A stretch of 63,961 nucleotides of DNA, filler included, from Candidatus Rokuibacteriota bacterium (GCA_031406795.1; 8 parts of 8 records of this genome joined end to end with filler, not necessarily neighbours in it), one strand, 5' to 3'; counted from the first letter of the whole stretch, positions 1-63,961 are shown. The notes: generated by a model not told the origin, from the letters alone. Program-made: numbers and translations.

Positions 1-1674
1 CAGTGCGACATGGGGCCGGTCGAGCAGCTCGGCCTCGTGAAGATCGACCTGCTCTCGCAGCGCTCGCTCGGCGTGCTGCAGGACGCCGTCGCGGCCGTCG
101 AGCGCAACACGGGCACGGCGCCGCCGGTGGACGAGCGCGACGTCATTCTCAACGACCGGCAGACGCGCCGGCTCGTGCGCGAGGGCCGCACGATGGGCTG
201 CTTCTACATCGAGTCCCCGGCGATGCGCTCGCTGCTGTGCAAGCTGCGAACGGAGACCTTCGAGGAACTGACGGCCGCCAGCTCGGTGATCCGCCCCGGC
301 GTCGCCGAGAGCGGCATGATGCAGGAGTACATCCGGCGCCACCACGTCGCCCGGGAGCAAGGCGACACCGCGGCCTGGTACCCGCACCCGAAGCTCGCGG
401 AGGTTTTGCGCGAGACACACGGCGTAATGATCTACCAGGAGGACGTCCTGCGGGTCGCGCACGCGCTCGCCGGCATGAGCCTCGGCCAGGCCGACACGCT
501 GCGCCGCTCGATGAGCGGGAAACTGCGCTCGCCCGAGGCGATGGCGCAGGTGCGCGACGGCTTCATCGCCGGCTGCCGCGCGGGCGGGATCGGACAGAGC
601 ATCGCCGCGGAGACCTGGCGGCAGATCGAAAGCTTCGCCGACTACGCCTTCTGCAAGGCGCACAGCGCCTCCTACGCCCTGCTCTCGCTGCAGGTCGCCT
701 ATCTCAAGGCGCACCACCCGGCGGAGTTCATGGCCGCGGTGATCTCCAACCAGGGGGGCTTTTACGCGGCGGCCGCCTACATCTCCGAATCGCGCCGGCT
801 GGGCCTGCGCATCCTGCTGCCCGATGTGAACCGCAGCGACCGCGACTACGCCGGGCGCGGGCGGGAGATCCGCATGGGGCTCATGGCGTTCGCCGGGTTA
901 GCCGAGGCGGCCATCGAGAGCCTGCTCGCCGCCCGGCGCGAAGGCGGCCCCTTCACCAATCTGTCGGATCTGCTGTCGCGCTCGGGTCTCGGCCGCGGCG
1001 ATCTGGAGCTGCTCGTGCGCGGCGGCGCCTGTGATGGCTTCGAGCTGACGCGGCCGGAGCTGCTCTGGCGGCTGGCGTGCCGGTTTCGGTCGGGAGAGCA
1101 CCCCATCCGCCCAGCCGGAACCCGCGGCGGGCGGGCGGGCGACCTGTTTCCCGGTTCCGGCGGCCTCGACCACCTCGTGCCGCGCCTGCCGGAGTACGAC
1201 CTGCGCGAGCGCTGCCGGATGGAGGAGGAGATCTTCGGGTTCATGGTGACGAGACACCCGCTGGAGCTGATCGAGGAAGGCGCGTCCGCGCCGGGGCCGC
1301 CGCTGATTGCCGCAACCGACATGGCCCGCCATGCGGGGCGGCGCGTCCGCATGCGCGGCCTCGCGATCTCGTACAAACGCATCCCGACGAAGACCGGGAC
1401 CTGGATGAAGTTCCTCTCTCTCGAGGACCTCAGCGGCACTTTCGAGGCGGTGCTCTTCCCCGACGTCTACGCCCGTTGCGCGGAAGCCACGCTCGGCACC
1501 GGGTGTCTCCTCGCGGAGGGACGCGTCACCCTCGACCACGGCGTCCCCTCCCTTACCGTTACGGGCGTTGAAAAGGGCTCAGCTGCGGCGTTGCCCTTCG
1601 CGCATCTGCCTGCGACGGGCACCAGCCCGTCTCGGCATCAGCTTGGCAGGCGCCTTGCATCTGAACCCTTTTGA
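1..1674 (+). CDS. dnaE2: DNA polymerase III alpha-family (DnaE2-like), C-terminal part, 5'-truncated
   Basis: Motifs GLVKIDLL, GCFYIESPAMR, IRPG, GVMIYQED, YAFCKAHSASYA and the OB-fold FLSLEDLSG; the short C-terminus is typical of the error-prone DnaE2 clade. Confidence 0.85.
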   Translation, partial: QCDMGPVEQLGLVKIDLLSQRSLGVLQDAVAAVERNTGTAPPVDERDVILNDRQTRRLVREGRTMGCFYIESPAMRSLLCKLRTETFEELTAASSVIRPGVAESGMMQEYIRRHHVAREQGDTAAWYPHPKLAEVLRETHGVMIYQEDVLRVAHALAGMSLGQADTLRRSMSGKLRSPEAMAQVRDGFIAGCRAGGIGQSIAAETWRQIESFADYAFCKAHSASYALLSLQVAYLKAHHPAEFMAAVISNQGGFYAAAAYISESRRLGLRILLPDVNRSDRDYAGRGREIRMGLMAFAGLAEAAIESLLAARREGGPFTNLSDLLSRSGLGRGDLELLVRGGACDGFELTRPELLWRLACRFRSGEHPIRPAGTRGGRAGDLFPGSGGLDHLVPRLPEYDLRERCRMEEEIFGFMVTRHPLELIEEGASAPGPPLIAATDMARHAGRRVRMRGLAISYKRIPTKTGTWMKFLSLEDLSGTFEAVLFPDVYARCAEATLGTGCLLAEGRVTLDHGVPSLTVTGVEKGSAAALPFAHLPATGTSPSRHQLGRRLASEPF

Positions 1675-1815
1675 ACACCCTCTCGGCTGCGGTACCGACT
1701 GCCGCCGCGGGGACTCGCCGGGCGGATGCAGCTGCCGGGTTGGTGGTGTATATTGGCGGAAATGACGGAGTTGTTCGTCTGCGCGGCGATCACGCCGGGA
1801 TTGAGGGAAGCGTCC

Positions 1816-4380
1816 ATGGATGACAAATCGGCCTACATCCGCCGGGAAACCGACAGAATTCTACAGGAGTGGTCCGCGCGCACGGCGGTCCTGGGCGCCG
1901 GCATGTTCCTGTGTCTCTCCCTGCTGGATTTTTACTGCGCTGCGGACTACGCCGTGCGCTTCCTCGGCTACCGGATCGCCGTCGCGACATTGCTGGCCGC
2001 GACCGCCGTCGCCATTCGCCGCACCCGGCGGCGAGCCGTGATGCACCTGTTCGCCTTTCTCGGCGTGCTGGCCTCGGCGATCGCCCTGGAGGCGATGATC
2101 ATGGACTTCGGCGGCCACCACTCCCCGTACCTGATCGGCCTGATCCTGCTCGCCGTTGTGTTCGCCGGCCTGATCCCCTCGGGGCCGGGGTTCGCGGCCC
2201 TGGGCCTTGGCGCCATCTTCGCCGTCTACGTCGTCCCGATCCTCCTGTGGGACACCATCCTCGAGCCCGCCTTCTTCACCGTCAACACCGTCCTGTTCTT
2301 CTGCGTTCTCGCCAGCGGCGTGCTCGTCCGCTGGTTTCACCAGCAGCACCTCGTGAGCCAGATCGCGCTGCGGCACGATCTGATCAAGAACCGCGAGAGC
2401 CTCGAGACCGAGGTCGAACAGCGTGCGCAGTCCGAGATCGAACTGCGCGAAAGCCGGGAGTTTCTCTCCTCGATTACGGCCGCGGCCATGGACGGCATCG
2501 TGATGATCGACCCCGAAGAGGCCATCCGCTACTGGAACCCTGCGGCCACGACCATCTTCGGCTACACCAGCGAGGAGGCCGTGGGCCGCGGACCGTTCAC
2601 GTTCCTGGTCGCTCCCGAAAAGGCCGGGGACTTCCTGGCGGATTACCGCTCCTGGCAGGCAACAGGCACCAACCCGCTGATCGGGCATCGGATCATCAGC
2701 AGCGGGCGTCGCAAGAGCGGCGCGACCTTCCCGATGGAGGTCGCGATGACCAGCGTGGTCCGAGGGGAGAGCTGCTGGGTCTGCGCGCTGCTGACCGACA
2801 TCAGCGAGCGCGCCGAGAATGAAGAGCGGCTCAGCCTGTTCGCCGCCGCCGTCGAGGGGGCCGCCGAGGGCATCTTCATCATCGATCTCGAGGGGCGGAT
2901 CGTCTACTGCAACACCGCCGCTGCCGGGCAAACGGGCATCCCCGCCGCCGGAGGGGTCGGCCGGGATGTTCGCACCATCCACCGGGACCCCGCCGTGTTC
3001 GACAGCGTCATTCTCCCGGCCCTGCAGAGCGGCGGGGCCTGGACCGGAGAACTCCCCGGGATCGACCGCAACGGCAGGCCGGTCCAGCTCTGGCTCACCG
3101 CATCGCTGGTACGAAACCCCGACGGCCGGCCGGCGGCGATGGTTTTGCTGACCCGGGACCTGACCGACCAGAAGCGACTCGAGGATGAGCACCTGCGCAC
3201 CCAGAAGCTCGAGTCCGTGGGGGTGCTCGCCGGCGGGCTCGCACACGACTTCAACAACCTGCTGACCATCATCCTCGGCAACCTCGATCTCGCCCGCCTC
3301 TTCGCCGGATCGAACCCCGATGCCGCCGAGGCCCTCGACCACGCTGCGGAGGCCGCGCTGCGCGCCGGGGATCTGACCCGCCAGCTGATCACCTTCTCCA
3401 AAGGCGGCCAGCCGGTCAAGCGCGTCGGCAGCATCGCCCGGATGCTGCGCGAGACGGCTCTGTTCGCGGCCTCCGGATCGAACCTCGCCTGCGATCTGTC
3501 CATCCCGGAGAATCTCCCGCCCGTGGATTTCGACGAGGGGCAGATGCGCCAGGTCATCTACAATTTCGTCCAGAACGCCCGCGAGGCGATGCCGGAGGGC
3601 GGGACGCTGATGATAAGCGCCGCCGCAATCCGGCTCGCGCCCGGGCAGATCGCCGCGCTCCCCGGGGGCTGCTATCTGCGCCTGGAATTCACCGACCGCG
3701 GCACCGGGATCGCCCAGGAGCACCTCAGCTGCATCTTCGATCCGTATTTTTCGACCAAGGAGATGGGCAGCGTGAAGGGCCGCGGTCTCGGACTCGCGGT
3801 GAGTTATTCGATCGTGCAGAGCCACGGCGGCGCGATCGCCGCGAAATCGCGCATCGGGGAGGGGACGACGATCACGGTGTACCTGCCGGAATCGACGCGG
3901 AGCGCCGAGAGCGAAGACGAAGACGAACAGGAGGAGAAGCCCGAGCCGGCTGCCGCTGCGGCCGAGTCCTGGGACCTGGTTCCGGAACGACTGCCCGATG
4001 AGCCGCCGCGAGGCCGGGTGCTCATCATGGACGACGAGCCGCTCGTGCTGGAAATGGCCGGCGCCGCCGTGCGAAGGCTCGGCTATGCCGCAACGCTGAC
4101 CCGATCGGGGGCCGAGGCCATCGTGCAGTATCAGATCGCTCTCGACTCCGGCAGACGCTTCGACGCGGTCATCCTGGACCTGACCGTGCCCGGCGGAATC
4201 GGCGGGCCGGAAACGCTGGCGCGGCTGCGTCAGATCGACCCGGGGGTCCGTGCCGCTCTCTCGAGCGGCTACACGGACCACCCGGCCGTGACCGATTGGG
4301 CAGGCGCGGGCTTCGCGGCTTTCATCGCCAAGCCCTACCTGCTTAAGAACTTCGAGGAGTTGCTCGCTACGCTCGTGTAG
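1816..4380 (+). CDS. Membrane-bound hybrid sensor histidine kinase (TM-PAS-PAS-HisKA-HATPase-REC)
   Basis: Several N-terminal TM helices, two PAS domains, H-box GLAHDFNNLL, G-boxes DRGTGI and GRGLGL, receiver LIMDDE...ILDL...AKP; GAGGGAAG RBS before ATG 1816. Confidence 0.92.
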   Translation: MDDKSAYIRRETDRILQEWSARTAVLGAGMFLCLSLLDFYCAADYAVRFLGYRIAVATLLAATAVAIRRTRRRAVMHLFAFLGVLASAIALEAMIMDFGGHHSPYLIGLILLAVVFAGLIPSGPGFAALGLGAIFAVYVVPILLWDTILEPAFFTVNTVLFFCVLASGVLVRWFHQQHLVSQIALRHDLIKNRESLETEVEQRAQSEIELRESREFLSSITAAAMDGIVMIDPEEAIRYWNPAATTIFGYTSEEAVGRGPFTFLVAPEKAGDFLADYRSWQATGTNPLIGHRIISSGRRKSGATFPMEVAMTSVVRGESCWVCALLTDISERAENEERLSLFAAAVEGAAEGIFIIDLEGRIVYCNTAAAGQTGIPAAGGVGRDVRTIHRDPAVFDSVILPALQSGGAWTGELPGIDRNGRPVQLWLTASLVRNPDGRPAAMVLLTRDLTDQKRLEDEHLRTQKLESVGVLAGGLAHDFNNLLTIILGNLDLARLFAGSNPDAAEALDHAAEAALRAGDLTRQLITFSKGGQPVKRVGSIARMLRETALFAASGSNLACDLSIPENLPPVDFDEGQMRQVIYNFVQNAREAMPEGGTLMISAAAIRLAPGQIAALPGGCYLRLEFTDRGTGIAQEHLSCIFDPYFSTKEMGSVKGRGLGLAVSYSIVQSHGGAIAAKSRIGEGTTITVYLPESTRSAESEDEDEQEEKPEPAAAAAESWDLVPERLPDEPPRGRVLIMDDEPLVLEMAGAAVRRLGYAATLTRSGAEAIVQYQIALDSGRRFDAVILDLTVPGGIGGPETLARLRQIDPGVRAALSSGYTDHPAVTDWAGAGFAAFIAKPYLLKNFEELLATLV

Positions 4381-4393
4381 CCCGCGGCGTTCG

Positions 4394-5200
4394 CTATTTC
4401 TTCGGGGGAGCCGCGGGCGGTTTCTTCGCCGGCGCCGCGGCAGCCGGCACCGGGATGCCAAGCCGCTGGCGCAGCGCGTCCGGTTCAAGCACGCCGGACT
4501 GGAACCGGCCGTCGGCGAAAAGATACGTCGGCGTGCCGGTGATGCCCTTGGCCGAGAGCAGCACGATGGACTCATCGACCAGCTTGGCGCCCTCTGCGCA
4601 CTGGTTGTCGGACTTGTAGCCGTTCTCGAGATCGTCGAAGCCCTTCTTGTCGCACACCACGGCGATGCACTGCTCGCGCGCGCCCTTGTGCATCGGCAGC
4701 GGGAACATCAGCACTTTGATCTGGATCTCGCCCTTGTCCGCCAGCTCCTTGAGGGCCGCACCGGCCCTCTTGCAGTACGGTCAAAGCGGGTCGGTGATGA
4801 AGTAGACCGACGGGCCCTTGGTGCCGACGGTCATCGCGACGAGGGCGTCGACTTTCTTCAGTTCCTCGGGCGAGAGGCTGTTGAGCGCACTGATTGTCTC
4901 TTCGGTGAGATCCCTGCCGCTCGCGGTTTCGATCAGATGCCCGGTGACCAGGTAGGCGCCGGCCGCGTCGGTGTAGACGATGTTCGGTCGGCCCTGGAAG
5001 CTGACCTGGACCTCGCAGAGGCCCTTGAGCGGGGCCGGCGCGACCTTCTTGACTTCGATCGGGCGCTTGAAGACCTCCAGGAGCTGCTTCCCCACCAGTT
5101 CGGCGGTCGGGCACTGGGCGAACGCCGCGGCCGGCAGCGCCAGCCCCAGCACCGACGCGAGCAGCGCGCGTCGGGGAATGGAAACGCGAGTACAGATCAT
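4394..5200 (-). CDS. dsbC: DsbC/DsbG-family thiol-disulfide isomerase, predicted selenoprotein (U140 in UPYC)
   Basis: ORFs 4781..5332 and 4394..4714 share a frame and are separated only by TGA at 4781-4783; readthrough gives ITDPL-U-PYCK. Signal peptide, DsbC dimerisation-like N-domain and GITGTP cis-Pro motif present; AGGGGGG RBS before ATG 5200. Confidence 0.85.
4751..4769 (-). promoter_or_regulatory. Bacterial SECIS-like hairpin
   Basis: GAGGGCCG-GUG-CGGCCCUC perfect 8-bp stem beginning 11 nt after the in-frame UGA, with G in the apical loop. Confidence 0.75.
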
Positions 5201-5410
5201 CGGTGACCCCCCTGTATTAGTCGACAAATCAACGTCATACGTGCAACCGTAGCATATCCGACGCTGAAAAAACACTCTTCGACCCACCAGGAGAATATTC
5301 TGGGGATCGGCAGCGAGGGCGCAGCTCGGCATTTCGTTGCTGGGACAGCCCGGAGACTCTTGCTATACTGAACATCGACACCAACCCGCTGACGAAAGGA
5401 TCCGCCGACC

Positions 5411-6231
5411 ATGACGCACGAGTTCAATTGCATGGCCACCGGTATCGGCAGCCTGCCGCTCACCGACCCTGACGCGGCCGTTGCGCTGGCGCTGCGGTAC
5501 CTCCCCGAGGCGCCCATCTGGCCGCAGCTGCCGAAGCGCGGCTTCCAGGAGCACATGGGCGGCCAGTACAGCGAGGCTCTTCCCGGCATCGTGAGAGACG
5601 AGGTGCGGCAGCGCTTCTCGTTCGACACGACCCAGGATCTCACGCCGGGGCTCGAACACTTTTTCGAGCGCTATCTCGCGAAGGACTATGATTTCTTCGG
5701 GTTATCGGCGGAGCACGCCGCTGGATTCCACGCGCTGCTTCGAGCGCTCGCCGGCAAGCCCCCGGCTCAGGCGCGCTTTCTCAAGGGCCACGTCACCGGC
5801 CCGCTGACCGCCGGGATCTCCTACAAGGACGAGCAGGGCCGGGACATCATCCACAACGAGCAGCTCTACGACGCCGTCGTCAAGAAACTCGCGATGAACG
5901 CCGCCTGGCAGATCCGCAAGCTGGGGGCCTTCGGCAGACCGATCATCGTCTTTCTCGACGAACCGGCAATGGAGACGCTGGGGTCCGCGTTTTCTCCGGC
6001 AGCGCCGGAACTGGTCGCGGAAAAACTGGACGAGATCATCGAGGCGATCCACGAAGCCGGCGGCATCGCCGGGATCCACTGCTGCGGGAATGCCGACTGG
6101 CCCCTGATCTTCAACACCCGGGTCGACATCGTGAACTTCGACGCCTTCGGCTATCTCGAGCGGGTGTTGTTGTATCCGGCGGAAATCCGCACGTTCATCG
6201 CCCGCGGCGGGGCGCTCGCCTGGGGGATCGT
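5411..6231 (+). CDS. Core (single-barrel) cobalamin-independent methionine synthase-like protein, 3'-truncated
   Basis: ATGIGSLP, WPQLP, KGHVTGPLT, FLDEP and GIHCCG motifs; extended -10 TGCTATACT at about 5361-5369. Confidence 0.7.
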
Positions 6232-6331
6232 NNNNNNNNNNNNNNNNNNNNNNNNNNNNNNNNNNNNNNNNNNNNTTAATTAATTAANNNNNNNNNNNNN
6301 NNNNNNNNNNNNNNNNNNNNNNNNNNNNNNN
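6232..6331. other. Artificial contig linker (N run with TTAATTAATTAA); also at 18115-18214, 41925-42024, 46760-46859, 51759-51858, 59595-59694 and 62218-62317
   Basis: Seven identical 100-nt spacers carrying stops in all six frames. Confidence 0.98.
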
Positions 6332-8030
6332 GCGCCAGCACTTCCTCGAGCCTGGCGCGCAATCCGACATCGTCGGGGCGCTGCGCGACCAGGCGCTGGT
6401 AGATCTCCGCCGCGCGTCCGTAGAATCCCTGATTGATGTAGATCGATGCCAGCGTCTCCGTGTCGAATACACCGCGCTCCGCGGCCGCTCCAGCCGGCTC
6501 CGGCTCCGGCTCCCGCTCCACATCTTCATACTCCTCCCCGAAGGAGTCGATGCGCATCTCCCCCGCCAGATCGATCGACGGAATCTCCTCGTGGAGACCG
6601 ATCTCCAGATCCGGAGCGGGCGGCGCTATCGGCTCCGGTTCGGTTTCTTGTTGCGGCTCCGCTGATCCTTCAGGCTCGAGCTCAATCTGGGGCTCAAGCT
6701 CCGCTGCCGCAGACAACGGCGCGGGTTCATCGAGCGGGCCGAAATCCAGCTCCTGCGTCAGATCGATACGCGGGAGCTCCTCCTCCAGACTCATCGGCCG
6801 CTCTTCGCCGCCGGCGGGTGTGAACGTGTCGGCCAGGGGGTACGCCGTGGTTTCGATGTCCAGCTCCCGCGGTCCCGCATCCGCACCGCGATCGGCCTTC
6901 GCTGCAGCCGGAGCAGTGCGGGGACCCGGGTCGCGGGAGAAGTTCTCGAAGGGTGACTCGGAAGCCGGCTCCGGCTCGAACTGCACCTGCCCGGAAACGG
7001 CCGACTCGAGGTCGATTTCGCCGAACGCCACCTGTTCGCCCCTGGTCGATTGCGGCGGCCCGCCGCGCTTCGGACGGCCGAACACCTCGAACGGCGAGGC
7101 TTCCGCATGCGCACCGGCATCCGGCGGCGGCGCCGTCGCTGTCGGCAGAACCGGCGTCTCCGCGGGCGCGGTCTGCTTTTCTCCCCCCCAGGCGAGGCGG
7201 GAGAAGACCTCCAATTCCATCGCGCCGGCGGAAGCGGGAGGTTGCACGGGCAACCACGGTTCGGGCTCGGCCGGATCCAGCGGCTGCGCCGCCCCGAACT
7301 CCTCGAGCGATTCGATCGCGAACGGCAGCGGGGTCGCCGGCTGTGCCTCCGGAGCGCCGAAGATGTCGTCGGCCTGAAGTTCGAGGTCGTCGAGCGCCTG
7401 GATGTCGTCAAACGGCAAGCGGGCGGGAGACGGCTGCACGCCGGACGCCGGTTCCGGTATCACCGTCGCCTGCGGCGGCGGCTGACGGACCGGCTGCGGC
7501 TTCGCGACCTCCGTCGCCTGCGGCGGCACCGGCAGCGGCGGCCTGCTCGGCGGCGCGGCCGGAGCCTGCAGAAGCGGCGGCGGCGGGGCGGGCGGCGGGG
7601 CCGCCCCGGCAAGATTCGCGATGAACTGCTGCGCCTCCTGGTCGCGCGGGTCGAGCAGGAGCACCATCTTGAACGCCTTCTCGGCGGCGGGCAGATCGCT
7701 CTGGCTGTAGGCGATCTGACCGAGGACTTTGTGAGCGATGATGTTGTCGGGGGCGGCCTTGGCGACCTTCTGCATCTCGGCGGCCGCTTCGGCGTACTGC
7801 TTCTTCTCGAAATAGGCGCGGCCGAGAGCCACGCGACCCCCGAGGTAGTTGGGATGGGCCTTCAACCCCTCGAGGGCGGTCTCCGCGGCGTCATCGAGGA
7901 AACCCGCCTTTCGGTAGGCCTCCGCGAGCGGAGCGAAGACCCGGGAGTTCGGGTCCTTGGCGAGGATCTCGAGGTACTTCTCGATCTCCGCCGAGAACGA
8001 TCCCGGGTCACGCTCCTTGTCGTTAGCCAT
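6332..8030 (-). CDS. TPR protein with long Pro/Glu-rich linker, 3'-truncated
   Basis: N-terminal TPRs (FAPLAEAYRKAG, GRVALGRAYF) and C-terminal TETLASIYINQG TPR; lies downstream of aroB. Confidence 0.8.
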
Positions 8031-8065
8031 GAAAGACTTCCCGGTAGGCAACCCTCCCGCTGGCG

Positions 8066-8656
8066 CTAGGAACAGGTGGTGTAGTCGGATACGACCAGTA
8101 TGACCTGCGCCTCGGCTTCGACCCTCGTGTGGAAGGCATCTTCACCCCAGACGCTGATCGTGGCACGAAGCGTGAGGCTCTCGGTGTTGCCGACGCTGGG
8201 GTAGTGACGCCTGATATATTCAATCGTGGCCAGGTCCATGACGACGATCGGCATCGTGGCGCTGGCACCCTCCCCAATCCCAACCGTCCACCCGCCCTCG
8301 TTAATGTCGGGGAGGCTGATCCCTCTGCTCACGCCGGTGAAACGGACACGATAGTGACTCAGCGTGACGAAGGAATTCGTGCTCTCGCCTGTCGGCGTGG
8401 TCGGCGCCGACTGATTGTTGATCGTCAGCGAGGCGTAGTGGTTCGTGACAGCGTTTGCTTCGAAGACCGGCTCACCGGTAGTCTCGTTGAAACTGCAGAT
8501 CGTCAGGAAAAGATCCGGCTCGAAATTGGATGGGGAGACACTGGTCACCCGGAGGTACGACCCGGAACCGTTATTCCGGTCGTGGCCGCAGCCGGAGAGC
8601 GGCAGGACCGCGAGAAGCAACGCGGCTGCCAGAAGCGTTCCACGATATGGTTTCAT
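8066..8656 (-). CDS. Hypothetical lipoprotein
   Basis: Signal peptide with LSGC lipobox, beta-rich body, GGGGGTGG RBS. Confidence 0.65.
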   Translation of the reverse strand: MKPYRGTLLAAALLLAVLPLSGCGHDRNNGSGSYLRVTSVSPSNFEPDLFLTICSFNETTGEPVFEANAVTNHYASLTINNQSAPTTPTGESTNSFVTLSHYRVRFTGVSRGISLPDINEGGWTVGIGEGASATMPIVVMDLATIEYIRRHYPSVGNTESLTLRATISVWGEDAFHTRVEAEAQVILVVSDYTTCS

Positions 8657-8700
8657 CCTTCCACCCCCTTGCAGGTAAAGGCTGCCCTGGTTCGTTGTTC

Positions 8701-9807
8701 TCAACACAAAACACCCTTCAGACTCTCTGAAGGGATATCGCTGTAAAGGTTTGCACTTCCAATCTTTTCTGTCAAGACGAATCTCACCTTTCCGCAGGCG
8801 GCCTTCTTGTCATGGGCCATCGCGGCAATCATGGCCAGGGCGTCCGGGGACGGGTCGTCGACCGGCAAGCCGGCCCGCCGCAGCAGAGTCTCCTGGCGTG
8901 CGGCGTCCGCGGCGCTGCACAACCCAAGTTTCAGCGCGAGGCGGGCCGCGCGGGCGATCCCCCAGCCGACGGCCTCCCCGTGCCGATAGCGCGTGTAGCC
9001 CGTAAGCGTCTCGAGGGCGTGCGCGAAGGTATGCCCGAGATTGAGCAGGCTGCGCCGCCCCCCGGTCTCGCGCTCGTCTTCGGCGACGACCCCGGCCTTG
9101 ATGCGGCAGCAGTTGGCCACGGCGTGCCGCAGTACATCGGGGTCGAGCGCCAGCAAGCGCTCGAGGTTGGTCTCGAGGAACAGGAAGAAATCCGCGTCGA
9201 AGGCGGCTGCGGAACGGATGACTTCCGCCAGCCCCGCGACCAGTTCGCGGCGCGGCAGGGTGCGCAGCGCCGCGAGATCGACGCAGACCGCCGTCGGCTG
9301 GTGAAAGGATCCGATGAGGTTCTTGCCCGCGGGGTGATCGATGGCGACCTTGCCGCCGACGCTCGAGTCGACCTGCGCCAGCAGCGTCGTCGGGCACTGC
9401 ACGAACGGAATGCCGCGCTTGAACGTCGCGGCGGCAAATCCGGCCAGATCGCCGACGACCCCGCCGCCGAGCGCAACTACCGGAGCCGTGCGCTCCAGGC
9501 GCTCCTCGACGAAGCGGTCCCAGAGACCGGAGAGCTGTTCGACCGATTTGGAGGCCTCGCCATCCGGGACGATCATCGTGCGGACCTCGAAGCCCGCGCC
9601 GGCGAGGCTCGCGCGGGCCGTCTCGCCGTAGAGATCGAAGACCGGCGGCACCGACACCAGAGCCAACGTTCCGTACAGGCCGCAGGCCCGCAGGCGCTCG
9701 CCGAGCGTTGGGAGGATGCCCTCGCCGATCCAGATCGGGTAGGCCCGCTCGCCCAGCGCGACGGTGACGGTCTCGACGGGGGCCGAAGGTCCAATCGACG
9801 TTGTCAT
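8701..9807 (-). CDS. aroB: 3-dehydroquinate synthase
   Basis: ALGGGVVGDLAGF, PTTLLAQVDSSVGGK, LNLGHTFAHALE and HGEAV motifs. Confidence 0.95.
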   Translation of the reverse strand: MTTSIGPSAPVETVTVALGERAYPIWIGEGILPTLGERLRACGLYGTLALVSVPPVFDLYGETARASLAGAGFEVRTMIVPDGEASKSVEQLSGLWDRFVEERLERTAPVVALGGGVVGDLAGFAAATFKRGIPFVQCPTTLLAQVDSSVGGKVAIDHPAGKNLIGSFHQPTAVCVDLAALRTLPRRELVAGLAEVIRSAAAFDADFFLFLETNLERLLALDPDVLRHAVANCCRIKAGVVAEDERETGGRRSLLNLGHTFAHALETLTGYTRYRHGEAVGWGIARAARLALKLGLCSAADAARQETLLRRAGLPVDDPSPDALAMIAAMAHDKKAACGKVRFVLTEKIGSANLYSDIPSESLKGVLC

Positions 9808-9838
9808 GCTTTCCCGTCCGGAAATCGGTTCATGTCTC

Positions 9839-9917
9839 GTAGGCGAGGGGTTCATTCCCTCCCGCCTGTCCCCGTGAATCGTGTTTTGCCACGGGCGGGG
9901 GTCAACCCCGCCCCTAC
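9839..9917. repeat. Inverted pair of GTAG-family REP palindromes (REPIN-like)
   Basis: GTAGGCGAGGGGTTCATTCCCTCCCG ... CGGGCGGGGGTCAACCCCGCCCCTAC; related copies at 21640-21699 and 61080-61151. Confidence 0.85.
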
Positions 9918-10133
9918 GGATGCATAGTCCAGGGTCGGGAGCATTTTTTCGGTGACCCGCATCACGATGCCGCTCACCGGCACGTTTCTCACCGACAAGA
10001 TCTTCACCGACAGATTCCTCGTCAACAGGTTACTCAACCACACGTTCCTCACTGACAGAATCTTCACAGACAGATTCCTCGTCGATAGGCCGCTCACCGA
10101 CGGATTCCTCGTCGACAGGTTACTCACCGGCAC
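9852..10133 (-). CDS. Putative 93-aa pentapeptide-repeat microprotein
   Basis: Open frame through the whole array (RNLSV/KILSV/SNLST), co-oriented with and overlapping the aroK stop; differences between matching units are synonymous in this frame. Confidence 0.45.
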   Translation of the reverse strand: MPVSNLSTRNPSVSGLSTRNLSVKILSVRNVWLSNLLTRNLSVKILSVRNVPVSGIVMRVTEKMLPTLDYASVGAGLTPARGKTRFTGTGGRE

Positions 10134-10140
10134 GTTCCGC
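9961..10140. repeat. 12 x 15-nt degenerate tandem repeat
   Basis: Units such as ACCGACAGATTCCTC, ACCGACAAGATCTTC and GTCGACAGGTTACTC in exact 15-nt register. Confidence 0.92.
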
Positions 10141-10756
10141 CGCGGCGGGCCGCCATGTCACGGGCGCGAGCCGCGTCGGCTTGACGGCCGGCGTGATCCA
10201 CCGCCTGCAGGACCGCCTCGGCGGAACCGGCGGGCGTCAGTTCGGTCGTGTCGACACGCAGTCGGTAGCGACGGTAGTCCTGCATGCGGCGCACCAGAAG
10301 CGCACGGACCGTGGCGGGTGCGTCCGTGCCGGCCAGCAGCGGGCGGTCCTTCGAGCGGCCGACGCGCCTGAGGATCACCTCGGGGGGCGCGGTCAGCAGC
10401 ACCACCGGCCCCGTTCCCCGCAGCAGCGCGCGGTTGCGCTCGAAACAGACGGCGCCCCCGCCGAGCGCGACCACCGCGCCGGGGCCGCTCACCACCGCTT
10501 TGAGGGCACGGTGCTCGGCGTTGCGAAAAGCGCGCTCACCGTGCTGCGCGAAAATTTCCGCCACGCTCAAGCCTTCCTCGCGAACGATCGCCGCGTCGAG
10601 GTCGATCCACGGCACCCCGATGGTCCGCGCGATCGCCTTGGCGGTCGCGGTCTTGCCGGTTCCCATGAACCCCGCCAGGTAGACGTTCTTCCCGGCGGCG
10701 ATCAGCCGCTCAGCCCGCGTCCGCGAGTCGCTTCGCGAAGGCCTGCCAGTGCTCAC
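10124..10756 (-). CDS. aroK: Shikimate kinase (start uncertain)
   Basis: YLAGFMGTGKT P-loop, DLDAAI, FRNAE, ALGGG and RPLL motifs. Confidence 0.92.
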   Translation of the reverse strand: MSTGRPSRSDSRTRAERLIAAGKNVYLAGFMGTGKTATAKAIARTIGVPWIDLDAAIVREEGLSVAEIFAQHGERAFRNAEHRALKAVVSGPGAVVALGGGAVCFERNRALLRGTGPVVLLTAPPEVILRRVGRSKDRPLLAGTDAPATVRALLVRRMQDYRRYRLRVDTTELTPAGSAEAVLQAVDHAGRQADAARARDMAARRGGTCR

Positions 10757-11867
10757 GCATCTCACGGATGCTGTCCCCTCCGAATTTTTCCCGCATCGCC
10801 CCCGCCAACTCCAGCGCGAGCGCCGCCTCGGCGACGACCCCGAGGGCCGGCACGGCGCAGACATCCGCCCGCACCACGGCCGCCTTGCCCGTGACGCCAC
10901 CGCGCAAGCTGGCGCTGGCGAGGGGTTTCTTCAGCGTCGGGATCGGCTTCATCGCGACGCGGAAGGTGACTGTTTCGCCGTTGGTAATCCCGCCCTCGAT
11001 CCCGCCGGCCCGGTTGCTCTTGCGGTACCAGCCCCACGGCTTGCCCTTCGCGCGATAGATGGCGTCGTGGACCTGCGAACCGGCGCGCGCGGCGGCGGCG
11101 AAACCGAGACCGTTCTCGACGCCCTTCACGCCGGGCAGCGCCATCAGCGCCGCGGCGATCCGCCCCTCGATGCGCAGGTCGCTCTGGGTATGGCTCCCGA
11201 GGCCCGGGGGGACCCCTTCGGCGTCGATGCGCACGATGCCCCCGAGCGAATCGCCGGCTGAGGCTGCGGCGTCGATGACGCGCACCATGGCCGCGGAGAG
11301 CGCGGCGTCGGGGCAGCGCACCGACGAACGCTCGGCGCGGCGGCGCACCGCGTCCGAAATCCGCTCCGGGAAGGTCTTGCCGACCCCGCCGATCGCCTCG
11401 ACGAAGGAGTGCACGCGGATGCCGAATTCGGCGAGCAGTTGTTTCGCACAGGCGCCGAGCGCGACCCGCGCGGCGGTCTCACGGGCGCTGGCGCGCTCGA
11501 GAACGTCGCGGATGTCATCCAGCTCGTACTTGATGGCGGCGGGGAGGTCGGCATGCCCGGGACGCGGGAAAACCAGCGGCTTGTAGTCCGGCGGGCGGAC
11601 ACTGACCTGCTCGGTTCCGCGGTTCTTCACCAGCAGCGCGATGGGGGCGCCCGTCGTGCGGCCGAAACGCACGCCGCCGAGGAATTCAGCATGGTCCTTC
11701 TCGATCGCCATCCGGGCGCCGCGGCCGTGACCGAGTTGACGACGCGCAAGTTCCGGGTCGACGTCCCCGGAGCCGAGCACGAGCCCGGCGGGCATCCCCT
11801 CGAGGATCGCCAGCAGCGCCGGACCGTGCGACTCGCCCGCCGTGTAGTGTCTCCAGACCATGCCCAT
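10710..11867 (-). CDS. aroC: Chorismate synthase
   Basis: TAGESHG, PRPGHAD, ERASARETAARVA, GGIEGGITNG and MKPIPTL motifs. Confidence 0.96.
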   Translation of the reverse strand: MGMVWRHYTAGESHGPALLAILEGMPAGLVLGSGDVDPELARRQLGHGRGARMAIEKDHAEFLGGVRFGRTTGAPIALLVKNRGTEQVSVRPPDYKPLVFPRPGHADLPAAIKYELDDIRDVLERASARETAARVALGACAKQLLAEFGIRVHSFVEAIGGVGKTFPERISDAVRRRAERSSVRCPDAALSAAMVRVIDAAASAGDSLGGIVRIDAEGVPPGLGSHTQSDLRIEGRIAAALMALPGVKGVENGLGFAAAARAGSQVHDAIYRAKGKPWGWYRKSNRAGGIEGGITNGETVTFRVAMKPIPTLKKPLASASLRGGVTGKAAVVRADVCAVPALGVVAEAALALELAGAMREKFGGDSIREMREHWQAFAKRLADAG

Positions 11868-11960
11868 CCTCCTGCCTGACCGCCGAGAGCCCCCATCACG
11901 CTGATCCGCGTGAGAGGGCGCGATGCGATGTCCCTGACGGCAGCCGGCCCGTTAAAATGA

Positions 11961-11989
11961 CAATGCACCCGCACGATGCGGGTGCATTG
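11961..11989. terminator. Perfect 13-bp stem-loop between pilQ and aroC
   Basis: CAATGCACCCGCA-CGA-TGCGGGTGCATTG, followed on the minus strand by TCATTTTAA. Confidence 0.55.
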
Positions 11990-12019
11990 ACCTGCGTCCG
12001 CGTCGCCTGCCGCGGCGTC

Positions 12020-14737
12020 CTACATCACCACGATTCGCGGCGTGATGAAGATCATCAGCTCGCGCTTGTTCTGATTTTTCGACTTGTTCTTGAAGAGCCA
12101 GCCGAGAATGGGAATCTTCGAGAGACCGGGAATGGAGTCGGAACCGTCGGTGGCGTCCTCGATGAAGATGCCGCCGATGACGGTCGTCTCGCCGTCGGCG
12201 ATCAGGACCTTCGATTGGGCCTTGCTGGTGTTGACGGAGAACATCGTGCCCTCGGTCGTCTGGACGTTCTGTCCCTGGGAGGACTTTTCGATCATGATGT
12301 CCATGAAGACCCGCTTGTCGTTGGTGATCTGCGGCTTGACGTCGAGGGTGATGCCGATCGGTTTCCACTCCACCGTCCTGTTGCCTTCCGCATCGGTCTT
12401 CGGGATGGGCAACTCGCTGCCGAGGACGATCTTGGCCTGCTGGTTCTGGACCACCAGGACCTTGGGATTGGACAGGATCTTGACCTTGCTCATGCTCTCG
12501 CCCGCGGAGAGCCGCAGATCCAGCGAGAGCGTGTTCGCGATGTGGCCGAGCGAGAAGCCGATCCCGCCCGTCGAAACCGCCGAGGGGAGGTTGACGAGGT
12601 AGTTGGTCGGCATCGCCCCCTTGGCGGAGTCCAGTTGCTGACCGCCGATGCTCACCGAATTCGGGAACGCGAACTGGGTCGCATTGCCGTGGGCCGTGTC
12701 CTTGATGGAGTCGGCATTCCACTGGACGCCGATGGACTGGCTGAAGTTGTTCGTGACTTCGACGATCCGGGCCTCGACCATGACCGCCGGCGTGGGAGCA
12801 TCCCAGGAGAGAATCACCTGCTCGAGTTCGGCGAGCTTCTGCGCCGTGTCCGAGACGATGACGTGCTTCGTGCGCTGGTCGAACTGGATGTTGCCCTGCG
12901 CCGACTTGAATTTCTCCAGCTTGCCGACGAATTCCTGCATGTTGGCCGCCTCGATGTAGGAGATCGAGAAGGTCTTGGAGAAGACCGGCTCGAGCGCCTT
13001 CTGCGCTTCGACCGTCTTCTTCTTGTCCTCTTCCATGCGGCGGCGACGCTGCTCCTCATCCATAATCTTGTCGGCGGTCGTGATGCGCACAATGTTTTCC
13101 GACTCGCGAATCTGCGACAGCTGCGGCACGTTCGTCTTGAGGATAAGATCGAGCGCCTGGTCCCACGCTACGTCGGCGAGTTTAATCGAGACTGTGCCCT
13201 TGACCTCGGGCCCGGCGACGAAGTTCAGCCCCGAGACTTCGGAGATCAGACGCAGGATATCGTTGACCTCCGCGTCCTTGAAGTCCAGCGAGAGGCGGCG
13301 CCCGGTGAAGCCCGTCGCCGCGGGGGCGGGGGCGGAGGCCACGGTGACTCCGGCTGGTGCGGCGGCTCTTGCCGGCGCATCGGCGGCAACCGGCGCGGGA
13401 ACTTCCGCCGCCCCCGCCACCGGCGGCGCAATCGCGGCCACGATTGCCGCGGGATTCTCGAAATCGATCACTATCCCCGCACCATCGGCGGTGGCGCGGA
13501 ACGGCACCGGCCGGCGCAGTTGGGCGACCACGCGGACGAATTGGGCGTCGCCCTTGGCATAGGGGAACGCGGTGACCTTGACCACGGCGAGCCTCTGAGC
13601 GGCCAGATCGAGGACCCTGGCGTCCTTCTCCGCAATTCTCGCGTTGGCGATCTCGATGATGATCCTGGCCGGGTCGCCCGAGTCCACGAGCGTGAAGTCC
13701 GGCTTGACGGCCGTGCGGATTTCGAGCCGCGTGACGGCGTCACGCGGGCGACAGGTGACCGGGCCGACCGTGTTCAGCGCGGTCATCGCGCCCTGGCTGG
13801 CGGCGGCCGGGGCCGCAACGCTCGCGGTCAGCGCCGGGGCGCCGAAGGAAACCACGATCCGGTTGCCCACGGTCTCGACGCGATGCTCGCGGACCTTCTT
13901 CAGATCGAAGACCACCCGGAGGAACTTCTTCGGCTGTTCGTGCTCCCCTATCCGGATCTGGGTGACCCAGGAATCGTCGACTTTCCTCTTCAGCGGCCAG
14001 ACCTTGTTGCGCGCGCCCGGGAGGTCGATGACCAGGCTTTTGCCTTCGACCAGGAAGTAATCGTGCTTCAGCGGAGTGTTGCCTTGCAGCGTGACGACCA
14101 GTCCGTCGGCCAGCTTCTGGACATCGATTGCCGCGAGAGTCGGGGGTCCGGTGGGGACGACGACCTCCGGAGCGGGCGCAGCAACGACCGGTTCAGCGAC
14201 GGCGACGGGGACCACCTCGGCGGTCGTGGCGACCGGCGCTGCCTGCTCCTGTTTCGCGGGCTCGGGAGGGGTGACGACGTCTGCTGCCGGCGGAATCACC
14301 GCCACGGGAGGCTTCGGCGTGACCTTCAGGACCACGCTGGTTCCCCGGCCCTCGACGTCGTAGAGGGCCTCGGCCGAAAGAAACACCTCGACGATGCCGT
14401 TGGCCCCCGAGGAGGTTGCCTTAACCATCGACACCGCCCCCCGGTGAACCGGAATCGTCCGATCCGCGCCGGCAACGCGAAGGCCCGTGAGCTGCAGATA
14501 CAGACGCGGGGGCGTGGTCTGCCGCACCAGGCTGTAGGCCGCCTTGGCGCCGGCGACCACGGTGACTTGAACGGCGTCGTCCGTCCCGGAAACCTGGATA
14601 TCGGTGATCTCCGCGGGCTTTGCGGCCGGTGCCACCGCCTTCTTCGGCGCCTGGGCGAGCCCCCCGCCGCAACCGGCGAGCAACCACACCGCCAAGGCCC
14701 CGCAGGAGGCCCAACTCATCAATCTCCCGGTAGCCAT
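12020..14737 (-). CDS. pilQ: Type IV pilus secretin with multiple AMIN domains
   Basis: GRRLSLDFKDA, VMVEARIVE and IPGLSKIPILGWLFK...RELMIFITPRIV motifs; operon position. Confidence 0.95.
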   Translation of the reverse strand: MATGRLMSWASCGALAVWLLAGCGGGLAQAPKKAVAPAAKPAEITDIQVSGTDDAVQVTVVAGAKAAYSLVRQTTPPRLYLQLTGLRVAGADRTIPVHRGAVSMVKATSSGANGIVEVFLSAEALYDVEGRGTSVVLKVTPKPPVAVIPPAADVVTPPEPAKQEQAAPVATTAEVVPVAVAEPVVAAPAPEVVVPTGPPTLAAIDVQKLADGLVVTLQGNTPLKHDYFLVEGKSLVIDLPGARNKVWPLKRKVDDSWVTQIRIGEHEQPKKFLRVVFDLKKVREHRVETVGNRIVVSFGAPALTASVAAPAAASQGAMTALNTVGPVTCRPRDAVTRLEIRTAVKPDFTLVDSGDPARIIIEIANARIAEKDARVLDLAAQRLAVVKVTAFPYAKGDAQFVRVVAQLRRPVPFRATADGAGIVIDFENPAAIVAAIAPPVAGAAEVPAPVAADAPARAAAPAGVTVASAPAPAATGFTGRRLSLDFKDAEVNDILRLISEVSGLNFVAGPEVKGTVSIKLADVAWDQALDLILKTNVPQLSQIRESENIVRITTADKIMDEEQRRRRMEEDKKKTVEAQKALEPVFSKTFSISYIEAANMQEFVGKLEKFKSAQGNIQFDQRTKHVIVSDTAQKLAELEQVILSWDAPTPAVMVEARIVEVTNNFSQSIGVQWNADSIKDTAHGNATQFAFPNSVSIGGQQLDSAKGAMPTNYLVNLPSAVSTGGIGFSLGHIANTLSLDLRLSAGESMSKVKILSNPKVLVVQNQQAKIVLGSELPIPKTDAEGNRTVEWKPIGITLDVKPQITNDKRVFMDIMIEKSSQGQNVQTTEGTMFSVNTSKAQSKVLIADGETTVIGGIFIEDATDGSDSIPGLSKIPILGWLFKNKSKNQNKRELMIFITPRIVVM

Positions 14738-14765
14738 TATCAGCCGTCCTCCTTGAATACCGCGG

Positions 14766-15359
14766 TCACTTCCCCGCGGTGGGGTGGGATTTCAGGAAGG
14801 TTTCCTTCCTGGTCTCCCGGTTCATGAAATCCAGGAATTTCTCGAGGACGCGAATCCCCTTGAGCGAGATCTCGACGATTTCACCCTCGTTCTTCCCCAT
14901 GATGGTCCCGACGCGGACGACGAATGTCTGGTTGTTCGGCGCCCGAACCATCGCCTGTGCGCCGCTCACGGGATCAATGACGACGCCGACGACCTTGAGC
15001 ACCTCCAGTTCAACCTGCTGGATTGGGGGAAGCTGGGAGAGATCGCGCTGCTTCTTCTCCAGTTCCAGCAGCGACTTGAACGGGTCTCTACGGCCGGTGG
15101 CATCGTAGCGAAACTCGCTGCTGGGAACGAGAAGTTCGCCCGGGGCCGAGAGCGGGGGGACGGCCGGGTTCACCGCCGCCGGGGCCGCAGCGGGTTGCTG
15201 GACCGGTGCGGCAACGACGGCAGGGACCGCCACCTTCGCCGGCGCGGTCACGCCGCCTTCACCCGGGGAAGCGGGAGCGGCGCCGAGCAGGGACGGGCTC
15301 GCGGCGAACGCGAGCGCCACCAGGAGCGCTGCGGCGAGCCGGCTACTTGTCCTGGACAT
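14766..15359 (-). CDS. pilP: Type IV pilus assembly protein PilP
   Basis: YDATGRRDPF and MGKNEGEI motifs; operon position. Confidence 0.88.
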   Translation of the reverse strand: MSRTSSRLAAALLVALAFAASPSLLGAAPASPGEGGVTAPAKVAVPAVVAAPVQQPAAAPAAVNPAVPPLSAPGELLVPSSEFRYDATGRRDPFKSLLELEKKQRDLSQLPPIQQVELEVLKVVGVVIDPVSGAQAMVRAPNNQTFVVRVGTIMGKNEGEIVEISLKGIRVLEKFLDFMNRETRKETFLKSHPTAGK

Positions 15360-15915
15360 AGCGGTAGGTCGTCGCGGTACAGGTGGACGTCAGCATGAGG
15401 TAGCCCTCCTTCACCTGCGGATTGCCCATGGAGAGGTTCGAAATGCTGATGATCCGCGGGTAGTGGCTGATCTTGTCGAGAAAGAGCCCGATGTTGTGGA
15501 AGGGACCGCGAATCGCCAGCGCCATGGGCACCTCGTTGTAGAAGTCTCTCTTGTTCTCGGCCGAAGGCCGGAAGGAGATGAACTCGATTCCCGCCTCCTT
15601 GCCGAAGCGGGCGATCTGCTCGAGCAGGACCGGGATTTCGCGCTCGCCGGGCAGCTGCAGCCGGGCCTGGTCGAGCTGGCCGCTGAGGTCGGCGATCATC
15701 CGCTTGTATTCCTTGTTCTTCGCCTCGATCGTCTGCAGGACCTGAACCTCGCTCGAGAGGGTGTTCAACCGGTTCCGGTCGGCCACGATTATCGCGGCCT
15801 TCGGCGCATAGACGAGGTAGTAAAACCCGACGCAGATCATCACCATCAGGATCGCGAGAGCCAGAGCCCTCTGCTTGAGCGGTATCTTCTCGAATTGTTC
15901 CAGGATCGCTGCCAT
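15343..15915 (-). CDS. pilO: Type IV pilus assembly protein PilO
   Basis: N-terminal TM, LPGEREIPVLL and FYNEVP...GPFHNIGLF motifs. Confidence 0.9.
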   Translation of the reverse strand: MAAILEQFEKIPLKQRALALAILMVMICVGFYYLVYAPKAAIIVADRNRLNTLSSEVQVLQTIEAKNKEYKRMIADLSGQLDQARLQLPGEREIPVLLEQIARFGKEAGIEFISFRPSAENKRDFYNEVPMALAIRGPFHNIGLFLDKISHYPRIISISNLSMGNPQVKEGYLMLTSTCTATTYRYVQDK

Positions 15916-15933
15916 TGCCCCGCTGCCTCCCGC

Positions 15934-16485
15934 CTAGTCCGGCTGTTCCACGCCGGCCTTGATGCTGAAGCGAAATACCTCACGGCCCTGAATCTCGCTG
16001 CGCTCGGAGAAGAGCAACTCGACGCCCTTGTAGTACGGCGACTTTTCGAGGTTGTCGACCATCGGGCGCAAAGCTTCGTGGCTGAGTGAGAAGCCGTCGA
16101 GCGCAACGCCGCCCGCAGTGTACGCGTAGTTGGTGATCCAGATCGGCGTGCCGGCGTCGAGAACCCGGGTGAGCTCGTCGAGCAGGTGAACCGGCACGAT
16201 CCGCTCCTGCTGCAGCTTGGTGATGATCGCCAGCTTGCGTTCGAGCTCGCCCTTCTCCTTCTCGAAACGAACCTTCTCCTCGTTGACGTTCTTGAGCCGA
16301 TCCTTCTCGGCCGACTGCTTGGCAATCTGGCCCCGCAGCGAAGCGAGCTTCCCGCTCTGATCGACCCAGACCCAGCCGAGGCCCACCGCCAGAAACACCA
16401 GCGCCGCGAGGCCGAGAACCAGGTGCTGAATGGCAAAGGCTTTCTTCTTCGAGGTCTTTTTCGCCAGCAGGTTGATCCGGATCAT
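15934..16485 (-). CDS. pilN: Type IV pilus assembly protein PilN
   Basis: MIRINLL N-terminus, TM segment and coiled coil. Confidence 0.92.
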   Translation of the reverse strand: MIRINLLAKKTSKKKAFAIQHLVLGLAALVFLAVGLGWVWVDQSGKLASLRGQIAKQSAEKDRLKNVNEEKVRFEKEKGELERKLAIITKLQQERIVPVHLLDELTRVLDAGTPIWITNYAYTAGGVALDGFSLSHEALRPMVDNLEKSPYYKGVELLFSERSEIQGREVFRFSIKAGVEQPD

Positions 16486-17537
16486 CGGTCGCCCGCCTTC
16501 CGAAGCGCCAGCCCGACGGCGACGGCCGCGGCGGGGGCGTGCTCGTTCAAGTACTCGGCGTCGAACTTCTTCGGGTTGATCTTGAGGTTCTGCAGGGGGT
16601 TGTTCACCTGCACCTGGATCTTGAGCCGCTGGCTGAGGAAGGCGTCGAGTTGCTTGACCCGGGCGCTGCCGCCGGAGATGAGGATCTGGTGGATCTCCTG
16701 GTCGGACGTGGTGGCCCGGAAGAAATCGAACGAGCGCTGGATTTCAACGGCGATGTTCTCGCTCACCGTGTCCATGACCCGCCGCACGGCCTCGGGGTCG
16801 GCGGCGGCCTCCTGGCCGGTCTTGACCCGCTCGGCCTGCTCGGCGCTCAGGCCGAACTCCTTCTGGATGGCGTCGGTGTAGTGGTTGCCGCCGATCGAGA
16901 TGTCCCGGGTGAACGAAGTCATGCCGTTGCGCAGCACCCCGATGTTCGTGAATCCGGCGCCGATGTTCACGAGCGCGATGTTCTGTCCGGGGACGACTTC
17001 GTAATTGATCTCCCAGGAGTTCTGGAGCGCGAAAGCGTCGAGGTCGACCACGGCGGGCTGCAGGCCGGCCTGGATCAGCAGATCGGTGTAGTCGTCGATC
17101 TTGTCCTTCTTGGCTGCAACGAGGAGCACGTCCATCTTGCCGTCCTCGGAGGAACCGCCCTGGATGATCTGGAAATCGAGGTTCACGTCGTCGATGTCGA
17201 AGGGGATGTACTGTTCGGCCTCCCAGTGGATGGATTCGTCGAGCTCGGCCTCGGTCATCTCGGGAAGACTGATCTTCTTGACGATCACCGAGTGCCCGGA
17301 GAGCCCCATCGCCGCCTGGGTGCACTTGATCTTGTGTTCGCGCAGCAGTCCCTGCAGGCATTCGACAATGGCCCCTTTGTCCAGGATCGCGCCATCGACG
17401 ATTGCCTGCGACGGCACCGGGGCGATGCCGAAACTCTGCAGGTTGATCGACTTCCCGGACAGCTTCAGCTCCACGAGTTTGATGGAGTGCGTGCCGATGT
17501 CGACCCCGACCACATCCTTGGACTTAAACAACCCCAT
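16482..17537 (-). CDS. pilM: Type IV pilus assembly ATPase PilM
   Basis: VGVDIGTHSIK, WEAEQYIPF, ISGGSA and AVGLALR motifs. Confidence 0.95.
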   Translation of the reverse strand: MGLFKSKDVVGVDIGTHSIKLVELKLSGKSINLQSFGIAPVPSQAIVDGAILDKGAIVECLQGLLREHKIKCTQAAMGLSGHSVIVKKISLPEMTEAELDESIHWEAEQYIPFDIDDVNLDFQIIQGGSSEDGKMDVLLVAAKKDKIDDYTDLLIQAGLQPAVVDLDAFALQNSWEINYEVVPGQNIALVNIGAGFTNIGVLRNGMTSFTRDISIGGNHYTDAIQKEFGLSAEQAERVKTGQEAAADPEAVRRVMDTVSENIAVEIQRSFDFFRATTSDQEIHQILISGGSARVKQLDAFLSQRLKIQVQVNNPLQNLKINPKKFDAEYLNEHAPAAAVAVGLALRKAGDR

Positions 17538-17609
17538 GGCCCAAGTCCGTCCTCTGTTAAGGTTCAGGGTGGCCTTGCACGGGGGCCAAACACACCCCAT
17601 GCGTGTCCG

Positions 17610-17638
17610 ACTCTAGCAATCGCCCCGGGGACTGTCAA
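17610..17638 (-). promoter_or_regulatory. Sigma70-type promoter of the pilM operon
   Basis: TTGACA-17 nt-TAGAGT with an extended -10 TG and an AT-rich upstream tract. Confidence 0.65.
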
Positions 17639-17829
17639 TACCCAAATTGTCAAAATAAAAGAGCAGGCCGGGGATGTTACCTTGCACCCTTAAACGAATC
17701 TCTAAACTCTGCACCGCCAGCCCCCCGCCCTCGGGACCCGCCGGTCGCGACAGGCTTCTGCCGCCGTCCGGCCGCCTTCAACCCGAGGAAAACCCTAGCA
17801 CACGAGATGAGGGCGGAGCGTGACCGTCG

Positions 17830-18114
17830 TCACATCGGTCGCTGCCGTCCGAACAGGGAACGGGCAAGCGCGTGCCAACCCCTCATCCGAAGCGCCACCG
17901 CCCTGGCGCGCAGGCCGGCAGCCGTGTAAACCTCGGCAAGATTGAAGAAAAACACGGCCTCACGCGGCCGACGCTCGAGAGCATAGCGGCCGTGGCGGTC
18001 GGCATCGTGAAGGCTTTCGCCGGTTCTCGCAAGCGCGAGAGCGAGATAACTTCGGGCGTGCGGGTCGTCCGGGGCCAGGGAAACGGCCCGTTCGAGCAGA
18101 CGCCGGGCGCTGCC
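17830..18114 (-). CDS. C-terminal part of a TPR protein (5'-truncated; absent from ORF track)
   Basis: Hand translation: ARRLLERAVSLAPDDPHARSYLALAL...FFFNLAEVYTAAG...RPM*. Confidence 0.7.
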   Translation of the reverse strand, partial: GSARRLLERAVSLAPDDPHARSYLALALARTGESLHDADRHGRYALERRPREAVFFFNLAEVYTAAGLRARAVALRMRGWHALARSLFGRQRPM

Positions 18115-18214
18115 NNNNNNNNNNNNNNNNNNNNNNNNNNNNNNNNNNNNNNNNNNNNTTAATTAATTAANNNNNNNNNNNNNNNNNNNNNNNNNNNNNN
18201 NNNNNNNNNNNNNN

Positions 18215-19042
18215 GTTGCGCTGGTCCGAACCCTCGAGATACCGGGAGACGGTGGCGATCTGGGCCAGGTACTCCCGGGGCGCGATGAGGGCGTAGGGGT
18301 TCATCGCCAGCGCCGTCACCCCGGCGATCGCGCCGAAGATCAGCAGCGGTTTCCAGAAGCTCGGGGAGAGCGCCGTCCCCCGGATCGCGGCGCCGCCGGT
18401 CCGGCCGCGGAACGAAACCATCAGGTGAGCCAGCAGCAGGACCGGGAAGAACATCAGCGAGGTCTGCTTCGTGGTGATGGCCAGGCCGGCGGCCAGCCCC
18501 GCCGCGATCCAGATACGGGTGCCGCCGCCCCCGGCGATCCGCAGCGCCAGCAGCATCAGCAGGACGAGGAAGAAGGTCAACGGGACATCGGTGGTGAAGA
18601 AGTGCGAGTCCCGGACGTGCAGGACCGAGAAGGCGAGGAAGGCCGCCCCGAGGAGCCCGGCCGTCCGGGAGTAGGCCTGCTTCCCGAGAAAGTACACGAG
18701 AACCACGGTGGCGGTGCCGAAAGCGGCCGAAATCCCCCGCCCCAGGACGTAGTAGAGGGTCGTCGACGCGGGGTCGGCGGGCGCGAACGGCAGGAAGTGG
18801 AAGACGGGGGCGGCGACCAGGATCAGCAGGTGCATCAACAGGGGCGGGTAGATGAAGAACTTGGGGTCGTGCACCGGCAGCTCGGCGATGGACTGCGCCG
18901 CGCGGATCTGTTCCGCGGCGATCATCATGACGCGCTCGTCGCTGTTGAAGTGGTAGGGGAGGGCCCAGTCGAGGCCGTAGAAGCGCACCGCACAAGCCCC
19001 GAGGACGATCAGGGCGATCAGCAGGAAATCTCGAGTCCTCAT
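18215..19042 (-). CDS. GT-C (ArnT/PMT-like) membrane glycosyltransferase, 3'-truncated
   Basis: RFYGLDW..P..F..DE, YPPL and SHFFTTDV motifs; multiple TM segments. Confidence 0.85.
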
Positions 19043-19737
19043 TAAAAGATGTTCTTGACGACGCTCCAGATGTACCGGAACCAGACTTTGCGCAGCTTGA
19101 TGGAAGAGTGGCCGGACCGGCGGGCGTACTCATGCGCCGCGACTTCGCCGCAGCGGAAGCCCTTCTTCAGGCACTTGATGGTCATTTCCTGCTCGATGGT
19201 GGTGATGTTCTCTTTCAGGCCGAGCTGGCGCGCCACGTCCGTGCGGATGGCGCGAAAGCCGTTCTGGCTGTCGGTAAGCTCGACCTTGAAGCGGGTGTTG
19301 ATGGCGATCAGGATGATGTCCGAGCCGATCATCCGCAGCAGTTTGCCGACGTCGCCGTGCAGCTCGTCGCTGCCGCCGCGGCCGCGGGAGCCCACGACGA
19401 TGTCGTACTGCTGGTCGAGGATCGGCTGCACGAGCAGCGGGATGTCCTTCGGGTCGTGCGACCCGTCGGCGTCGAGGTAGACCTGGATGTCGGCGTCGAC
19501 CTGCTCGATCGCCGTGCGGATCCCGTCGCCCTTTCCCTTGCGGTGATCGAGGATGACCCGGGCGCCCTCGCGGACGGCGACCTCGCGGGTATCGTCCGTG
19601 GAGTGCCCGTCGACGACGACCACCTCGTCTACCATGGGCTTGGCGGCCCGGATGATCTCCGCCAGGTTCAGGCCCTCGTTGCGGGCGAGGATCACGGCGG
19701 CGACGCTCATCTTCTTCCCTGCGGCTGCAACCGTCAT
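19042..19737 (-). CDS. GT2 polyprenol-phosphate glycosyltransferase (DPM1-like)
   Basis: VVVDGHSTDDT, GKGDG, LDADGSHDP and TDSQNGFRA motifs. Confidence 0.9.
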   Translation of the reverse strand: MTVAAAGKKMSVAAVILARNEGLNLAEIIRAAKPMVDEVVVVDGHSTDDTREVAVREGARVILDHRKGKGDGIRTAIEQVDADIQVYLDADGSHDPKDIPLLVQPILDQQYDIVVGSRGRGGSDELHGDVGKLLRMIGSDIILIAINTRFKVELTDSQNGFRAIRTDVARQLGLKENITTIEQEMTIKCLKKGFRCGEVAAHEYARRSGHSSIKLRKVWFRYIWSVVKNIF

Positions 19738-19965
19738 GAATCTGGTCTCCCGATGCCGGCAATCAGCCGGCGGCACACCCGACCTCAGTGCCTCCGGCGG
19801 CGCACACTATGCGTGAAAGCCCGGGAAAATGCAACGCGCGCGTGGCGGCAAACCCTTGACTTTTGGCGCCGTCAGCCAGATGATCGCGCTCGATTTAGGA
19901 GAAACCGCCGCGGATGCGACTCTCGGACGGCCCGGCCCGGCCGCCAGCGTGAAAGGAAACCCTCG

Positions 19966-21120
19966 ATGAGCAAATCCTCCAACATGAAACTGGCGCTGTT
20001 CTGGCTCTTTCTCCTCGCGATCGTCGGCGGGGCCTGCGAAGGCATGGCCCGGCTGGCCCTGCGCATTTCGCTGCCGGGGTGGGAGAAGACCCGCCAGCTG
20101 ATGGCGGGGGAGGCGGTCCCCGATCCGCGCTACCAGATGAGCGTCTCGCAGGCGTACCTGCTGTACATTCCGTCGCCGAACTATTCGGACGCGGCGGGGG
20201 CACAGCACAACTCCCAGGGGTACCGGGGCAAGGCTGTCGAGTTCCGGCGCACCCCCGGGGTGGTGCGGGTCCTGTGCCTCGGCGGCTCGACGACCTACGG
20301 CTGGGGGACGCCGCGGGCCGAGGACGCCTACCCGGCGCAGCTCGAGCGGATCCTGGCGCAAGAGCTTCCGCCTGGGGTCAAGGGGATCGAGGTGATCAAC
20401 GGCGGTATCCCGTTCGGGACGACCGCTGAAAACCTGACGCACTATCACTTCAAGTTCCACTACTACCGCCCCGACATCGTCGTCGTCAATCCGGGGGGGA
20501 ACGACGCCGAGAGCATGGTCAACTACGACTACTACCACCCCGACTACAGCCACTACCGCCGGGCGCTGCAGCTGCCGCCGCCGCTGCCGCCGCTGGGGCG
20601 CCTGCTGATCAAATCGCGATTTGTCGCCATCCTGCTGATTCCGCTGGTTCACGGCGAGACCCCCGCCGCCGACGCCTTCGTCAAGAAGGACCGGCTCCCG
20701 CCGCTGGCGCAGTGGTACCCGCAGCCGCCGGGAGAGTCCCGTGAGGAACGCGCGCAGAACATTCCGGACGACGAGATCGCCTACAAGCACAACCTGGAGT
20801 CCCTGCTGGACGAAATCGAGAGCGACGGCGCGAAGGTGCTGCTGGTGCCGTTCCGGTTCGTCGACAACCAGGCGTATCGCCCGGACAAGGGCGGCCCGCA
20901 GGCGATCGAGCGCGAGGAGAAGCTGCTCTGGGATCTCGCGGCGAAGCGCAAGCTGCCGATCGCGCCGTTCCCGGCCTCAGTGATCTCCCCCGGCAACTGG
21001 ACGGACACCTGCCACTACAACGCGGAGGGGAACCGGGAGAAGGCCGCGCACGTGGCGCCGTTCGTCCGCGAGCTGCTGTTGAAACTCAACTCTGATCAAG
21101 GTGTGGTGCCCCGCATTTGA
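19966..21120 (+). CDS. SGNH/GDSL hydrolase with N-terminal TM anchor
   Basis: CLGGSTTYG, GGND and DTCH catalytic blocks; AAAGGA RBS. Confidence 0.82.
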   Translation: MSKSSNMKLALFWLFLLAIVGGACEGMARLALRISLPGWEKTRQLMAGEAVPDPRYQMSVSQAYLLYIPSPNYSDAAGAQHNSQGYRGKAVEFRRTPGVVRVLCLGGSTTYGWGTPRAEDAYPAQLERILAQELPPGVKGIEVINGGIPFGTTAENLTHYHFKFHYYRPDIVVVNPGGNDAESMVNYDYYHPDYSHYRRALQLPPPLPPLGRLLIKSRFVAILLIPLVHGETPAADAFVKKDRLPPLAQWYPQPPGESREERAQNIPDDEIAYKHNLESLLDEIESDGAKVLLVPFRFVDNQAYRPDKGGPQAIEREEKLLWDLAAKRKLPIAPFPASVISPGNWTDTCHYNAEGNREKAAHVAPFVRELLLKLNSDQGVVPRI

Positions 21121-21145
21121 AAAGTTACTGAGATACTCATGAAGG

Positions 21146-21210
21146 GCCGGCTGATCAAAAAGGTCCAGGTGCAAGGCAACGCCGCAGATGGGCCTTTTTC
21201 AGCGGCCTGC
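21146..21210. repeat. Short MITE-like repeat (GGCTG..AAAAAGGTCC ... GGGCCTTTTTCAGC family), copy 1
   Basis: Imperfect terminal inverted repeats and shared core AACGCCGCAGATGGGCC; other copies at 34831-34890 and 53526-53644. Confidence 0.8.
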
Positions 21211-21212
21211 GG

Positions 21213-21611
21213 CTACCAGAGCTTGGAGATATCCTCCGCCGTGTAGGCGTGGTCGCGCGCGTGCCAGTAGCTGCGGTCCGCGCCGGTGCGCTTCTTCAGA
21301 TGCAGGAAGTCCCCGCGGGTCATCCGGGCGAGCAGGGCGATCGGCGTCAGGAAGAGGTAGAAGATCGCCCCGAGGATGATCCGCGAGTTCACCGCGCCGA
21401 GCGCCCCGCCGAACTTGAGCCAGGCGCGCGCGATCAGCGCCCCGGCCGGCTTGACGAACAGGCCGAGCGCGAGCAGCAGCGACGCGGCGGCCAGGAACGC
21501 CTTCCCCGCCACCGGTCGGTGACGCATCAGGTGCCCGACGACCAGGCAGGCCAGCGCCAGCACCCCGATCGTCTCGAGGACCTTCTCCCGGGTCAGTTCT
21601 GTCTTCATCAT
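21213..21611 (-). CDS. SxtJ-family membrane protein
   Basis: AWLKFGGALGAVNSRIILGAIFYLFLTP and SYW motifs; next to a carbamoyltransferase. Confidence 0.8.
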   Translation of the reverse strand: MMKTELTREKVLETIGVLALACLVVGHLMRHRPVAGKAFLAAASLLLALGLFVKPAGALIARAWLKFGGALGAVNSRIILGAIFYLFLTPIALLARMTRGDFLHLKKRTGADRSYWHARDHAYTAEDISKLW

Positions 21612-21639
21612 AGACTTATCTTCCCCAATAATTGCGGTC

Positions 21640-21699
21640 GTAGGGGAGGGGTTAATCCCCTCCCGTTTGCTCTCGGGCGGGAATAAATCCCGCCCCTAC
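21640..21699. repeat. GTAG-family REP pair, copy 2
   Basis: GTAGGGGAGGGGTTAATCCCCTCCCG ... CGGGCGGGAATAAATCCCGCCCCTAC. Confidence 0.88.
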
Positions 21700-21708
21700 G
21701 AAGTAGAG

Positions 21709-21858
21709 TTAAAACAGCGTATAGATGAACGGCGCGATGGCCGAGCCGCTCGTCAGCACGATGAGCACCCCGAAGAGCATCAGCACGATCACCATCGGCA
21801 GCAGCCACCACTTCTTGCGTTCCTTCAGAAAACCCCAGAGATCACCGATTGCGGACAT
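21709..21858 (-). CDS. SxtK/DUF5989-like 49-aa membrane protein
   Basis: MSAIGDLWGFLKERKKWWLLP...SAIAPFIYTLF with AGGAGG RBS. Confidence 0.88.
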   Translation of the reverse strand: MSAIGDLWGFLKERKKWWLLPMVIVLMLFGVLIVLTSGSAIAPFIYTLF

Positions 21859-21866
21859 GTCCCCTC

Positions 21867-23726
21867 CTAATCCATCACGAGTGACTCGCGCCACTCCTTG
21901 TCCTCGGCCCACGCGGGCTGGTCCTTCTTCTCGAAGAGCCAGTCCCCGACGACCAGTGCGTCCATTTCCGTGCGCATGAAGCAGCGGTAGGCGTCCTCCG
22001 GCGTGCAGACGATCGGCTCGCCGCGCACGTTGAAGCTGGTGTTGACGACCAGCCCGTACCCGGTGCGCTGCCGGAACGCCTCGATCAGCCGCCAGTAGTC
22101 CGGGTTGGTTTCGCGGTGCACCGTCTGGATGCGCGCCGAGTAATCCAGGTGCGTCACCGCCGGGATGTCCGAGCGCTGGTGGTAGAGCTTTTCGCGCAGC
22201 GGCAGGGCAAAGTAGCCCGGCGGCAGCGGCCGGCGGTGGGCGGGCTGGACGTCCGCGATCAGCAGCATGTACGGCGAGGGCTCGTCCAGCTCGAAATAGT
22301 TCGCGCACTCTTCGGCGAGCACCGAGGGGGCGAACGGCCGGAAGCTCTCGCGGTACTTGATCTTGAGGTTGAGCTTCTTCTGGATCTCGGGGTTGCGCGG
22401 GTCGGCGACGATGCTCCGGCCGCCCAGCGCGCGCGGGCCCCACTCCATCCGGCCGCGCACCCAGCCGAGGATTTGGCCGCCGTCGAGCAGTTCGGCGGCG
22501 CGGGCGCACAGCGCGCCGAGATCCTCGAAGCGCCGCCCGACGGCGCGGTAGCGCCCGACCACGCGGCGGATGTCCGCCTCTTCGGGCTGCGGGCCGAGAT
22601 ACGAGCCGCGCATCCGGTCCGCGCCGTCGGTCGTGCGCGGGTTGCCGCGACCGATGTAGTGCGCGCACAGCGCCGCGCCGAGCGCCCCGCCGGCATCCCC
22701 GGCCGCGGGCTGGATCCAGAGGCGATCGACGATCCCGCTGCGCAGCAGCTTGCCGTTGGCGACGCAGTTCAGCGCGACGCCGCCGGCGAGGCAGAGGTTC
22801 GCCGACCCGGTGAGTTTCTTCGCCTCGGTCGCCATCGCGAGCACAACCCCCTCGGTGACCCGCTGGATCGCCAGCGCCAGGTCGCAGTGCTCCTGCCCCA
22901 TCTCGCTCTCCGCCTCGCGCCGGGGAAAGCCGAAGAGCCGCTCCCAGGCCGGTTCGTTGGCCATGCGCAGGCCGGCGGCGTAGTCGAAATAGGCCTGGTC
23001 GAGCCAGAGCGACCCGTCGGCGGCGATGTCGACCATCTTCGTCGCGATCGCCTCCTCGAAGCCGCGGGTGCGCGCGGAGTCCGGGTCGCCGTAGGGGGCG
23101 AGGCCCATCAGCTTGTACTCGCCGGAGTTGACCCGGAATCCGAGGTAGTAGGTGAACGCCGAGTAGAGCAACCCGACCGAGTGCGGGAAGCGCAGCTCGC
23201 GCAGGATCTCGATGCTGTTGCCGCGGCCGTGGCAGATCGACGCGGTCGCCCACTCGCCGACGCCGTCGATCGTCAGGATCGCCGCCTCCTCGAACGGGGA
23301 CGGGTAGAACGCGCTCGCGGCGTGCGAGAGATGGTGCTCGGGAAAGAGCAGCTTCACCTCCTCGACCTGGTGGCCGGCCAGCAGCGAGAGCTCCTGGAGC
23401 AGCAGCCGCTTGAGAAACAGTTTTTCCTTGATCCAGACCGGCATCGCGGCGAGAAAGGAGCGCAGGCCGCGGGGCGCGAACGCGTAGTAGGTCTCCAGCA
23501 GCCGTTCGAACTTGAGGAAGGGCTTGTCGTAGAAGGCGACCGCCTCCAGATCCTCGAAGGCGGTGCCCGAGGCCTCGAGACAGTACCGGATGGCGTTCGC
23601 GGGGAACGCCGGGTCGTGCTTGCGGCGCGTGAAGCGCTCTTCCTGCGCCGCCGCGACGATCTCGCCGGCGTCGAGGAGCGCTGCCGCGGAGTCGTGGTAG
23701 AAGGCTGAAATCCCGAGGATCTTCAT
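21867..23726 (-). CDS. NodU/CmcH-family O-carbamoyltransferase
   Basis: MKILGISAFYHDS, EHHLSHA, GEYKLMGLAPYG and NTSFNVRGEPIV motifs. Confidence 0.95.
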   Translation of the reverse strand: MKILGISAFYHDSAAALLDAGEIVAAAQEERFTRRKHDPAFPANAIRYCLEASGTAFEDLEAVAFYDKPFLKFERLLETYYAFAPRGLRSFLAAMPVWIKEKLFLKRLLLQELSLLAGHQVEEVKLLFPEHHLSHAASAFYPSPFEEAAILTIDGVGEWATASICHGRGNSIEILRELRFPHSVGLLYSAFTYYLGFRVNSGEYKLMGLAPYGDPDSARTRGFEEAIATKMVDIAADGSLWLDQAYFDYAAGLRMANEPAWERLFGFPRREAESEMGQEHCDLALAIQRVTEGVVLAMATEAKKLTGSANLCLAGGVALNCVANGKLLRSGIVDRLWIQPAAGDAGGALGAALCAHYIGRGNPRTTDGADRMRGSYLGPQPEEADIRRVVGRYRAVGRRFEDLGALCARAAELLDGGQILGWVRGRMEWGPRALGGRSIVADPRNPEIQKKLNLKIKYRESFRPFAPSVLAEECANYFELDEPSPYMLLIADVQPAHRRPLPPGYFALPLREKLYHQRSDIPAVTHLDYSARIQTVHRETNPDYWRLIEAFRQRTGYGLVVNTSFNVRGEPIVCTPEDAYRCFMRTEMDALVVGDWLFEKKDQPAWAEDKEWRESLVMD

Positions 23727-23743
23727 TGTGAACTCGCGTTCCT

Positions 23744-25279
23744 TCAGCAGCCGGGTTCGGGGTGTCCGGGCACGCCGTCGTTGACGCGTGCCCGCTGCGG
23801 CTCTCGGCCGACGAGGCGCAGCAGCTTGTGCTTGAACAGCACGAGCGCGAGAACCGTGATGCGCCACAAGTCGCCGGGGGAGCGGATGTTTCTCAGGACG
23901 GGGAGGATCTTGCTCCCGTAGCGGATCTTCTTCTTCGCCATGCCGAAACGCACCATCAGCTCGCAGATCTGCGACCACTTCAGCTTGTCGACATAGAGCG
24001 GGGCGTGCCCCTGCGCCGCGGGGAGCAGGATCACGCCGCGATGGCTGTCGGTCGACCAGGAGAAGTCGCGGGGGAGCTTGCCCTCGCGCCGCGCCCGCTC
24101 CTCGAGCGGCGTGCCGGGGTAGATGTGCGTGATCGCGACGCTCGTCTCGCAGCGCCCCTCGAGCTGCTCGAGGACCGCCATCGTCTGCTGCGCCTCCGCC
24201 CAGGTTTCGGTCGGGTGGCTGAAGATGAAGAAGGGGTTCGCGGTGATGCCCAGCTCCTTCGACCAGGAGACCACGTCGTAGGCCTGCTGCAGCGTCGCGC
24301 GCTTGGTGATGATCTCGCGCGAGATGCGCTCCGAGGCCGACTCGATCCCGAAGCCGACGTGGAAGAGGCCGGCGCGCACCATCTTCTCGAAGAGCGGCTC
24401 CTCGAGGATGTCGACGCGCACCTCGCAGAACCAGCTGATGTCGAGCCGGCGCTCGATGATCAGGTCGCAGATCGCCTCCGCGCGGGCGGGGTTGAAGTTG
24501 AACGTGTCGTCGTAGAACCAGATCACCCGCGCCCCGTAGCGCTCCTGCAGGTGCTCGATCTCGAGCAGCACGTTCTCGGGGGAGAGCGCGCGCACGCGCC
24601 GCCCCCAGTTCGCCGGGGTGGCGCAGAAGGTGCACGTGAACGGGCAGCCGCGGCTGGTCATCAGGTTGCCGCCGGGGAGCAGGCCCTTGCCGGGCACTTC
24701 CATCCGGAAGTTGTACTTCTCCCAGGGCTCGAGGTGCCGGGCGGGCATCGGCAGCAGGTTCAGGTCGGCGATCGGCTGGCGCCGCGCGTTGTGGCGCACC
24801 GTCCCGTCCTCGGCGCGCCAGGAGATGCCCTCGACCTTGCCGAGGTCCCCGCGCGCCGCGAGGCAGCGGACGAGTTCGCGCATCGTCTCCTCGCCTTCGC
24901 CGACGCAGACCGCGTCGACGGCTCTGACGTGCGCCAGAGTGTCCGCGGCGGCGTTCATCACGTGCGGGCCGCCGAGAACGGTGAAGACGCCGGGGTGGGC
25001 CGCCTTGGCGACCTGAGCGAGCCGGAAAGAGAGGAAGCGGTTTTCGGTGGTCGTGGTGACGCCGACGACGTCGGGGCGCTCGGTTTCGATCAGCCGGCCG
25101 ACGTCCTTCCAGTCGAGGCCGAGGACGTGGCAGGGCACGAGCCGGACATCGACGCCGTCGCGCTCGAGGACCGCGGCGATGTACGCGAGGCCGAGGGCCG
25201 GCATCATGCTGCCGCCGGACCAGCGCTCGGCGAAGTACCCGCCGGGGGGGACGAAGAGGAAGACCTTGGGGGCTGGCAT
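23744..25279 (-). CDS. Cobalamin-binding radical SAM protein (class B methyltransferase-like)
   Basis: LGLAYIAA, VLGGPH and GEGEET B12-domain motifs; SRGCPFTCTFC. Confidence 0.9.
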   Translation of the reverse strand: MPAPKVFLFVPPGGYFAERWSGGSMMPALGLAYIAAVLERDGVDVRLVPCHVLGLDWKDVGRLIETERPDVVGVTTTTENRFLSFRLAQVAKAAHPGVFTVLGGPHVMNAAADTLAHVRAVDAVCVGEGEETMRELVRCLAARGDLGKVEGISWRAEDGTVRHNARRQPIADLNLLPMPARHLEPWEKYNFRMEVPGKGLLPGGNLMTSRGCPFTCTFCATPANWGRRVRALSPENVLLEIEHLQERYGARVIWFYDDTFNFNPARAEAICDLIIERRLDISWFCEVRVDILEEPLFEKMVRAGLFHVGFGIESASERISREIITKRATLQQAYDVVSWSKELGITANPFFIFSHPTETWAEAQQTMAVLEQLEGRCETSVAITHIYPGTPLEERARREGKLPRDFSWSTDSHRGVILLPAAQGHAPLYVDKLKWSQICELMVRFGMAKKKIRYGSKILPVLRNIRSPGDLWRITVLALVLFKHKLLRLVGREPQRARVNDGVPGHPEPGC

Positions 25280-25417
25280 GGCGCGCATTCTACACGAACG
25301 GGGGCCTCAAAGGCTCAGGGAGCGGACAGGTTGCGCAAAAAGAGAAGACCACGCACCGCCGTGGCGATGCGTGGTCCGAATCTCCGCTCCGCGGTTTAAC
25401 CGCGCGGGCCTCGGCCG

Positions 25418-26026
25418 TTACCTGACTTCGTTCTCGCCCTTCGGCCAGACGATGTTGGTGTACACCGCGCCGTCCCAGCCCGGGCGAACTGACGGCGGGT
25501 AGCCGATCCCGACCGTGAAGGAGTCCGCGACCGCGCCGGGCTTCTCGAAGACGCTCCCGTTGATCGTGCTCCTCATGAAACCGTCATTGCCGGTCTTCCA
25601 CTCGAGGACGACGTTGTAAGTCTCGGTGCTCCGGAACTTGGTGCCGTGGTAGCTCTCGGATTCGATCTCCCCGTGCGAGCCGTAGTACTTCAACTTGTAG
25701 TTGCGCAGATCGCCCTGAAACCCGCCGGTGGTCCGGCCGCCGCCGTAGCCCTTGCCGTCATAGAAATAGATCAGCGGCTGGGAGTCCCGCTGGTCGTCCA
25801 TGTCGACGCCCGTGATGGTCAGGGAGATTTTTCCGTCGCCGCTCACTTTCCGGCCCATGTAGTCGCCCGGGGTCACCTTGAAGCTGGTGGTGCTCGTGCT
25901 TCCGGTGGTGTCGGTGACTTCACCGCAGCCGCCGATGGCCACGGTGAGCAGTGCCGCGGACAGGATCGCAGTGACGGTCGGGACGATTTTGACGGTTCTG
26001 AGCAATTTCAACGTTTTCCCCTCCAA
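25418..26026 (-). CDS. Hypothetical lipoprotein
   Basis: Hydrophobic leader ending IGGC; Gly/Thr-rich beta body; start uncertain. Confidence 0.6.
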   Translation of the reverse strand: MEGKTLKLLRTVKIVPTVTAILSAALLTVAIGGCGEVTDTTGSTSTTSFKVTPGDYMGRKVSGDGKISLTITGVDMDDQRDSQPLIYFYDGKGYGGGRTTGGFQGDLRNYKLKYYGSHGEIESESYHGTKFRSTETYNVVLEWKTGNDGFMRSTINGSVFEKPGAVADSFTVGIGYPPSVRPGWDGAVYTNIVWPKGENEVR

Positions 26027-26103
26027 AGTTGTTAGTTCACGTTAGCTCGTAAAGATAGGGCGTCCCGCCGAAAAGTCAAGTATTAAAATTCCGCTCGAAC
26101 ATA

Positions 26104-28002
26104 TTATTCCCCGGCGAAGCGCTGTTGCCAGAGTTCGAAGACCATCATCGACCAGAGCCGGTGGCTGTGGTTTTCGCGGCCCGCCAGGTGCTCGTCCACC
26201 AGCTTCCGCACTTCCGCCGGCTCGAACCAGCCGCGCCGCCGGACCCGCCCGGCGTCAAGCAGGTCCGTCATCAGCGGCCGCAACTCGCCCGTGAGCCAGT
26301 TCTTGATCGGAATGGAGAAGCCCTGCTTCTTCTTGGCCAGGATCTGCGGCGGCAGCAGCGGCGCCACGGCCTTCTTCAGCAGGTACTTGGTGGTCCGCCC
26401 CTTGAGCCGCAGGTGCGCGGGGAGCCGGAAGGCGAACTCGACGATCTTGTGGTCCAGCACCGGGACTCGGGCCTCGAGCGAGACCGCCATGCTCATCCGG
26501 TCGACCTTGGTCAGGATGTTTTCGGGGAGATAGGTCTTCAGGTCGACGTACTGCGCCGCGGTCAGCGCGTCGGGGAAGTGCTTCGCCCGCCCGTGCTCCA
26601 GGATGAAGCCCTCGGTTACGGACCCGCGCAAAGCCTCGCGCAAAGCCGGCGTGTAGAGCTGCCGCTTCTCCCGGGCGGCGAGAAACGTCATCCAGCGGGT
26701 GTGCATCAGCTCTGGCGGCAGCGCGGCGCCCTGCACGAAGCGCTTGGCGATGTTGATCGCGCCCTTTTTCTTCTTCGTCGGCGGGACCAGACCCAGGATT
26801 CCGGGCAGCAGGCGCTCGCGCAGGACCGCCGGCAGCGTCTCGAGTCGCCGCGCGAACCGGTCCGCGATGTAGGTGTCGTAGCCGGCGAACAGTTCGTCGC
26901 CGCCATCCCCTGAGAGCGCCACGGTGACGTGAGAGCGCGCCATCTTGGAGACCAGGTAGGTCGGGAAGATCGAAAAGTCGCCGAGCGGCTCGTCCAGAAA
27001 ACCCATCAGATGGTCCGTAAGCTCGGTGATCTGCGGCGTCAGAATGAACTCGTGGTGCTCCGTGCCGAACCGCTCGGCAACCAGCCGGGCGTAGGCCAGT
27101 TCGTCGTAGGACTGCTCCTTGAAGCCGATCGAGAAGGTCTTCACGGGGCGGTCCGAGAACTCGCTCATCAGGGCGACGACGGAGCTGGAGTCGATGCCGC
27201 CGCTCAGGAACGCCCCGAGGGGCACGTCGCTGACCATCTGGAGCCGCACGGATTCGCGCAGCAGTCCCAGCAGTTCGCGCGCATACTCCTCCTCGCCGAT
27301 GCGGTCCTTGCCGTCCGGCTCGGGTGCGACCGGAAAATCCCAGTAGGAACGGACTGTTGCGTCGCCATGCTGCCACACGAGCAGGTGCCCCGGCGGCAGT
27401 TTTCTGATCCGCTGGAAGATCGATGAGGGCGCCGGGATGTACTCGTAGGTCAGGTAGCGGTCGAGGGCCTCGCGGTCGATTTCGCGCGAAACGCCCCGGC
27501 AGGCGAGAAGGGACTTGATCTCCGAACCGAAGACGAGCTTCTCGTCGTCGAGGTACCAGTGCAGCGGTTTGATGCCGACCCAGTCGCGCACCAGCAGGAG
27601 TTTCTTCTCGCCGGCATCCCAGAGGGCGATCCCGAACATCCCCCGCAGGCGCTTCACGAACTCCTCGCCCCACTGCTCGTAGCCGTGGAGGATGACCTCG
27701 GTGTCGCTGTGGCTCTGGAACCGGTGACCCATGGCCTCCAGCTCGGTGCGGAGTTCCCGGAAGTTGTAGATCTCGCCGTTGAAGACCACCCAGAGCGTCC
27801 CGGCTTCGTTGCTCATCGGCTGGTGCCCGCCGGCGATGTCGATGATGCTGAGGCGGCGCATGCCGAGGCCGATGGGCTGTTCGACGTGGTAGCCGTCGTC
27901 GTCGGGTCCGCGGTGGCGGATGACGTCGCACATCCGCCGCAATTCGGACGGGTCGACGCGGTAGCCCACGCCGATTCCGAGGATTCCGGCTATGCCGCAC
28001 AT
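26104..28002 (-). CDS. asnB: Asparagine synthase-family glutamine amidotransferase
   Basis: MCGIAG, HRGPD, FNGEIYN, FLSGGIDSS and LSGDGGDELFAGY motifs. Confidence 0.95.
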   Translation of the reverse strand: MCGIAGILGIGVGYRVDPSELRRMCDVIRHRGPDDDGYHVEQPIGLGMRRLSIIDIAGGHQPMSNEAGTLWVVFNGEIYNFRELRTELEAMGHRFQSHSDTEVILHGYEQWGEEFVKRLRGMFGIALWDAGEKKLLLVRDWVGIKPLHWYLDDEKLVFGSEIKSLLACRGVSREIDREALDRYLTYEYIPAPSSIFQRIRKLPPGHLLVWQHGDATVRSYWDFPVAPEPDGKDRIGEEEYARELLGLLRESVRLQMVSDVPLGAFLSGGIDSSSVVALMSEFSDRPVKTFSIGFKEQSYDELAYARLVAERFGTEHHEFILTPQITELTDHLMGFLDEPLGDFSIFPTYLVSKMARSHVTVALSGDGGDELFAGYDTYIADRFARRLETLPAVLRERLLPGILGLVPPTKKKKGAINIAKRFVQGAALPPELMHTRWMTFLAAREKRQLYTPALREALRGSVTEGFILEHGRAKHFPDALTAAQYVDLKTYLPENILTKVDRMSMAVSLEARVPVLDHKIVEFAFRLPAHLRLKGRTTKYLLKKAVAPLLPPQILAKKKQGFSIPIKNWLTGELRPLMTDLLDAGRVRRRGWFEPAEVRKLVDEHLAGRENHSHRLWSMMVFELWQQRFAGE

Positions 28003-28076
28003 GGCTGTTTTTCCATTGAAATCTCGCCTTTTGTACTATGGTGCCCCGGGAAATGCAATGAGCGTTGGTCGTTGTG

Positions 28077-28253
28077 GGTAATCCTTCAGTGAAGCGCGGA
28101 AACTCTTTCCGTTCGTGGTGAGCCGTGAGCTTGACGAACGGTCGAACCATGAACGCAAATTTGTCCTATCTACAAGCGCCCTTCGACCGTTCGACAAGCT
28201 CACGGCTCAGGGCGAACGGTACTGATTTTGATACCCCTCACTGAAGGATTACC
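28077..28253. mobile_element. 177-bp MITE with perfect 16-bp terminal inverted repeats and 6-bp target-site duplication
   Basis: GGTAATCCTTCAGTGA (28077-92) / TCACTGAAGGATTACC (28238-53), flanked by GTTGTG at 28071-76 and 28254-59; internal about 40-bp inverted repeat. Confidence 0.9.
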
Positions 28254-28370
28254 GTTGTGGAGATCCTCGCTTCCCTTCCCGTGCCGGAGAAGCTCCGCTG
28301 GAGACCTCCCCTTCGCGCCACCCCTCCGCCGTACCGAGCCACCGAGAAGCGATCGGATATAATGGCTGTT

Positions 28371-29315
28371 ATGAATGGATGCTCAGTTCGTTCGTCCTGC
28401 GTGATCATCGCCACTCTGGCGATTGTTCTGACGATGGCCTGCGAGTCGGAGTCTGCGGGAGGCGGAGCCGTGGCGCAAGCCCCCGTCCCGAGCGCGATCC
28501 CGGCGTCGCTGCAGGGCCGGATCATATTCCAGTCCCGTATCGGGGATCGCTGGCAGATCGTCTTGCTCGATCTTGCCAAAGGCACGCGCAGGCAGCTTAC
28601 CCGCTCGGCGGGGGACAACAACCACCCGAGCTTCTCGCCCGGCGGTGACTGGATCGCCTTCGAGTCGACGCGCGACGGCGGCGAACCGGCCATCTACCGG
28701 ATGCGGGCGGACGGAAGCGACTCCGGAAGGCTCACCAAGGGGGCGGACCCGTGCCACAGCCCCTGCTGGCGGCCCGACGGCGCGGCGATCGCCTACGACA
28801 GCCCGCGAGGGCGGGACTATGAGATCTACGGCCTCGATCTCGCCAGCGGCCGGGAGTGGCAGATTACCCGGAGCATCTGGCGGAGCATCCTCCCGCACTG
28901 GTCCCCCGACGGCACGCGCATCGCCTTCACCCGGAACGAACTGGGGTGGGGGATCTACCGGATGAACGCGGACGGCTCCGGCGTCAAGGGTCTCGCGACG
29001 CAGGGAGGGAGCTGTCGACCCGACTGGTCGCCGGACGGGAGCCGGCTCGCCTATGTCTCCCACGTAGCCGACGGCAAGGGGGATGTCTGGACGATGGACC
29101 CGGACGGCGGCAACAAGGTGCGGGTGACGCTGGATTCCGCGAGCTACGACTACGATCCCGCCTGGTCCCCGGATGGGCGATGGATCGTCTACCAGTCGAC
29201 CACCGACAAGAAGCGCGGTCCGTGGCGGCTCTACGCGATTCCGGCGGCGGGCGGCGAACCGGTCAGACTCAGCCCCGACGGCGTGGACGACCGCTTCCCG
29301 GACTGGGCGCGCTAG
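28371..29315 (+). CDS. TolB-like beta-propeller (PD40) lipoprotein
   Basis: Repeated PxWSPDG motifs and a TMAC lipobox-like site. Confidence 0.85.
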   Translation: MNGCSVRSSCVIIATLAIVLTMACESESAGGGAVAQAPVPSAIPASLQGRIIFQSRIGDRWQIVLLDLAKGTRRQLTRSAGDNNHPSFSPGGDWIAFESTRDGGEPAIYRMRADGSDSGRLTKGADPCHSPCWRPDGAAIAYDSPRGRDYEIYGLDLASGREWQITRSIWRSILPHWSPDGTRIAFTRNELGWGIYRMNADGSGVKGLATQGGSCRPDWSPDGSRLAYVSHVADGKGDVWTMDPDGGNKVRVTLDSASYDYDPAWSPDGRWIVYQSTTDKKRGPWRLYAIPAAGGEPVRLSPDGVDDRFPDWAR

Positions 29316-29317
29316 CC

Positions 29318-30025
29318 GTGCGGGGCGGCCGGGGGCTGCTGGCCTGGGCGTGCGCGCTGGCGTTGCCGCTCGTCGGCTGCCGCGGGGATTCGCCGTCCGC
29401 GCCGCCGCCGCCGCGGCCTCCCGTCGTGTTGTGCGCCGGCGACAGCATCACCGCCGGCGGCTATCCCTGGTATCTGCAGCGCCGCCTGGACGAGGCGGGG
29501 TACCAGCTCAGGGTGATCGACGCCGGCGAGAAGGGGAACACCAGCGGCGAGTACCTGGGCTTTCTCCGGCGCTCGCGCACCGTGGAGCTGACCAACCCGC
29601 GCTGGGTCCTGCTGCAGCTGGGGACCAACGACGTGCGCAGCGATGGGGACGCGACCACCGTCGAGCGTTTCCGGGAGAACCTCGACGCCATCCTCGGTCT
29701 CGTGGCGGGCCACCGCAACCCGGACGGATCCTCACCCCGGGTGCTGCTGGCGACGATCCCTCCCGTCCCGGTGGAGATCGCCGGGCATTTCAACGCCGCA
29801 TCCCGCGCCAGGGTCGAAAACGAGATCAACCCGGCGATACGCGAAATCGCGGCGCGGCGCCAGGTGGCGCTCGTGGACAACCACCGGCTTTTCCACGCCC
29901 GCCCGGAGCTTCTGCCCGGCGTTCACCCGAACGAGAAGGGCTATCGCGCGCTGGCGGATGCCTGGTTCGATGCGCTCGCGCCGCTTCTCGGCGCGCCGGA
30001 TCGGCCCGGGCCGCCCGCGAACTGA
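29318..30025 (+). CDS. SGNH/GDSL lipoprotein
   Basis: LVGC lipobox; AGDSIT, LGTND and GVHPN motifs. Confidence 0.82.
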   Translation: MRGGRGLLAWACALALPLVGCRGDSPSAPPPPRPPVVLCAGDSITAGGYPWYLQRRLDEAGYQLRVIDAGEKGNTSGEYLGFLRRSRTVELTNPRWVLLQLGTNDVRSDGDATTVERFRENLDAILGLVAGHRNPDGSSPRVLLATIPPVPVEIAGHFNAASRARVENEINPAIREIAARRQVALVDNHRLFHARPELLPGVHPNEKGYRALADAWFDALAPLLGAPDRPGPPAN

Positions 30026-30031
30026 AGCGAC

Positions 30032-31063
30032 ATGCGTCCTGGAAGAATCGCCGGCATCCTGCTCCCGGCTGCCGTCTCGATCACGCTGCTGCTGTTGCTG
30101 ATGCGCGGCGGCTCCTGGTCCGAGCTGGCTGCGAGCGTCTCCCGGGCCCCCCGCTCCGCGCTGGCGATCTATGCGCTCGTCAGCGCCGCGGGTCTCTGGC
30201 TGCGGGCCGTGCGCTTCCGGCTGCTGTTGCCGCCCCCCCGGCCTGCCCGGGGCCCGCTGCTGCTGGTGACCGTGGCGCAGAACTGCCTGGGCGATCTGGT
30301 CCCGGGCCGGCTCGCCGCGCTGGGCTCCTATGTCTATCTGCTCGTCCGCCGCTTCGGGGTCGGCCTGGAACCGGCCGCCGCCACGTTCCTGCTCTCGTTC
30401 GTCTTCGAACTGGCGACGCTCGGCCCCGTGCTGGCGCTGGCGGCGCTGATGCGTTTCGACGCCGGAGCGGGCGCTCTCGCGTCGAGACTGCCGGTCGGCT
30501 GGATCGTCGCGGCCGGGGCGGGCCTCTTCGTCGCGGCCGCCGTCGCCCTCCGCGAACTCGGCCCGATCACGCAGGCGCTCGCGCGGGTCCTCCGCGGCCG
30601 GGCGGTCGAACCCCCGCCCGTCGCGGGCAGCCGTCGGCGGGCCCTGGCCGCGCGGCTCGATTCCCTTGCCGGCGCGCTGGGGGAGGTGCGCCGGGCCGGC
30701 ACCCTCGCCCCCGTCTTTCTAGTCTCGATGGTCATCCGGCTCGCGAAGTACGGTTCGCTCTATGCGCTGATGACCGGGCTGCTCGCCGGTGCGGGCGCGG
30801 TGGGGCGCCAGCCGGATTTCTGGGATCTCATCCTCGGCATCACGGCAACCGAGCTGGTCGCGGCCCTCCCCATCCCCGCTCTCGGGCAGTTCGGGGTCTG
30901 GGAGGGAGGGATGACCGGGGCGCTCGTCCTGCTGGGTTTCGATCGCGGGCTGGCGACCCAGGTGTCAATCGGGATCCACGGGATCGCCCAGATGTACGAG
31001 TATTTTCTCGGGATTCTCGCCTTTGGTCTGCTGGCGGTCGTCTTCAGAAGAGCGCGCGAATAG
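30032..31063 (+). CDS. LPG-synthase-TM / YbhN-like flippase-domain membrane protein
   Basis: LRAVRF, LVPGRL and ALGQFGVWEGG motifs; multiple TM segments. Confidence 0.75.
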   Translation: MRPGRIAGILLPAAVSITLLLLLMRGGSWSELAASVSRAPRSALAIYALVSAAGLWLRAVRFRLLLPPPRPARGPLLLVTVAQNCLGDLVPGRLAALGSYVYLLVRRFGVGLEPAAATFLLSFVFELATLGPVLALAALMRFDAGAGALASRLPVGWIVAAGAGLFVAAAVALRELGPITQALARVLRGRAVEPPPVAGSRRRALAARLDSLAGALGEVRRAGTLAPVFLVSMVIRLAKYGSLYALMTGLLAGAGAVGRQPDFWDLILGITATELVAALPIPALGQFGVWEGGMTGALVLLGFDRGLATQVSIGIHGIAQMYEYFLGILAFGLLAVVFRRARE

Positions 31064-32365
31064 CCGGACCGCGTTTCCGGCGCGCTCAGCGCGGTTCGCG
31101 GCGGCAGGCTCGGCGTCGCTGACGGAACTTCGGATACAGACGCCCATGATGAAGGCGAAGGAATAGCGCAGGATCTGGATGTTGAAGAATGAATCCATGA
31201 AGCCGGCGATCATGAAGTGCACCGCGGTCGCCATCGCCAGGGAGGCCAGGAGCTTCCCGTTGCCGCTGGAACGCACGACCGGCACCGTCGACCTCAGGCT
31301 GCGGAAGAAAATGAACAGCAAGGCGCTCAACCCCACGATGCCGTTCGTGGCCAGCGTGAACAGATACATGTTGTGCGGCTGATTGTAATCCAGCAGATGT
31401 CGCGGCAGGAGCCGCAGCTCCCGGTACTCCTCAATCGTGCGGAGGTAGTCCCCTGTCCCGACGCCGAGGAGGGGCCGGGACCGAAACATCTTCAGCGAGG
31501 CTTTCCACATCAGCAGCCGGCTGCCGATCGAGGAGGGTTTCTTTTCGCTGACGAAGAACAGCTCCAGATCCTGGGGGATCGTGTCGATCCGGTCGCGGAC
31601 GAGCGGGACGAACTGGTACGCCGACGCGAACAGCAGGGCCGAGCAGCCCATGATGAGAAAAACCGTCTTCCTGCTCCTGATCAGCGCGAAGGCCATGATC
31701 GCCGCGGTCAAGGAGATGCTGAACCAGGCGGTTCTGGACGTGGAGAGCACGATGCAAAGCGCGGAGAGAAGGAGAAAGCCGGACAGGTAGACTTTCGTTC
31801 TCGTCGAGGCGCCCGGACCGTTGAACAACAGGAAGAAGACGCCCGCGTAGAGGCCGAGCGCGTTGATGTTCGAGAACCAGATGTGGTGAAGATCGAGCGG
31901 GGCGAGCGGGAGCGCGAACTCCCTCTCGCCGATCACGCCGAGATACGTCATGACCCCGAGCAGGTTCAGCGCCGCCAGGCCGATCAGAAACGACACCAGC
32001 AGGCTCTCGGCCTTCCGGGTTCGCTCTGCTGCTCTGGGGTCGGCCTGGAGCAGCACGGAGACGAGGAAATAGATCGCCGGCAGGCTTACGAACTTGTTCG
32101 CGATGGCGAAACCGTCGGCAGGCCGCTGGGTGTGGATGATGCCGAGGTAGGCGACGAGACAGAAGAAGCCCAGCGCCGCCGTCAGGGGCTGGCGGCAGCT
32201 GCGCACGAAGTCGGCGCGGAATTGCCGGTCGAGGAGCACGCCGGCCGCCGCCGCGGCGTAGAGGGCGCCGAGCAGGATGTTGCTCGCGCTTTTCGAGAGC
32301 GGCAGGCACAGCCCGAAGAGCAGCAGCCCGGTGTAGAGCAGGCGGTGCCACGAGGCGCTCGACAC
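30965..32365 (-). CDS. O-antigen ligase (WaaL/Wzy_C) family protein
   Basis: STSRTAW, SSIGSRLLMW, PLLGVGTG and PHNMYL motifs. Confidence 0.88.
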   Translation of the reverse strand: MSSASWHRLLYTGLLLFGLCLPLSKSASNILLGALYAAAAAGVLLDRQFRADFVRSCRQPLTAALGFFCLVAYLGIIHTQRPADGFAIANKFVSLPAIYFLVSVLLQADPRAAERTRKAESLLVSFLIGLAALNLLGVMTYLGVIGEREFALPLAPLDLHHIWFSNINALGLYAGVFFLLFNGPGASTRTKVYLSGFLLLSALCIVLSTSRTAWFSISLTAAIMAFALIRSRKTVFLIMGCSALLFASAYQFVPLVRDRIDTIPQDLELFFVSEKKPSSIGSRLLMWKASLKMFRSRPLLGVGTGDYLRTIEEYRELRLLPRHLLDYNQPHNMYLFTLATNGIVGLSALLFIFFRSLRSTVPVVRSSGNGKLLASLAMATAVHFMIAGFMDSFFNIQILRYSFAFIMGVCIRSSVSDAEPAAANRAERAGNAVRLFARSSEDDRQQTKGENPEKILVHLGDPVDPD

Positions 32366-32367
32366 GA

Positions 32368-33702
32368 TCAGGCGATCTTTCCCTCGAGGTCGTAGGCGCC
32401 GGCCCCGGTGATGCGCACCGCGACCCAGGAGCCGGCCTCGCCGCGACCGCGCACCCTGATCCGGCCATCGACCTCCGGCGCCTGCCAGGGGGTGCGGGCC
32501 TGCCAGATAGTCGTGCGGCCGGGTTCGGGCCCGAGCAGAAGCGCCTCGGTGGTGCCGCCCACGCGCGCCGACCAGAGATCGGACGCCAGCTCGGCCTGCA
32601 AGGTCATCACGGCGTGGTAGCGCTCCTGCGCCTCCTCGGCCGTGGCGGCGCCGGGCAGGGTCGCGGCTTTCGTCCCCGGCTGTGCCGAGAAGACGAATGC
32701 GCCGAGATTCTCGAACGGGTGCGCGCGCAGGAAGCCCAGCAGCTCGGCGAATTCGCGTTTCCCCTCGCCCGGGTAGCCGACCATGACCGTGGTGCGCAGC
32801 GCCACGCCCGGAATGTTCTCACGCAGCGACGAGAAGAGCTTCTCCAGCCCGGGCCGGGCGTAGCGGCGGTTCATGCGCTCGAGCACCCGGCCGCTCGCAT
32901 GCTGGATCGGGATGTCGAGGTAGGCGCAGAGTTTCGGCGTTTCGGCGAAGAGGCGGATGATCTCCTCGTCGACCCGTTCGGGGTGCAGGTAGAGCAGGCG
33001 GACGCGGAAGTCCCCGGGGAGCGCCGCGACCGCGCGCACCAGGGGCGCGAGCCCGCCGCCGCGGCGACCCTCGCCGAAGCGGGTGATGTCCTGTCCGACC
33101 AAATTGAGTTCGCGGACCCCGGCGTCGATCAGCGCGCGCGCCTCGTCCAGCACCGCCGCGCGCGTGCGGCTGGCGTGCGGCCCGCGGATCGAGGGGATCA
33201 GGCAGTAGTGGCAGCGGTTGCTGCAGCCGTCCGAGATCTTCAGGTAGGCCCAGGGACCGGTGGTCAGCGAGCGATCGAGCGAGCCGCTCGGCAGGAAGGC
33301 CCTCCCGGGGCTGCCGAGGCGCGTCGGCCGCGGCGCGGCGAGCGCCAGCCACTCGCCGAGGCGCGGGATCTGCTTCGGTGCGAGCAGCAGGTCCACCGCG
33401 GGGTAGCGCGTCGCCAACTCGTCGGCGAAGCGGTTGACCATGCAGCCCGCGACCACGACGAGCCGCCCGGCGAGCCGCGCCTTCCAGGCAACGGCGTCGG
33501 CGATCGCCTCGTGCGACTCCTCGACCGCCGGGCCGATGAACGCGCAGGTGTTCACCAGCAGCAGGTCCGCGCCCTCGCGATCGGGCACGAGCCCCCAGCC
33601 GCCGGCGCCGAGCCCGCCGATCAGGTATTCGGTGTCCACCAGGTTCTTCGAGCAGCCGAGGCTCACCACGCCCGCGAGGGGGATCCGCTTCGTCCGAGCC
33701 AT
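32368..33702 (-). CDS. rimO: Ribosomal protein S12 methylthiotransferase
   Basis: SLGCSKNLVDTE, NTCAFI, KISDGCSNRCHYC and QAPEVDG motifs. Confidence 0.93.
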   Translation of the reverse strand: MARTKRIPLAGVVSLGCSKNLVDTEYLIGGLGAGGWGLVPDREGADLLLVNTCAFIGPAVEESHEAIADAVAWKARLAGRLVVVAGCMVNRFADELATRYPAVDLLLAPKQIPRLGEWLALAAPRPTRLGSPGRAFLPSGSLDRSLTTGPWAYLKISDGCSNRCHYCLIPSIRGPHASRTRAAVLDEARALIDAGVRELNLVGQDITRFGEGRRGGGLAPLVRAVAALPGDFRVRLLYLHPERVDEEIIRLFAETPKLCAYLDIPIQHASGRVLERMNRRYARPGLEKLFSSLRENIPGVALRTTVMVGYPGEGKREFAELLGFLRAHPFENLGAFVFSAQPGTKAATLPGAATAEEAQERYHAVMTLQAELASDLWSARVGGTTEALLLGPEPGRTTIWQARTPWQAPEVDGRIRVRGRGEAGSWVAVRITGAGAYDLEGKIA

Positions 33703-33749
33703 GCGCGGGAGTATAACAGGGTCACCGGGCGTTCCCGCCAACCCGGGTC

Positions 33750-34739
33750 TTACAGCCGCGCGACGCGCTCCTCGCCGGGGTGCGCGAGGGTGCAGTAGGG
33801 ACCGTCCGTCGCGCAGCCGCGGCACTCCGACTGCAGCGTCGTGTGCGTGATGCCGAAGCGCCCGTGCAGCAGCGCGTTCACGTCATCGAGCACCGCCTGG
33901 GGCTCGCGGGCGGCGGCCGCATCGACGATCAGGTGCGCCGAGAGCGCCCGGATGTGCGAGCAGAGGCTCCAGATGTGCACCCGGTGCAGATCGGCGACGC
34001 CCGGAACCGCGAGGACGGCGGCCACGACGCCTTCGACCGTGAGGCCCGCGGGGACACCTTCCATCAGGATGTGCAGCGACTCGCGCACGAGTCTCCCGGC
34101 GCCCCAGAGCAGCAGCAGCCCGATCGCAAAGCCGAGGATCGGGTCGATGAGCGTCCAGCCCGTCGCCCAGATGATCGCGCCGCCGGCGATGACCGCCACC
34201 GAGGCGAGCAGGTCGCCGATGACGTGCAGGTAAGCCCCGCGCATGTTGAGGTCGTCGGTGTGGTGCCCGTGCAGCAGCCAGACGACGATCGCGTTGGCGA
34301 GCAGCCCCGCGAAGGCGACGGCCATCATGCCGCCGACGCGCACCTCACGCGGGTTGGCGAGCCGCTCCCAGGCTTCGTAGAAGATCCAGGCCGCGATCAG
34401 CCCGACGGTCAGTCCATTGACCAGAGAGGCGAGGATCTCCCCGCGGTGCAGGCCGTAGGAGTGCCGGTCGCTCGCCGGGCGCGCCGCGAGCATGATTGCC
34501 GCGTAGGAGAGGCCGAGCGCGGTCGCGTCGAACAGAACATGCAGCGAGTCGGAGAGCAGCGCCAGCGAGGAGGACCAGATCCCGCCGGCGAGTTCGACGG
34601 CGAACACGGCGAGCGTCAGGGGGATCGCCAGCCGCAGCTGCGAGGCCGGGGTCCCCTGGCCGTGCCCGTGGGAGCAGGTGCGCGCGGCGTGGTCGTGATC
34701 GCAGCGCGCCGGCTCGGACGACATCGGGATCGAGTCCAT
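33750..34739 (-). CDS. CDF-family cation efflux transporter (ZitB/CzcD-like)
   Basis: His-rich N-terminus; SLALLSDSLH, AYLHVIGD and HTTLQ motifs. Confidence 0.92.
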   Translation of the reverse strand: MDSIPMSSEPARCDHDHAARTCSHGHGQGTPASQLRLAIPLTLAVFAVELAGGIWSSSLALLSDSLHVLFDATALGLSYAAIMLAARPASDRHSYGLHRGEILASLVNGLTVGLIAAWIFYEAWERLANPREVRVGGMMAVAFAGLLANAIVVWLLHGHHTDDLNMRGAYLHVIGDLLASVAVIAGGAIIWATGWTLIDPILGFAIGLLLLWGAGRLVRESLHILMEGVPAGLTVEGVVAAVLAVPGVADLHRVHIWSLCSHIRALSAHLIVDAAAAREPQAVLDDVNALLHGRFGITHTTLQSECRGCATDGPYCTLAHPGEERVARL

Positions 34740-34830
34740 GCGATTACCCTGCACCGCCCGCGCCGGCGCTGTCAACCCGCGGCGATGATTGACCAGCTTG
34801 TCAACGGAAGGCTGAAAACTCATGGAACGG

Positions 34831-34890
34831 GCAGGCTGCTCAAAAAGATCCAGGTGGAACGCCGCAGATGGGCCTTTTTCAGCGGGCTGC
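34831..34890. repeat. Short MITE-like repeat, copy 2
   Basis: GCAGGCTGCTCAAAAAGATCC...GGGCCTTTTTCAGCGGGCTGC; contains the M23 gene stop codon. Confidence 0.8.
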
Positions 34891-36168
34891 GATTTGCGTG
34901 TAGGCCTGCCCGTCGAGCCAGGTGCGGTATTCGGCGAATTCCTCGGCGTACTGCGGGGGGAGGCGTTCGGCGCGCGGGAAGGCCTCCTTCACCGGGTTGA
35001 CCCAGGTTCCGCCGCGCCGCACGCGGTAATCCAGGTGCGGTCCGGTTGACAGCCCGGTCGAGCCGACGTAGCCGATGACCTCCTTCTGCCGCACCCGGTC
35101 GCCGACTTTGAGTCCGGAGGCGAAGCGCGAGAGGTGCAGGTAGTGGGTCTCGTAACCGCCGCCGTGACGCAGCGCGATCCGGTTGCCGCCCGCGTTGTCC
35201 CGGCCGCGCGCAAGGACCACGCCGTCCGCGGGCGCCCAGACCGGGGTGCCTTCGGGGGCGGCGAAGTCCACGCCGTAGTGGGCCCGGACCCGGTTGAGGA
35301 TCGGGTGCAGACGCGCGCCGGAAAAGCCGCTGCTGATCCGGGTGTACGAGATCGGGGAGCGCAGGAAGGAGGCGCGTACCGATCGTCCCTCGGCGGTGTA
35401 GTACTCGCCGCGCGCGTCCGGCCACGGGAAGAAATAGGCCTGGTGCGTCCCGTCGTCCTGGCGGTACTCCGCGGCGAGGATGCGGCCGTACTGCACGAAG
35501 CGCCGGTCGCGGTAGATCTTCTCCACCACCAGCCGGAAGGAGTCGCCCGGCTGCAGCTCGTGAGCGAAGTCGATGTCCCAGGCGAACAGCTCGGCGAAGG
35601 CCAGCGTCAGGGTGTCGTTCTCGCCGGCGCGGTCCATCGCTTCGAAGAGCGAACTGCGGATGTTGCCACGGACCTCGACGACGCGGTTCTCCGCGGGGAG
35701 CGCCGCCAGCTGGGTCTCCCAGCCGTCGGGGGTCGAGCGCAGCACGAGGGCCTCCAGCGGGCTCTTCTCGTAGGTCAGGCTCACCAGGTCGCCGCCCGGC
35801 TTGAGCACGACGGTGAAGCGGTCCCCGGCCTTCAGGCGCCGGAAATCCAGCGCCGGTGCGAGCCGCTGGACGATGTGCGGGATGATCTCGGGGTCGAGCC
35901 CCGCGAGCGCGAGGCTTTCGGCGAAGCCGACGCCGGCGCGGATGGCGCCGCGCAGGGTGCGGAGGTCCGCCGGCGGGGTTGACGTCGTGCCGGCGGCCGG
36001 TTGTGTGCTGTCGCCGGCGTCGGCCGGAGGTTCGGGCAACTCAGGCAGGGCCGTCCGGGCCGCGGCGAGCAGCGCAACGCAGGCGCTCGAGAGCGCGACA
36101 TTGCGCCCCCAGCGCGCCAGACGGGCGCCGAGGCCCTCGACGGGCCGGTACAGCGGCAGCAGAGACAT
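34879..36168 (-). CDS. M23 peptidoglycan endopeptidase (MepM-like)
   Basis: HYGVDFAAP, YLHLS and GSTGLSTGPHLDY motifs. Confidence 0.92.
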   Translation of the reverse strand: MSLLPLYRPVEGLGARLARWGRNVALSSACVALLAAARTALPELPEPPADAGDSTQPAAGTTSTPPADLRTLRGAIRAGVGFAESLALAGLDPEIIPHIVQRLAPALDFRRLKAGDRFTVVLKPGGDLVSLTYEKSPLEALVLRSTPDGWETQLAALPAENRVVEVRGNIRSSLFEAMDRAGENDTLTLAFAELFAWDIDFAHELQPGDSFRLVVEKIYRDRRFVQYGRILAAEYRQDDGTHQAYFFPWPDARGEYYTAEGRSVRASFLRSPISYTRISSGFSGARLHPILNRVRAHYGVDFAAPEGTPVWAPADGVVLARGRDNAGGNRIALRHGGGYETHYLHLSRFASGLKVGDRVRQKEVIGYVGSTGLSTGPHLDYRVRRGGTWVNPVKEAFPRAERLPPQYAEEFAEYRTWLDGQAYTQIAAR

Positions 36169-36486
36169 CGCCGGAAGAATGTACGAAAGTCGGGTTTTCT
36201 CTGTCAATGACATTCATCACATCCTCGGGAGTCGCCCGACAAGGCGCGACCGGGATTACTCTCGAGAATTTTGTCTTCCCGCGCTGGGCCCGCTACCATC
36301 TCTTAACCAATCATCGATCGATGGAAGTGCCCATGATTGCCGAAGAAATGGGTCGGACGGCCCATGGAGCGCGGATGTTGTCTTGACTTCAATTGAGCGC
36401 TCGACGTAAGCTCGCCTTATCGGCGATTTCAAGCGTGTCGTGACGCCGGCTTGAGGTGAGCGCCCGGTCCGGGGAACGAGGCACAG

Positions 36487-37068
36487 GTGGGACAGGCAGC
36501 GACGAAGCGGGACGCGAGGTACACCTATGCCGACTACCTCCGGTGGTCCAACGACGAGCGTTGGGAGCTGATCAACGGCGTCGCCTTCAACATGACGCCG
36601 GCGCCGTCGCGGAAGCATCAGAAGATCTCATGGGAGTTGGCGCAGCAAATCGGCGCCCATCTGCGGGGAAAGAAGTGTCAGGCTTACGCCGCCCCCTTCG
36701 ACGTGCGCCTCCCGGCGCCCGGCGAATCCGACGAAACGACGAGCACCGTCGTCCAACCTGATCTGGTTGTAGTCTGCGACCAGGCGAAGCTTGACGATCG
36801 GGGATGCAAAGGCGCACCGGACCTGGTGATCGAGATCATTTCTCCCGATTCGGTGGCCCGGGACATGAGGGAGAAATGCAACCTATATGAGCGGGCCGGG
36901 GTTGCGGAGTACTGGATCGTCCACCCGACAGACCGGATTGTGTCGATTTTCCGCCGGGGTCCGGATGGACTCTACGGGAAGCCGGATGTCCACACCGCCG
37001 AGGAGCGCATTTCCGTCGGTGTTCTGCCAGAATTGGAAATCGACCTCGCGCCGGTTTTTGCAGAATGA
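36487..37068 (+). CDS. Uma2-family PD-(D/E)xK nuclease, copy 1
   Basis: RWELINGV, VVQPDLVVVCD, GAPDLVIEIISP and GVAEYWIV motifs. Confidence 0.92.
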   Translation: MGQAATKRDARYTYADYLRWSNDERWELINGVAFNMTPAPSRKHQKISWELAQQIGAHLRGKKCQAYAAPFDVRLPAPGESDETTSTVVQPDLVVVCDQAKLDDRGCKGAPDLVIEIISPDSVARDMREKCNLYERAGVAEYWIVHPTDRIVSIFRRGPDGLYGKPDVHTAEERISVGVLPELEIDLAPVFAE

Positions 37069-37225
37069 GGAGCAGGTGATACAGAGCAGGTGATACAGTC
37101 GCGCGTCAAGGCAGATCTGCTCGCCTGCGAGCGCTGATGGCCCAATCGATCTCTGGAACCTTTCCCGCGACCTGATCCGGCGTTTTATCGTTGCCAACTC
37201 GCGCGAGGAGAAGGTCGCGTTTTGA

Positions 37226-37293
37226 TCACATCAGATTCAGCGGGCTGACGTCGATCAGCAGGTGGATGCCGGCGCGGCGGGCGGCCTCGTGCA
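37226..37293 (-). pseudogene. priA: Relic of the priA 3' terminus
   Basis: 37228-37293 is identical to 40912-40977 (66 bp); ends in TGA rather than TAG. Confidence 0.92.
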
Positions 37294-37442
37294 ACGGTAT
37301 GATAAATATTGACAAGCCGAGGGGTTTGCCGAAAGATGCAAGACAGCCAAGGTCGGAAATGAGGAAAGAGATGAATTCGTTCTCCATGCAAGAGCAGGAT
37401 GGGGATGAGGCTGGATATTCCTGCCAGAGGTGACTTGAGCTT

Positions 37443-38045
37443 ATGGCACGGGCAGCAACGAAACGCGATGAGAGGTACATCTACGCCGACTATTTGCGCT
37501 GGCCGGATGACGAGCGCTGGGAGTTGATCGATGGCGTCGCGTACAACATGATTCCAGCGCCGACCCGCCTGCACCAGGAAGTTTCACGAGAACTATTGCG
37601 GCAGTTCGCCAACCACCTGCTGGGCAAGCGCTGCCAGGTGTATGACGCTCCCTTCGATGTGCGCCTGCCCGCGCCGGGCGAGTCGGACACGGCCGCAAGC
37701 ACCGTGGTACAGCCGGACCTGGTGGTGGTCTGTGACCACGCGAAGCTCGACGAGCAAGGTTGCAAGGGCGCGCCGGATCTGGTTGTCGAGATCCTTTCGC
37801 CGGCTACTGCGGCAAAAGACTTGAAAGAAAAGTTCGTCCTCTATGAGCGCGTCGGGGTCGTAGAATACTGGATTGTCCATCCGGTGGAAAAGGCGGTCAC
37901 GATCTACCGTCGTGATCCCGAGGGTCTGTACGGCCGGCCCTCGGTGTACACGGCAGGCGACCGTATTCCCGTCGCCTTCTTGCCGGAGTTGGAGATCGAC
38001 CTCGCGACGGTGTTCATCGAGCCGGGTACGGAAGAAGCGGTCTGA
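37443..38045 (+). CDS. Uma2-family nuclease, copy 2
   Basis: Close paralogue of 36487-37068 with the same motifs. Confidence 0.92.
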   Translation: MARAATKRDERYIYADYLRWPDDERWELIDGVAYNMIPAPTRLHQEVSRELLRQFANHLLGKRCQVYDAPFDVRLPAPGESDTAASTVVQPDLVVVCDHAKLDEQGCKGAPDLVVEILSPATAAKDLKEKFVLYERVGVVEYWIVHPVEKAVTIYRRDPEGLYGRPSVYTAGDRIPVAFLPELEIDLATVFIEPGTEEAV

Positions 38046-38088
38046 AATAATGCGGACTGTGCGTAGCGCCGGGGCATTGTTACGAGCC

Positions 38089-38275
38089 GGCGGGTCTTGA
38101 CCGGGATCAGCATCCGCCAGCGGTTGCGGATCTTCTCCATTGGTGCGGGAACCGGCCCGAGGACGTGACAGGAGCCGGCGGCTTGCGCGCTGCCGAGCAT
38201 CTCACGCAGGCAGGCGCCGATCTCGTCCGCGGCCGCACCGAGGCGGGTCTGGTTGGCGCCGTCGAGGCGCAGCGC
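38089..38275 (-). pseudogene. priA: Diverged internal relic of priA
   Basis: 187-bp ungapped match to 41023-41209. Confidence 0.9.
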
Positions 38276-38329
38276 TTATCGAGGAGCGGCAGAACGCTTC
38301 ATCCCCTGCAGTCTTCAGGAGGTCGCGAA

Positions 38330-40786
38330 ATGAGGACGAAGATCTGTGCCAGAGGCGCTGGCTTCGCGTCGCTGATCCTGATCCTGGCGGTGCTCCCGGC
38401 GACGGTTTCGGGCTCCGTCCAGGTTCCAAACGCCGGTTTCGAAATCGATGACGGCACCGGGAAACCGCAGGGGTGGCTGGCCCAACAGCATGACCCCAAC
38501 ACGATTTTCGCCCGGGATGCGACGGTTTCTCACAGCGGCGTGGCATCGGCACGAATCTCCCACCCCGGCACCGACTCGGTGGCCGAAGAGTGGCTGAGTT
38601 CCGAGGTACCGGTCGTTCCGGCGCCCGGCGATTACGTCGAGTACTCGATCTGGTATAGGACCAATGCCGGCGGCGCGGTGTTGCTGAGGCTCGGTCAACG
38701 CGACCAGGCCGGCTCAATGGCGAGCGGAAACTTCTTTAATTGTATGATCACTTCTCAGGGTGCGAGCCAATGGCAGGAGGTGAAATGCCGGGACCCCCTG
38801 CTCAGCACTTCAAGGACCGTGGAGCTGAACATCCTTTATTTCCCACCATTTGTCGATGGTACCGCGCCGGGAACCGTCTGGATCGATGACGTCACGATTT
38901 CGCAGGGTTCGTTGAGTCAGCTCACCGGCACGCCGCCTCAGCCGCTTCAGGAAGACGCAATCACCCGTTTCGAGGCGAGGTATGCCGGCGTGACGTCGCA
39001 TTTCGACCTGTACGTGCCGAAAGGTTACAACGCCAACCCGAACAAGAAATACCCCGTTCTCTTCATCTGCTCGCCCAGCGGGAACGCCGTCATGGGGAAC
39101 GTGGAAGCATGGGTCAAGAGCAGGCAGTGGCTGGCCGTGATGCTGGTGGAAGCGAAAAACGGGCCATGGGAGCCGATCAAAGCCAACTTCTACGCCGCTC
39201 ATGACGACGTGATCTCCAGGGCCCGTGTGAATACGCACAGAAAGTACATCACCGGCTTCTCCGGCGGGGCACGGATGGCGGGCTGGGCGGCCATCGACGC
39301 GAGCAGGACGGGTTTTCACGGCCTGTTCCTTCAGGGGGCCGGCGTCGGATCCCAGATTCCGGACGACCGGTATGTCTTCGCCTCGTTCGGGAGCGGCGAC
39401 ATGAATCTGGACGAGTTGAGCCCAATGCTCGCCATCGCGCCAGGTCACTTCAACCACGAAGTCTTCCCCGGCGGGCACGAGCCGGCTCCCGTGAGCACGG
39501 CAACCACGGCGCTGGCTTGGCTCGAGTCGCGCGTCGAGGAGAACGTCATTGTCAAGACTCTCACCGCGAGCACCAAGAGCTGCGGCGCAGGCAAGGTTAC
39601 GAGCACTCCAGCCGCGATCGACTGCGGGTCGTACTGTTCGGAGCAGTATCTGGCCAACACGGTAGTAACGTTGTCCGCCGTCGCGTCGGCCGGGTCGACG
39701 TTTCGCGGCTGGAGCGGGGACTGCACCGGAACGGGTCCGTGCGTCGTGACGATGGCGTCCGACCATTCGGTGGCGGCGGAGTTCGTTCTGAACAGCGATC
39801 AGGACTGCGACGACCTCGATGACGCGGCGGAAACGAACACGGGGGTCTACGTCTCCCGCTCCAATACGGGGACCAGCCCGCAGAAGTTCGATAGCGACGG
39901 CGACGGCAAAGGCGACGGTCTGGAGGTGGCGCGGGGCACCGATCCGAATGACCCGCTCGAAGCTCCGCCCGCCGTCGGGAACGATTTCGACGGTGACGGC
40001 CGTTCGGACATCAGCTGCTACTACCCGCCCGGCGGCAACTGGTACGGGTTCAACAGCGGAAATGGTTTCTGGCAGAGGCAGTTCGGGTATGCGGGGACGA
40101 TACCGATCACCGGCGATTTCGACGGCGATGGCAAGAGCGATATTGGCGCATACCATCCCGACACAGGAAATTGGAACATCCACCAGAGCCGGGATGGTTT
40201 CAGGCAGACGCAGTTCGGGTATGCCGGGACGATTCCCGTTGTTGGAGATTTTGACGGTGACGGCCGGGATGACATCGGCTGCTACTACCCTCAGGGCGGC
40301 AATTGGTATGTCTTTGGCAGCACGGTTGGATTCTGGCAGACGCAATTTGGCTATGCTGGGACGATTCCGGTCGTCGGGGATTTCGACGGTGACGGCCAGG
40401 ATGACATCGGCTGCTATTACCCGCCGGGGGGCAACTGGTACGTATTTCAGAGCAAGAATGGTTTCTGGCAGACGACGTTCGGCTACGAAGGGACGATCCC
40501 GGTGGTTGGCGACTTCGATGGCGATGGTAAGAGCGACATCGGCTGCTATTACCCGCCGGGTGGGAATTGGTATGTGTTCAAGAGCGGCCTAGGTTTCTGG
40601 CAGACCGCTTTCGGCTATATCGGCACCGAGCCCGTGGTGGGTGATTTCGACGGTGACGGAAAAAGCGACCTGGGCTGCTACTATCCGGCCGGCGGCAAGT
40701 GGTACGTCTTCAAGAGCACGGAAGGCTTCTGGCAGACGCAGTTCGGGTACGAAGGAACGATACCTCTCGGGGGTACGCTCCGATAA
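38330..40786 (+). CDS. Secreted multidomain protein: CBM-like domain, alpha/beta-hydrolase, InlB-B-like repeat, TSP3-like stretch and six FG-GAP/VCBS repeats
   Basis: AGGAGG RBS, signal peptide, NAGFE...WIDDV, GFSGG elbow with HEVFPGGH, GSTFRGWSGDC, DSDGDG and six 44-aa DFDGDG repeats. Confidence 0.8.
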   Translation: MRTKICARGAGFASLILILAVLPATVSGSVQVPNAGFEIDDGTGKPQGWLAQQHDPNTIFARDATVSHSGVASARISHPGTDSVAEEWLSSEVPVVPAPGDYVEYSIWYRTNAGGAVLLRLGQRDQAGSMASGNFFNCMITSQGASQWQEVKCRDPLLSTSRTVELNILYFPPFVDGTAPGTVWIDDVTISQGSLSQLTGTPPQPLQEDAITRFEARYAGVTSHFDLYVPKGYNANPNKKYPVLFICSPSGNAVMGNVEAWVKSRQWLAVMLVEAKNGPWEPIKANFYAAHDDVISRARVNTHRKYITGFSGGARMAGWAAIDASRTGFHGLFLQGAGVGSQIPDDRYVFASFGSGDMNLDELSPMLAIAPGHFNHEVFPGGHEPAPVSTATTALAWLESRVEENVIVKTLTASTKSCGAGKVTSTPAAIDCGSYCSEQYLANTVVTLSAVASAGSTFRGWSGDCTGTGPCVVTMASDHSVAAEFVLNSDQDCDDLDDAAETNTGVYVSRSNTGTSPQKFDSDGDGKGDGLEVARGTDPNDPLEAPPAVGNDFDGDGRSDISCYYPPGGNWYGFNSGNGFWQRQFGYAGTIPITGDFDGDGKSDIGAYHPDTGNWNIHQSRDGFRQTQFGYAGTIPVVGDFDGDGRDDIGCYYPQGGNWYVFGSTVGFWQTQFGYAGTIPVVGDFDGDGQDDIGCYYPPGGNWYVFQSKNGFWQTTFGYEGTIPVVGDFDGDGKSDIGCYYPPGGNWYVFKSGLGFWQTAFGYIGTEPVVGDFDGDGKSDLGCYYPAGGKWYVFKSTEGFWQTQFGYEGTIPLGGTLR
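39983..40770 (+). repeat. Six 132-nt coding repeats (FG-GAP-like)
   Basis: DFDGDGxxDIGCYYPxGGNWYVFxSxxGFWQTQFGYxGTIPVVG repeated six times. Confidence 0.9.
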
Positions 40787-40909
40787 ATTGCACTCAAAGT
40801 TCTTCAACTTTCCATAGCCCTCGTCGCTCACCCCGGCTGGGGCTTCTCTTTGCCCGCATTACTCCATTGCAGCGAGAAGAGACCGCAGCCGCAGGCATGG
40901 CTCCCCGGC

Positions 40910-41924
40910 CTACATCAGATTCAGCGGGCTGACGTCGATCAGCAGGTGGATGCCGGCGCGGCGGGCGGCCTCGTGCAGCAGCGCCGCCCCCGCGCGCAGC
41001 GGACCCGTCGCCGCCTCCAGCGGGCGGGTCTTGACCAGGATCAGCATCCGCCAGCGGTTGCGGATCTTCTCCATGGGTGCGGGAACCGGTCCCAGCACGT
41101 GGCAGGAGCCGGCGGCCTCCGCGTCGCCCAGCATCTCCCGGAGACGGGCGCCGATCTCGTCCGCGGCCGCACCGAGGCGGGTCTGGTTGGCGCCGTCGAG
41201 GCGCAGTGCGACCAGATCGAAGAACGGCGGGTAGTCCAGCTCGCGGCGGAACAGGGTCTCTTTGGCGTAGAACGAATCGTAGTCGTGGGTGCGCGCCGCC
41301 TCGAGCGCGTAGTGCTCGGGCTGCCAGGTCTGCACGAGCACCCGCCCGGCCTGCTGCCCGCGCCCCGCCCGCCCGGCGACCTGCGCGACCAGCGAGAAGG
41401 CCCGCTCGGCGGCGCGAAAATCCGGGAGATTCAGCATCAGATCGGGGCCGATCACCCCGACGAGGGTCAGCCGCGGGAAGTGCAGCCCCTTGGCCACCAA
41501 CTGCGTCCCGACGAGGATGTCGGCGCGGCCGCTCTCGAAATCGGCGACCACCTGCGCGCCGGCGCCTTTGCGTGAGGCGGTGTCGCGGTCGAGGCGCAGC
41601 ACCTCGCGTCCCGGGAAGGCCTTGCGGATTTCCAGTTCCAGCCGCTGGGTGCCGGAGCCCGAAAGCCGCAGTTCGGCGGCGCCGCAGGCCGGACAGGTGT
41701 CCGGGGCCGCGGCGCGATAGCCGCAGTAGTGGCAGAGGTGGGCCTGTTCGGGGGCGTGAAAGACCAGCGAGACCCGGCAGTTGGGGCAGCTGATCCCCGC
41801 GCCGCAGGCCCGGCACTGGGTGTGGGGCGCAAAGCCGCGGCGGTTGAGAAAGAAGAGGACCTGATCGCCGCGCTCGAGCGTCTCGCGGGCGGCGTCGAGC
41901 AGAGGCGGGGCGATCAGTCGCGGT
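40910..41924 (-). CDS. priA: Primosomal protein N' (5'-truncated)
   Basis: FLNRRGFA, Cys-rich zinc region, ADILVGTQLVAKGLHFP, PDFRAAER and QVAGRAGR motifs. Confidence 0.95.
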
Positions 41925-42024
41925 NNNNNNNNNNNNNNNNNNNNNNNNNNNNNNNNNNNNNNNNNNNNTTAATTAATTAANNNNNNNNNNNNNNNNNNNN
42001 NNNNNNNNNNNNNNNNNNNNNNNN

Positions 42025-42166
42025 CCGGCGGCGCCAGATAGCGGGCAACTCCCTCGGCGAGCTGGCTGCGGGCGGAGTTCTGAACGCAGAGGAAGAGAAT
42101 GTGCCGCGGCCGCAGCGCGCGCAATCTCTCCACATCCTGCATCCAGTCTGGCGGCACGATATTCAC
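42025..42166 (-). CDS. arsC: Arsenate reductase (LMW-PTP type), 3'-truncated
   Basis: ILFLCVQNSARSQLAEG motif; GTGA overlap with arsR. Confidence 0.8.
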
Positions 42167-42549
42167 GGAGTCGCCCCAACACAGGAGAGCGCTTCGCAGA
42201 TAGCACTCGGCCCCAGGTCTTTCCGCGCCTCGGTCAGGCGTGCGCGGTCACGCACGATAACCGGGTCGCGGTCAAGCCACGATGACAACTCGCGCAGGAT
42301 GCCCGCCACATAAGGGTCATCGCTCTCCCGATCCAGCGAATAGTGAACCCACTTCTTCTCCTTGCGGTCGTTGACGAGCCCCGCCGATTTCAGCAAGAAC
42401 AGGTGCTTAGAAACCGTAGACGGACTGAGGGCAAGCACGGCGATGATCTGGCAGACGCAGAGTTCACCAGCTTCGAGCATCTTGAGGATCCGGACTCGCG
42501 TCGGGTCTGCCACCGCCTTCATTGTCGCTTCGTACTTTCGCAGGCTCAT
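42163..42549 (-). CDS. arsR: ArsR/SmtB metalloregulator
   Basis: ADPTRVRIL, ELCVCQI and STVSKHL motifs. Confidence 0.9.
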   Translation of the reverse strand: MSLRKYEATMKAVADPTRVRILKMLEAGELCVCQIIAVLALSPSTVSKHLFLLKSAGLVNDRKEKKWVHYSLDRESDDPYVAGILRELSSWLDRDPVIVRDRARLTEARKDLGPSAICEALSCVGATP

Positions 42550-42564
42550 CTCTTCTCCTTCATA

Positions 42565-42624
42565 TTGACAAATGACGAATCGAAGTTAGTATAATGTCCA
42601 TCATACAGAAAATCAACTTCGATT
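42565..42624. promoter_or_regulatory. Divergent promoter region with candidate ArsR operator
   Basis: TTGACA 42565-70 and TATAAT 42590-95 (19-nt spacer); inverted repeat AATCGAAGTT (42578-87) / AACTTCGATT (42615-24). Confidence 0.55.
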
Positions 42625-42641
42625 TCTCTGGGAGGCCGATA

Positions 42642-43745
42642 ATGGCAGAGCCGGAAATGAACGCACCCATCATCCCGGAAGACGCGATTCCGGCGGTCAT
42701 CAACAGCCGGCCGGGAGGCGAAGGTCTCCCCAGGAAGATGATCGTTGCGGGTTCGCTTGCGCTCGTCCTCTGGTGGCTCGCCTACCGCAGCCTCCCCCCA
42801 CTGGCGAAATGGCTGACCTACCGCCTGTTCGGGTTGGCAGAAGGAACCCACCTCGGCTCCGCCATCGAGTTCTTCCTCTACGACACACCCAAGGTGCTTC
42901 TGCTGCTGACGCTCGTCGTCTTCGGGGTCGGGGTCATCCGCTCCTATTTCACCGCCGACCGTGCGCGCCGTATGCTCGCCGGAAAGCGCGAGGCAGCCGG
43001 CAACGTCATGGCCGCGCTGCTCGGCATCGTGACACCCTTTTGCTCCTGCTCCGCGGTGCCTCTCTTCATCGGCTTCGTGACCGCCGGGGTTCCGCTCGGG
43101 GTGACCTTTTCCTTCCTGATCTCGGCGCCGATGGTCAACGAGATCGCCCTCGTGCTGCTCTTTGGCCTCTTCGGCTGGAAGATCGCGGCGCTCTATCTCG
43201 GCACCGGCCTCGCGATCGCAATGATCGCGGGGTGGACGATCGGCCGGATCGGCATGGAACGCCACGTGGAGCCATGGGTCTATGAGGCGATCGGCGCGGC
43301 CGGCGAAAGCGGCCTCGACGAGCGGATTCCGTTCGTGGACCGCGTCCGGCAGGGTCTGGATGCGGTGAAAGACATCGTCGGAAAAGTCTGGATCTACATC
43401 ATCATCGGTATCGCTGTCGGGGCGGGCATCCACGGATACGTCCCGGAGAATTTCATGGCCTCATTCATGGGCAAAGGCGCCTGGTGGTCGGTGCCGCTGG
43501 CGGTGCTCATCGGCATACCGATGTACACCAACGCGGCGGGGATCATTCCGATCGTCGAGGCATTGCTCGGGAAGGGCGCGGCGCTCGGCACGGTGCTGGC
43601 TTTCATGATGGCGGTGATCGCGCTCTCCCTGCCCGAGATGATCATCCTGCGCAAGGTGCTGCGGCCGCGATTAATCGCGACCTTCGCCGGCGTAGTGGGC
43701 GCCGGGATCATGATCGTCGGATATCTCTTCAACGCTATCATGTGA
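42642..43745 (+). CDS. ArsP/DUF318-family permease
   Basis: TPFCSCSAVP, FLISAPMVNE and ALSLPEMIIL motifs; GGAGG RBS. Confidence 0.88.
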   Translation: MAEPEMNAPIIPEDAIPAVINSRPGGEGLPRKMIVAGSLALVLWWLAYRSLPPLAKWLTYRLFGLAEGTHLGSAIEFFLYDTPKVLLLLTLVVFGVGVIRSYFTADRARRMLAGKREAAGNVMAALLGIVTPFCSCSAVPLFIGFVTAGVPLGVTFSFLISAPMVNEIALVLLFGLFGWKIAALYLGTGLAIAMIAGWTIGRIGMERHVEPWVYEAIGAAGESGLDERIPFVDRVRQGLDAVKDIVGKVWIYIIIGIAVGAGIHGYVPENFMASFMGKGAWWSVPLAVLIGIPMYTNAAGIIPIVEALLGKGAALGTVLAFMMAVIALSLPEMIILRKVLRPRLIATFAGVVGAGIMIVGYLFNAIM

Positions 43746-43773
43746 GTCTTTGCGCGGACACGTGTTCCCCCGT

Positions 43774-43834
43774 GCCTTCATTCAGTACTCTTTGCCCAAG
43801 AAGACCCTGGGGGTAAGGACTCCGGTCCCCTTGA
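43774..43834 (-). repeat. Degenerate copy of the PIN gene 3' end
   Basis: 54/61 identical to 45297-45357. Confidence 0.85.
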
Positions 43835-44056
43835 GCTCCACGAAATACTTGTCCCCCCCGGCATCAGCGTCCGGGTGGACGACCGACTCGTCAAGATCGA
43901 CAACCACACGGGTGAGTTCCTCCTCTTCTCGATTTTCTCCCTCGGCTTGAAATGCTCTGGAAGAGCAACGAGCCGGGTCTCACTGCAATCAGTATCGAAA
44001 GAGCGCTAACCCAGGTGTAGCCGCGCGCCGAAACCTCGAGCGCGGGCATCGCCCCC

Positions 44057-45170
44057 TCACTCATTGCCGATATATTTCAGATATTCTTCCGTCAACCCAT
44101 AGCGCCTGGTCTTCTTCGCAGCTCCGATCGAGACCAGAAAATCGGCGGCAATCCATTCATTGACAATATTCCGTGCCATCCGGGCTGAGATTCCAAGCGC
44201 CGCGGCCATCTCGCCCGTCGAGAGCGTCTCAGTCCTGGAGAACAAACCAAGAATTATCCGGGCGCTGCGATCCAGACGCCGCAACATTGCAGTCTCGGCC
44301 GCAGGCTGCTTCGCGACACGTCGCACGGACTCAGACTTGACGGCATCGAACGCCTCGGTGAGTAGCTCGGCGAAATACTCCAACCACCCGGTCAGATCGA
44401 CATCGGCCCGGCCTTCGTAGTAGTTGTGGTGGGGATGGGTTGCCACTGCGCGATAGTACCGCTCCAGCTCGCGGGCGTGATACTCTTCAAGTGAGTGGAG
44501 TCCCTCGAGGCCGTATCCGCCCCGCTGCAGAATGAAGGTCGCCAGAAGCCGCGCAGTCCGGCCGTTGCCGTCGTAATAAGGGTGAATAGTCACGAACTGA
44601 TAGTGCAGGAGTCCTGCGATGAGCGATGCGGGAAACCGTTCCTTCTCCGCTCTCATGTACCCATGCCACCATCTCGGCCATCAGCGCGGGAACGTCCCCG
44701 GCCTCGGGCGGCAGATACACGATCGCGTTCGTGGACTGATCGCGAACGGCGTTCTGCCCGTCGCGGTAGGGAGTGGGCTTCGCCCGTTTCCCCTTCATGA
44801 CGAAAGCGTCGAGTTTTCGGATGACTTCCTCGGTGAGCGGCGCCCGGCGATCCGCCATTTCTTCCACCGCTAGAAGGGCATTCCAGTAGTTCCTGACTTC
44901 GCCGACATCGCGCTCGCGGCGAGGAATCGCGACTTTGTGCTCGATGACTTCTTCGGCTTGAGCCAGCGTCAGCCGGTTCCCCTCGATGCGTGTCGAGTAA
45001 TGCGTGGAGCACAGGCGCGCCTGTCGGCGCAGGTCAACGGCAACGGAGAGCGGCAGCGGCATCAACTGGACGGCAGTGCGGGCTGCCTCGATCGATTGCA
45101 GGTGGCGGACAATGGCCGGCGTAATGGTATAAACCGGCTTCCACCTCCCTGTGCTGCCTGAAGAAGTCAC
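44057..45170 (-). pseudogene. Fic-domain protein with C-terminal HTH, frameshifted near 44657
   Basis: N-half (STRIEGN) and C-half (HPYYDGNGRTAR) lie in different frames, offset by one extra base. Confidence 0.8.
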
Positions 45171-45304
45171 CTGATGCCCCTCACGGCAGGTAGGGCCCGT
45201 ACGTATTACCGATATATTGCCGATAATCTACTGAGAAGCCAAGTGGGAAAAATCCCGCGCCGCCGCAGAAGTATCGACGCCACCGCAGTCACATCGGCCT
45301 TCGT

Positions 45305-45727
45305 TCAGTACTTTTTATCCAAGAAGGCCCTGGGGGTAAGGACCCTGGTCCCCTTGATGGAACGACCATAGAGAGCCTTGAAATCGGCCGTGTTGCCCGT
45401 GAGGAAGAAGCTGGCGCGGGCGGCGATTGCGGCAGAGAGAAGAAGTCCGTCTTTCTCAGGCAGTTTCAGATCCAATGCCAGATCGGCATCCGGAACCGTC
45501 AGACAGGAAGCCGCAAGTTTCTTCAGGGCAGGCAATGCTGCCGGCCTCTTTCGGCGAAGGTTGTCAGTTGCTTCTTCGAGCGCGAGCGGCGAAATAAGGA
45601 GACGCAACCGCCCCACGGCCTGAAGCACAAGAAGTAGGCCAAGAAGCGTATTCTCCGGTCCCGACCAGCAGATCGAAAAAAGAATGTTGCTGTCGAGAAA
45701 AACGGTTACCGCTTCTTCGGTTTCCAT
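45305..45727 (-). CDS. PIN-domain (VapC-like) toxin
   Basis: VFLDSNILFS, LEEA, KDGLL and LTGN motifs. Confidence 0.85.
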   Translation of the reverse strand: METEEAVTVFLDSNILFSICWSGPENTLLGLLLVLQAVGRLRLLISPLALEEATDNLRRKRPAALPALKKLAASCLTVPDADLALDLKLPEKDGLLLSAAIAARASFFLTGNTADFKALYGRSIKGTRVLTPRAFLDKKY

Positions 45728-45957
45728 TTTGCGAGAATGCGCTCCCGTTCACCAGGGCGCAATTCGTTCTCGACCTCGAGTCGGCGAATGAACTCGTCGC
45801 TGTAGACCCGCACCGGAACCGTGCGCGCCGGACGGATCACAAGCGTGTTCCCAGACTCCTCCATGATGACGGCGGAACGCGGCTTGATGCCGAGGCGGTC
45901 CCGAATCTCCTTGGGGATCGTGACCTGTCCCCGCTCACCGACAAGGCTGACCGACAT
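45706..45957 (-). CDS. AbrB/MazE-type antitoxin
   Basis: GERGQVTIPKEIRDRLGI motif; AGGAGG RBS; overlaps the toxin gene. Confidence 0.9.
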   Translation of the reverse strand: MSVSLVGERGQVTIPKEIRDRLGIKPRSAVIMEESGNTLVIRPARTVPVRVYSDEFIRRLEVENELRPGERERILAKWKPKKR

Positions 45958-46019
45958 GACGGCTCACCTCCTTGCAACGCAAGATACATGTTTTCCTACT
46001 ATAAGTAAATATGCAGCCA

Positions 46020-46148
46020 TCAGCCCAGATGACGCGGCTGCTCCCGATACTGGATCGACTCGGCGATGTGGGTGATGCCGATCTTTCGCTCGCCCGCCAG
46101 ATCTGCGATCGTCCGCGCAACTTTCAGCACTCGCGCATGGGAGCGCGA
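46020..46148 (-). pseudogene. comM: 3'-terminal relic of comM/yifB (Mg-chelatase-like ATPase)
   Basis: Hand translation SRSHARVLKVARTIADLAGERKIGITHIAESIQYREQPRHLG* resembles the ComM C-terminal consensus. Confidence 0.78.
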
Positions 46149-46407
46149 GAAGGCCACTCCGACCTTCCCCTACTGGCCGAAGATCATCGGATTCCTCGGC
46201 TACAGCCCCTACGACCCGGGCTGGACGCACGGGGAACGGCTGACCGGGATCCGGAGGTACCTCGGGCTGACCCAGGAGGCTGTGGCCCGGCGCCTACGGG
46301 TGGACCCGGGGACGCTGGCGAGGTGGGAGCGGGGGGAGAGGGAGCCAAAGACGGAGCACATTCGTCAAATGGGTAGAGGTTTTCTGAGTGGATCTTCGCG
46401 GGCTTGA
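46138..46407 (+). pseudogene. 5'-truncated XRE-family HTH protein
   Basis: GERLTGIRRYLGLTQEAVARRLRVDPGTLARWERGEREP; upstream sequence is comM antisense. Confidence 0.65.
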
Positions 46408-46414
46408 TGTGTGG

Positions 46415-46759
46415 CTACAATTCGGCAGCGGGCAGGATCGTTCCCAGAGCGTCGATGAGTGGCGGCAGATCCTCGGTGACGATCGTCCACAGGATGTCGA
46501 AATCGACCTGATCGTATCCGTGTATGAGACGGTTCCGGAGGCTGATGATCTCCGTCCATGGGATTGCCGGGTACCTGTCCTGCTCCGGCTTCGGCACCCT
46601 GGCGGCGGCTTCACCGACGACCTCGAGGAGCCTTACCAGCGACAGATTGAGCTTCCGGTCGGTGTCCAGGTCGGCACGGGATTTCCCCCGGGCCATCTCG
46701 ACCGCCTCCCGCGCATGGTCGAGCATGTGGCGAAGGGAAACGCCGGGGTCACGGTGCGA
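46415..46759 (-). CDS. HepT-like (DUF86) ribonuclease toxin, at contig edge
   Basis: LEVVGEAA and IPW..I..LRNRLIHGYD (RX4HXY) motifs. Confidence 0.88.
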   Translation of the reverse strand, partial: SHRDPGVSLRHMLDHAREAVEMARGKSRADLDTDRKLNLSLVRLLEVVGEAAARVPKPEQDRYPAIPWTEIISLRNRLIHGYDQVDFDILWTIVTEDLPPLIDALGTILPAAEL

Positions 46760-46861
46760 NNNNNNNNNNNNNNNNNNNNNNNNNNNNNNNNNNNNNNNNN
46801 NNNTTAATTAATTAANNNNNNNNNNNNNNNNNNNNNNNNNNNNNNNNNNNNNNNNNNNNAC

Positions 46862-47149
46862 GAGCGGTACCTGCAGCTGGAACCGGAGAGCGCGTCGATT
46901 CACAACAATCTCGGCTATGCGCTGGCTCGGCTGGGGCGGCCCGAGCGGGCGCTCAAGCACTTCGATGCCGCGCTGCGGCTGGATCCGCGTCACGCCCGGG
47001 CGCGGGCCAATGCCGCCGAGGCGCTCGCCGCACTCGGCCGCGATGCGGAGGCTGCCGAGCAGATGCGACTGGTCTGGGAAAGGGATGGCACCGAATCTGA
47101 CCTTCAGTCGGGTTTGCCGGAGGGTGGTTATGGAAGCGGCAGGCGTTGA
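46862..47149 (+). CDS. C-terminal TPR fragment (5'-truncated)
   Basis: Hand translation IHNNLGYALARLGRPERALKHFDAALRLDP. Confidence 0.7.
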   Translation, partial: ERYLQLEPESASIHNNLGYALARLGRPERALKHFDAALRLDPRHARARANAAEALAALGRDAEAAEQMRLVWERDGTESDLQSGLPEGGYGSGRR

Positions 47150-47221
47150 CGCTCCCCAGCGGTTCTCATGCTCCTTCCGGTGCCTGCCCTTGTCTCTTTC
47201 CGTCACCTTCGCGGGTGAAGG

Positions 47222-49042
47222 TCAGGGGGAATGCCGATGTTTCCGCCTGGCCCGCTTGAGGTTGGCCCCGGCCTCTTCGTAGCCGGGGCTGAGGCGAACC
47301 GCCTCCTCGAAGTGGCGGATTGCCTCGTCCAGACGGCCGAGGACTGCGAGCGAGACGCCCAGGTTGTTATGCGCCTCGCTGTAGGTGGGTTCGAGAGCCA
47401 GTGCCGTACGGTAGTGGGCAATGGCCTCGGTGGTGCGGCCCATGCCGTCGAGTGTCCTGCCGAGGTGGTACTGGATCCTGGCGACGCGTGGCTCGAGGGC
47501 AGCCGCGCGGGAGAACAGCGCGAGGGCCTCGGGCAGGTCCCCCTTCGCGACGTACTGCAGCCCGAGGTTGGTCAGGGCCTCGGCATCCCGCGGGGTGGCC
47601 CGAACGACGGCCGCGAAATGGATCAGAGCCTCGTCGATCTCGCCGAGCTCCGCCAGGGCCAGTCCGAGATTGTACCGGGCGTCGAGAAATGTCGGACTCA
47701 GTGCAACCGAGGTGCGCAGCAGGGGGACTGCTGCCGCAGGCTGGTGCTGCAGTAGCAGATCCATGCCCTTCAGGTTGTAAGCAACGTAGTTGCGCGGGTC
47801 GATCGACAACAGGTGGTTCGACAGGGTTTGGGTGTTCTGCCAGTGCCCTGCCTGCCGGTACGTAAGTATGGTGAGTGTCACGAGGATCGCCCCGACAATT
47901 ACGCGCCTTGCCACGGTCCCCGGCCCGGATGGCTGCGTCCGGGAACGCGCTTCCCAGGCGATCGCCACGAAGAGGCCGATGAGGGGGAGATAGCTGTAGC
48001 GGTCCGCCATCGCTTGACGCCCGACCTGGACGACGCCGATGACGGGAACGAGCATTCCCAAGAACCAGAGCCACCCGGTTGCCAGCCAGGGGCGGCGCCT
48101 GCAAAGCGCGACGGCGGCTGCGGAGATCAGCGCGAGAACCAGGAGGCACGCGGCTACCTGCCAGACGGGAAGGGTGCCCAGCGGGTGTGGGTAAAAGTAG
48201 ATGAGGTCCCGAGGCCAGAACATCTTTCCCAGATAGCGTACGTATGCGACGATGGCGTTACTCACGCGCGCCGACAGCGGGAAGAAGTCGCTGTCCGTCA
48301 TCGCGCCGCCCTGCTTCTGGGCGATATAGGTGACAAAGGCGGAAATCGCGGTCAGCGCCAGCAATGGAATTTTTTCCACGAAGAGGCGTCCGACGACGGC
48401 CGCCTGCGGTCGCCTCGGCCCGGCGGCGGAGGAAAAACGGCCCAGGGGCCACCAGTCAAGGAGCAGCAGCACGAAGGGGAGGGTCACGAGCATCGGCTTG
48501 GCCATGAGACCGAGGACAAAGGCCAGGACGACCGCCAGGTAGCGGGCGATCCCCGGCTTCTTCAGGTACCGCAGATAGGCCAGCAGCGTCAGCATCGCGA
48601 AGAGGCCCGACAGGACGTCCTTGCGCTCGGAAATCCAGGCAACGGATTCCACGTGGAGGGGATGGATCGAGAAGAGGGCCGCGACGAGGAAGCTGGGCCA
48701 CAGCGCGCCGGACATGCCGGCGAGGAGGAGCAGGAGCAGGACGGCGGATGTCGCGTGGAGCGCGAGGTTCGTCAGGTGATGCGGGCCGGGCTTCAGGCCG
48801 AAAAGAGTCACGTCGAGCATGTGGGAGACCCAGGTGAGCGGGTGCCAATTGCCGGCGTCGAAGGTGGTGAGCGCCCAGCCGATCCCCGCCGGGTGCAGGC
48901 CCTTGAGAACGGTCGGGTTTTGGGTGACGTAATCGAGGTCGTCGTAGCTGACGAAGCCGGCGTTCTTGACCGGCAGGAAGGCTGCACCTGTCAGGAAGAC
49001 GAGCACGAGGATCGCCGCCCAGGTGCGCCTCTTCCCGCTCAC
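47222..49042 (-). CDS. TMTC-like GT-C membrane protein with C-terminal TPRs
   Basis: FVSYDD, NWHPLT, HPLHVESVAWISERKD and ADRYSYLP motifs; TPR tail. Confidence 0.88.
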   Translation of the reverse strand: MSGKRRTWAAILVLVFLTGAAFLPVKNAGFVSYDDLDYVTQNPTVLKGLHPAGIGWALTTFDAGNWHPLTWVSHMLDVTLFGLKPGPHHLTNLALHATSAVLLLLLLAGMSGALWPSFLVAALFSIHPLHVESVAWISERKDVLSGLFAMLTLLAYLRYLKKPGIARYLAVVLAFVLGLMAKPMLVTLPFVLLLLDWWPLGRFSSAAGPRRPQAAVVGRLFVEKIPLLALTAISAFVTYIAQKQGGAMTDSDFFPLSARVSNAIVAYVRYLGKMFWPRDLIYFYPHPLGTLPVWQVAACLLVLALISAAAVALCRRRPWLATGWLWFLGMLVPVIGVVQVGRQAMADRYSYLPLIGLFVAIAWEARSRTQPSGPGTVARRVIVGAILVTLTILTYRQAGHWQNTQTLSNHLLSIDPRNYVAYNLKGMDLLLQHQPAAAVPLLRTSVALSPTFLDARYNLGLALAELGEIDEALIHFAAVVRATPRDAEALTNLGLQYVAKGDLPEALALFSRAAALEPRVARIQYHLGRTLDGMGRTTEAIAHYRTALALEPTYSEAHNNLGVSLAVLGRLDEAIRHFEEAVRLSPGYEEAGANLKRARRKHRHSP

Positions 49043-50535
49043 TCGCTCGCGCCCGCGGTTGATGGCGGGCCGGGAGCGGGCGCTCCTGCAGCTGCAATCC
49101 GGGACTTCGCCCAGGGAGCATACCGGATCCGGTCCTGCGCGTAGGTCCCGGCGAAGCCCGCGTACACCCGCGTCGGGACATCGAACGCGTCAAGGAACCC
49201 CCCGATGTCGGCGTCCGGCCCTTTTTGCTCAAGCTCCCGGGTCGCGCTCTCGCCCCACCAGTTCTCCGTGGCATCGACGGTCCCGCCGATCACGGCACCG
49301 TCCGAGAGCGAACCTTCGGGTGGCGGCGGGATCCCCCTGCGCTCACTGCGGCCCTGGCCTTGCTGCGTCAGACCGCGTTGCGGCTTGTTGCCGGCGCGCT
49401 TCTCCCAGTCCGCCGACATCATATCCCCGAGCTCGAGTTGAATCTTATTGTCGAAGATGTTGTTGTCGTGGATTTCGGCGTACGACGAGGTCTGGAGGTA
49501 GATGCCCCGCTTGTTGCCGGAGATGAGGTTGTTCCGGATCACGGCGTTGGAGAGCTGGACGCAGGTGACGCCGGCGCCGTTGCTCTCGATGGTGTTGCCC
49601 TTGATGAGCGGCCGGCTCCCCTGGAAGCAGACAATGCCGTCCCTGTTGCCGGAGACAACGTTCCCCGAGATCTCCGGGTTGGAGAACTGCTGGCAGAGAA
49701 TCCCGAGGTCTCCGGCCTCAATCCGGTTGCCCTGTATCGGCTGGCCACCGTTCACCTGGGTCAGAACGATCCCCCTGCCGTTCTTCCGCAGGACGTTGTC
49801 TCGAAGCGAGGGTGAGGTGTTCGACAGGACGATGCCATTCTCACAGCCGGATATCGTCGCCCGCAGGACGGTGGGGACCGCACTGAGCGTGGCGGAGATG
49901 CCGAACGGGCCGCAGCGCTCGATGGTGGTGTCCTCGAGGAGCGGAGCGGAGCTGTTGATGCACTCGATGCCGCCGCCGCTCAGATCGGCGAGGCGGTTGT
50001 GCCGCAGGAGCGGCTCCGTTCCCCTGCCGTGCAGCACGATGCCTTTGATCCCGTCCCGGATCTCGCAGTACTCCACCCGGTGCCTGCCCGCGCCGATCGC
50101 GATGCCAGTGGCGCCGGTGACGAGGCAGCGGACAATCCGGGAGCGGTCGTCGGCGCCGACGAGGGTGATTCCCGCCCAGGCGCCGGGGGGCGCGTCGGGT
50201 GTCGCCGATCCGAGGCGGATCGGCTGCTCCGCCGTCCCCTCGGCGACGAGCGCACCGTGAACCAGCAGGCCAGCGCCGTCCTGGAAGTGTATTTCCGCCC
50301 CGGGGCTGATCGTCAACGTGGCCTCCGGAGCGACAATGATGTTCTGCTCGACGATCACCCGGCCAGCCCAGACGGCGTTGGCATTGACGGGGTCGCGCAC
50401 CGTGAGGCCGGCACGCTCTCCGGCGGCGGCGCTCCGAGTTGCCGCACACGCCACGAGCAGGCAGAGGACGGGAAGCAACGCCCGCCCTGCCGACAGGTGC
50501 CGCGAGACGGGGTAGGCGGCGGCTTCATGCTTCAT
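49039..50535 (-). CDS. Secreted right-handed parallel beta-helix (NosD-like) protein
   Basis: LTISPG and WAGI motifs, repeated I.GN.I..N..GI, VDATENWWG. Confidence 0.8.
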   Translation of the reverse strand: MKHEAAAYPVSRHLSAGRALLPVLCLLVACAATRSAAAGERAGLTVRDPVNANAVWAGRVIVEQNIIVAPEATLTISPGAEIHFQDGAGLLVHGALVAEGTAEQPIRLGSATPDAPPGAWAGITLVGADDRSRIVRCLVTGATGIAIGAGRHRVEYCEIRDGIKGIVLHGRGTEPLLRHNRLADLSGGGIECINSSAPLLEDTTIERCGPFGISATLSAVPTVLRATISGCENGIVLSNTSPSLRDNVLRKNGRGIVLTQVNGGQPIQGNRIEAGDLGILCQQFSNPEISGNVVSGNRDGIVCFQGSRPLIKGNTIESNGAGVTCVQLSNAVIRNNLISGNKRGIYLQTSSYAEIHDNNIFDNKIQLELGDMMSADWEKRAGNKPQRGLTQQGQGRSERRGIPPPPEGSLSDGAVIGGTVDATENWWGESATRELEQKGPDADIGGFLDAFDVPTRVYAGFAGTYAQDRIRYAPWAKSRIAAAGAPAPGPPSTAGASE

Positions 50536-50710
50536 CGTGTGTTCTAGCATAGCGCTGCGGTTATGTACGTCAAGAACGTGATCGCGGTTACCGGATGGCG
50601 GGGGCCCCGGGGCATCGCTGGGAAACGACTGGCGGCGGGCCGGGAGGCTTTGGGAACAGGTATACTTTCGGCCGGGCGCACCAATGGGCTCGCGGCGAGG
50701 GGGGGAGAGC

Positions 50711-51758
50711 ATGTCCGGGCGGAGGAGACGACGGGAAAGCGCCCGCCCCGGGGAGCCTCGCCCGGCCGAGCCAGAGGACGGGCAGATCGGTCGGAATGCC
50801 GGAGTTGGCGGAAATATGCTCGCCGGCCGGCCGGGTCACCCCCGGCAGGGTTTGCTGCTGCGGATCCTTCTCGCGTTGCTGGTCCTGGCCGCGTTCGCGA
50901 ACTCGTTCCCGGGAGCCTATCTCTCGGACGATTACCCGATCGTGCTGAACAACCCTCTGGTAATCCAGCCGCGCCTTTCGGCGATTTTGACCGCAGATTA
51001 CTGGGGGGAGGGGGTCAACATGAACCATCACCGGCCGTTGACCATCCTCTCCTATGTCATCAACCGCGCCCTCTTCGGCCCCGGGGCCTTCTCGTTTCAC
51101 CTGGTGAACGTTCTGCTGCATGCCGGGGTGACGCTGGTGTTATATGAAACGCTCCTGGCCCTCGGGATCGGGACCGCCGTGGGCTGGGCGGCGGCGGCTC
51201 TGTTCGCCGTGCACCCGATTCACACCGAAACCGTGAACATCATCACCGGGCGGTCGGAACTGCTGACGGCCCTCTTCATGCTTCTCGGGCTGCTGCTGGC
51301 GCGCCGCGCCGGCCGGTTGCTGCTTCCGGCGGTTGGTGCGTGTCACGCCGCAGCCCTGCTGTCGAAGGAGAGCGCGGTGATCTTCCCGCTACTGCTGCTG
51401 ATCTCGGACGCCTTCCGGGAGCGCGATCTTGGAGCGTTGCTGCGGCGCCGCTGGCGCCTTTACGCACAGTCGGTGGCGCTCACCGCGGCCTGGCTGGCGA
51501 TGCGTCAATGGGGGCTCCCCTCCGCGGCGCTCCCATCTCATCTCTCGGTGCGATCCCTGGACAATCCCCTGTTGGACCTCTCGATGCCCTGGCACCTGGC
51601 GACAGCGCTCAAGGTGCAGCTGCTCTATCTGGGGAAACTCGTCTTCCCGTTGCGGCTGCACGCGGTGTACGTCGACCGGATGCTGGGGCCGGTGACGGGA
51701 GCCGGCGACCTCTCCTGGGTGCCGGTGCTGCTGGTGGCGACGGCTCTTCTGGGTCTCG
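50711..51758 (+). CDS. TMTC-like GT-C membrane protein, 3'-truncated
   Basis: YLSDD, HRPLT, FHLVNVLLH, HPIHTETV..GRSE and LSKESA motifs. Confidence 0.85.
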
Positions 51759-51858
51759 NNNNNNNNNNNNNNNNNNNNNNNNNNNNNNNNNNNNNNNNNN
51801 NNTTAATTAATTAANNNNNNNNNNNNNNNNNNNNNNNNNNNNNNNNNNNNNNNNNNNN

Positions 51859-52841
51859 CGGGCCGGGTCGGGGATGCCGGCGGTCTTGAGGATGGGGCCG
51901 ATCAGGCGCTTGTTCAGGAATCCGACCAGCGCGAGTTCGGCTCCGGCCGCCTGGTGCCCCCCGAAACGCCGGCGCAGCAGCGCGGCCAGTTCGCGCGCCG
52001 CGTATTCCGGGCAGATGTCCAATCGCACGGTCGTTCCTTCGCCGTGCTGCGCCCGCTCGCCGGCGCGGCGGCTCAAATCGAGGATCGGCGGACCCGAAAG
52101 GCCGGTCTCGGTGAAGAGGATCTCGCCGCAGGCGAAGCTCGCCGGGACGAGAGGGGGGTGCTCGCCGCTGGCGCAGTCCCGCCCTCCGGACACGAGCGCG
52201 GCCGTGCCCTCGACCTTCACGCCCTTGAGGTGCTTCAGGAACGGCGAGGAGACGCGGATCCGCGTCAGGGCGGGGAAGGGGGGGATCAGCTGGTGGCCGA
52301 GCGGTCGAACCAGCTCGTAACCGCTCCCGTTCGAGCCGAGCTGGGGCGAGGCCCGCCCGCCGCTGGCGAGCACCACGGCGTCGCACCGGAGGGTCTCCCC
52401 GGGTACGGCGACCTCCCACCCGCCGCGGCGCGGCTCCAGACGGGCGACCGGAGCCTCGCAACGCGTCGCCACGCCGAGGCGCGCCAGTTCGTGGCGCAGC
52501 ACGTCGAGGACGGCGGCGGCCTGGCCCGAGCGCGGGAAGATCTTGCCGGCCTCCTCCTCGCGCGGTTCGATGCCGAGGTCCCGGAAAAAGGCGAGGGTCG
52601 CCGCGAGGTCGAACGCCGTCAGCGCGGCGCCGGCGAAGCCGGGCTCCCGACCGTGGAACCGGCGCGGCTCGAGGCGGGCGTTGGTGAAATTGCAGCGGCC
52701 GTTGCCCGTCACCAGCAGCTTCTTGCCGACGCGGGGCAGGCGCTCGAGAACGGTGACCGCGGCGCCGAGGCGCGCCGCGCCGATCGCCGCGACCAGGCCG
52801 GCTGCGCCGCCGCCGACGACGATCACCTGTCGCTTGTTCAT
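51859..52841 (-). CDS. HI0933/BaiN-family flavoprotein, 3'-truncated
   Basis: GGGAAG, GKKLLVTGNGRCNFTN and LFTETGLSGP motifs. Confidence 0.92.
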
Positions 52842-52855
52842 CCGGCGCCCGCGGG

Positions 52856-53497
52856 CTAGCGCTGCTTAGCGACGTAGAAGGTCAGGACGCACCCGGCGCT
52901 CAGCAGCCCGGTGGCGACCCAGAAGAGCGGGATGTGCCAGCGCGACCCCTGCAGCGCGACGAGGTCGAACGTGAAGAGCACGATCCCCAGATGCAGCAAT
53001 GAGGACCCCGCGCGCAGGGCGAGCCCGCGGCCGGCGAAGTGCAGGCGCGCGCCGGCGAGCACGAAGGCAAGGATCGCCGTCTGGAGCAGCGCCGAGAGCC
53101 CGAGCACGAGGCCGAGCGCGAAGCGCGGTCCGCCGCCGGGGAGGGCGTCGCGGCCGAGCGCGTGCATCACCGCCGGGTAGGCCGGCAGGGCGGCGAGGCC
53201 GAGCGCGAGCATGCCCGCGGAGTAGCCGAGCAGGACCCGCCTCGAGAAGAGCCGCTTCGGGATGCAGAGCACGAGCCACAGGATGAGCAGCACGACGAGC
53301 GGCGTGGCGAGGCGGTTCATCATCTCCTGGAAGGCGGGCACCGACCAGTCCGGGCGCGCGGCGTTCAGCTTGTAGTAGAACATCCCCCAGAGCGCGAGTG
53401 CGCCGAAGGCGGCCAGCGTGACCGCCGTCAGCAGCACGAGCGCCAGGTCCCAGCCGATCGCCCGCCGTACACGGATTGACTTCTGTCCGTTGCTCAC
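52856..53497 (-). CDS. Hypothetical multi-pass membrane protein
   Basis: About six hydrophobic segments; GTG start with GAGG RBS; co-oriented after the CcsA-like gene. Confidence 0.7.
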   Translation of the reverse strand: MSNGQKSIRVRRAIGWDLALVLLTAVTLAAFGALALWGMFYYKLNAARPDWSVPAFQEMMNRLATPLVVLLILWLVLCIPKRLFSRRVLLGYSAGMLALGLAALPAYPAVMHALGRDALPGGGPRFALGLVLGLSALLQTAILAFVLAGARLHFAGRGLALRAGSSLLHLGIVLFTFDLVALQGSRWHIPLFWVATGLLSAGCVLTFYVAKQR

Positions 53498-53525
53498 GTG
53501 AATGCCCTCGCCTCTGGTACGGAGA

Positions 53526-53644
53526 GACTGCCGAGAAGGGTCCAGATGCAAGGCGCACGACGTGGCGGATGCTGAGGCGGGCTCGTGCCCGCCGCAGGCA
53601 GATGCAAGGAGTGCAACGCCGCAGATGGGCCCTTGTCGGCGGTC
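53526..53644. repeat. Longer member of the MITE-like family, copy 3
   Basis: GACTGCCGAGAAGGGTCCAGATGCAAGGC...CAACGCCGCAGATGGGCCCTTGTCGGCGGTC with an internal hairpin. Confidence 0.72.
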
Positions 53645-53645
53645 G

Positions 53646-54701
53646 TCATTGGAAGGTATGCTCGCCGGGGAAGTACCAGGCCATGAAGTACGTGAAGATC
53701 AGCGAGAGGTAGCAGAGGATGCCGAACCCGGCGTGCAGGAACCAGACGCGCCGCCGGTGCACGTACAGCCGCGTGTGCAGGAAGCCCGAGTACAGCAGCC
53801 ACATCATGATCGAGGCGGCGATCTTCGGGTCCCACCACCAGTTCGGCCCCCAGGCCTGCAGCGCCCACGGGTAGCCGATCAGCATGCCGACGGTGAGCAG
53901 CAGGTAGCCGAGCTTGGCGTAGAAGTAGGCTTCGCGCTCCTGCTCGCGGCGCGCCGAGAAGAGCATGAAGACGCACGCCGCGAAGGTCACGGTCAGCAGC
54001 GCATAGGCCACGAAGAGCATCGGCGGGTGGATCCACATGTACGGTGCGTTGTAGTAGAAGATCATGCGCGGGTAGATTTTGAAGAACAGCTGCACCTTGA
54101 GGCCGATGTTCGCCCCGGCCGCGAACCAGGGCTCGATCTCGCCGCGAAATTGCGCGAGCGGCGCCGTGAAGGGTTTCGCGAAGAAGACGACCCCGGCGAG
54201 ATAGACCATCAGTCCGAGATAGAGCGCGGTGCGAAACGGCCGGGCGGCGCGACGGGCGAAGGGGTAGATCAGCGCGAGGCCGTAGACCAGCGCCCAGAAG
54301 AAGAACTTCTCCCCTTCGATCCACAGCGGGATCGCGTAGCGCGGCGGGTTCGTCCAGTCCACCGCCGGAAGGCTGCCGCGGCCGGCCGCCGCCATGGCCG
54401 CGAACTGGGCGTTGATCCAGGCGCCGGCACGGGCGTCGAGCGCCAGCGGCAGGTCGCTCCAGATGCGAACGTGGTACCAGGCGAGCAGCGCGAAGGAGGC
54501 GACGAGGGCGCCGATGACGGCGGACAGGAGCCAGCCCTCGGTTCGGTCCGGTCCCTCCGCGGCGGCCCCGGCGCGGCGCGCCAGCAGCGGCAGGGCCGTC
54601 CGTGCGAGAAGCGCGAGTCCCGCGAGTGCGGCCACCCAGAGCAGCCACGGCCCGACACGCTCGAGCAGGGCCGTTGCTGCCGTAAACTTTTGCGGGAACA
54701 T
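53646..54701 (-). CDS. Cytochrome c biogenesis protein, CcsA/CcmF (WWD) family
   Basis: WIHPPMLF and WALQAWG..WWWDPK...WLLY...LH motifs. Confidence 0.82.
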   Translation of the reverse strand: MFPQKFTAATALLERVGPWLLWVAALAGLALLARTALPLLARRAGAAAEGPDRTEGWLLSAVIGALVASFALLAWYHVRIWSDLPLALDARAGAWINAQFAAMAAAGRGSLPAVDWTNPPRYAIPLWIEGEKFFFWALVYGLALIYPFARRAARPFRTALYLGLMVYLAGVVFFAKPFTAPLAQFRGEIEPWFAAGANIGLKVQLFFKIYPRMIFYYNAPYMWIHPPMLFVAYALLTVTFAACVFMLFSARREQEREAYFYAKLGYLLLTVGMLIGYPWALQAWGPNWWWDPKIAASIMMWLLYSGFLHTRLYVHRRRVWFLHAGFGILCYLSLIFTYFMAWYFPGEHTFQ

Positions 54702-54721
54702 GCGGCGTGTCGGCTACCCGA

Positions 54722-56527
<1,806 letters not shown>

Positions 56528-56574
56528 TCAACTGATCCGCGCGTTACCCGCGGATTTGGGCCAGGTATCCGGGT

Positions 56575-56603
56575 TTGACGGGAAGCCCGTGCGTCCCTAC
56601 CAT
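56575..56603 (+). promoter_or_regulatory. Sigma70-type promoter of polA
   Basis: TTGACG-17 nt-TACCAT. Confidence 0.55.
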
Positions 56604-56674
56604 GCGGGCAGCGAGGTGAAATCCGGCAAGGTTCCGGCCGCCGGAGAGGCGGCGGACCCGGGGGTGGGAACGAG

Positions 56675-59407
56675 ATGACGCACGACCGCAAGCGGCTCTA
56701 CCTCATCGACGGCAACTCCTACATCTACCGGGCGTTTCATGCGATCCGGAACCTCGCGAACTCCAAGGGCTTCCCGACCAACGCGGTCTACGGCTTCGCG
56801 ACGATGCTGCAGAAGATCGTCCGCGAGGAGCAACCGGACTTCCTCGCGGTGGTGTTCGACACGAAGGGGCCGACCACGCGCCACGCCTACTTTCCGCAAT
56901 ACAAGGCCACCCGGCCGCCGATGCCCGAGGGCCTGGTGCCGCAGATCCCGGTCATCTGGGACCTGGTGCGGGCCTACCGGATTCCGGTGATCCAGCAGGA
57001 GGGGATCGAGGCGGACGACCTGCTCGCCGCCGCGGCCCGCGCGGGGCTGGAGCACGACCTGGACGTCGTGCTCGTCAGCGGGGACAAGGATCTGCTCCAG
57101 CTGGTCGGGCCGCACGTCACCGTGCTTGACACCATGAAGGAACGCCGTTGGACCGCCGCGGAGGTCGAGAACCGGTACGGGATCGGGCCGGACCGCCTGG
57201 TCCAGATGATGGCACTGATGGGCGACGCGATCGACAACGTGCCGGGCGTGCGGGGCGTCGGCGAGAAGACCGCGATCGAACTGGTGAAGCGGTTCGGGAC
57301 CCTCGAAGAGCTTTACGCCCGGATCGACGAGGTCAAGGGGGCGCGCCGCACGACGCTCGAAACCGGCCGGGAGAACGCCTTTCTCTCGCGGCGGCTGGTG
57401 ACCCTCGACCCGGGCGTGCCGTTCGACGCGAGTCTCGACGAACTGCGCCCGCAGCCGCCGGACACCGCAGCCGCGCTGGCGATCTTCCGGGAGATGGAGT
57501 TCTCGCGCCTCGTGCGCGAACTCGGCTCCGGGTCTGCGGCGTCGGCGCCGGCGTCGGCGGGAGCCGAGGCGGAGGGGCGCCGTCTCTCCGCCGAACGGCC
57601 CGCGCGCGACTACCGGCTGGTCTTGACCGCCGACGAACTCGACGCGCTCGCGCGCCTGCTGCGCTCCTCGGGCGGGTTCGCCGTCGATCTGGAGACGACG
57701 AGCCTCGAGCCGCTGCGCGCCGACATCGTCGGCCTCTCGTTCTCGGCGGCGCCGCACACGGCCTGGTACGTCCCGGTCGGGCATCGCTACCTCGGCGCGC
57801 CGGCGCAACTGCCGCTTGCCGGAGTGCTCGCCGCGCTCGGGCCGCTGCTGACCGACCCCGCGCTGCCGAAGTACGGCCAGAACATCAAGTACGACGCCCT
57901 GGTGCTCGCTCGCGCCGGCATCGAACTGGCCGGGATCGGGTTCGACACGATGGTCGCCTCCTACGTGATCAACCCGACGCGGCACCAGCACAACCTGACC
58001 GAACTGGCGCTCGAGTATCTCGGCGAGCAGGTGACGACCTACAAGGACGTGGCCGGCTCGGGGAAGAAGCAGATCTCGTTCGCCGAAGTGGAGGTCGAAA
58101 AGGCGCGCGACTACAGCGGTGAGGACGCCGACGTCGCCTGCCGGCTGACGCGGCTGCTGGCGCCGAAGATCGACGAGCTCGGCTTCCACGCGCTGTTCTA
58201 CGATCTGGAGCTGCCGCTGGTCGCGGTGCTCGCGCGCATGGAGCGCAACGGGGTCTGTATCGATTCCCAGCGGCTGCGCGACGGCTCGAAGGAGGCCGAC
58301 ATCCAGCTGCAGGAGCTGATGCGCCGGATCTGGGCGATCGCGGGGCAGGAGTTCAACATCAACTCGCCCAAGCAGCTCGGCGAGATCCTCTTCGACAAGC
58401 TCGGACTGCCGGTGGTCCGCCGGACCAAGACCGGCCGGTCGACCGACGAGGACGTGCTGACGCGGCTCGCGGCCAGCCACGAACTGCCCGCGGAGATTCT
58501 CGCGTGGCGCTCGCTCGCAAAGCTCAAGAACACCTATCTCGACGTGCTGCCGACCCTGGTCAATCCGGAGACCGGCCGCGTTCACACCTCCTTCAACCAG
58601 ACCGTGACGGCGACCGGGCGGCTCTCCTCCTCGGACCCGAACCTGCAGAACATCCCGGTGCGCACCGAACTCGGGCGGCGCATCCGCGAGTCTTTCACCG
58701 CCGCGCCGGGGAGCATCCTGGTCTCGGCCGACTACTCCCAGATCGAGCTGCGGATCATGGCCCACCTCTCGGGGGATGCCGAGCTGTGCGACTCCTTCCG
58801 CCGCGGCGAGGACATCCACGCGCGCACGGCGGCGCTGATGTTCGGCGGGGAGGCCGCCGCGGTGACCAGCGAGCAGCGGCGCGCCGCCAAGGCGATCAAC
58901 TTCGGGATCATCTACGGCATGGGAGCGTACGGGCTCTCGCAGCAGCTGGCAATCGACCAGAAGCAGGCGAAGGAGTTCATCGAGCGTTACTTCCAGCGCT
59001 ACCCGGGCGTGCGCGTCTGGCTCGACCGGACAATCGAGCAGGCGCGCCGCGCCGGCTACGTCGAGACGCTGCTCGGCCGGCGGCGCTACCTGCCGGAGAT
59101 CGCCTCGAAGAACCGCAGCGTCGCGCAGTTCGCCGAGCGCATGGCGATCAACACGCCGGTGCAGGGCACCGCGGCCGACATGATCAAGCAGGCGATGCTC
59201 GCGATCGACCGCGCGCTGCAGGAAAACCCCTTTTCCCGCGCGCTGATGGTGCTGCAGATCCACGACGAGCTGCTCTTCGAGGTGCCCGCGGGCGAAGCCG
59301 ACGGTCTCGTGGCGCTGGTGCGCGAGAAGATGGAGGGGGTCATGAAGCTCGTGGTGCCGGTGCGGGTCGACGTCGGCCGCGGGAAGAACTGGGCCGAGGC
59401 CCACTAA
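56675..59407 (+). CDS. polA: DNA polymerase I
   Basis: LIDGNSYIYRAFHA, TGRLSSSDPNLQNIP, DYSQIELR, KAINFGIIYG and QIHDEL motifs. Confidence 0.98.
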   Translation: MTHDRKRLYLIDGNSYIYRAFHAIRNLANSKGFPTNAVYGFATMLQKIVREEQPDFLAVVFDTKGPTTRHAYFPQYKATRPPMPEGLVPQIPVIWDLVRAYRIPVIQQEGIEADDLLAAAARAGLEHDLDVVLVSGDKDLLQLVGPHVTVLDTMKERRWTAAEVENRYGIGPDRLVQMMALMGDAIDNVPGVRGVGEKTAIELVKRFGTLEELYARIDEVKGARRTTLETGRENAFLSRRLVTLDPGVPFDASLDELRPQPPDTAAALAIFREMEFSRLVRELGSGSAASAPASAGAEAEGRRLSAERPARDYRLVLTADELDALARLLRSSGGFAVDLETTSLEPLRADIVGLSFSAAPHTAWYVPVGHRYLGAPAQLPLAGVLAALGPLLTDPALPKYGQNIKYDALVLARAGIELAGIGFDTMVASYVINPTRHQHNLTELALEYLGEQVTTYKDVAGSGKKQISFAEVEVEKARDYSGEDADVACRLTRLLAPKIDELGFHALFYDLELPLVAVLARMERNGVCIDSQRLRDGSKEADIQLQELMRRIWAIAGQEFNINSPKQLGEILFDKLGLPVVRRTKTGRSTDEDVLTRLAASHELPAEILAWRSLAKLKNTYLDVLPTLVNPETGRVHTSFNQTVTATGRLSSSDPNLQNIPVRTELGRRIRESFTAAPGSILVSADYSQIELRIMAHLSGDAELCDSFRRGEDIHARTAALMFGGEAAAVTSEQRRAAKAINFGIIYGMGAYGLSQQLAIDQKQAKEFIERYFQRYPGVRVWLDRTIEQARRAGYVETLLGRRRYLPEIASKNRSVAQFAERMAINTPVQGTAADMIKQAMLAIDRALQENPFSRALMVLQIHDELLFEVPAGEADGLVALVREKMEGVMKLVVPVRVDVGRGKNWAEAH

Positions 59408-59694
59408 CCCTCAGCTCATGACAGTCGCTGCGGCCTTACGGACCGGATGAGAACCGCACGGCTACGTCAAAGTCCGTCGGTCTCCCGAGGCGGCTCGGCG
59501 AGCAATGGTGGCACCCACGGGCCCAACCGTACGGCTACGGGGCTGATCCGGGTTGCGAGAGGGGTGCAAGAACGCGGCAGCGGGTGCCTGAGGGNNNNNN
59601 NNNNNNNNNNNNNNNNNNNNNNNNNNNNNNNNNNNNNNTTAATTAATTAANNNNNNNNNNNNNNNNNNNNNNNNNNNNNNNNNNNNNNNNNNNN

Positions 59695-59996
59695 CGCCGC
59701 TGCCGGAGGCCGACAAGAACCTGGTCATGCACGTTGAATTGCCGATCCTGGCCGGGCACGTGCTCATGGGAACCGATGCCCCGGAATCCATGGGCTTCAC
59801 CGTGACGGCGGGCAACAACGTGTACATCAACCTCGAGCCGGACACCCGTGGCGAAACCGACCGCCTCTTCAAGGCGCTTTCGGCCGGCGGTACCGTGGAA
59901 ATGCCGCTCCAGGAGATGTTCTGGGGCGGGTATTTCGGCAGCCTCGCCGACCGCTTCGGCATTCGCTGGATGTTCAACTGCACGAACAAGGCCTGA
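59695..59996 (+). CDS. VOC/PhnB-family protein, 5'-truncated
   Basis: VMHVEL, LMGTD and MPLQEMFWGGYFGSLADRFGIRW motifs. Confidence 0.85.
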
Positions 59997-60003
59997 TCGG
60001 GCC

Positions 60004-60624
60004 ATGGGCGAGCTGACGATTACCACGTTTTTGACCGTCGACGGCGTCATGCAGGCCCCCGGTGGTCCGAAGGAGGACACCAGCGGCGGCTTCCCGTACG
60101 GCGGCTGGGTCTTTCCGCTGGCGGACGCCGACATGGGGAAGATCATGGTCGACATCTTCTCGAAGGCGGACGCGTTCCTGCTCGGGCTGACGACCTACGA
60201 GATCTTTGCCGGCTATTGGCCGAAAGTCACCGACCCCGACGACCCGATAGCCGGCAAACTGAATGCGCTGCCGAAGTTCGTGGCCTCGCGGACGCGCACC
60301 TCGTTCGACTGGAACAGGACCGAGCTGGTTCGGGACGCCGCGAAAGAGGTCGTCGACATCAAGGAGCGTTTCCCGGGCGAGCTGCAAGTCCACGGCAGCG
60401 GCGACCTCGCGCAGACGCTGATTAAGAACGACCTCATCGACGAGTACCGGCTGCTGGTGTTCCCGGTGCTGCTGGGCACCGGCAAACGGCTGTTCGGAAG
60501 CGGCACCGTCCCGGCGTCCCTGAAGCTCGTAAGATCCGCCACCACGGGCGCGGGCGCGGTTCTCAGCGTCTACCGGCGCGCGGGGAAGCTCCGGACCGGC
60601 TCGTTCGAACTTCCGACAAAGTAG
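60004..60624 (+). CDS. RibD-C/dihydrofolate reductase-family protein
   Basis: FLTVDGVMQAPGG, GSGDLAQ and IDEYRLLVFPVLLGTGKRLF motifs. Confidence 0.9.
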   Translation: MGELTITTFLTVDGVMQAPGGPKEDTSGGFPYGGWVFPLADADMGKIMVDIFSKADAFLLGLTTYEIFAGYWPKVTDPDDPIAGKLNALPKFVASRTRTSFDWNRTELVRDAAKEVVDIKERFPGELQVHGSGDLAQTLIKNDLIDEYRLLVFPVLLGTGKRLFGSGTVPASLKLVRSATTGAGAVLSVYRRAGKLRTGSFELPTK

Positions 60625-60683
60625 ACTGCGGCCGGCGGGAAATGCGCACGATCTGTCCGCGCTTCTCGCCGACCACCGGTAGC

Positions 60684-60728
60684 CCCTCACCCGGCCCCTC
60701 TCCCGCGCGTACGCTCGGGAGAGGGTGA
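60684..60728. repeat. CCCTCACCC...CTCTCCC/GGGAGAGG-type REP palindrome upstream of dnaE2
   Basis: CCCTCACCCGGCCCCTCTCCCG...CGGGAGAGGGTG. Confidence 0.6.
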
Positions 60729-60749
60729 CCGCACGATGTCGTTGCCTCC

Positions 60750-62217
60750 ATGGCACCGTTCACGCACCTGCACGTCCATTCCTGTTTTTCGTTCCACGAC
60801 GGCGTCGACACGCCGGCGGCGCTCGTCGAGCGCGCGCGGGAACTCGGTTACACCGCACTCGCGCTGACCGACACGAACGGGCTCTACGGCGCGGTCCCGT
60901 TCTGCACGGCAGCGAAGGCGGCCGGGATCGCGCCGCTGCTCGGTGCGCAGATCGACGGCGGGAGCGCGGACGGCGCCCGCGCCGTCGTGCTCGCGCGCGG
61001 CCGGGCGGGCTATCCGGCGCTCTGCCGGATCGTGACAGAAAGGCATCTGCAGTGGACGAAGGAAGTCGACAACGGCGGGCGGGCGGGGGACAACCCCGCC
61101 CCTACGAACGACTCGGGCCACCATCGTAGGGGAGGGGTTCATCCCCTCCCGAGTAGCCCGTGCCCACCGACTCTCGCGGAAATGGCACACCTCGTCGAGG
61201 GCATTGCCGCCGAGGCCGGCTCCGTCGTCGTGCTCGCCGCTGCGCCCGCGCTGTTGCACGCGCTTGCTCGGCGGCTGCCGGCCGGGACGCTCTTCGGCGA
61301 ACTGCCCTACACCGGCGATGCCTCCTCGGCGGCGCGCTGCCGGGAGACGCTCGCCGCGTGCCGCGCCCTGGGCCTGCCGGTCGTCGCAACGAACGCTGTA
61401 CGCTTCGCGGTACCCGCCGGCTTCGCAACGCACCGCGTGCTGCGCGCCATCGGCGAGAACGGCACCGTCTGGTCCACCAGGCCACGCGCCCACGCGGCGC
61501 ACTTCCTGAACTCGCCCGCCGAAATGGCCGCGCTGTTCGCGCACCTGCCCGAGGCGATCAAAGCGGCGGCGCGCCTTGCCGAGGAGTGCGCCTGCCCGAT
61601 CGGCTTCGAGAGCTGGCATTTCCCGGTGGCGCACCTGCCCCCCGGCGAGACGCCGTTCTCGCTGCTCTGGCAGAAAAGCTTCGAGGGGCTGCGGCAGCGC
61701 TATCGCCCGATCTCGAGCGAGGCTGTGGAGCGCCTGCGCTACGAGCTCTCGATCATCGAGGAGAAGGGGTTCTCCCCGTACTTTCTCGTCGTCGACGAGA
61801 TCGCCGCCCAGGCGCGCGCGTGGGGCCTGCGGACGCTCGGCCGCGGCTCGGCGGCCAACAGCCTCGTCTCGCACTGCCTCGGGCTGACGCACGTGGACCC
61901 GCTCGCGCACGGGCTGTTCTTCGAGCGCTTTCTCAACCCCGAGCGCTCCTCGCCGCCGGACATCGACCTTGACTTCTCGTGGAAGGACCGCGACCGGCTG
62001 CTGGCGTGGGTCTACGAGCGCTTCGGCGCCGAGCGCGTCGCGATGATCTCGACGCACGTGACGTTCGGGCCGCGCGCAGCGGTGCGGGAGGTCGGCAAGG
62101 CGCACGGACTTCCCGATGCCGAACTGACGCGGCTGACCAGGCGCATCCCGCACTGGGGAGCGCACGATCTGACGGACCTCGCCGCGACGGTGCCCGAGTG
62201 CCGCTCGCTCCCCGCCG
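60750..62217 (+). CDS. dnaE2: DnaE2-like polymerase, N-terminal part (PHP domain and palm), 3'-truncated
   Basis: HLHVHS, ALTD, GRGSAANSLV and FERFLNPERSSPPDIDLDF motifs. Confidence 0.88.
61080..61151. repeat. GTAG-family REP pair inside the dnaE2 reading frame
   Basis: CGGGCGGGGGACAACCCCGCCCCTAC (61080-105) and GTAGGGGAGGGGTTCATCCCCTCCCG (61126-151). Confidence 0.88.
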
Positions 62218-62446
62218 NNNNNNNNNNNNNNNNNNNNNNNNNNNNNNNNNNNNNNNNNNNNTTAATTAATTAANNNNNNNNNNNNNNNNNNNNNNNNNNN
62301 NNNNNNNNNNNNNNNNNCCGCGGCCAGCAGGGCGGCGAACTCCAGCGGTGCAGCGCGGTCCGCTTCTGCACCTCCCTGGCGACCTTGGGGAGGGTCACCG
62401 CGACCGCGGGGTTGGCCGCGATCACCCCGCCGAGCACCGTGTACTT

Positions 62447-63511
62447 CTAGTGTCGCGCGTCTGAGTTTCGTTTACGGGTGGCGTGGGGCAGGATCTCGTC
62501 GGCCGTCTTGGTCCATGTGAACGGCTGGCAGCGGTCGTTCCAGCCGGTTATGAAGCAGCCGATTGCGGTGACCAGTTCGGTGACGCTGTCGAAGGATCCG
62601 CGCCGGATGGCTTGCCGGGTGATGATCCCGAAGAACACCTCGACGAGGTTGAGCCTCGACCCGGATGTCGGGGTGAAGTGCAGCGTCACCCTCGGGTTCT
62701 TCGCGAGCCAGGTGTTGATCTCATCGTGTTTATGGGTGTGGTAGTTGTCCAGCACGACGTGCAGCTGCCGACGCGGGTAGGCCTTGGCGACCTTCTTGAG
62801 GAAGTCGAGGAACCCGGCTTTGCCGTGCCGGTCGTAGCACTGGTCGGTCACCTTGCCGGTCGCGACCTCGAGCGCGGCGAACAAGGTGGTGGTGCCGTTG
62901 CGCTTGTAGTCGTGGGTTGCCTTCTCCGGCAGGCCTTCCCGAAGCGGCAGGATCGGAGCGGTGCGGTTCAGCGCTTGGATCTGGGACTTCCCATCCACAC
63001 ACAGCACGATCGCCTTCTCGGGCGGTTTCAGGTAGAGACCGACGACATCGCGGACCTTGGCCTCCAACTGCGGGTCGGTGGAGAACTTGAACGTCTCTCG
63101 CCGCCACGGCTGCACGTGGTACTTGCGCCAGGCCCGCGCGACGGTCGCATCCCCGATCCCAAGCCGCTTGGCCAACAACCGGCTCGACCAGTGCGTCACC
63201 GCCAACGACTCCGGCGGCGGTTGCAGGGTCGCGGCAATGATCGCCGAGTCGTCGACCTCCTTCGGCCGACCCGGGCGCGGCTCTTCATCCAACCCCGCGA
63301 TGCCGTGCTCGACGAACCGGTCGCGCCACTTGATCACCGTCGGGCGCGACACCCCCACCTGCCGGGCCGCGCCCGAGGTGCCGGCACCGTGCGCGACCGC
63401 CAATACGATCCGCGCCCATTGCACGTGCGACGGCCGGATCGCCCGCGACCGCGTCCACGACTCCAGCGTCGCCCGCTCCTCATCGCCGATCAGCAGCACC
63501 GCAGGGTCCAT
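62447..63511 (-). CDS. IS630 transposase
   Basis: HTH region; FKFSTDP, THDYKRNGT, VLDNY and LHFTPT..LNLVE motifs. Confidence 0.93.
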   Translation of the reverse strand: MDPAVLLIGDEERATLESWTRSRAIRPSHVQWARIVLAVAHGAGTSGAARQVGVSRPTVIKWRDRFVEHGIAGLDEEPRPGRPKEVDDSAIIAATLQPPPESLAVTHWSSRLLAKRLGIGDATVARAWRKYHVQPWRRETFKFSTDPQLEAKVRDVVGLYLKPPEKAIVLCVDGKSQIQALNRTAPILPLREGLPEKATHDYKRNGTTTLFAALEVATGKVTDQCYDRHGKAGFLDFLKKVAKAYPRRQLHVVLDNYHTHKHDEINTWLAKNPRVTLHFTPTSGSRLNLVEVFFGIITRQAIRRGSFDSVTELVTAIGCFITGWNDRCQPFTWTKTADEILPHATRKRNSDARH

Positions 63512-63566
63512 GACCCCATTCTCGAGGACCAGCAGATGTAAATCAATTAACGACGCGTGACACTAG
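62447..63566 (-). mobile_element. IS630-family insertion sequence
   Basis: Imperfect terminal repeats CTAGTGTCGCGCGTC..TTTAC / GTAAA..GACGCGTGACACTAG enclosing a single transposase gene. Confidence 0.92.
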
Positions 63567-63961
63567 AGGCAGGCTGCGTTGCCGCAGCGTCCAGGACCTC
63601 TTCGGGCGCCGGGCCACCGGGCCTAGCACGTCGATCAAGAACACCGGCGCGCCCACAATTCTTGCTACGCCAACGGCGTTCCCCACCAAGCCGCCTGACC
63701 GTCCCTTCAGGAGAGCCGCACCCAAATCGATTCGGCCGGGCGGACAACGCCGCCGTACCTGCCGCGCTGATTCGCCAGGGGCGGCCATAAGGGGCATGCT
63801 GGCCGCATGACTGAATTGATGATCGGACCTGACCAGGGGCGACTGACCCTGCATACCGGCGTGGAGGGCAAGGCCGCGAAGATGGGGCACGCTCTGACCA
63901 TCCTGATGAACGACTGGTCCGGCACGGTGACCCTGGACGGGCCCGAGCCAACGTCCCTGAC

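Follow-up and report, generated by a model that had tools for sequence, protein, structure and literature searches.

A candidate DsbC-type selenoprotein encoded across a single in-frame TGA codon in a Candidatus Rokuibacteriota genome

Does the TGA codon at 4781-4783 on the minus strand of this DNA end a gene, or is it read as selenocysteine (Sec) inside one? In the window, by which we mean the whole stretch of DNA analyzed (63,961 nucleotides, filler included, from a Candidatus Rokuibacteriota bacterium, GCA_031406795.1), translation of 5200..4394 (-) with TGA taken as U gave 268 residues with a single recoded codon, U140 (4783..4781), in the context VYFITDPL-U-PYCKRAG. Under genetic code table 11, the frame is broken into two same-frame ORFs, 4781..5332 and 4394..4714 (-). 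The original prediction had described two ORFs in one frame that are split by a single TGA, and its coordinates, residue count, motif and spacing were all correct. A start at 5200 is consistent with the length of 138-139 aa that the N-terminal halves of the relatives have (see below). The features of the locus, all on the minus strand, are as follows:

4394..5200, minus strand: candidate recoded CDS of a DsbC-type thiol:disulfide isomerase with Sec at position 140; 268 codons followed by a TAG stop at 4394-4396
5117..5200, minus strand: putative signal peptide, residues 1-28; recognized by eye from Arg-Arg at 5168-5173 and A-F-A before Gln29-Cys30
4901..5110, minus strand: DsbC_N (dimerisation) domain, residues 31-100; PF10411, E 2e-13, 50.1 bits against a cut-off of 25
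4460..4825, minus strand: thioredoxin-fold catalytic domain, residues 126-247, running across the TGA; PF13098 (Thioredoxin_2), E 1.2e-09
4772..4783, minus strand: predicted active-site motif U-P-Y-C, residues 140-143, in which the TGA (4781-4783) is the N-terminal, nucleophilic residue
4751..4769, minus strand: SECIS-like hairpin with a perfect 8-bp stem (4769-4762 with 4758-4751) and the loop GUG (4761-4759)

A global reassignment of TGA is excluded, since among 40 further crude ORFs of the window, 16 end in this codon. Scanning the window for in-frame TGA codons flanked on either side by high third-position GC gave six candidates, among which only 4783(-) was credible; the other five, which lie on the plus strand against genes called on the minus strand and carry no redox motif, were taken as antisense artefacts.

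The thioredoxin-fold domain that spans the TGA is also matched by PF01323 (DSBA, E 2.2e-07), and a profile of eight full-length relatives matches the solved DsbC and DsbG chains. In the profile alignment, the TGA column coincides with the first Cys of CGYC in 4npb and 1eej. This bears directly on the proposal that the TGA replaces the first catalytic Cys of a TDPxCPYC motif, and both the Cys-type relatives and the DsbC structures align in just this way. The AlphaFold model (mean pLDDT 85.5) places residue 140 between the strand 131-136 and the helix 141-155. When the model was compared with solved structures by Foldseek, the top matches were DsbG (2h0h, 1v57) and DsbC (4ilf, 1eej, 4npb), with E values from 1.5e-12 to 2.3e-10 over 221-235 alignment columns, that is, over nearly the full length. 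The TM scores of these matches were just 0.43-0.55, which we attribute to the domain orientation, and the full-length structure matches were 17-24% identical. Among the NCBIfam models the best matches were DsbG and DsbC, both far below their equivalog cut-offs (NF008657, 45.9 bits against 124; NF008129, 36.6 bits against 215). The protein is a member of the DsbC/DsbG family but belongs to a distinct subfamily. Its G-T-P loop and its second Cys pair, C183/C201, are invariant.

The N-terminal domain carries an extra pair of cysteines, C30 (5111-5113) and C62 (5015-5017) on the minus strand, which are invariant in the 8-sequence alignment and are Cys in 107 and 108 ungapped alignments, respectively, with no other residue seen at either position. 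We know of no such pair in E. coli DsbC; in the present protein the two cysteines may form a structural disulfide. Upstream of them, the N-terminus (M-I-C-T-R-V-S-I-P-R-R-A-L-L-A-S...) looks like an export signal by eye, and the model has a pLDDT below 50 at residues 1-9 and 18-26. R10-R11 is followed by A-L-L, and of 118 N-terminal halves, 109 have an RR pair within their first 20 residues; no RR is seen in the aligned signal peptides of the Cys-type relatives P0004-P0010. Residues 1-42 gave no NCBIfam match at E<=10, including none to a curated twin-arginine model. As judged from the conserved RR, the putative signal peptide may direct export by the Tat pathway.

To which codon does the TGA correspond in related DNA? 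A genome scan yielded 155 confirmed relatives, and in the best 80 of the 155 loci, which were kept, the aligned codon was TGC in 53, TGT in 26 and TGA in one; one of the two patterns used for the scan required a Cys, so that these counts are biased against TGA forms. In the 8-sequence alignment, the TGA column is Cys in all seven other full-length relatives. The single TGA locus is the closest relative, L001, from a Candidatus Rokubacteria MAG (contig CAVOVE010000013.1), which encodes an 83% identical protein and has syntenic neighbouring genes. Whether relatives keep both the TGA and the hairpin had been named as a check of the Sec reading, and L001 retains both in identical form: 47 consecutive identical nucleotides run across the TGA and the hairpin with the same fold, while the flanks differ. 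The longest run of identical codons between the window and L001 comprises codons 138-152. In the 119 codons downstream of the TGA we counted 20 synonymous and 12 non-synonymous differences, as against 28 synonymous and 30 non-synonymous differences in the 138 codons upstream of it. As the hairpin is identical in the two TGA-bearing DNAs, it offers no covariation, and we counted this against the Sec reading.

A far larger set of relatives was found among public proteins that stop short of the active site. The near-length protein search gave 98 relatives among 8000 scored candidates; in the alignment of the top 20, the full-length relatives have TDPxCPYC, and five proteins of 147-157 aa (58-81% identity) terminate exactly at TDPL or TDPM. 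The search for shorter proteins gave 306 matches among 732 candidates, and of the best 120 that we examined, 118 end at TDP[L/M/Q], one of them being the window's own N-terminal piece, and the remaining two are C-terminal pieces. Besides the window, at least 122 protein clusters (117 + 5) therefore stop at exactly the residue before U140, in line with the expectation that standard pipelines would split the gene. For these approximately 122 truncated relatives, which are known as proteins, a stop at this place is inferred, and the TGA itself is read in only two DNAs, a point that we also counted against the Sec reading. One of the N-terminal halves, from Candidatus Methylomirabilia, is named 'disulfide isomerase DsbC N-terminal domain-containing protein' by NCBI. 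The frameshifted call P0014 has, across this region, the same shifted-frame peptide as the window ORF 4572..5114; this fits identical nucleotides but fixes the codon merely as T-x-A, and P0014 was left out of the count.

The downstream half (128 aa after the TGA) was searched in the same way and gave 130 matches at E<=1e-10 among 347 candidates, from which 119 C-terminal halves of 92-134 aa were compared, the window's own being excluded. Their mean identity to the query was 82.5%, against 78.1% for the 117 N-terminal halves, and C183, C201, T223 and P224 are retained in 97 of 97 ungapped C-half alignments. By these comparative measures, the downstream half is under purifying selection. At least 13 pairs of N- and C-terminal halves have a longest contig of equal size (>5 kb), which suggests that the members of these pairs lie side by side on the same contigs.

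Behind the TGA, a spacer of 11 nt (4780..4770 (-)) leads to the stem of the hairpin, and the E. coli fdhF SECIS likewise has an 11-nt spacing. The predicted lower stem extends to approximately 4728-4788 and thus includes the TGA. The 66-nt region folds with -30.7 kcal/mol (z = -2.6), and one of 200 shuffles folded equally well. The bSECIS consensus has a loop of 3-9 nt with G in one of its first two positions, an upper stem of 4-16 bp, a UGA-to-loop distance of 16-37 nt and an MFE <= -7.5 kcal/mol (PMC13188914). With its GUG loop (3 nt), 8-bp stem, 19 nt to the loop and -14.8 kcal/mol, the hairpin lies within all of these ranges, and the predicted perfect 8-bp hairpin with a G-containing loop 11 nt downstream was confirmed; with 3 nt, the loop is as short as the consensus allows, which we counted against the Sec reading. 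As a chance control, each of the 1412 TGA trinucleotides that the window has on its two strands was examined for the bSECIS geometry (stem of at least 4 bp). The hairpin ranked fifth, five sites including itself being equal or better (0.35%), and the loose threshold of -7.5 kcal/mol was reached by 10.7% of the TGA sites; hairpins are common in the window because of its G+C content of 65.8%. Alone, the hairpin is unusual but not unique, and its weight comes from its position behind a TGA at the catalytic codon. The strongest post-TGA hairpins in the control scan were those at ~11935-12000 (+) (-22.5 kcal/mol) and 9875-9925 (+) (-19.1 kcal/mol), which lie at gene ends or between genes and are probably terminators. 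Rfam gave no match, either for the whole window at the gathering score or for 4600-4900 at E<=10; since bacterial SECIS elements barely resemble each other (PMC13188914), this null result was not counted against a SECIS.

The decoding of UGA as Sec would also depend on a dedicated machinery. No tRNA-Sec, and indeed no tRNA, was found in the 64 kb of the window, and no SelA, SelB or SelD domain among its 52 ORFs (Pfam); L001 (20.8 kb) likewise has no tRNA, and no SelA, SelB or SelD domain among its 14 ORFs. Since the window and L001 are small parts of their genomes, the missing machinery is weak counter-evidence. Use of Sec is reported for the phylum: a review that cites Deng et al. 2026 credits one Methylomirabilota MAG with 63 predicted selenoprotein genes, and Sec-type [NiFeSe] hydrogenases are reported to occur in Methylomirabilota.

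Is the gene then simply broken? The TGA could have arisen from TGC or TGT by nonsense mutation, or through an error of sequencing or assembly, and the gene would then be dead or misread; this requires a change of one base, the locus is called as two ORFs and the window's assembly has masked stretches. Against it, the same TGA occurs in the independent genome of L001, a stop at the identical residue is shared by at least 122 further protein clusters, conservation is higher in the downstream than in the upstream halves, with key residues invariant, and synonymous differences exceed non-synonymous ones downstream. A TGA conserved in this manner, together with a conserved downstream half, does not belong to a dead gene, and we regard a pseudogene or an error as extremely improbable. 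The two ORFs could also be genuine proteins that need no recoding, namely a DsbC_N-domain protein ending at Leu139 and a C-terminal fragment initiated near residue 163-165, as would fit the internal Met or Val (MFPL...) at which most of the called C-terminal halves begin and the domain-protein name that NCBI gives to an N-terminal half. However, a fragment from ~165 would be devoid of the xPYC motif and of the first helix of the thioredoxin fold, and the 22 codons between the TGA and such a start would be non-coding, yet they keep PYCK as in the Cys-type relatives and are identical in L001. With the break falling exactly at the catalytic codon, a pair of separate proteins is very unlikely.

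Harder to tell apart by comparison of sequences is a UGA that is recoded to something other than Sec. Delivery of Cys at UGA by a SelC-like tRNA with a SelB paralogue is a known system, and near-cognate read-through (Trp or Cys) would also yield a full-length protein. Sequence analysis holds no evidence of selenium, any hairpin-dependent mechanism would look alike, and Cys is evidently functional at this position in P0003, a Cys-type relative with 73% identity. Nevertheless, for a UGA with a hairpin at the first CxxC position of a thioredoxin fold, Sec is by far the commonest outcome in the selenoproteome literature, and the phylum is reported to be rich in selenoproteins; a UGA kept just for Cys would have no evident advantage over TGC. 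We therefore consider recoding to another amino acid highly unlikely as well. The locus is very probably one gene for a secreted isomerase or reductase of the DsbC/DsbG family with Sec as its first active-site residue (U-P-Y-C). The domains, the fold, the alignment of the TGA with Cys, the hairpin and the conservation all lend support to the Sec-containing DsbC-type isomerase that had been predicted.

How would such a protein be made and act? In the mechanism that we propose, the mRNA hairpin 11 nt past UGA140 would serve as a bacterial SECIS and bind SelB-GTP-Sec-tRNA(Sec), placing this complex at the ribosomal A site so that UGA would be read as Sec and translation would continue to the TAG at 4394-4396. 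The 268-aa product would be exported by means of its N-terminal signal peptide, dimerise through the DsbC_N domain and be maintained in the reduced state by a DsbD/CcdA-type reductant. In proteins of the envelope, its selenolate would attack sulfenylated cysteines or mispaired disulfides, and the resulting selenenylsulfide intermediate would be resolved by Cys143. The single frame, the domains and the fold, the match of the TGA to Cys, the geometry of the hairpin, the conserved position of the stop and the selection on the downstream half were observed; the SelB/SECIS decoding, the Sec insertion, the export, the dimerisation and the catalytic chemistry are what we infer. The predicted function is either that of an isomerase or that of a sulfenic-acid reductase.

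The Cys-type relative P0003 deserves closer attention. It is a full-length protein with TDPLCPYC at the active site, and its sequence shows that Sec would be dispensable in the clade, a point that we counted against the Sec reading. A quick tree of the N-terminal domain was built from 46 rows, 35 of Sec type and 11 of Cys type. The Sec-type rows were every fourth of the motif-ending proteins among P0102-P0220, P0002 and five from the near-length search; P0039 and P0047 were left out, as their site had been missed by the motif pattern. This tree is poorly resolved, with 27 of 43 inner branches open, and is compatible with one origin of the Sec form as well as with several. In it, P0003 lies inside a weakly supported group (SH-aLRT 84) that contains 27 Sec-type rows. 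A recent switch between Sec and Cys may be the reason for the existence of P0003.

Compared with DsbC and DsbG of Enterobacteria (1eej, 4npb, 1v57; NF008129, NF008657), the window protein has the same DsbC_N domain and the same thioredoxin fold with a helical insert. Further features common to both are the G-T-P loop, the xPYC/CxYC with which the first helix begins and another pair of cysteines (C183/C201 in the window protein). It differs from them in having the predicted Sec in place of the first active-site Cys, and its clade adds the invariant C30/C62 and the conserved RR of the signal peptide. The Cys-type orthologues (L002-L080, P0004-P0010), which come from Thermodesulfobacteriota and other MAGs, agree with the window protein in length and domains as well as in the invariant cysteines and the TDPxCPYC context, with identities of 40-52%, but have TGC or TGT where the window has TGA, and K-K-A-E in the hairpin region where the window protein has K-R-A-G.

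Several UxxC selenoprotein families are known, among them DsbA-like, DsbG-like, thiol:disulfide interchange and thiol-disulfide isomerase-like proteins (PMC1088965, PMC1794560, PMC2398784, PMC9312934, PMC13188914). That Sec typically replaces the N-terminal Cys of CxxC in thioredoxin-fold selenoproteins, as the original prediction had stated, is established in the selenoproteome tables. The 'DsbG-like' family (COG1651/PF13462/NF041057) is likewise predicted to have a Dsb-type thioredoxin fold with UxxC. By contrast with that family, the window protein gave no NF041057 match at E<=10, where the HMMER filters may drop weak ones, and no PF13462 match at E<=0.01, and it has a DsbC_N domain, which goes unmentioned in the selenoproteome texts searched.

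With the 'thiol:disulfide interchange protein' selenoprotein family, as described, the window protein shares UxxC and PF13098. We take the conserved domain cd02953 to be of the DsbD-gamma type, i.e. without a DsbC_N domain. In the GOS paper, a family named thiol:disulfide interchange protein is labelled cd02953. The selenoprotein family of this name is described as UxxC proteins with PF13098 that occur in Geobacter and Syntrophus, with WP_011366075.1 as the exemplar. The window protein may belong to this family or sit beside it.

The word 'DsbC' is absent from the searched texts of PMC1794560, PMC2398784, PMC9312934, PMC13188914 and the deep-Sep paper, the supplements of which may list the protein, and a literature search gave no paper on selenocysteine and DsbC among bacterial selenoproteins, although Deng et al. 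2026 may list it. Only tentatively, and with some doubt, do we suggest a Methylomirabilota/Rokubacteria clade of periplasmic U-P-Y-C selenoproteins of DsbC architecture, possibly Tat-exported, which would be unpublished as such and is split in well over 100 public protein clusters.

The surroundings of the gene provided several observations in their own right. Divergent from the dsbC-like gene, 5411-6283 (+) encodes a 290-aa protein with a masked end and no Pfam match at E<=0.001; this gene adjoins the dsbC-like gene in L001 too, with 87% nucleotide identity. Seven pairs of 44-base N runs, each with 12 bases between the runs, are present in the window (6232-6331, 18115-18214, 41925-42024, 46760-46859, 51759-51858, 59595-59694 and 62218-62317), and interrupt several ORFs, such as 5411-6283 and 6276-8051 at their ends. 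A DNA polymerase III alpha gene is present in two pieces: its C-terminal part (finger and HHH) occupies 1-1671 (+), and its N-terminal part (PHP and NTPase) is found at 60750-62270 (+), where it is followed by a masked stretch and, behind that, by a DDE transposase gene (62450-63511 (-)). In L001, the two polymerase parts are contiguous and lie beside an ImuB/DinB-like gene and lexA, in what looks like a dnaE2-type cassette. The layout in the window points to a contig that is circularly permuted or mis-joined, or to an IS element that has interrupted the gene.

Elsewhere in the window, a type IV pilus assembly cluster (pilM-pilN-pilO-pilP-secretin, 12020-17600 (-)) is adjoined by chorismate synthase and 3-dehydroquinate synthase genes (8701-11867). 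Two neighbouring Uma2-family genes (putative restriction endonucleases; 36487-37068 and 37443-38045 (+)) have near-equal Pfam scores and are probably a tandem duplicate. Small genes of the toxin-antitoxin type at 45706-46726 comprise those for a MazE-like antitoxin (45706-45957 (-)), an HTH protein (46066-46407 (+)) and a HepT-like ribonuclease (46415-46726 (-)).

Because Sec at the first CxxC position of thioredoxin-fold redox proteins is well established, the finding opens no new question. If the tentatively suggested clade is real, it would provide the first selenoenzyme with DsbC architecture in the bacterial system for disulfide isomerisation in the envelope. For annotation, it concerns a gene that, with at least 122 relatives, is stored as a truncated 'DsbC N-terminal domain' protein and an orphan C-terminal ORF; recognition of the Sec codon would restore a single enzyme and add a marker of selenium use for Methylomirabilota/Rokubacteria. 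The window protein and P0003 would moreover form a natural Sec/Cys pair at 73% identity, with which selenolate and thiolate could be compared cleanly, on a well-understood isomerase scaffold, for disulfide isomerisation or sulfenic-acid repair in the cell envelope.
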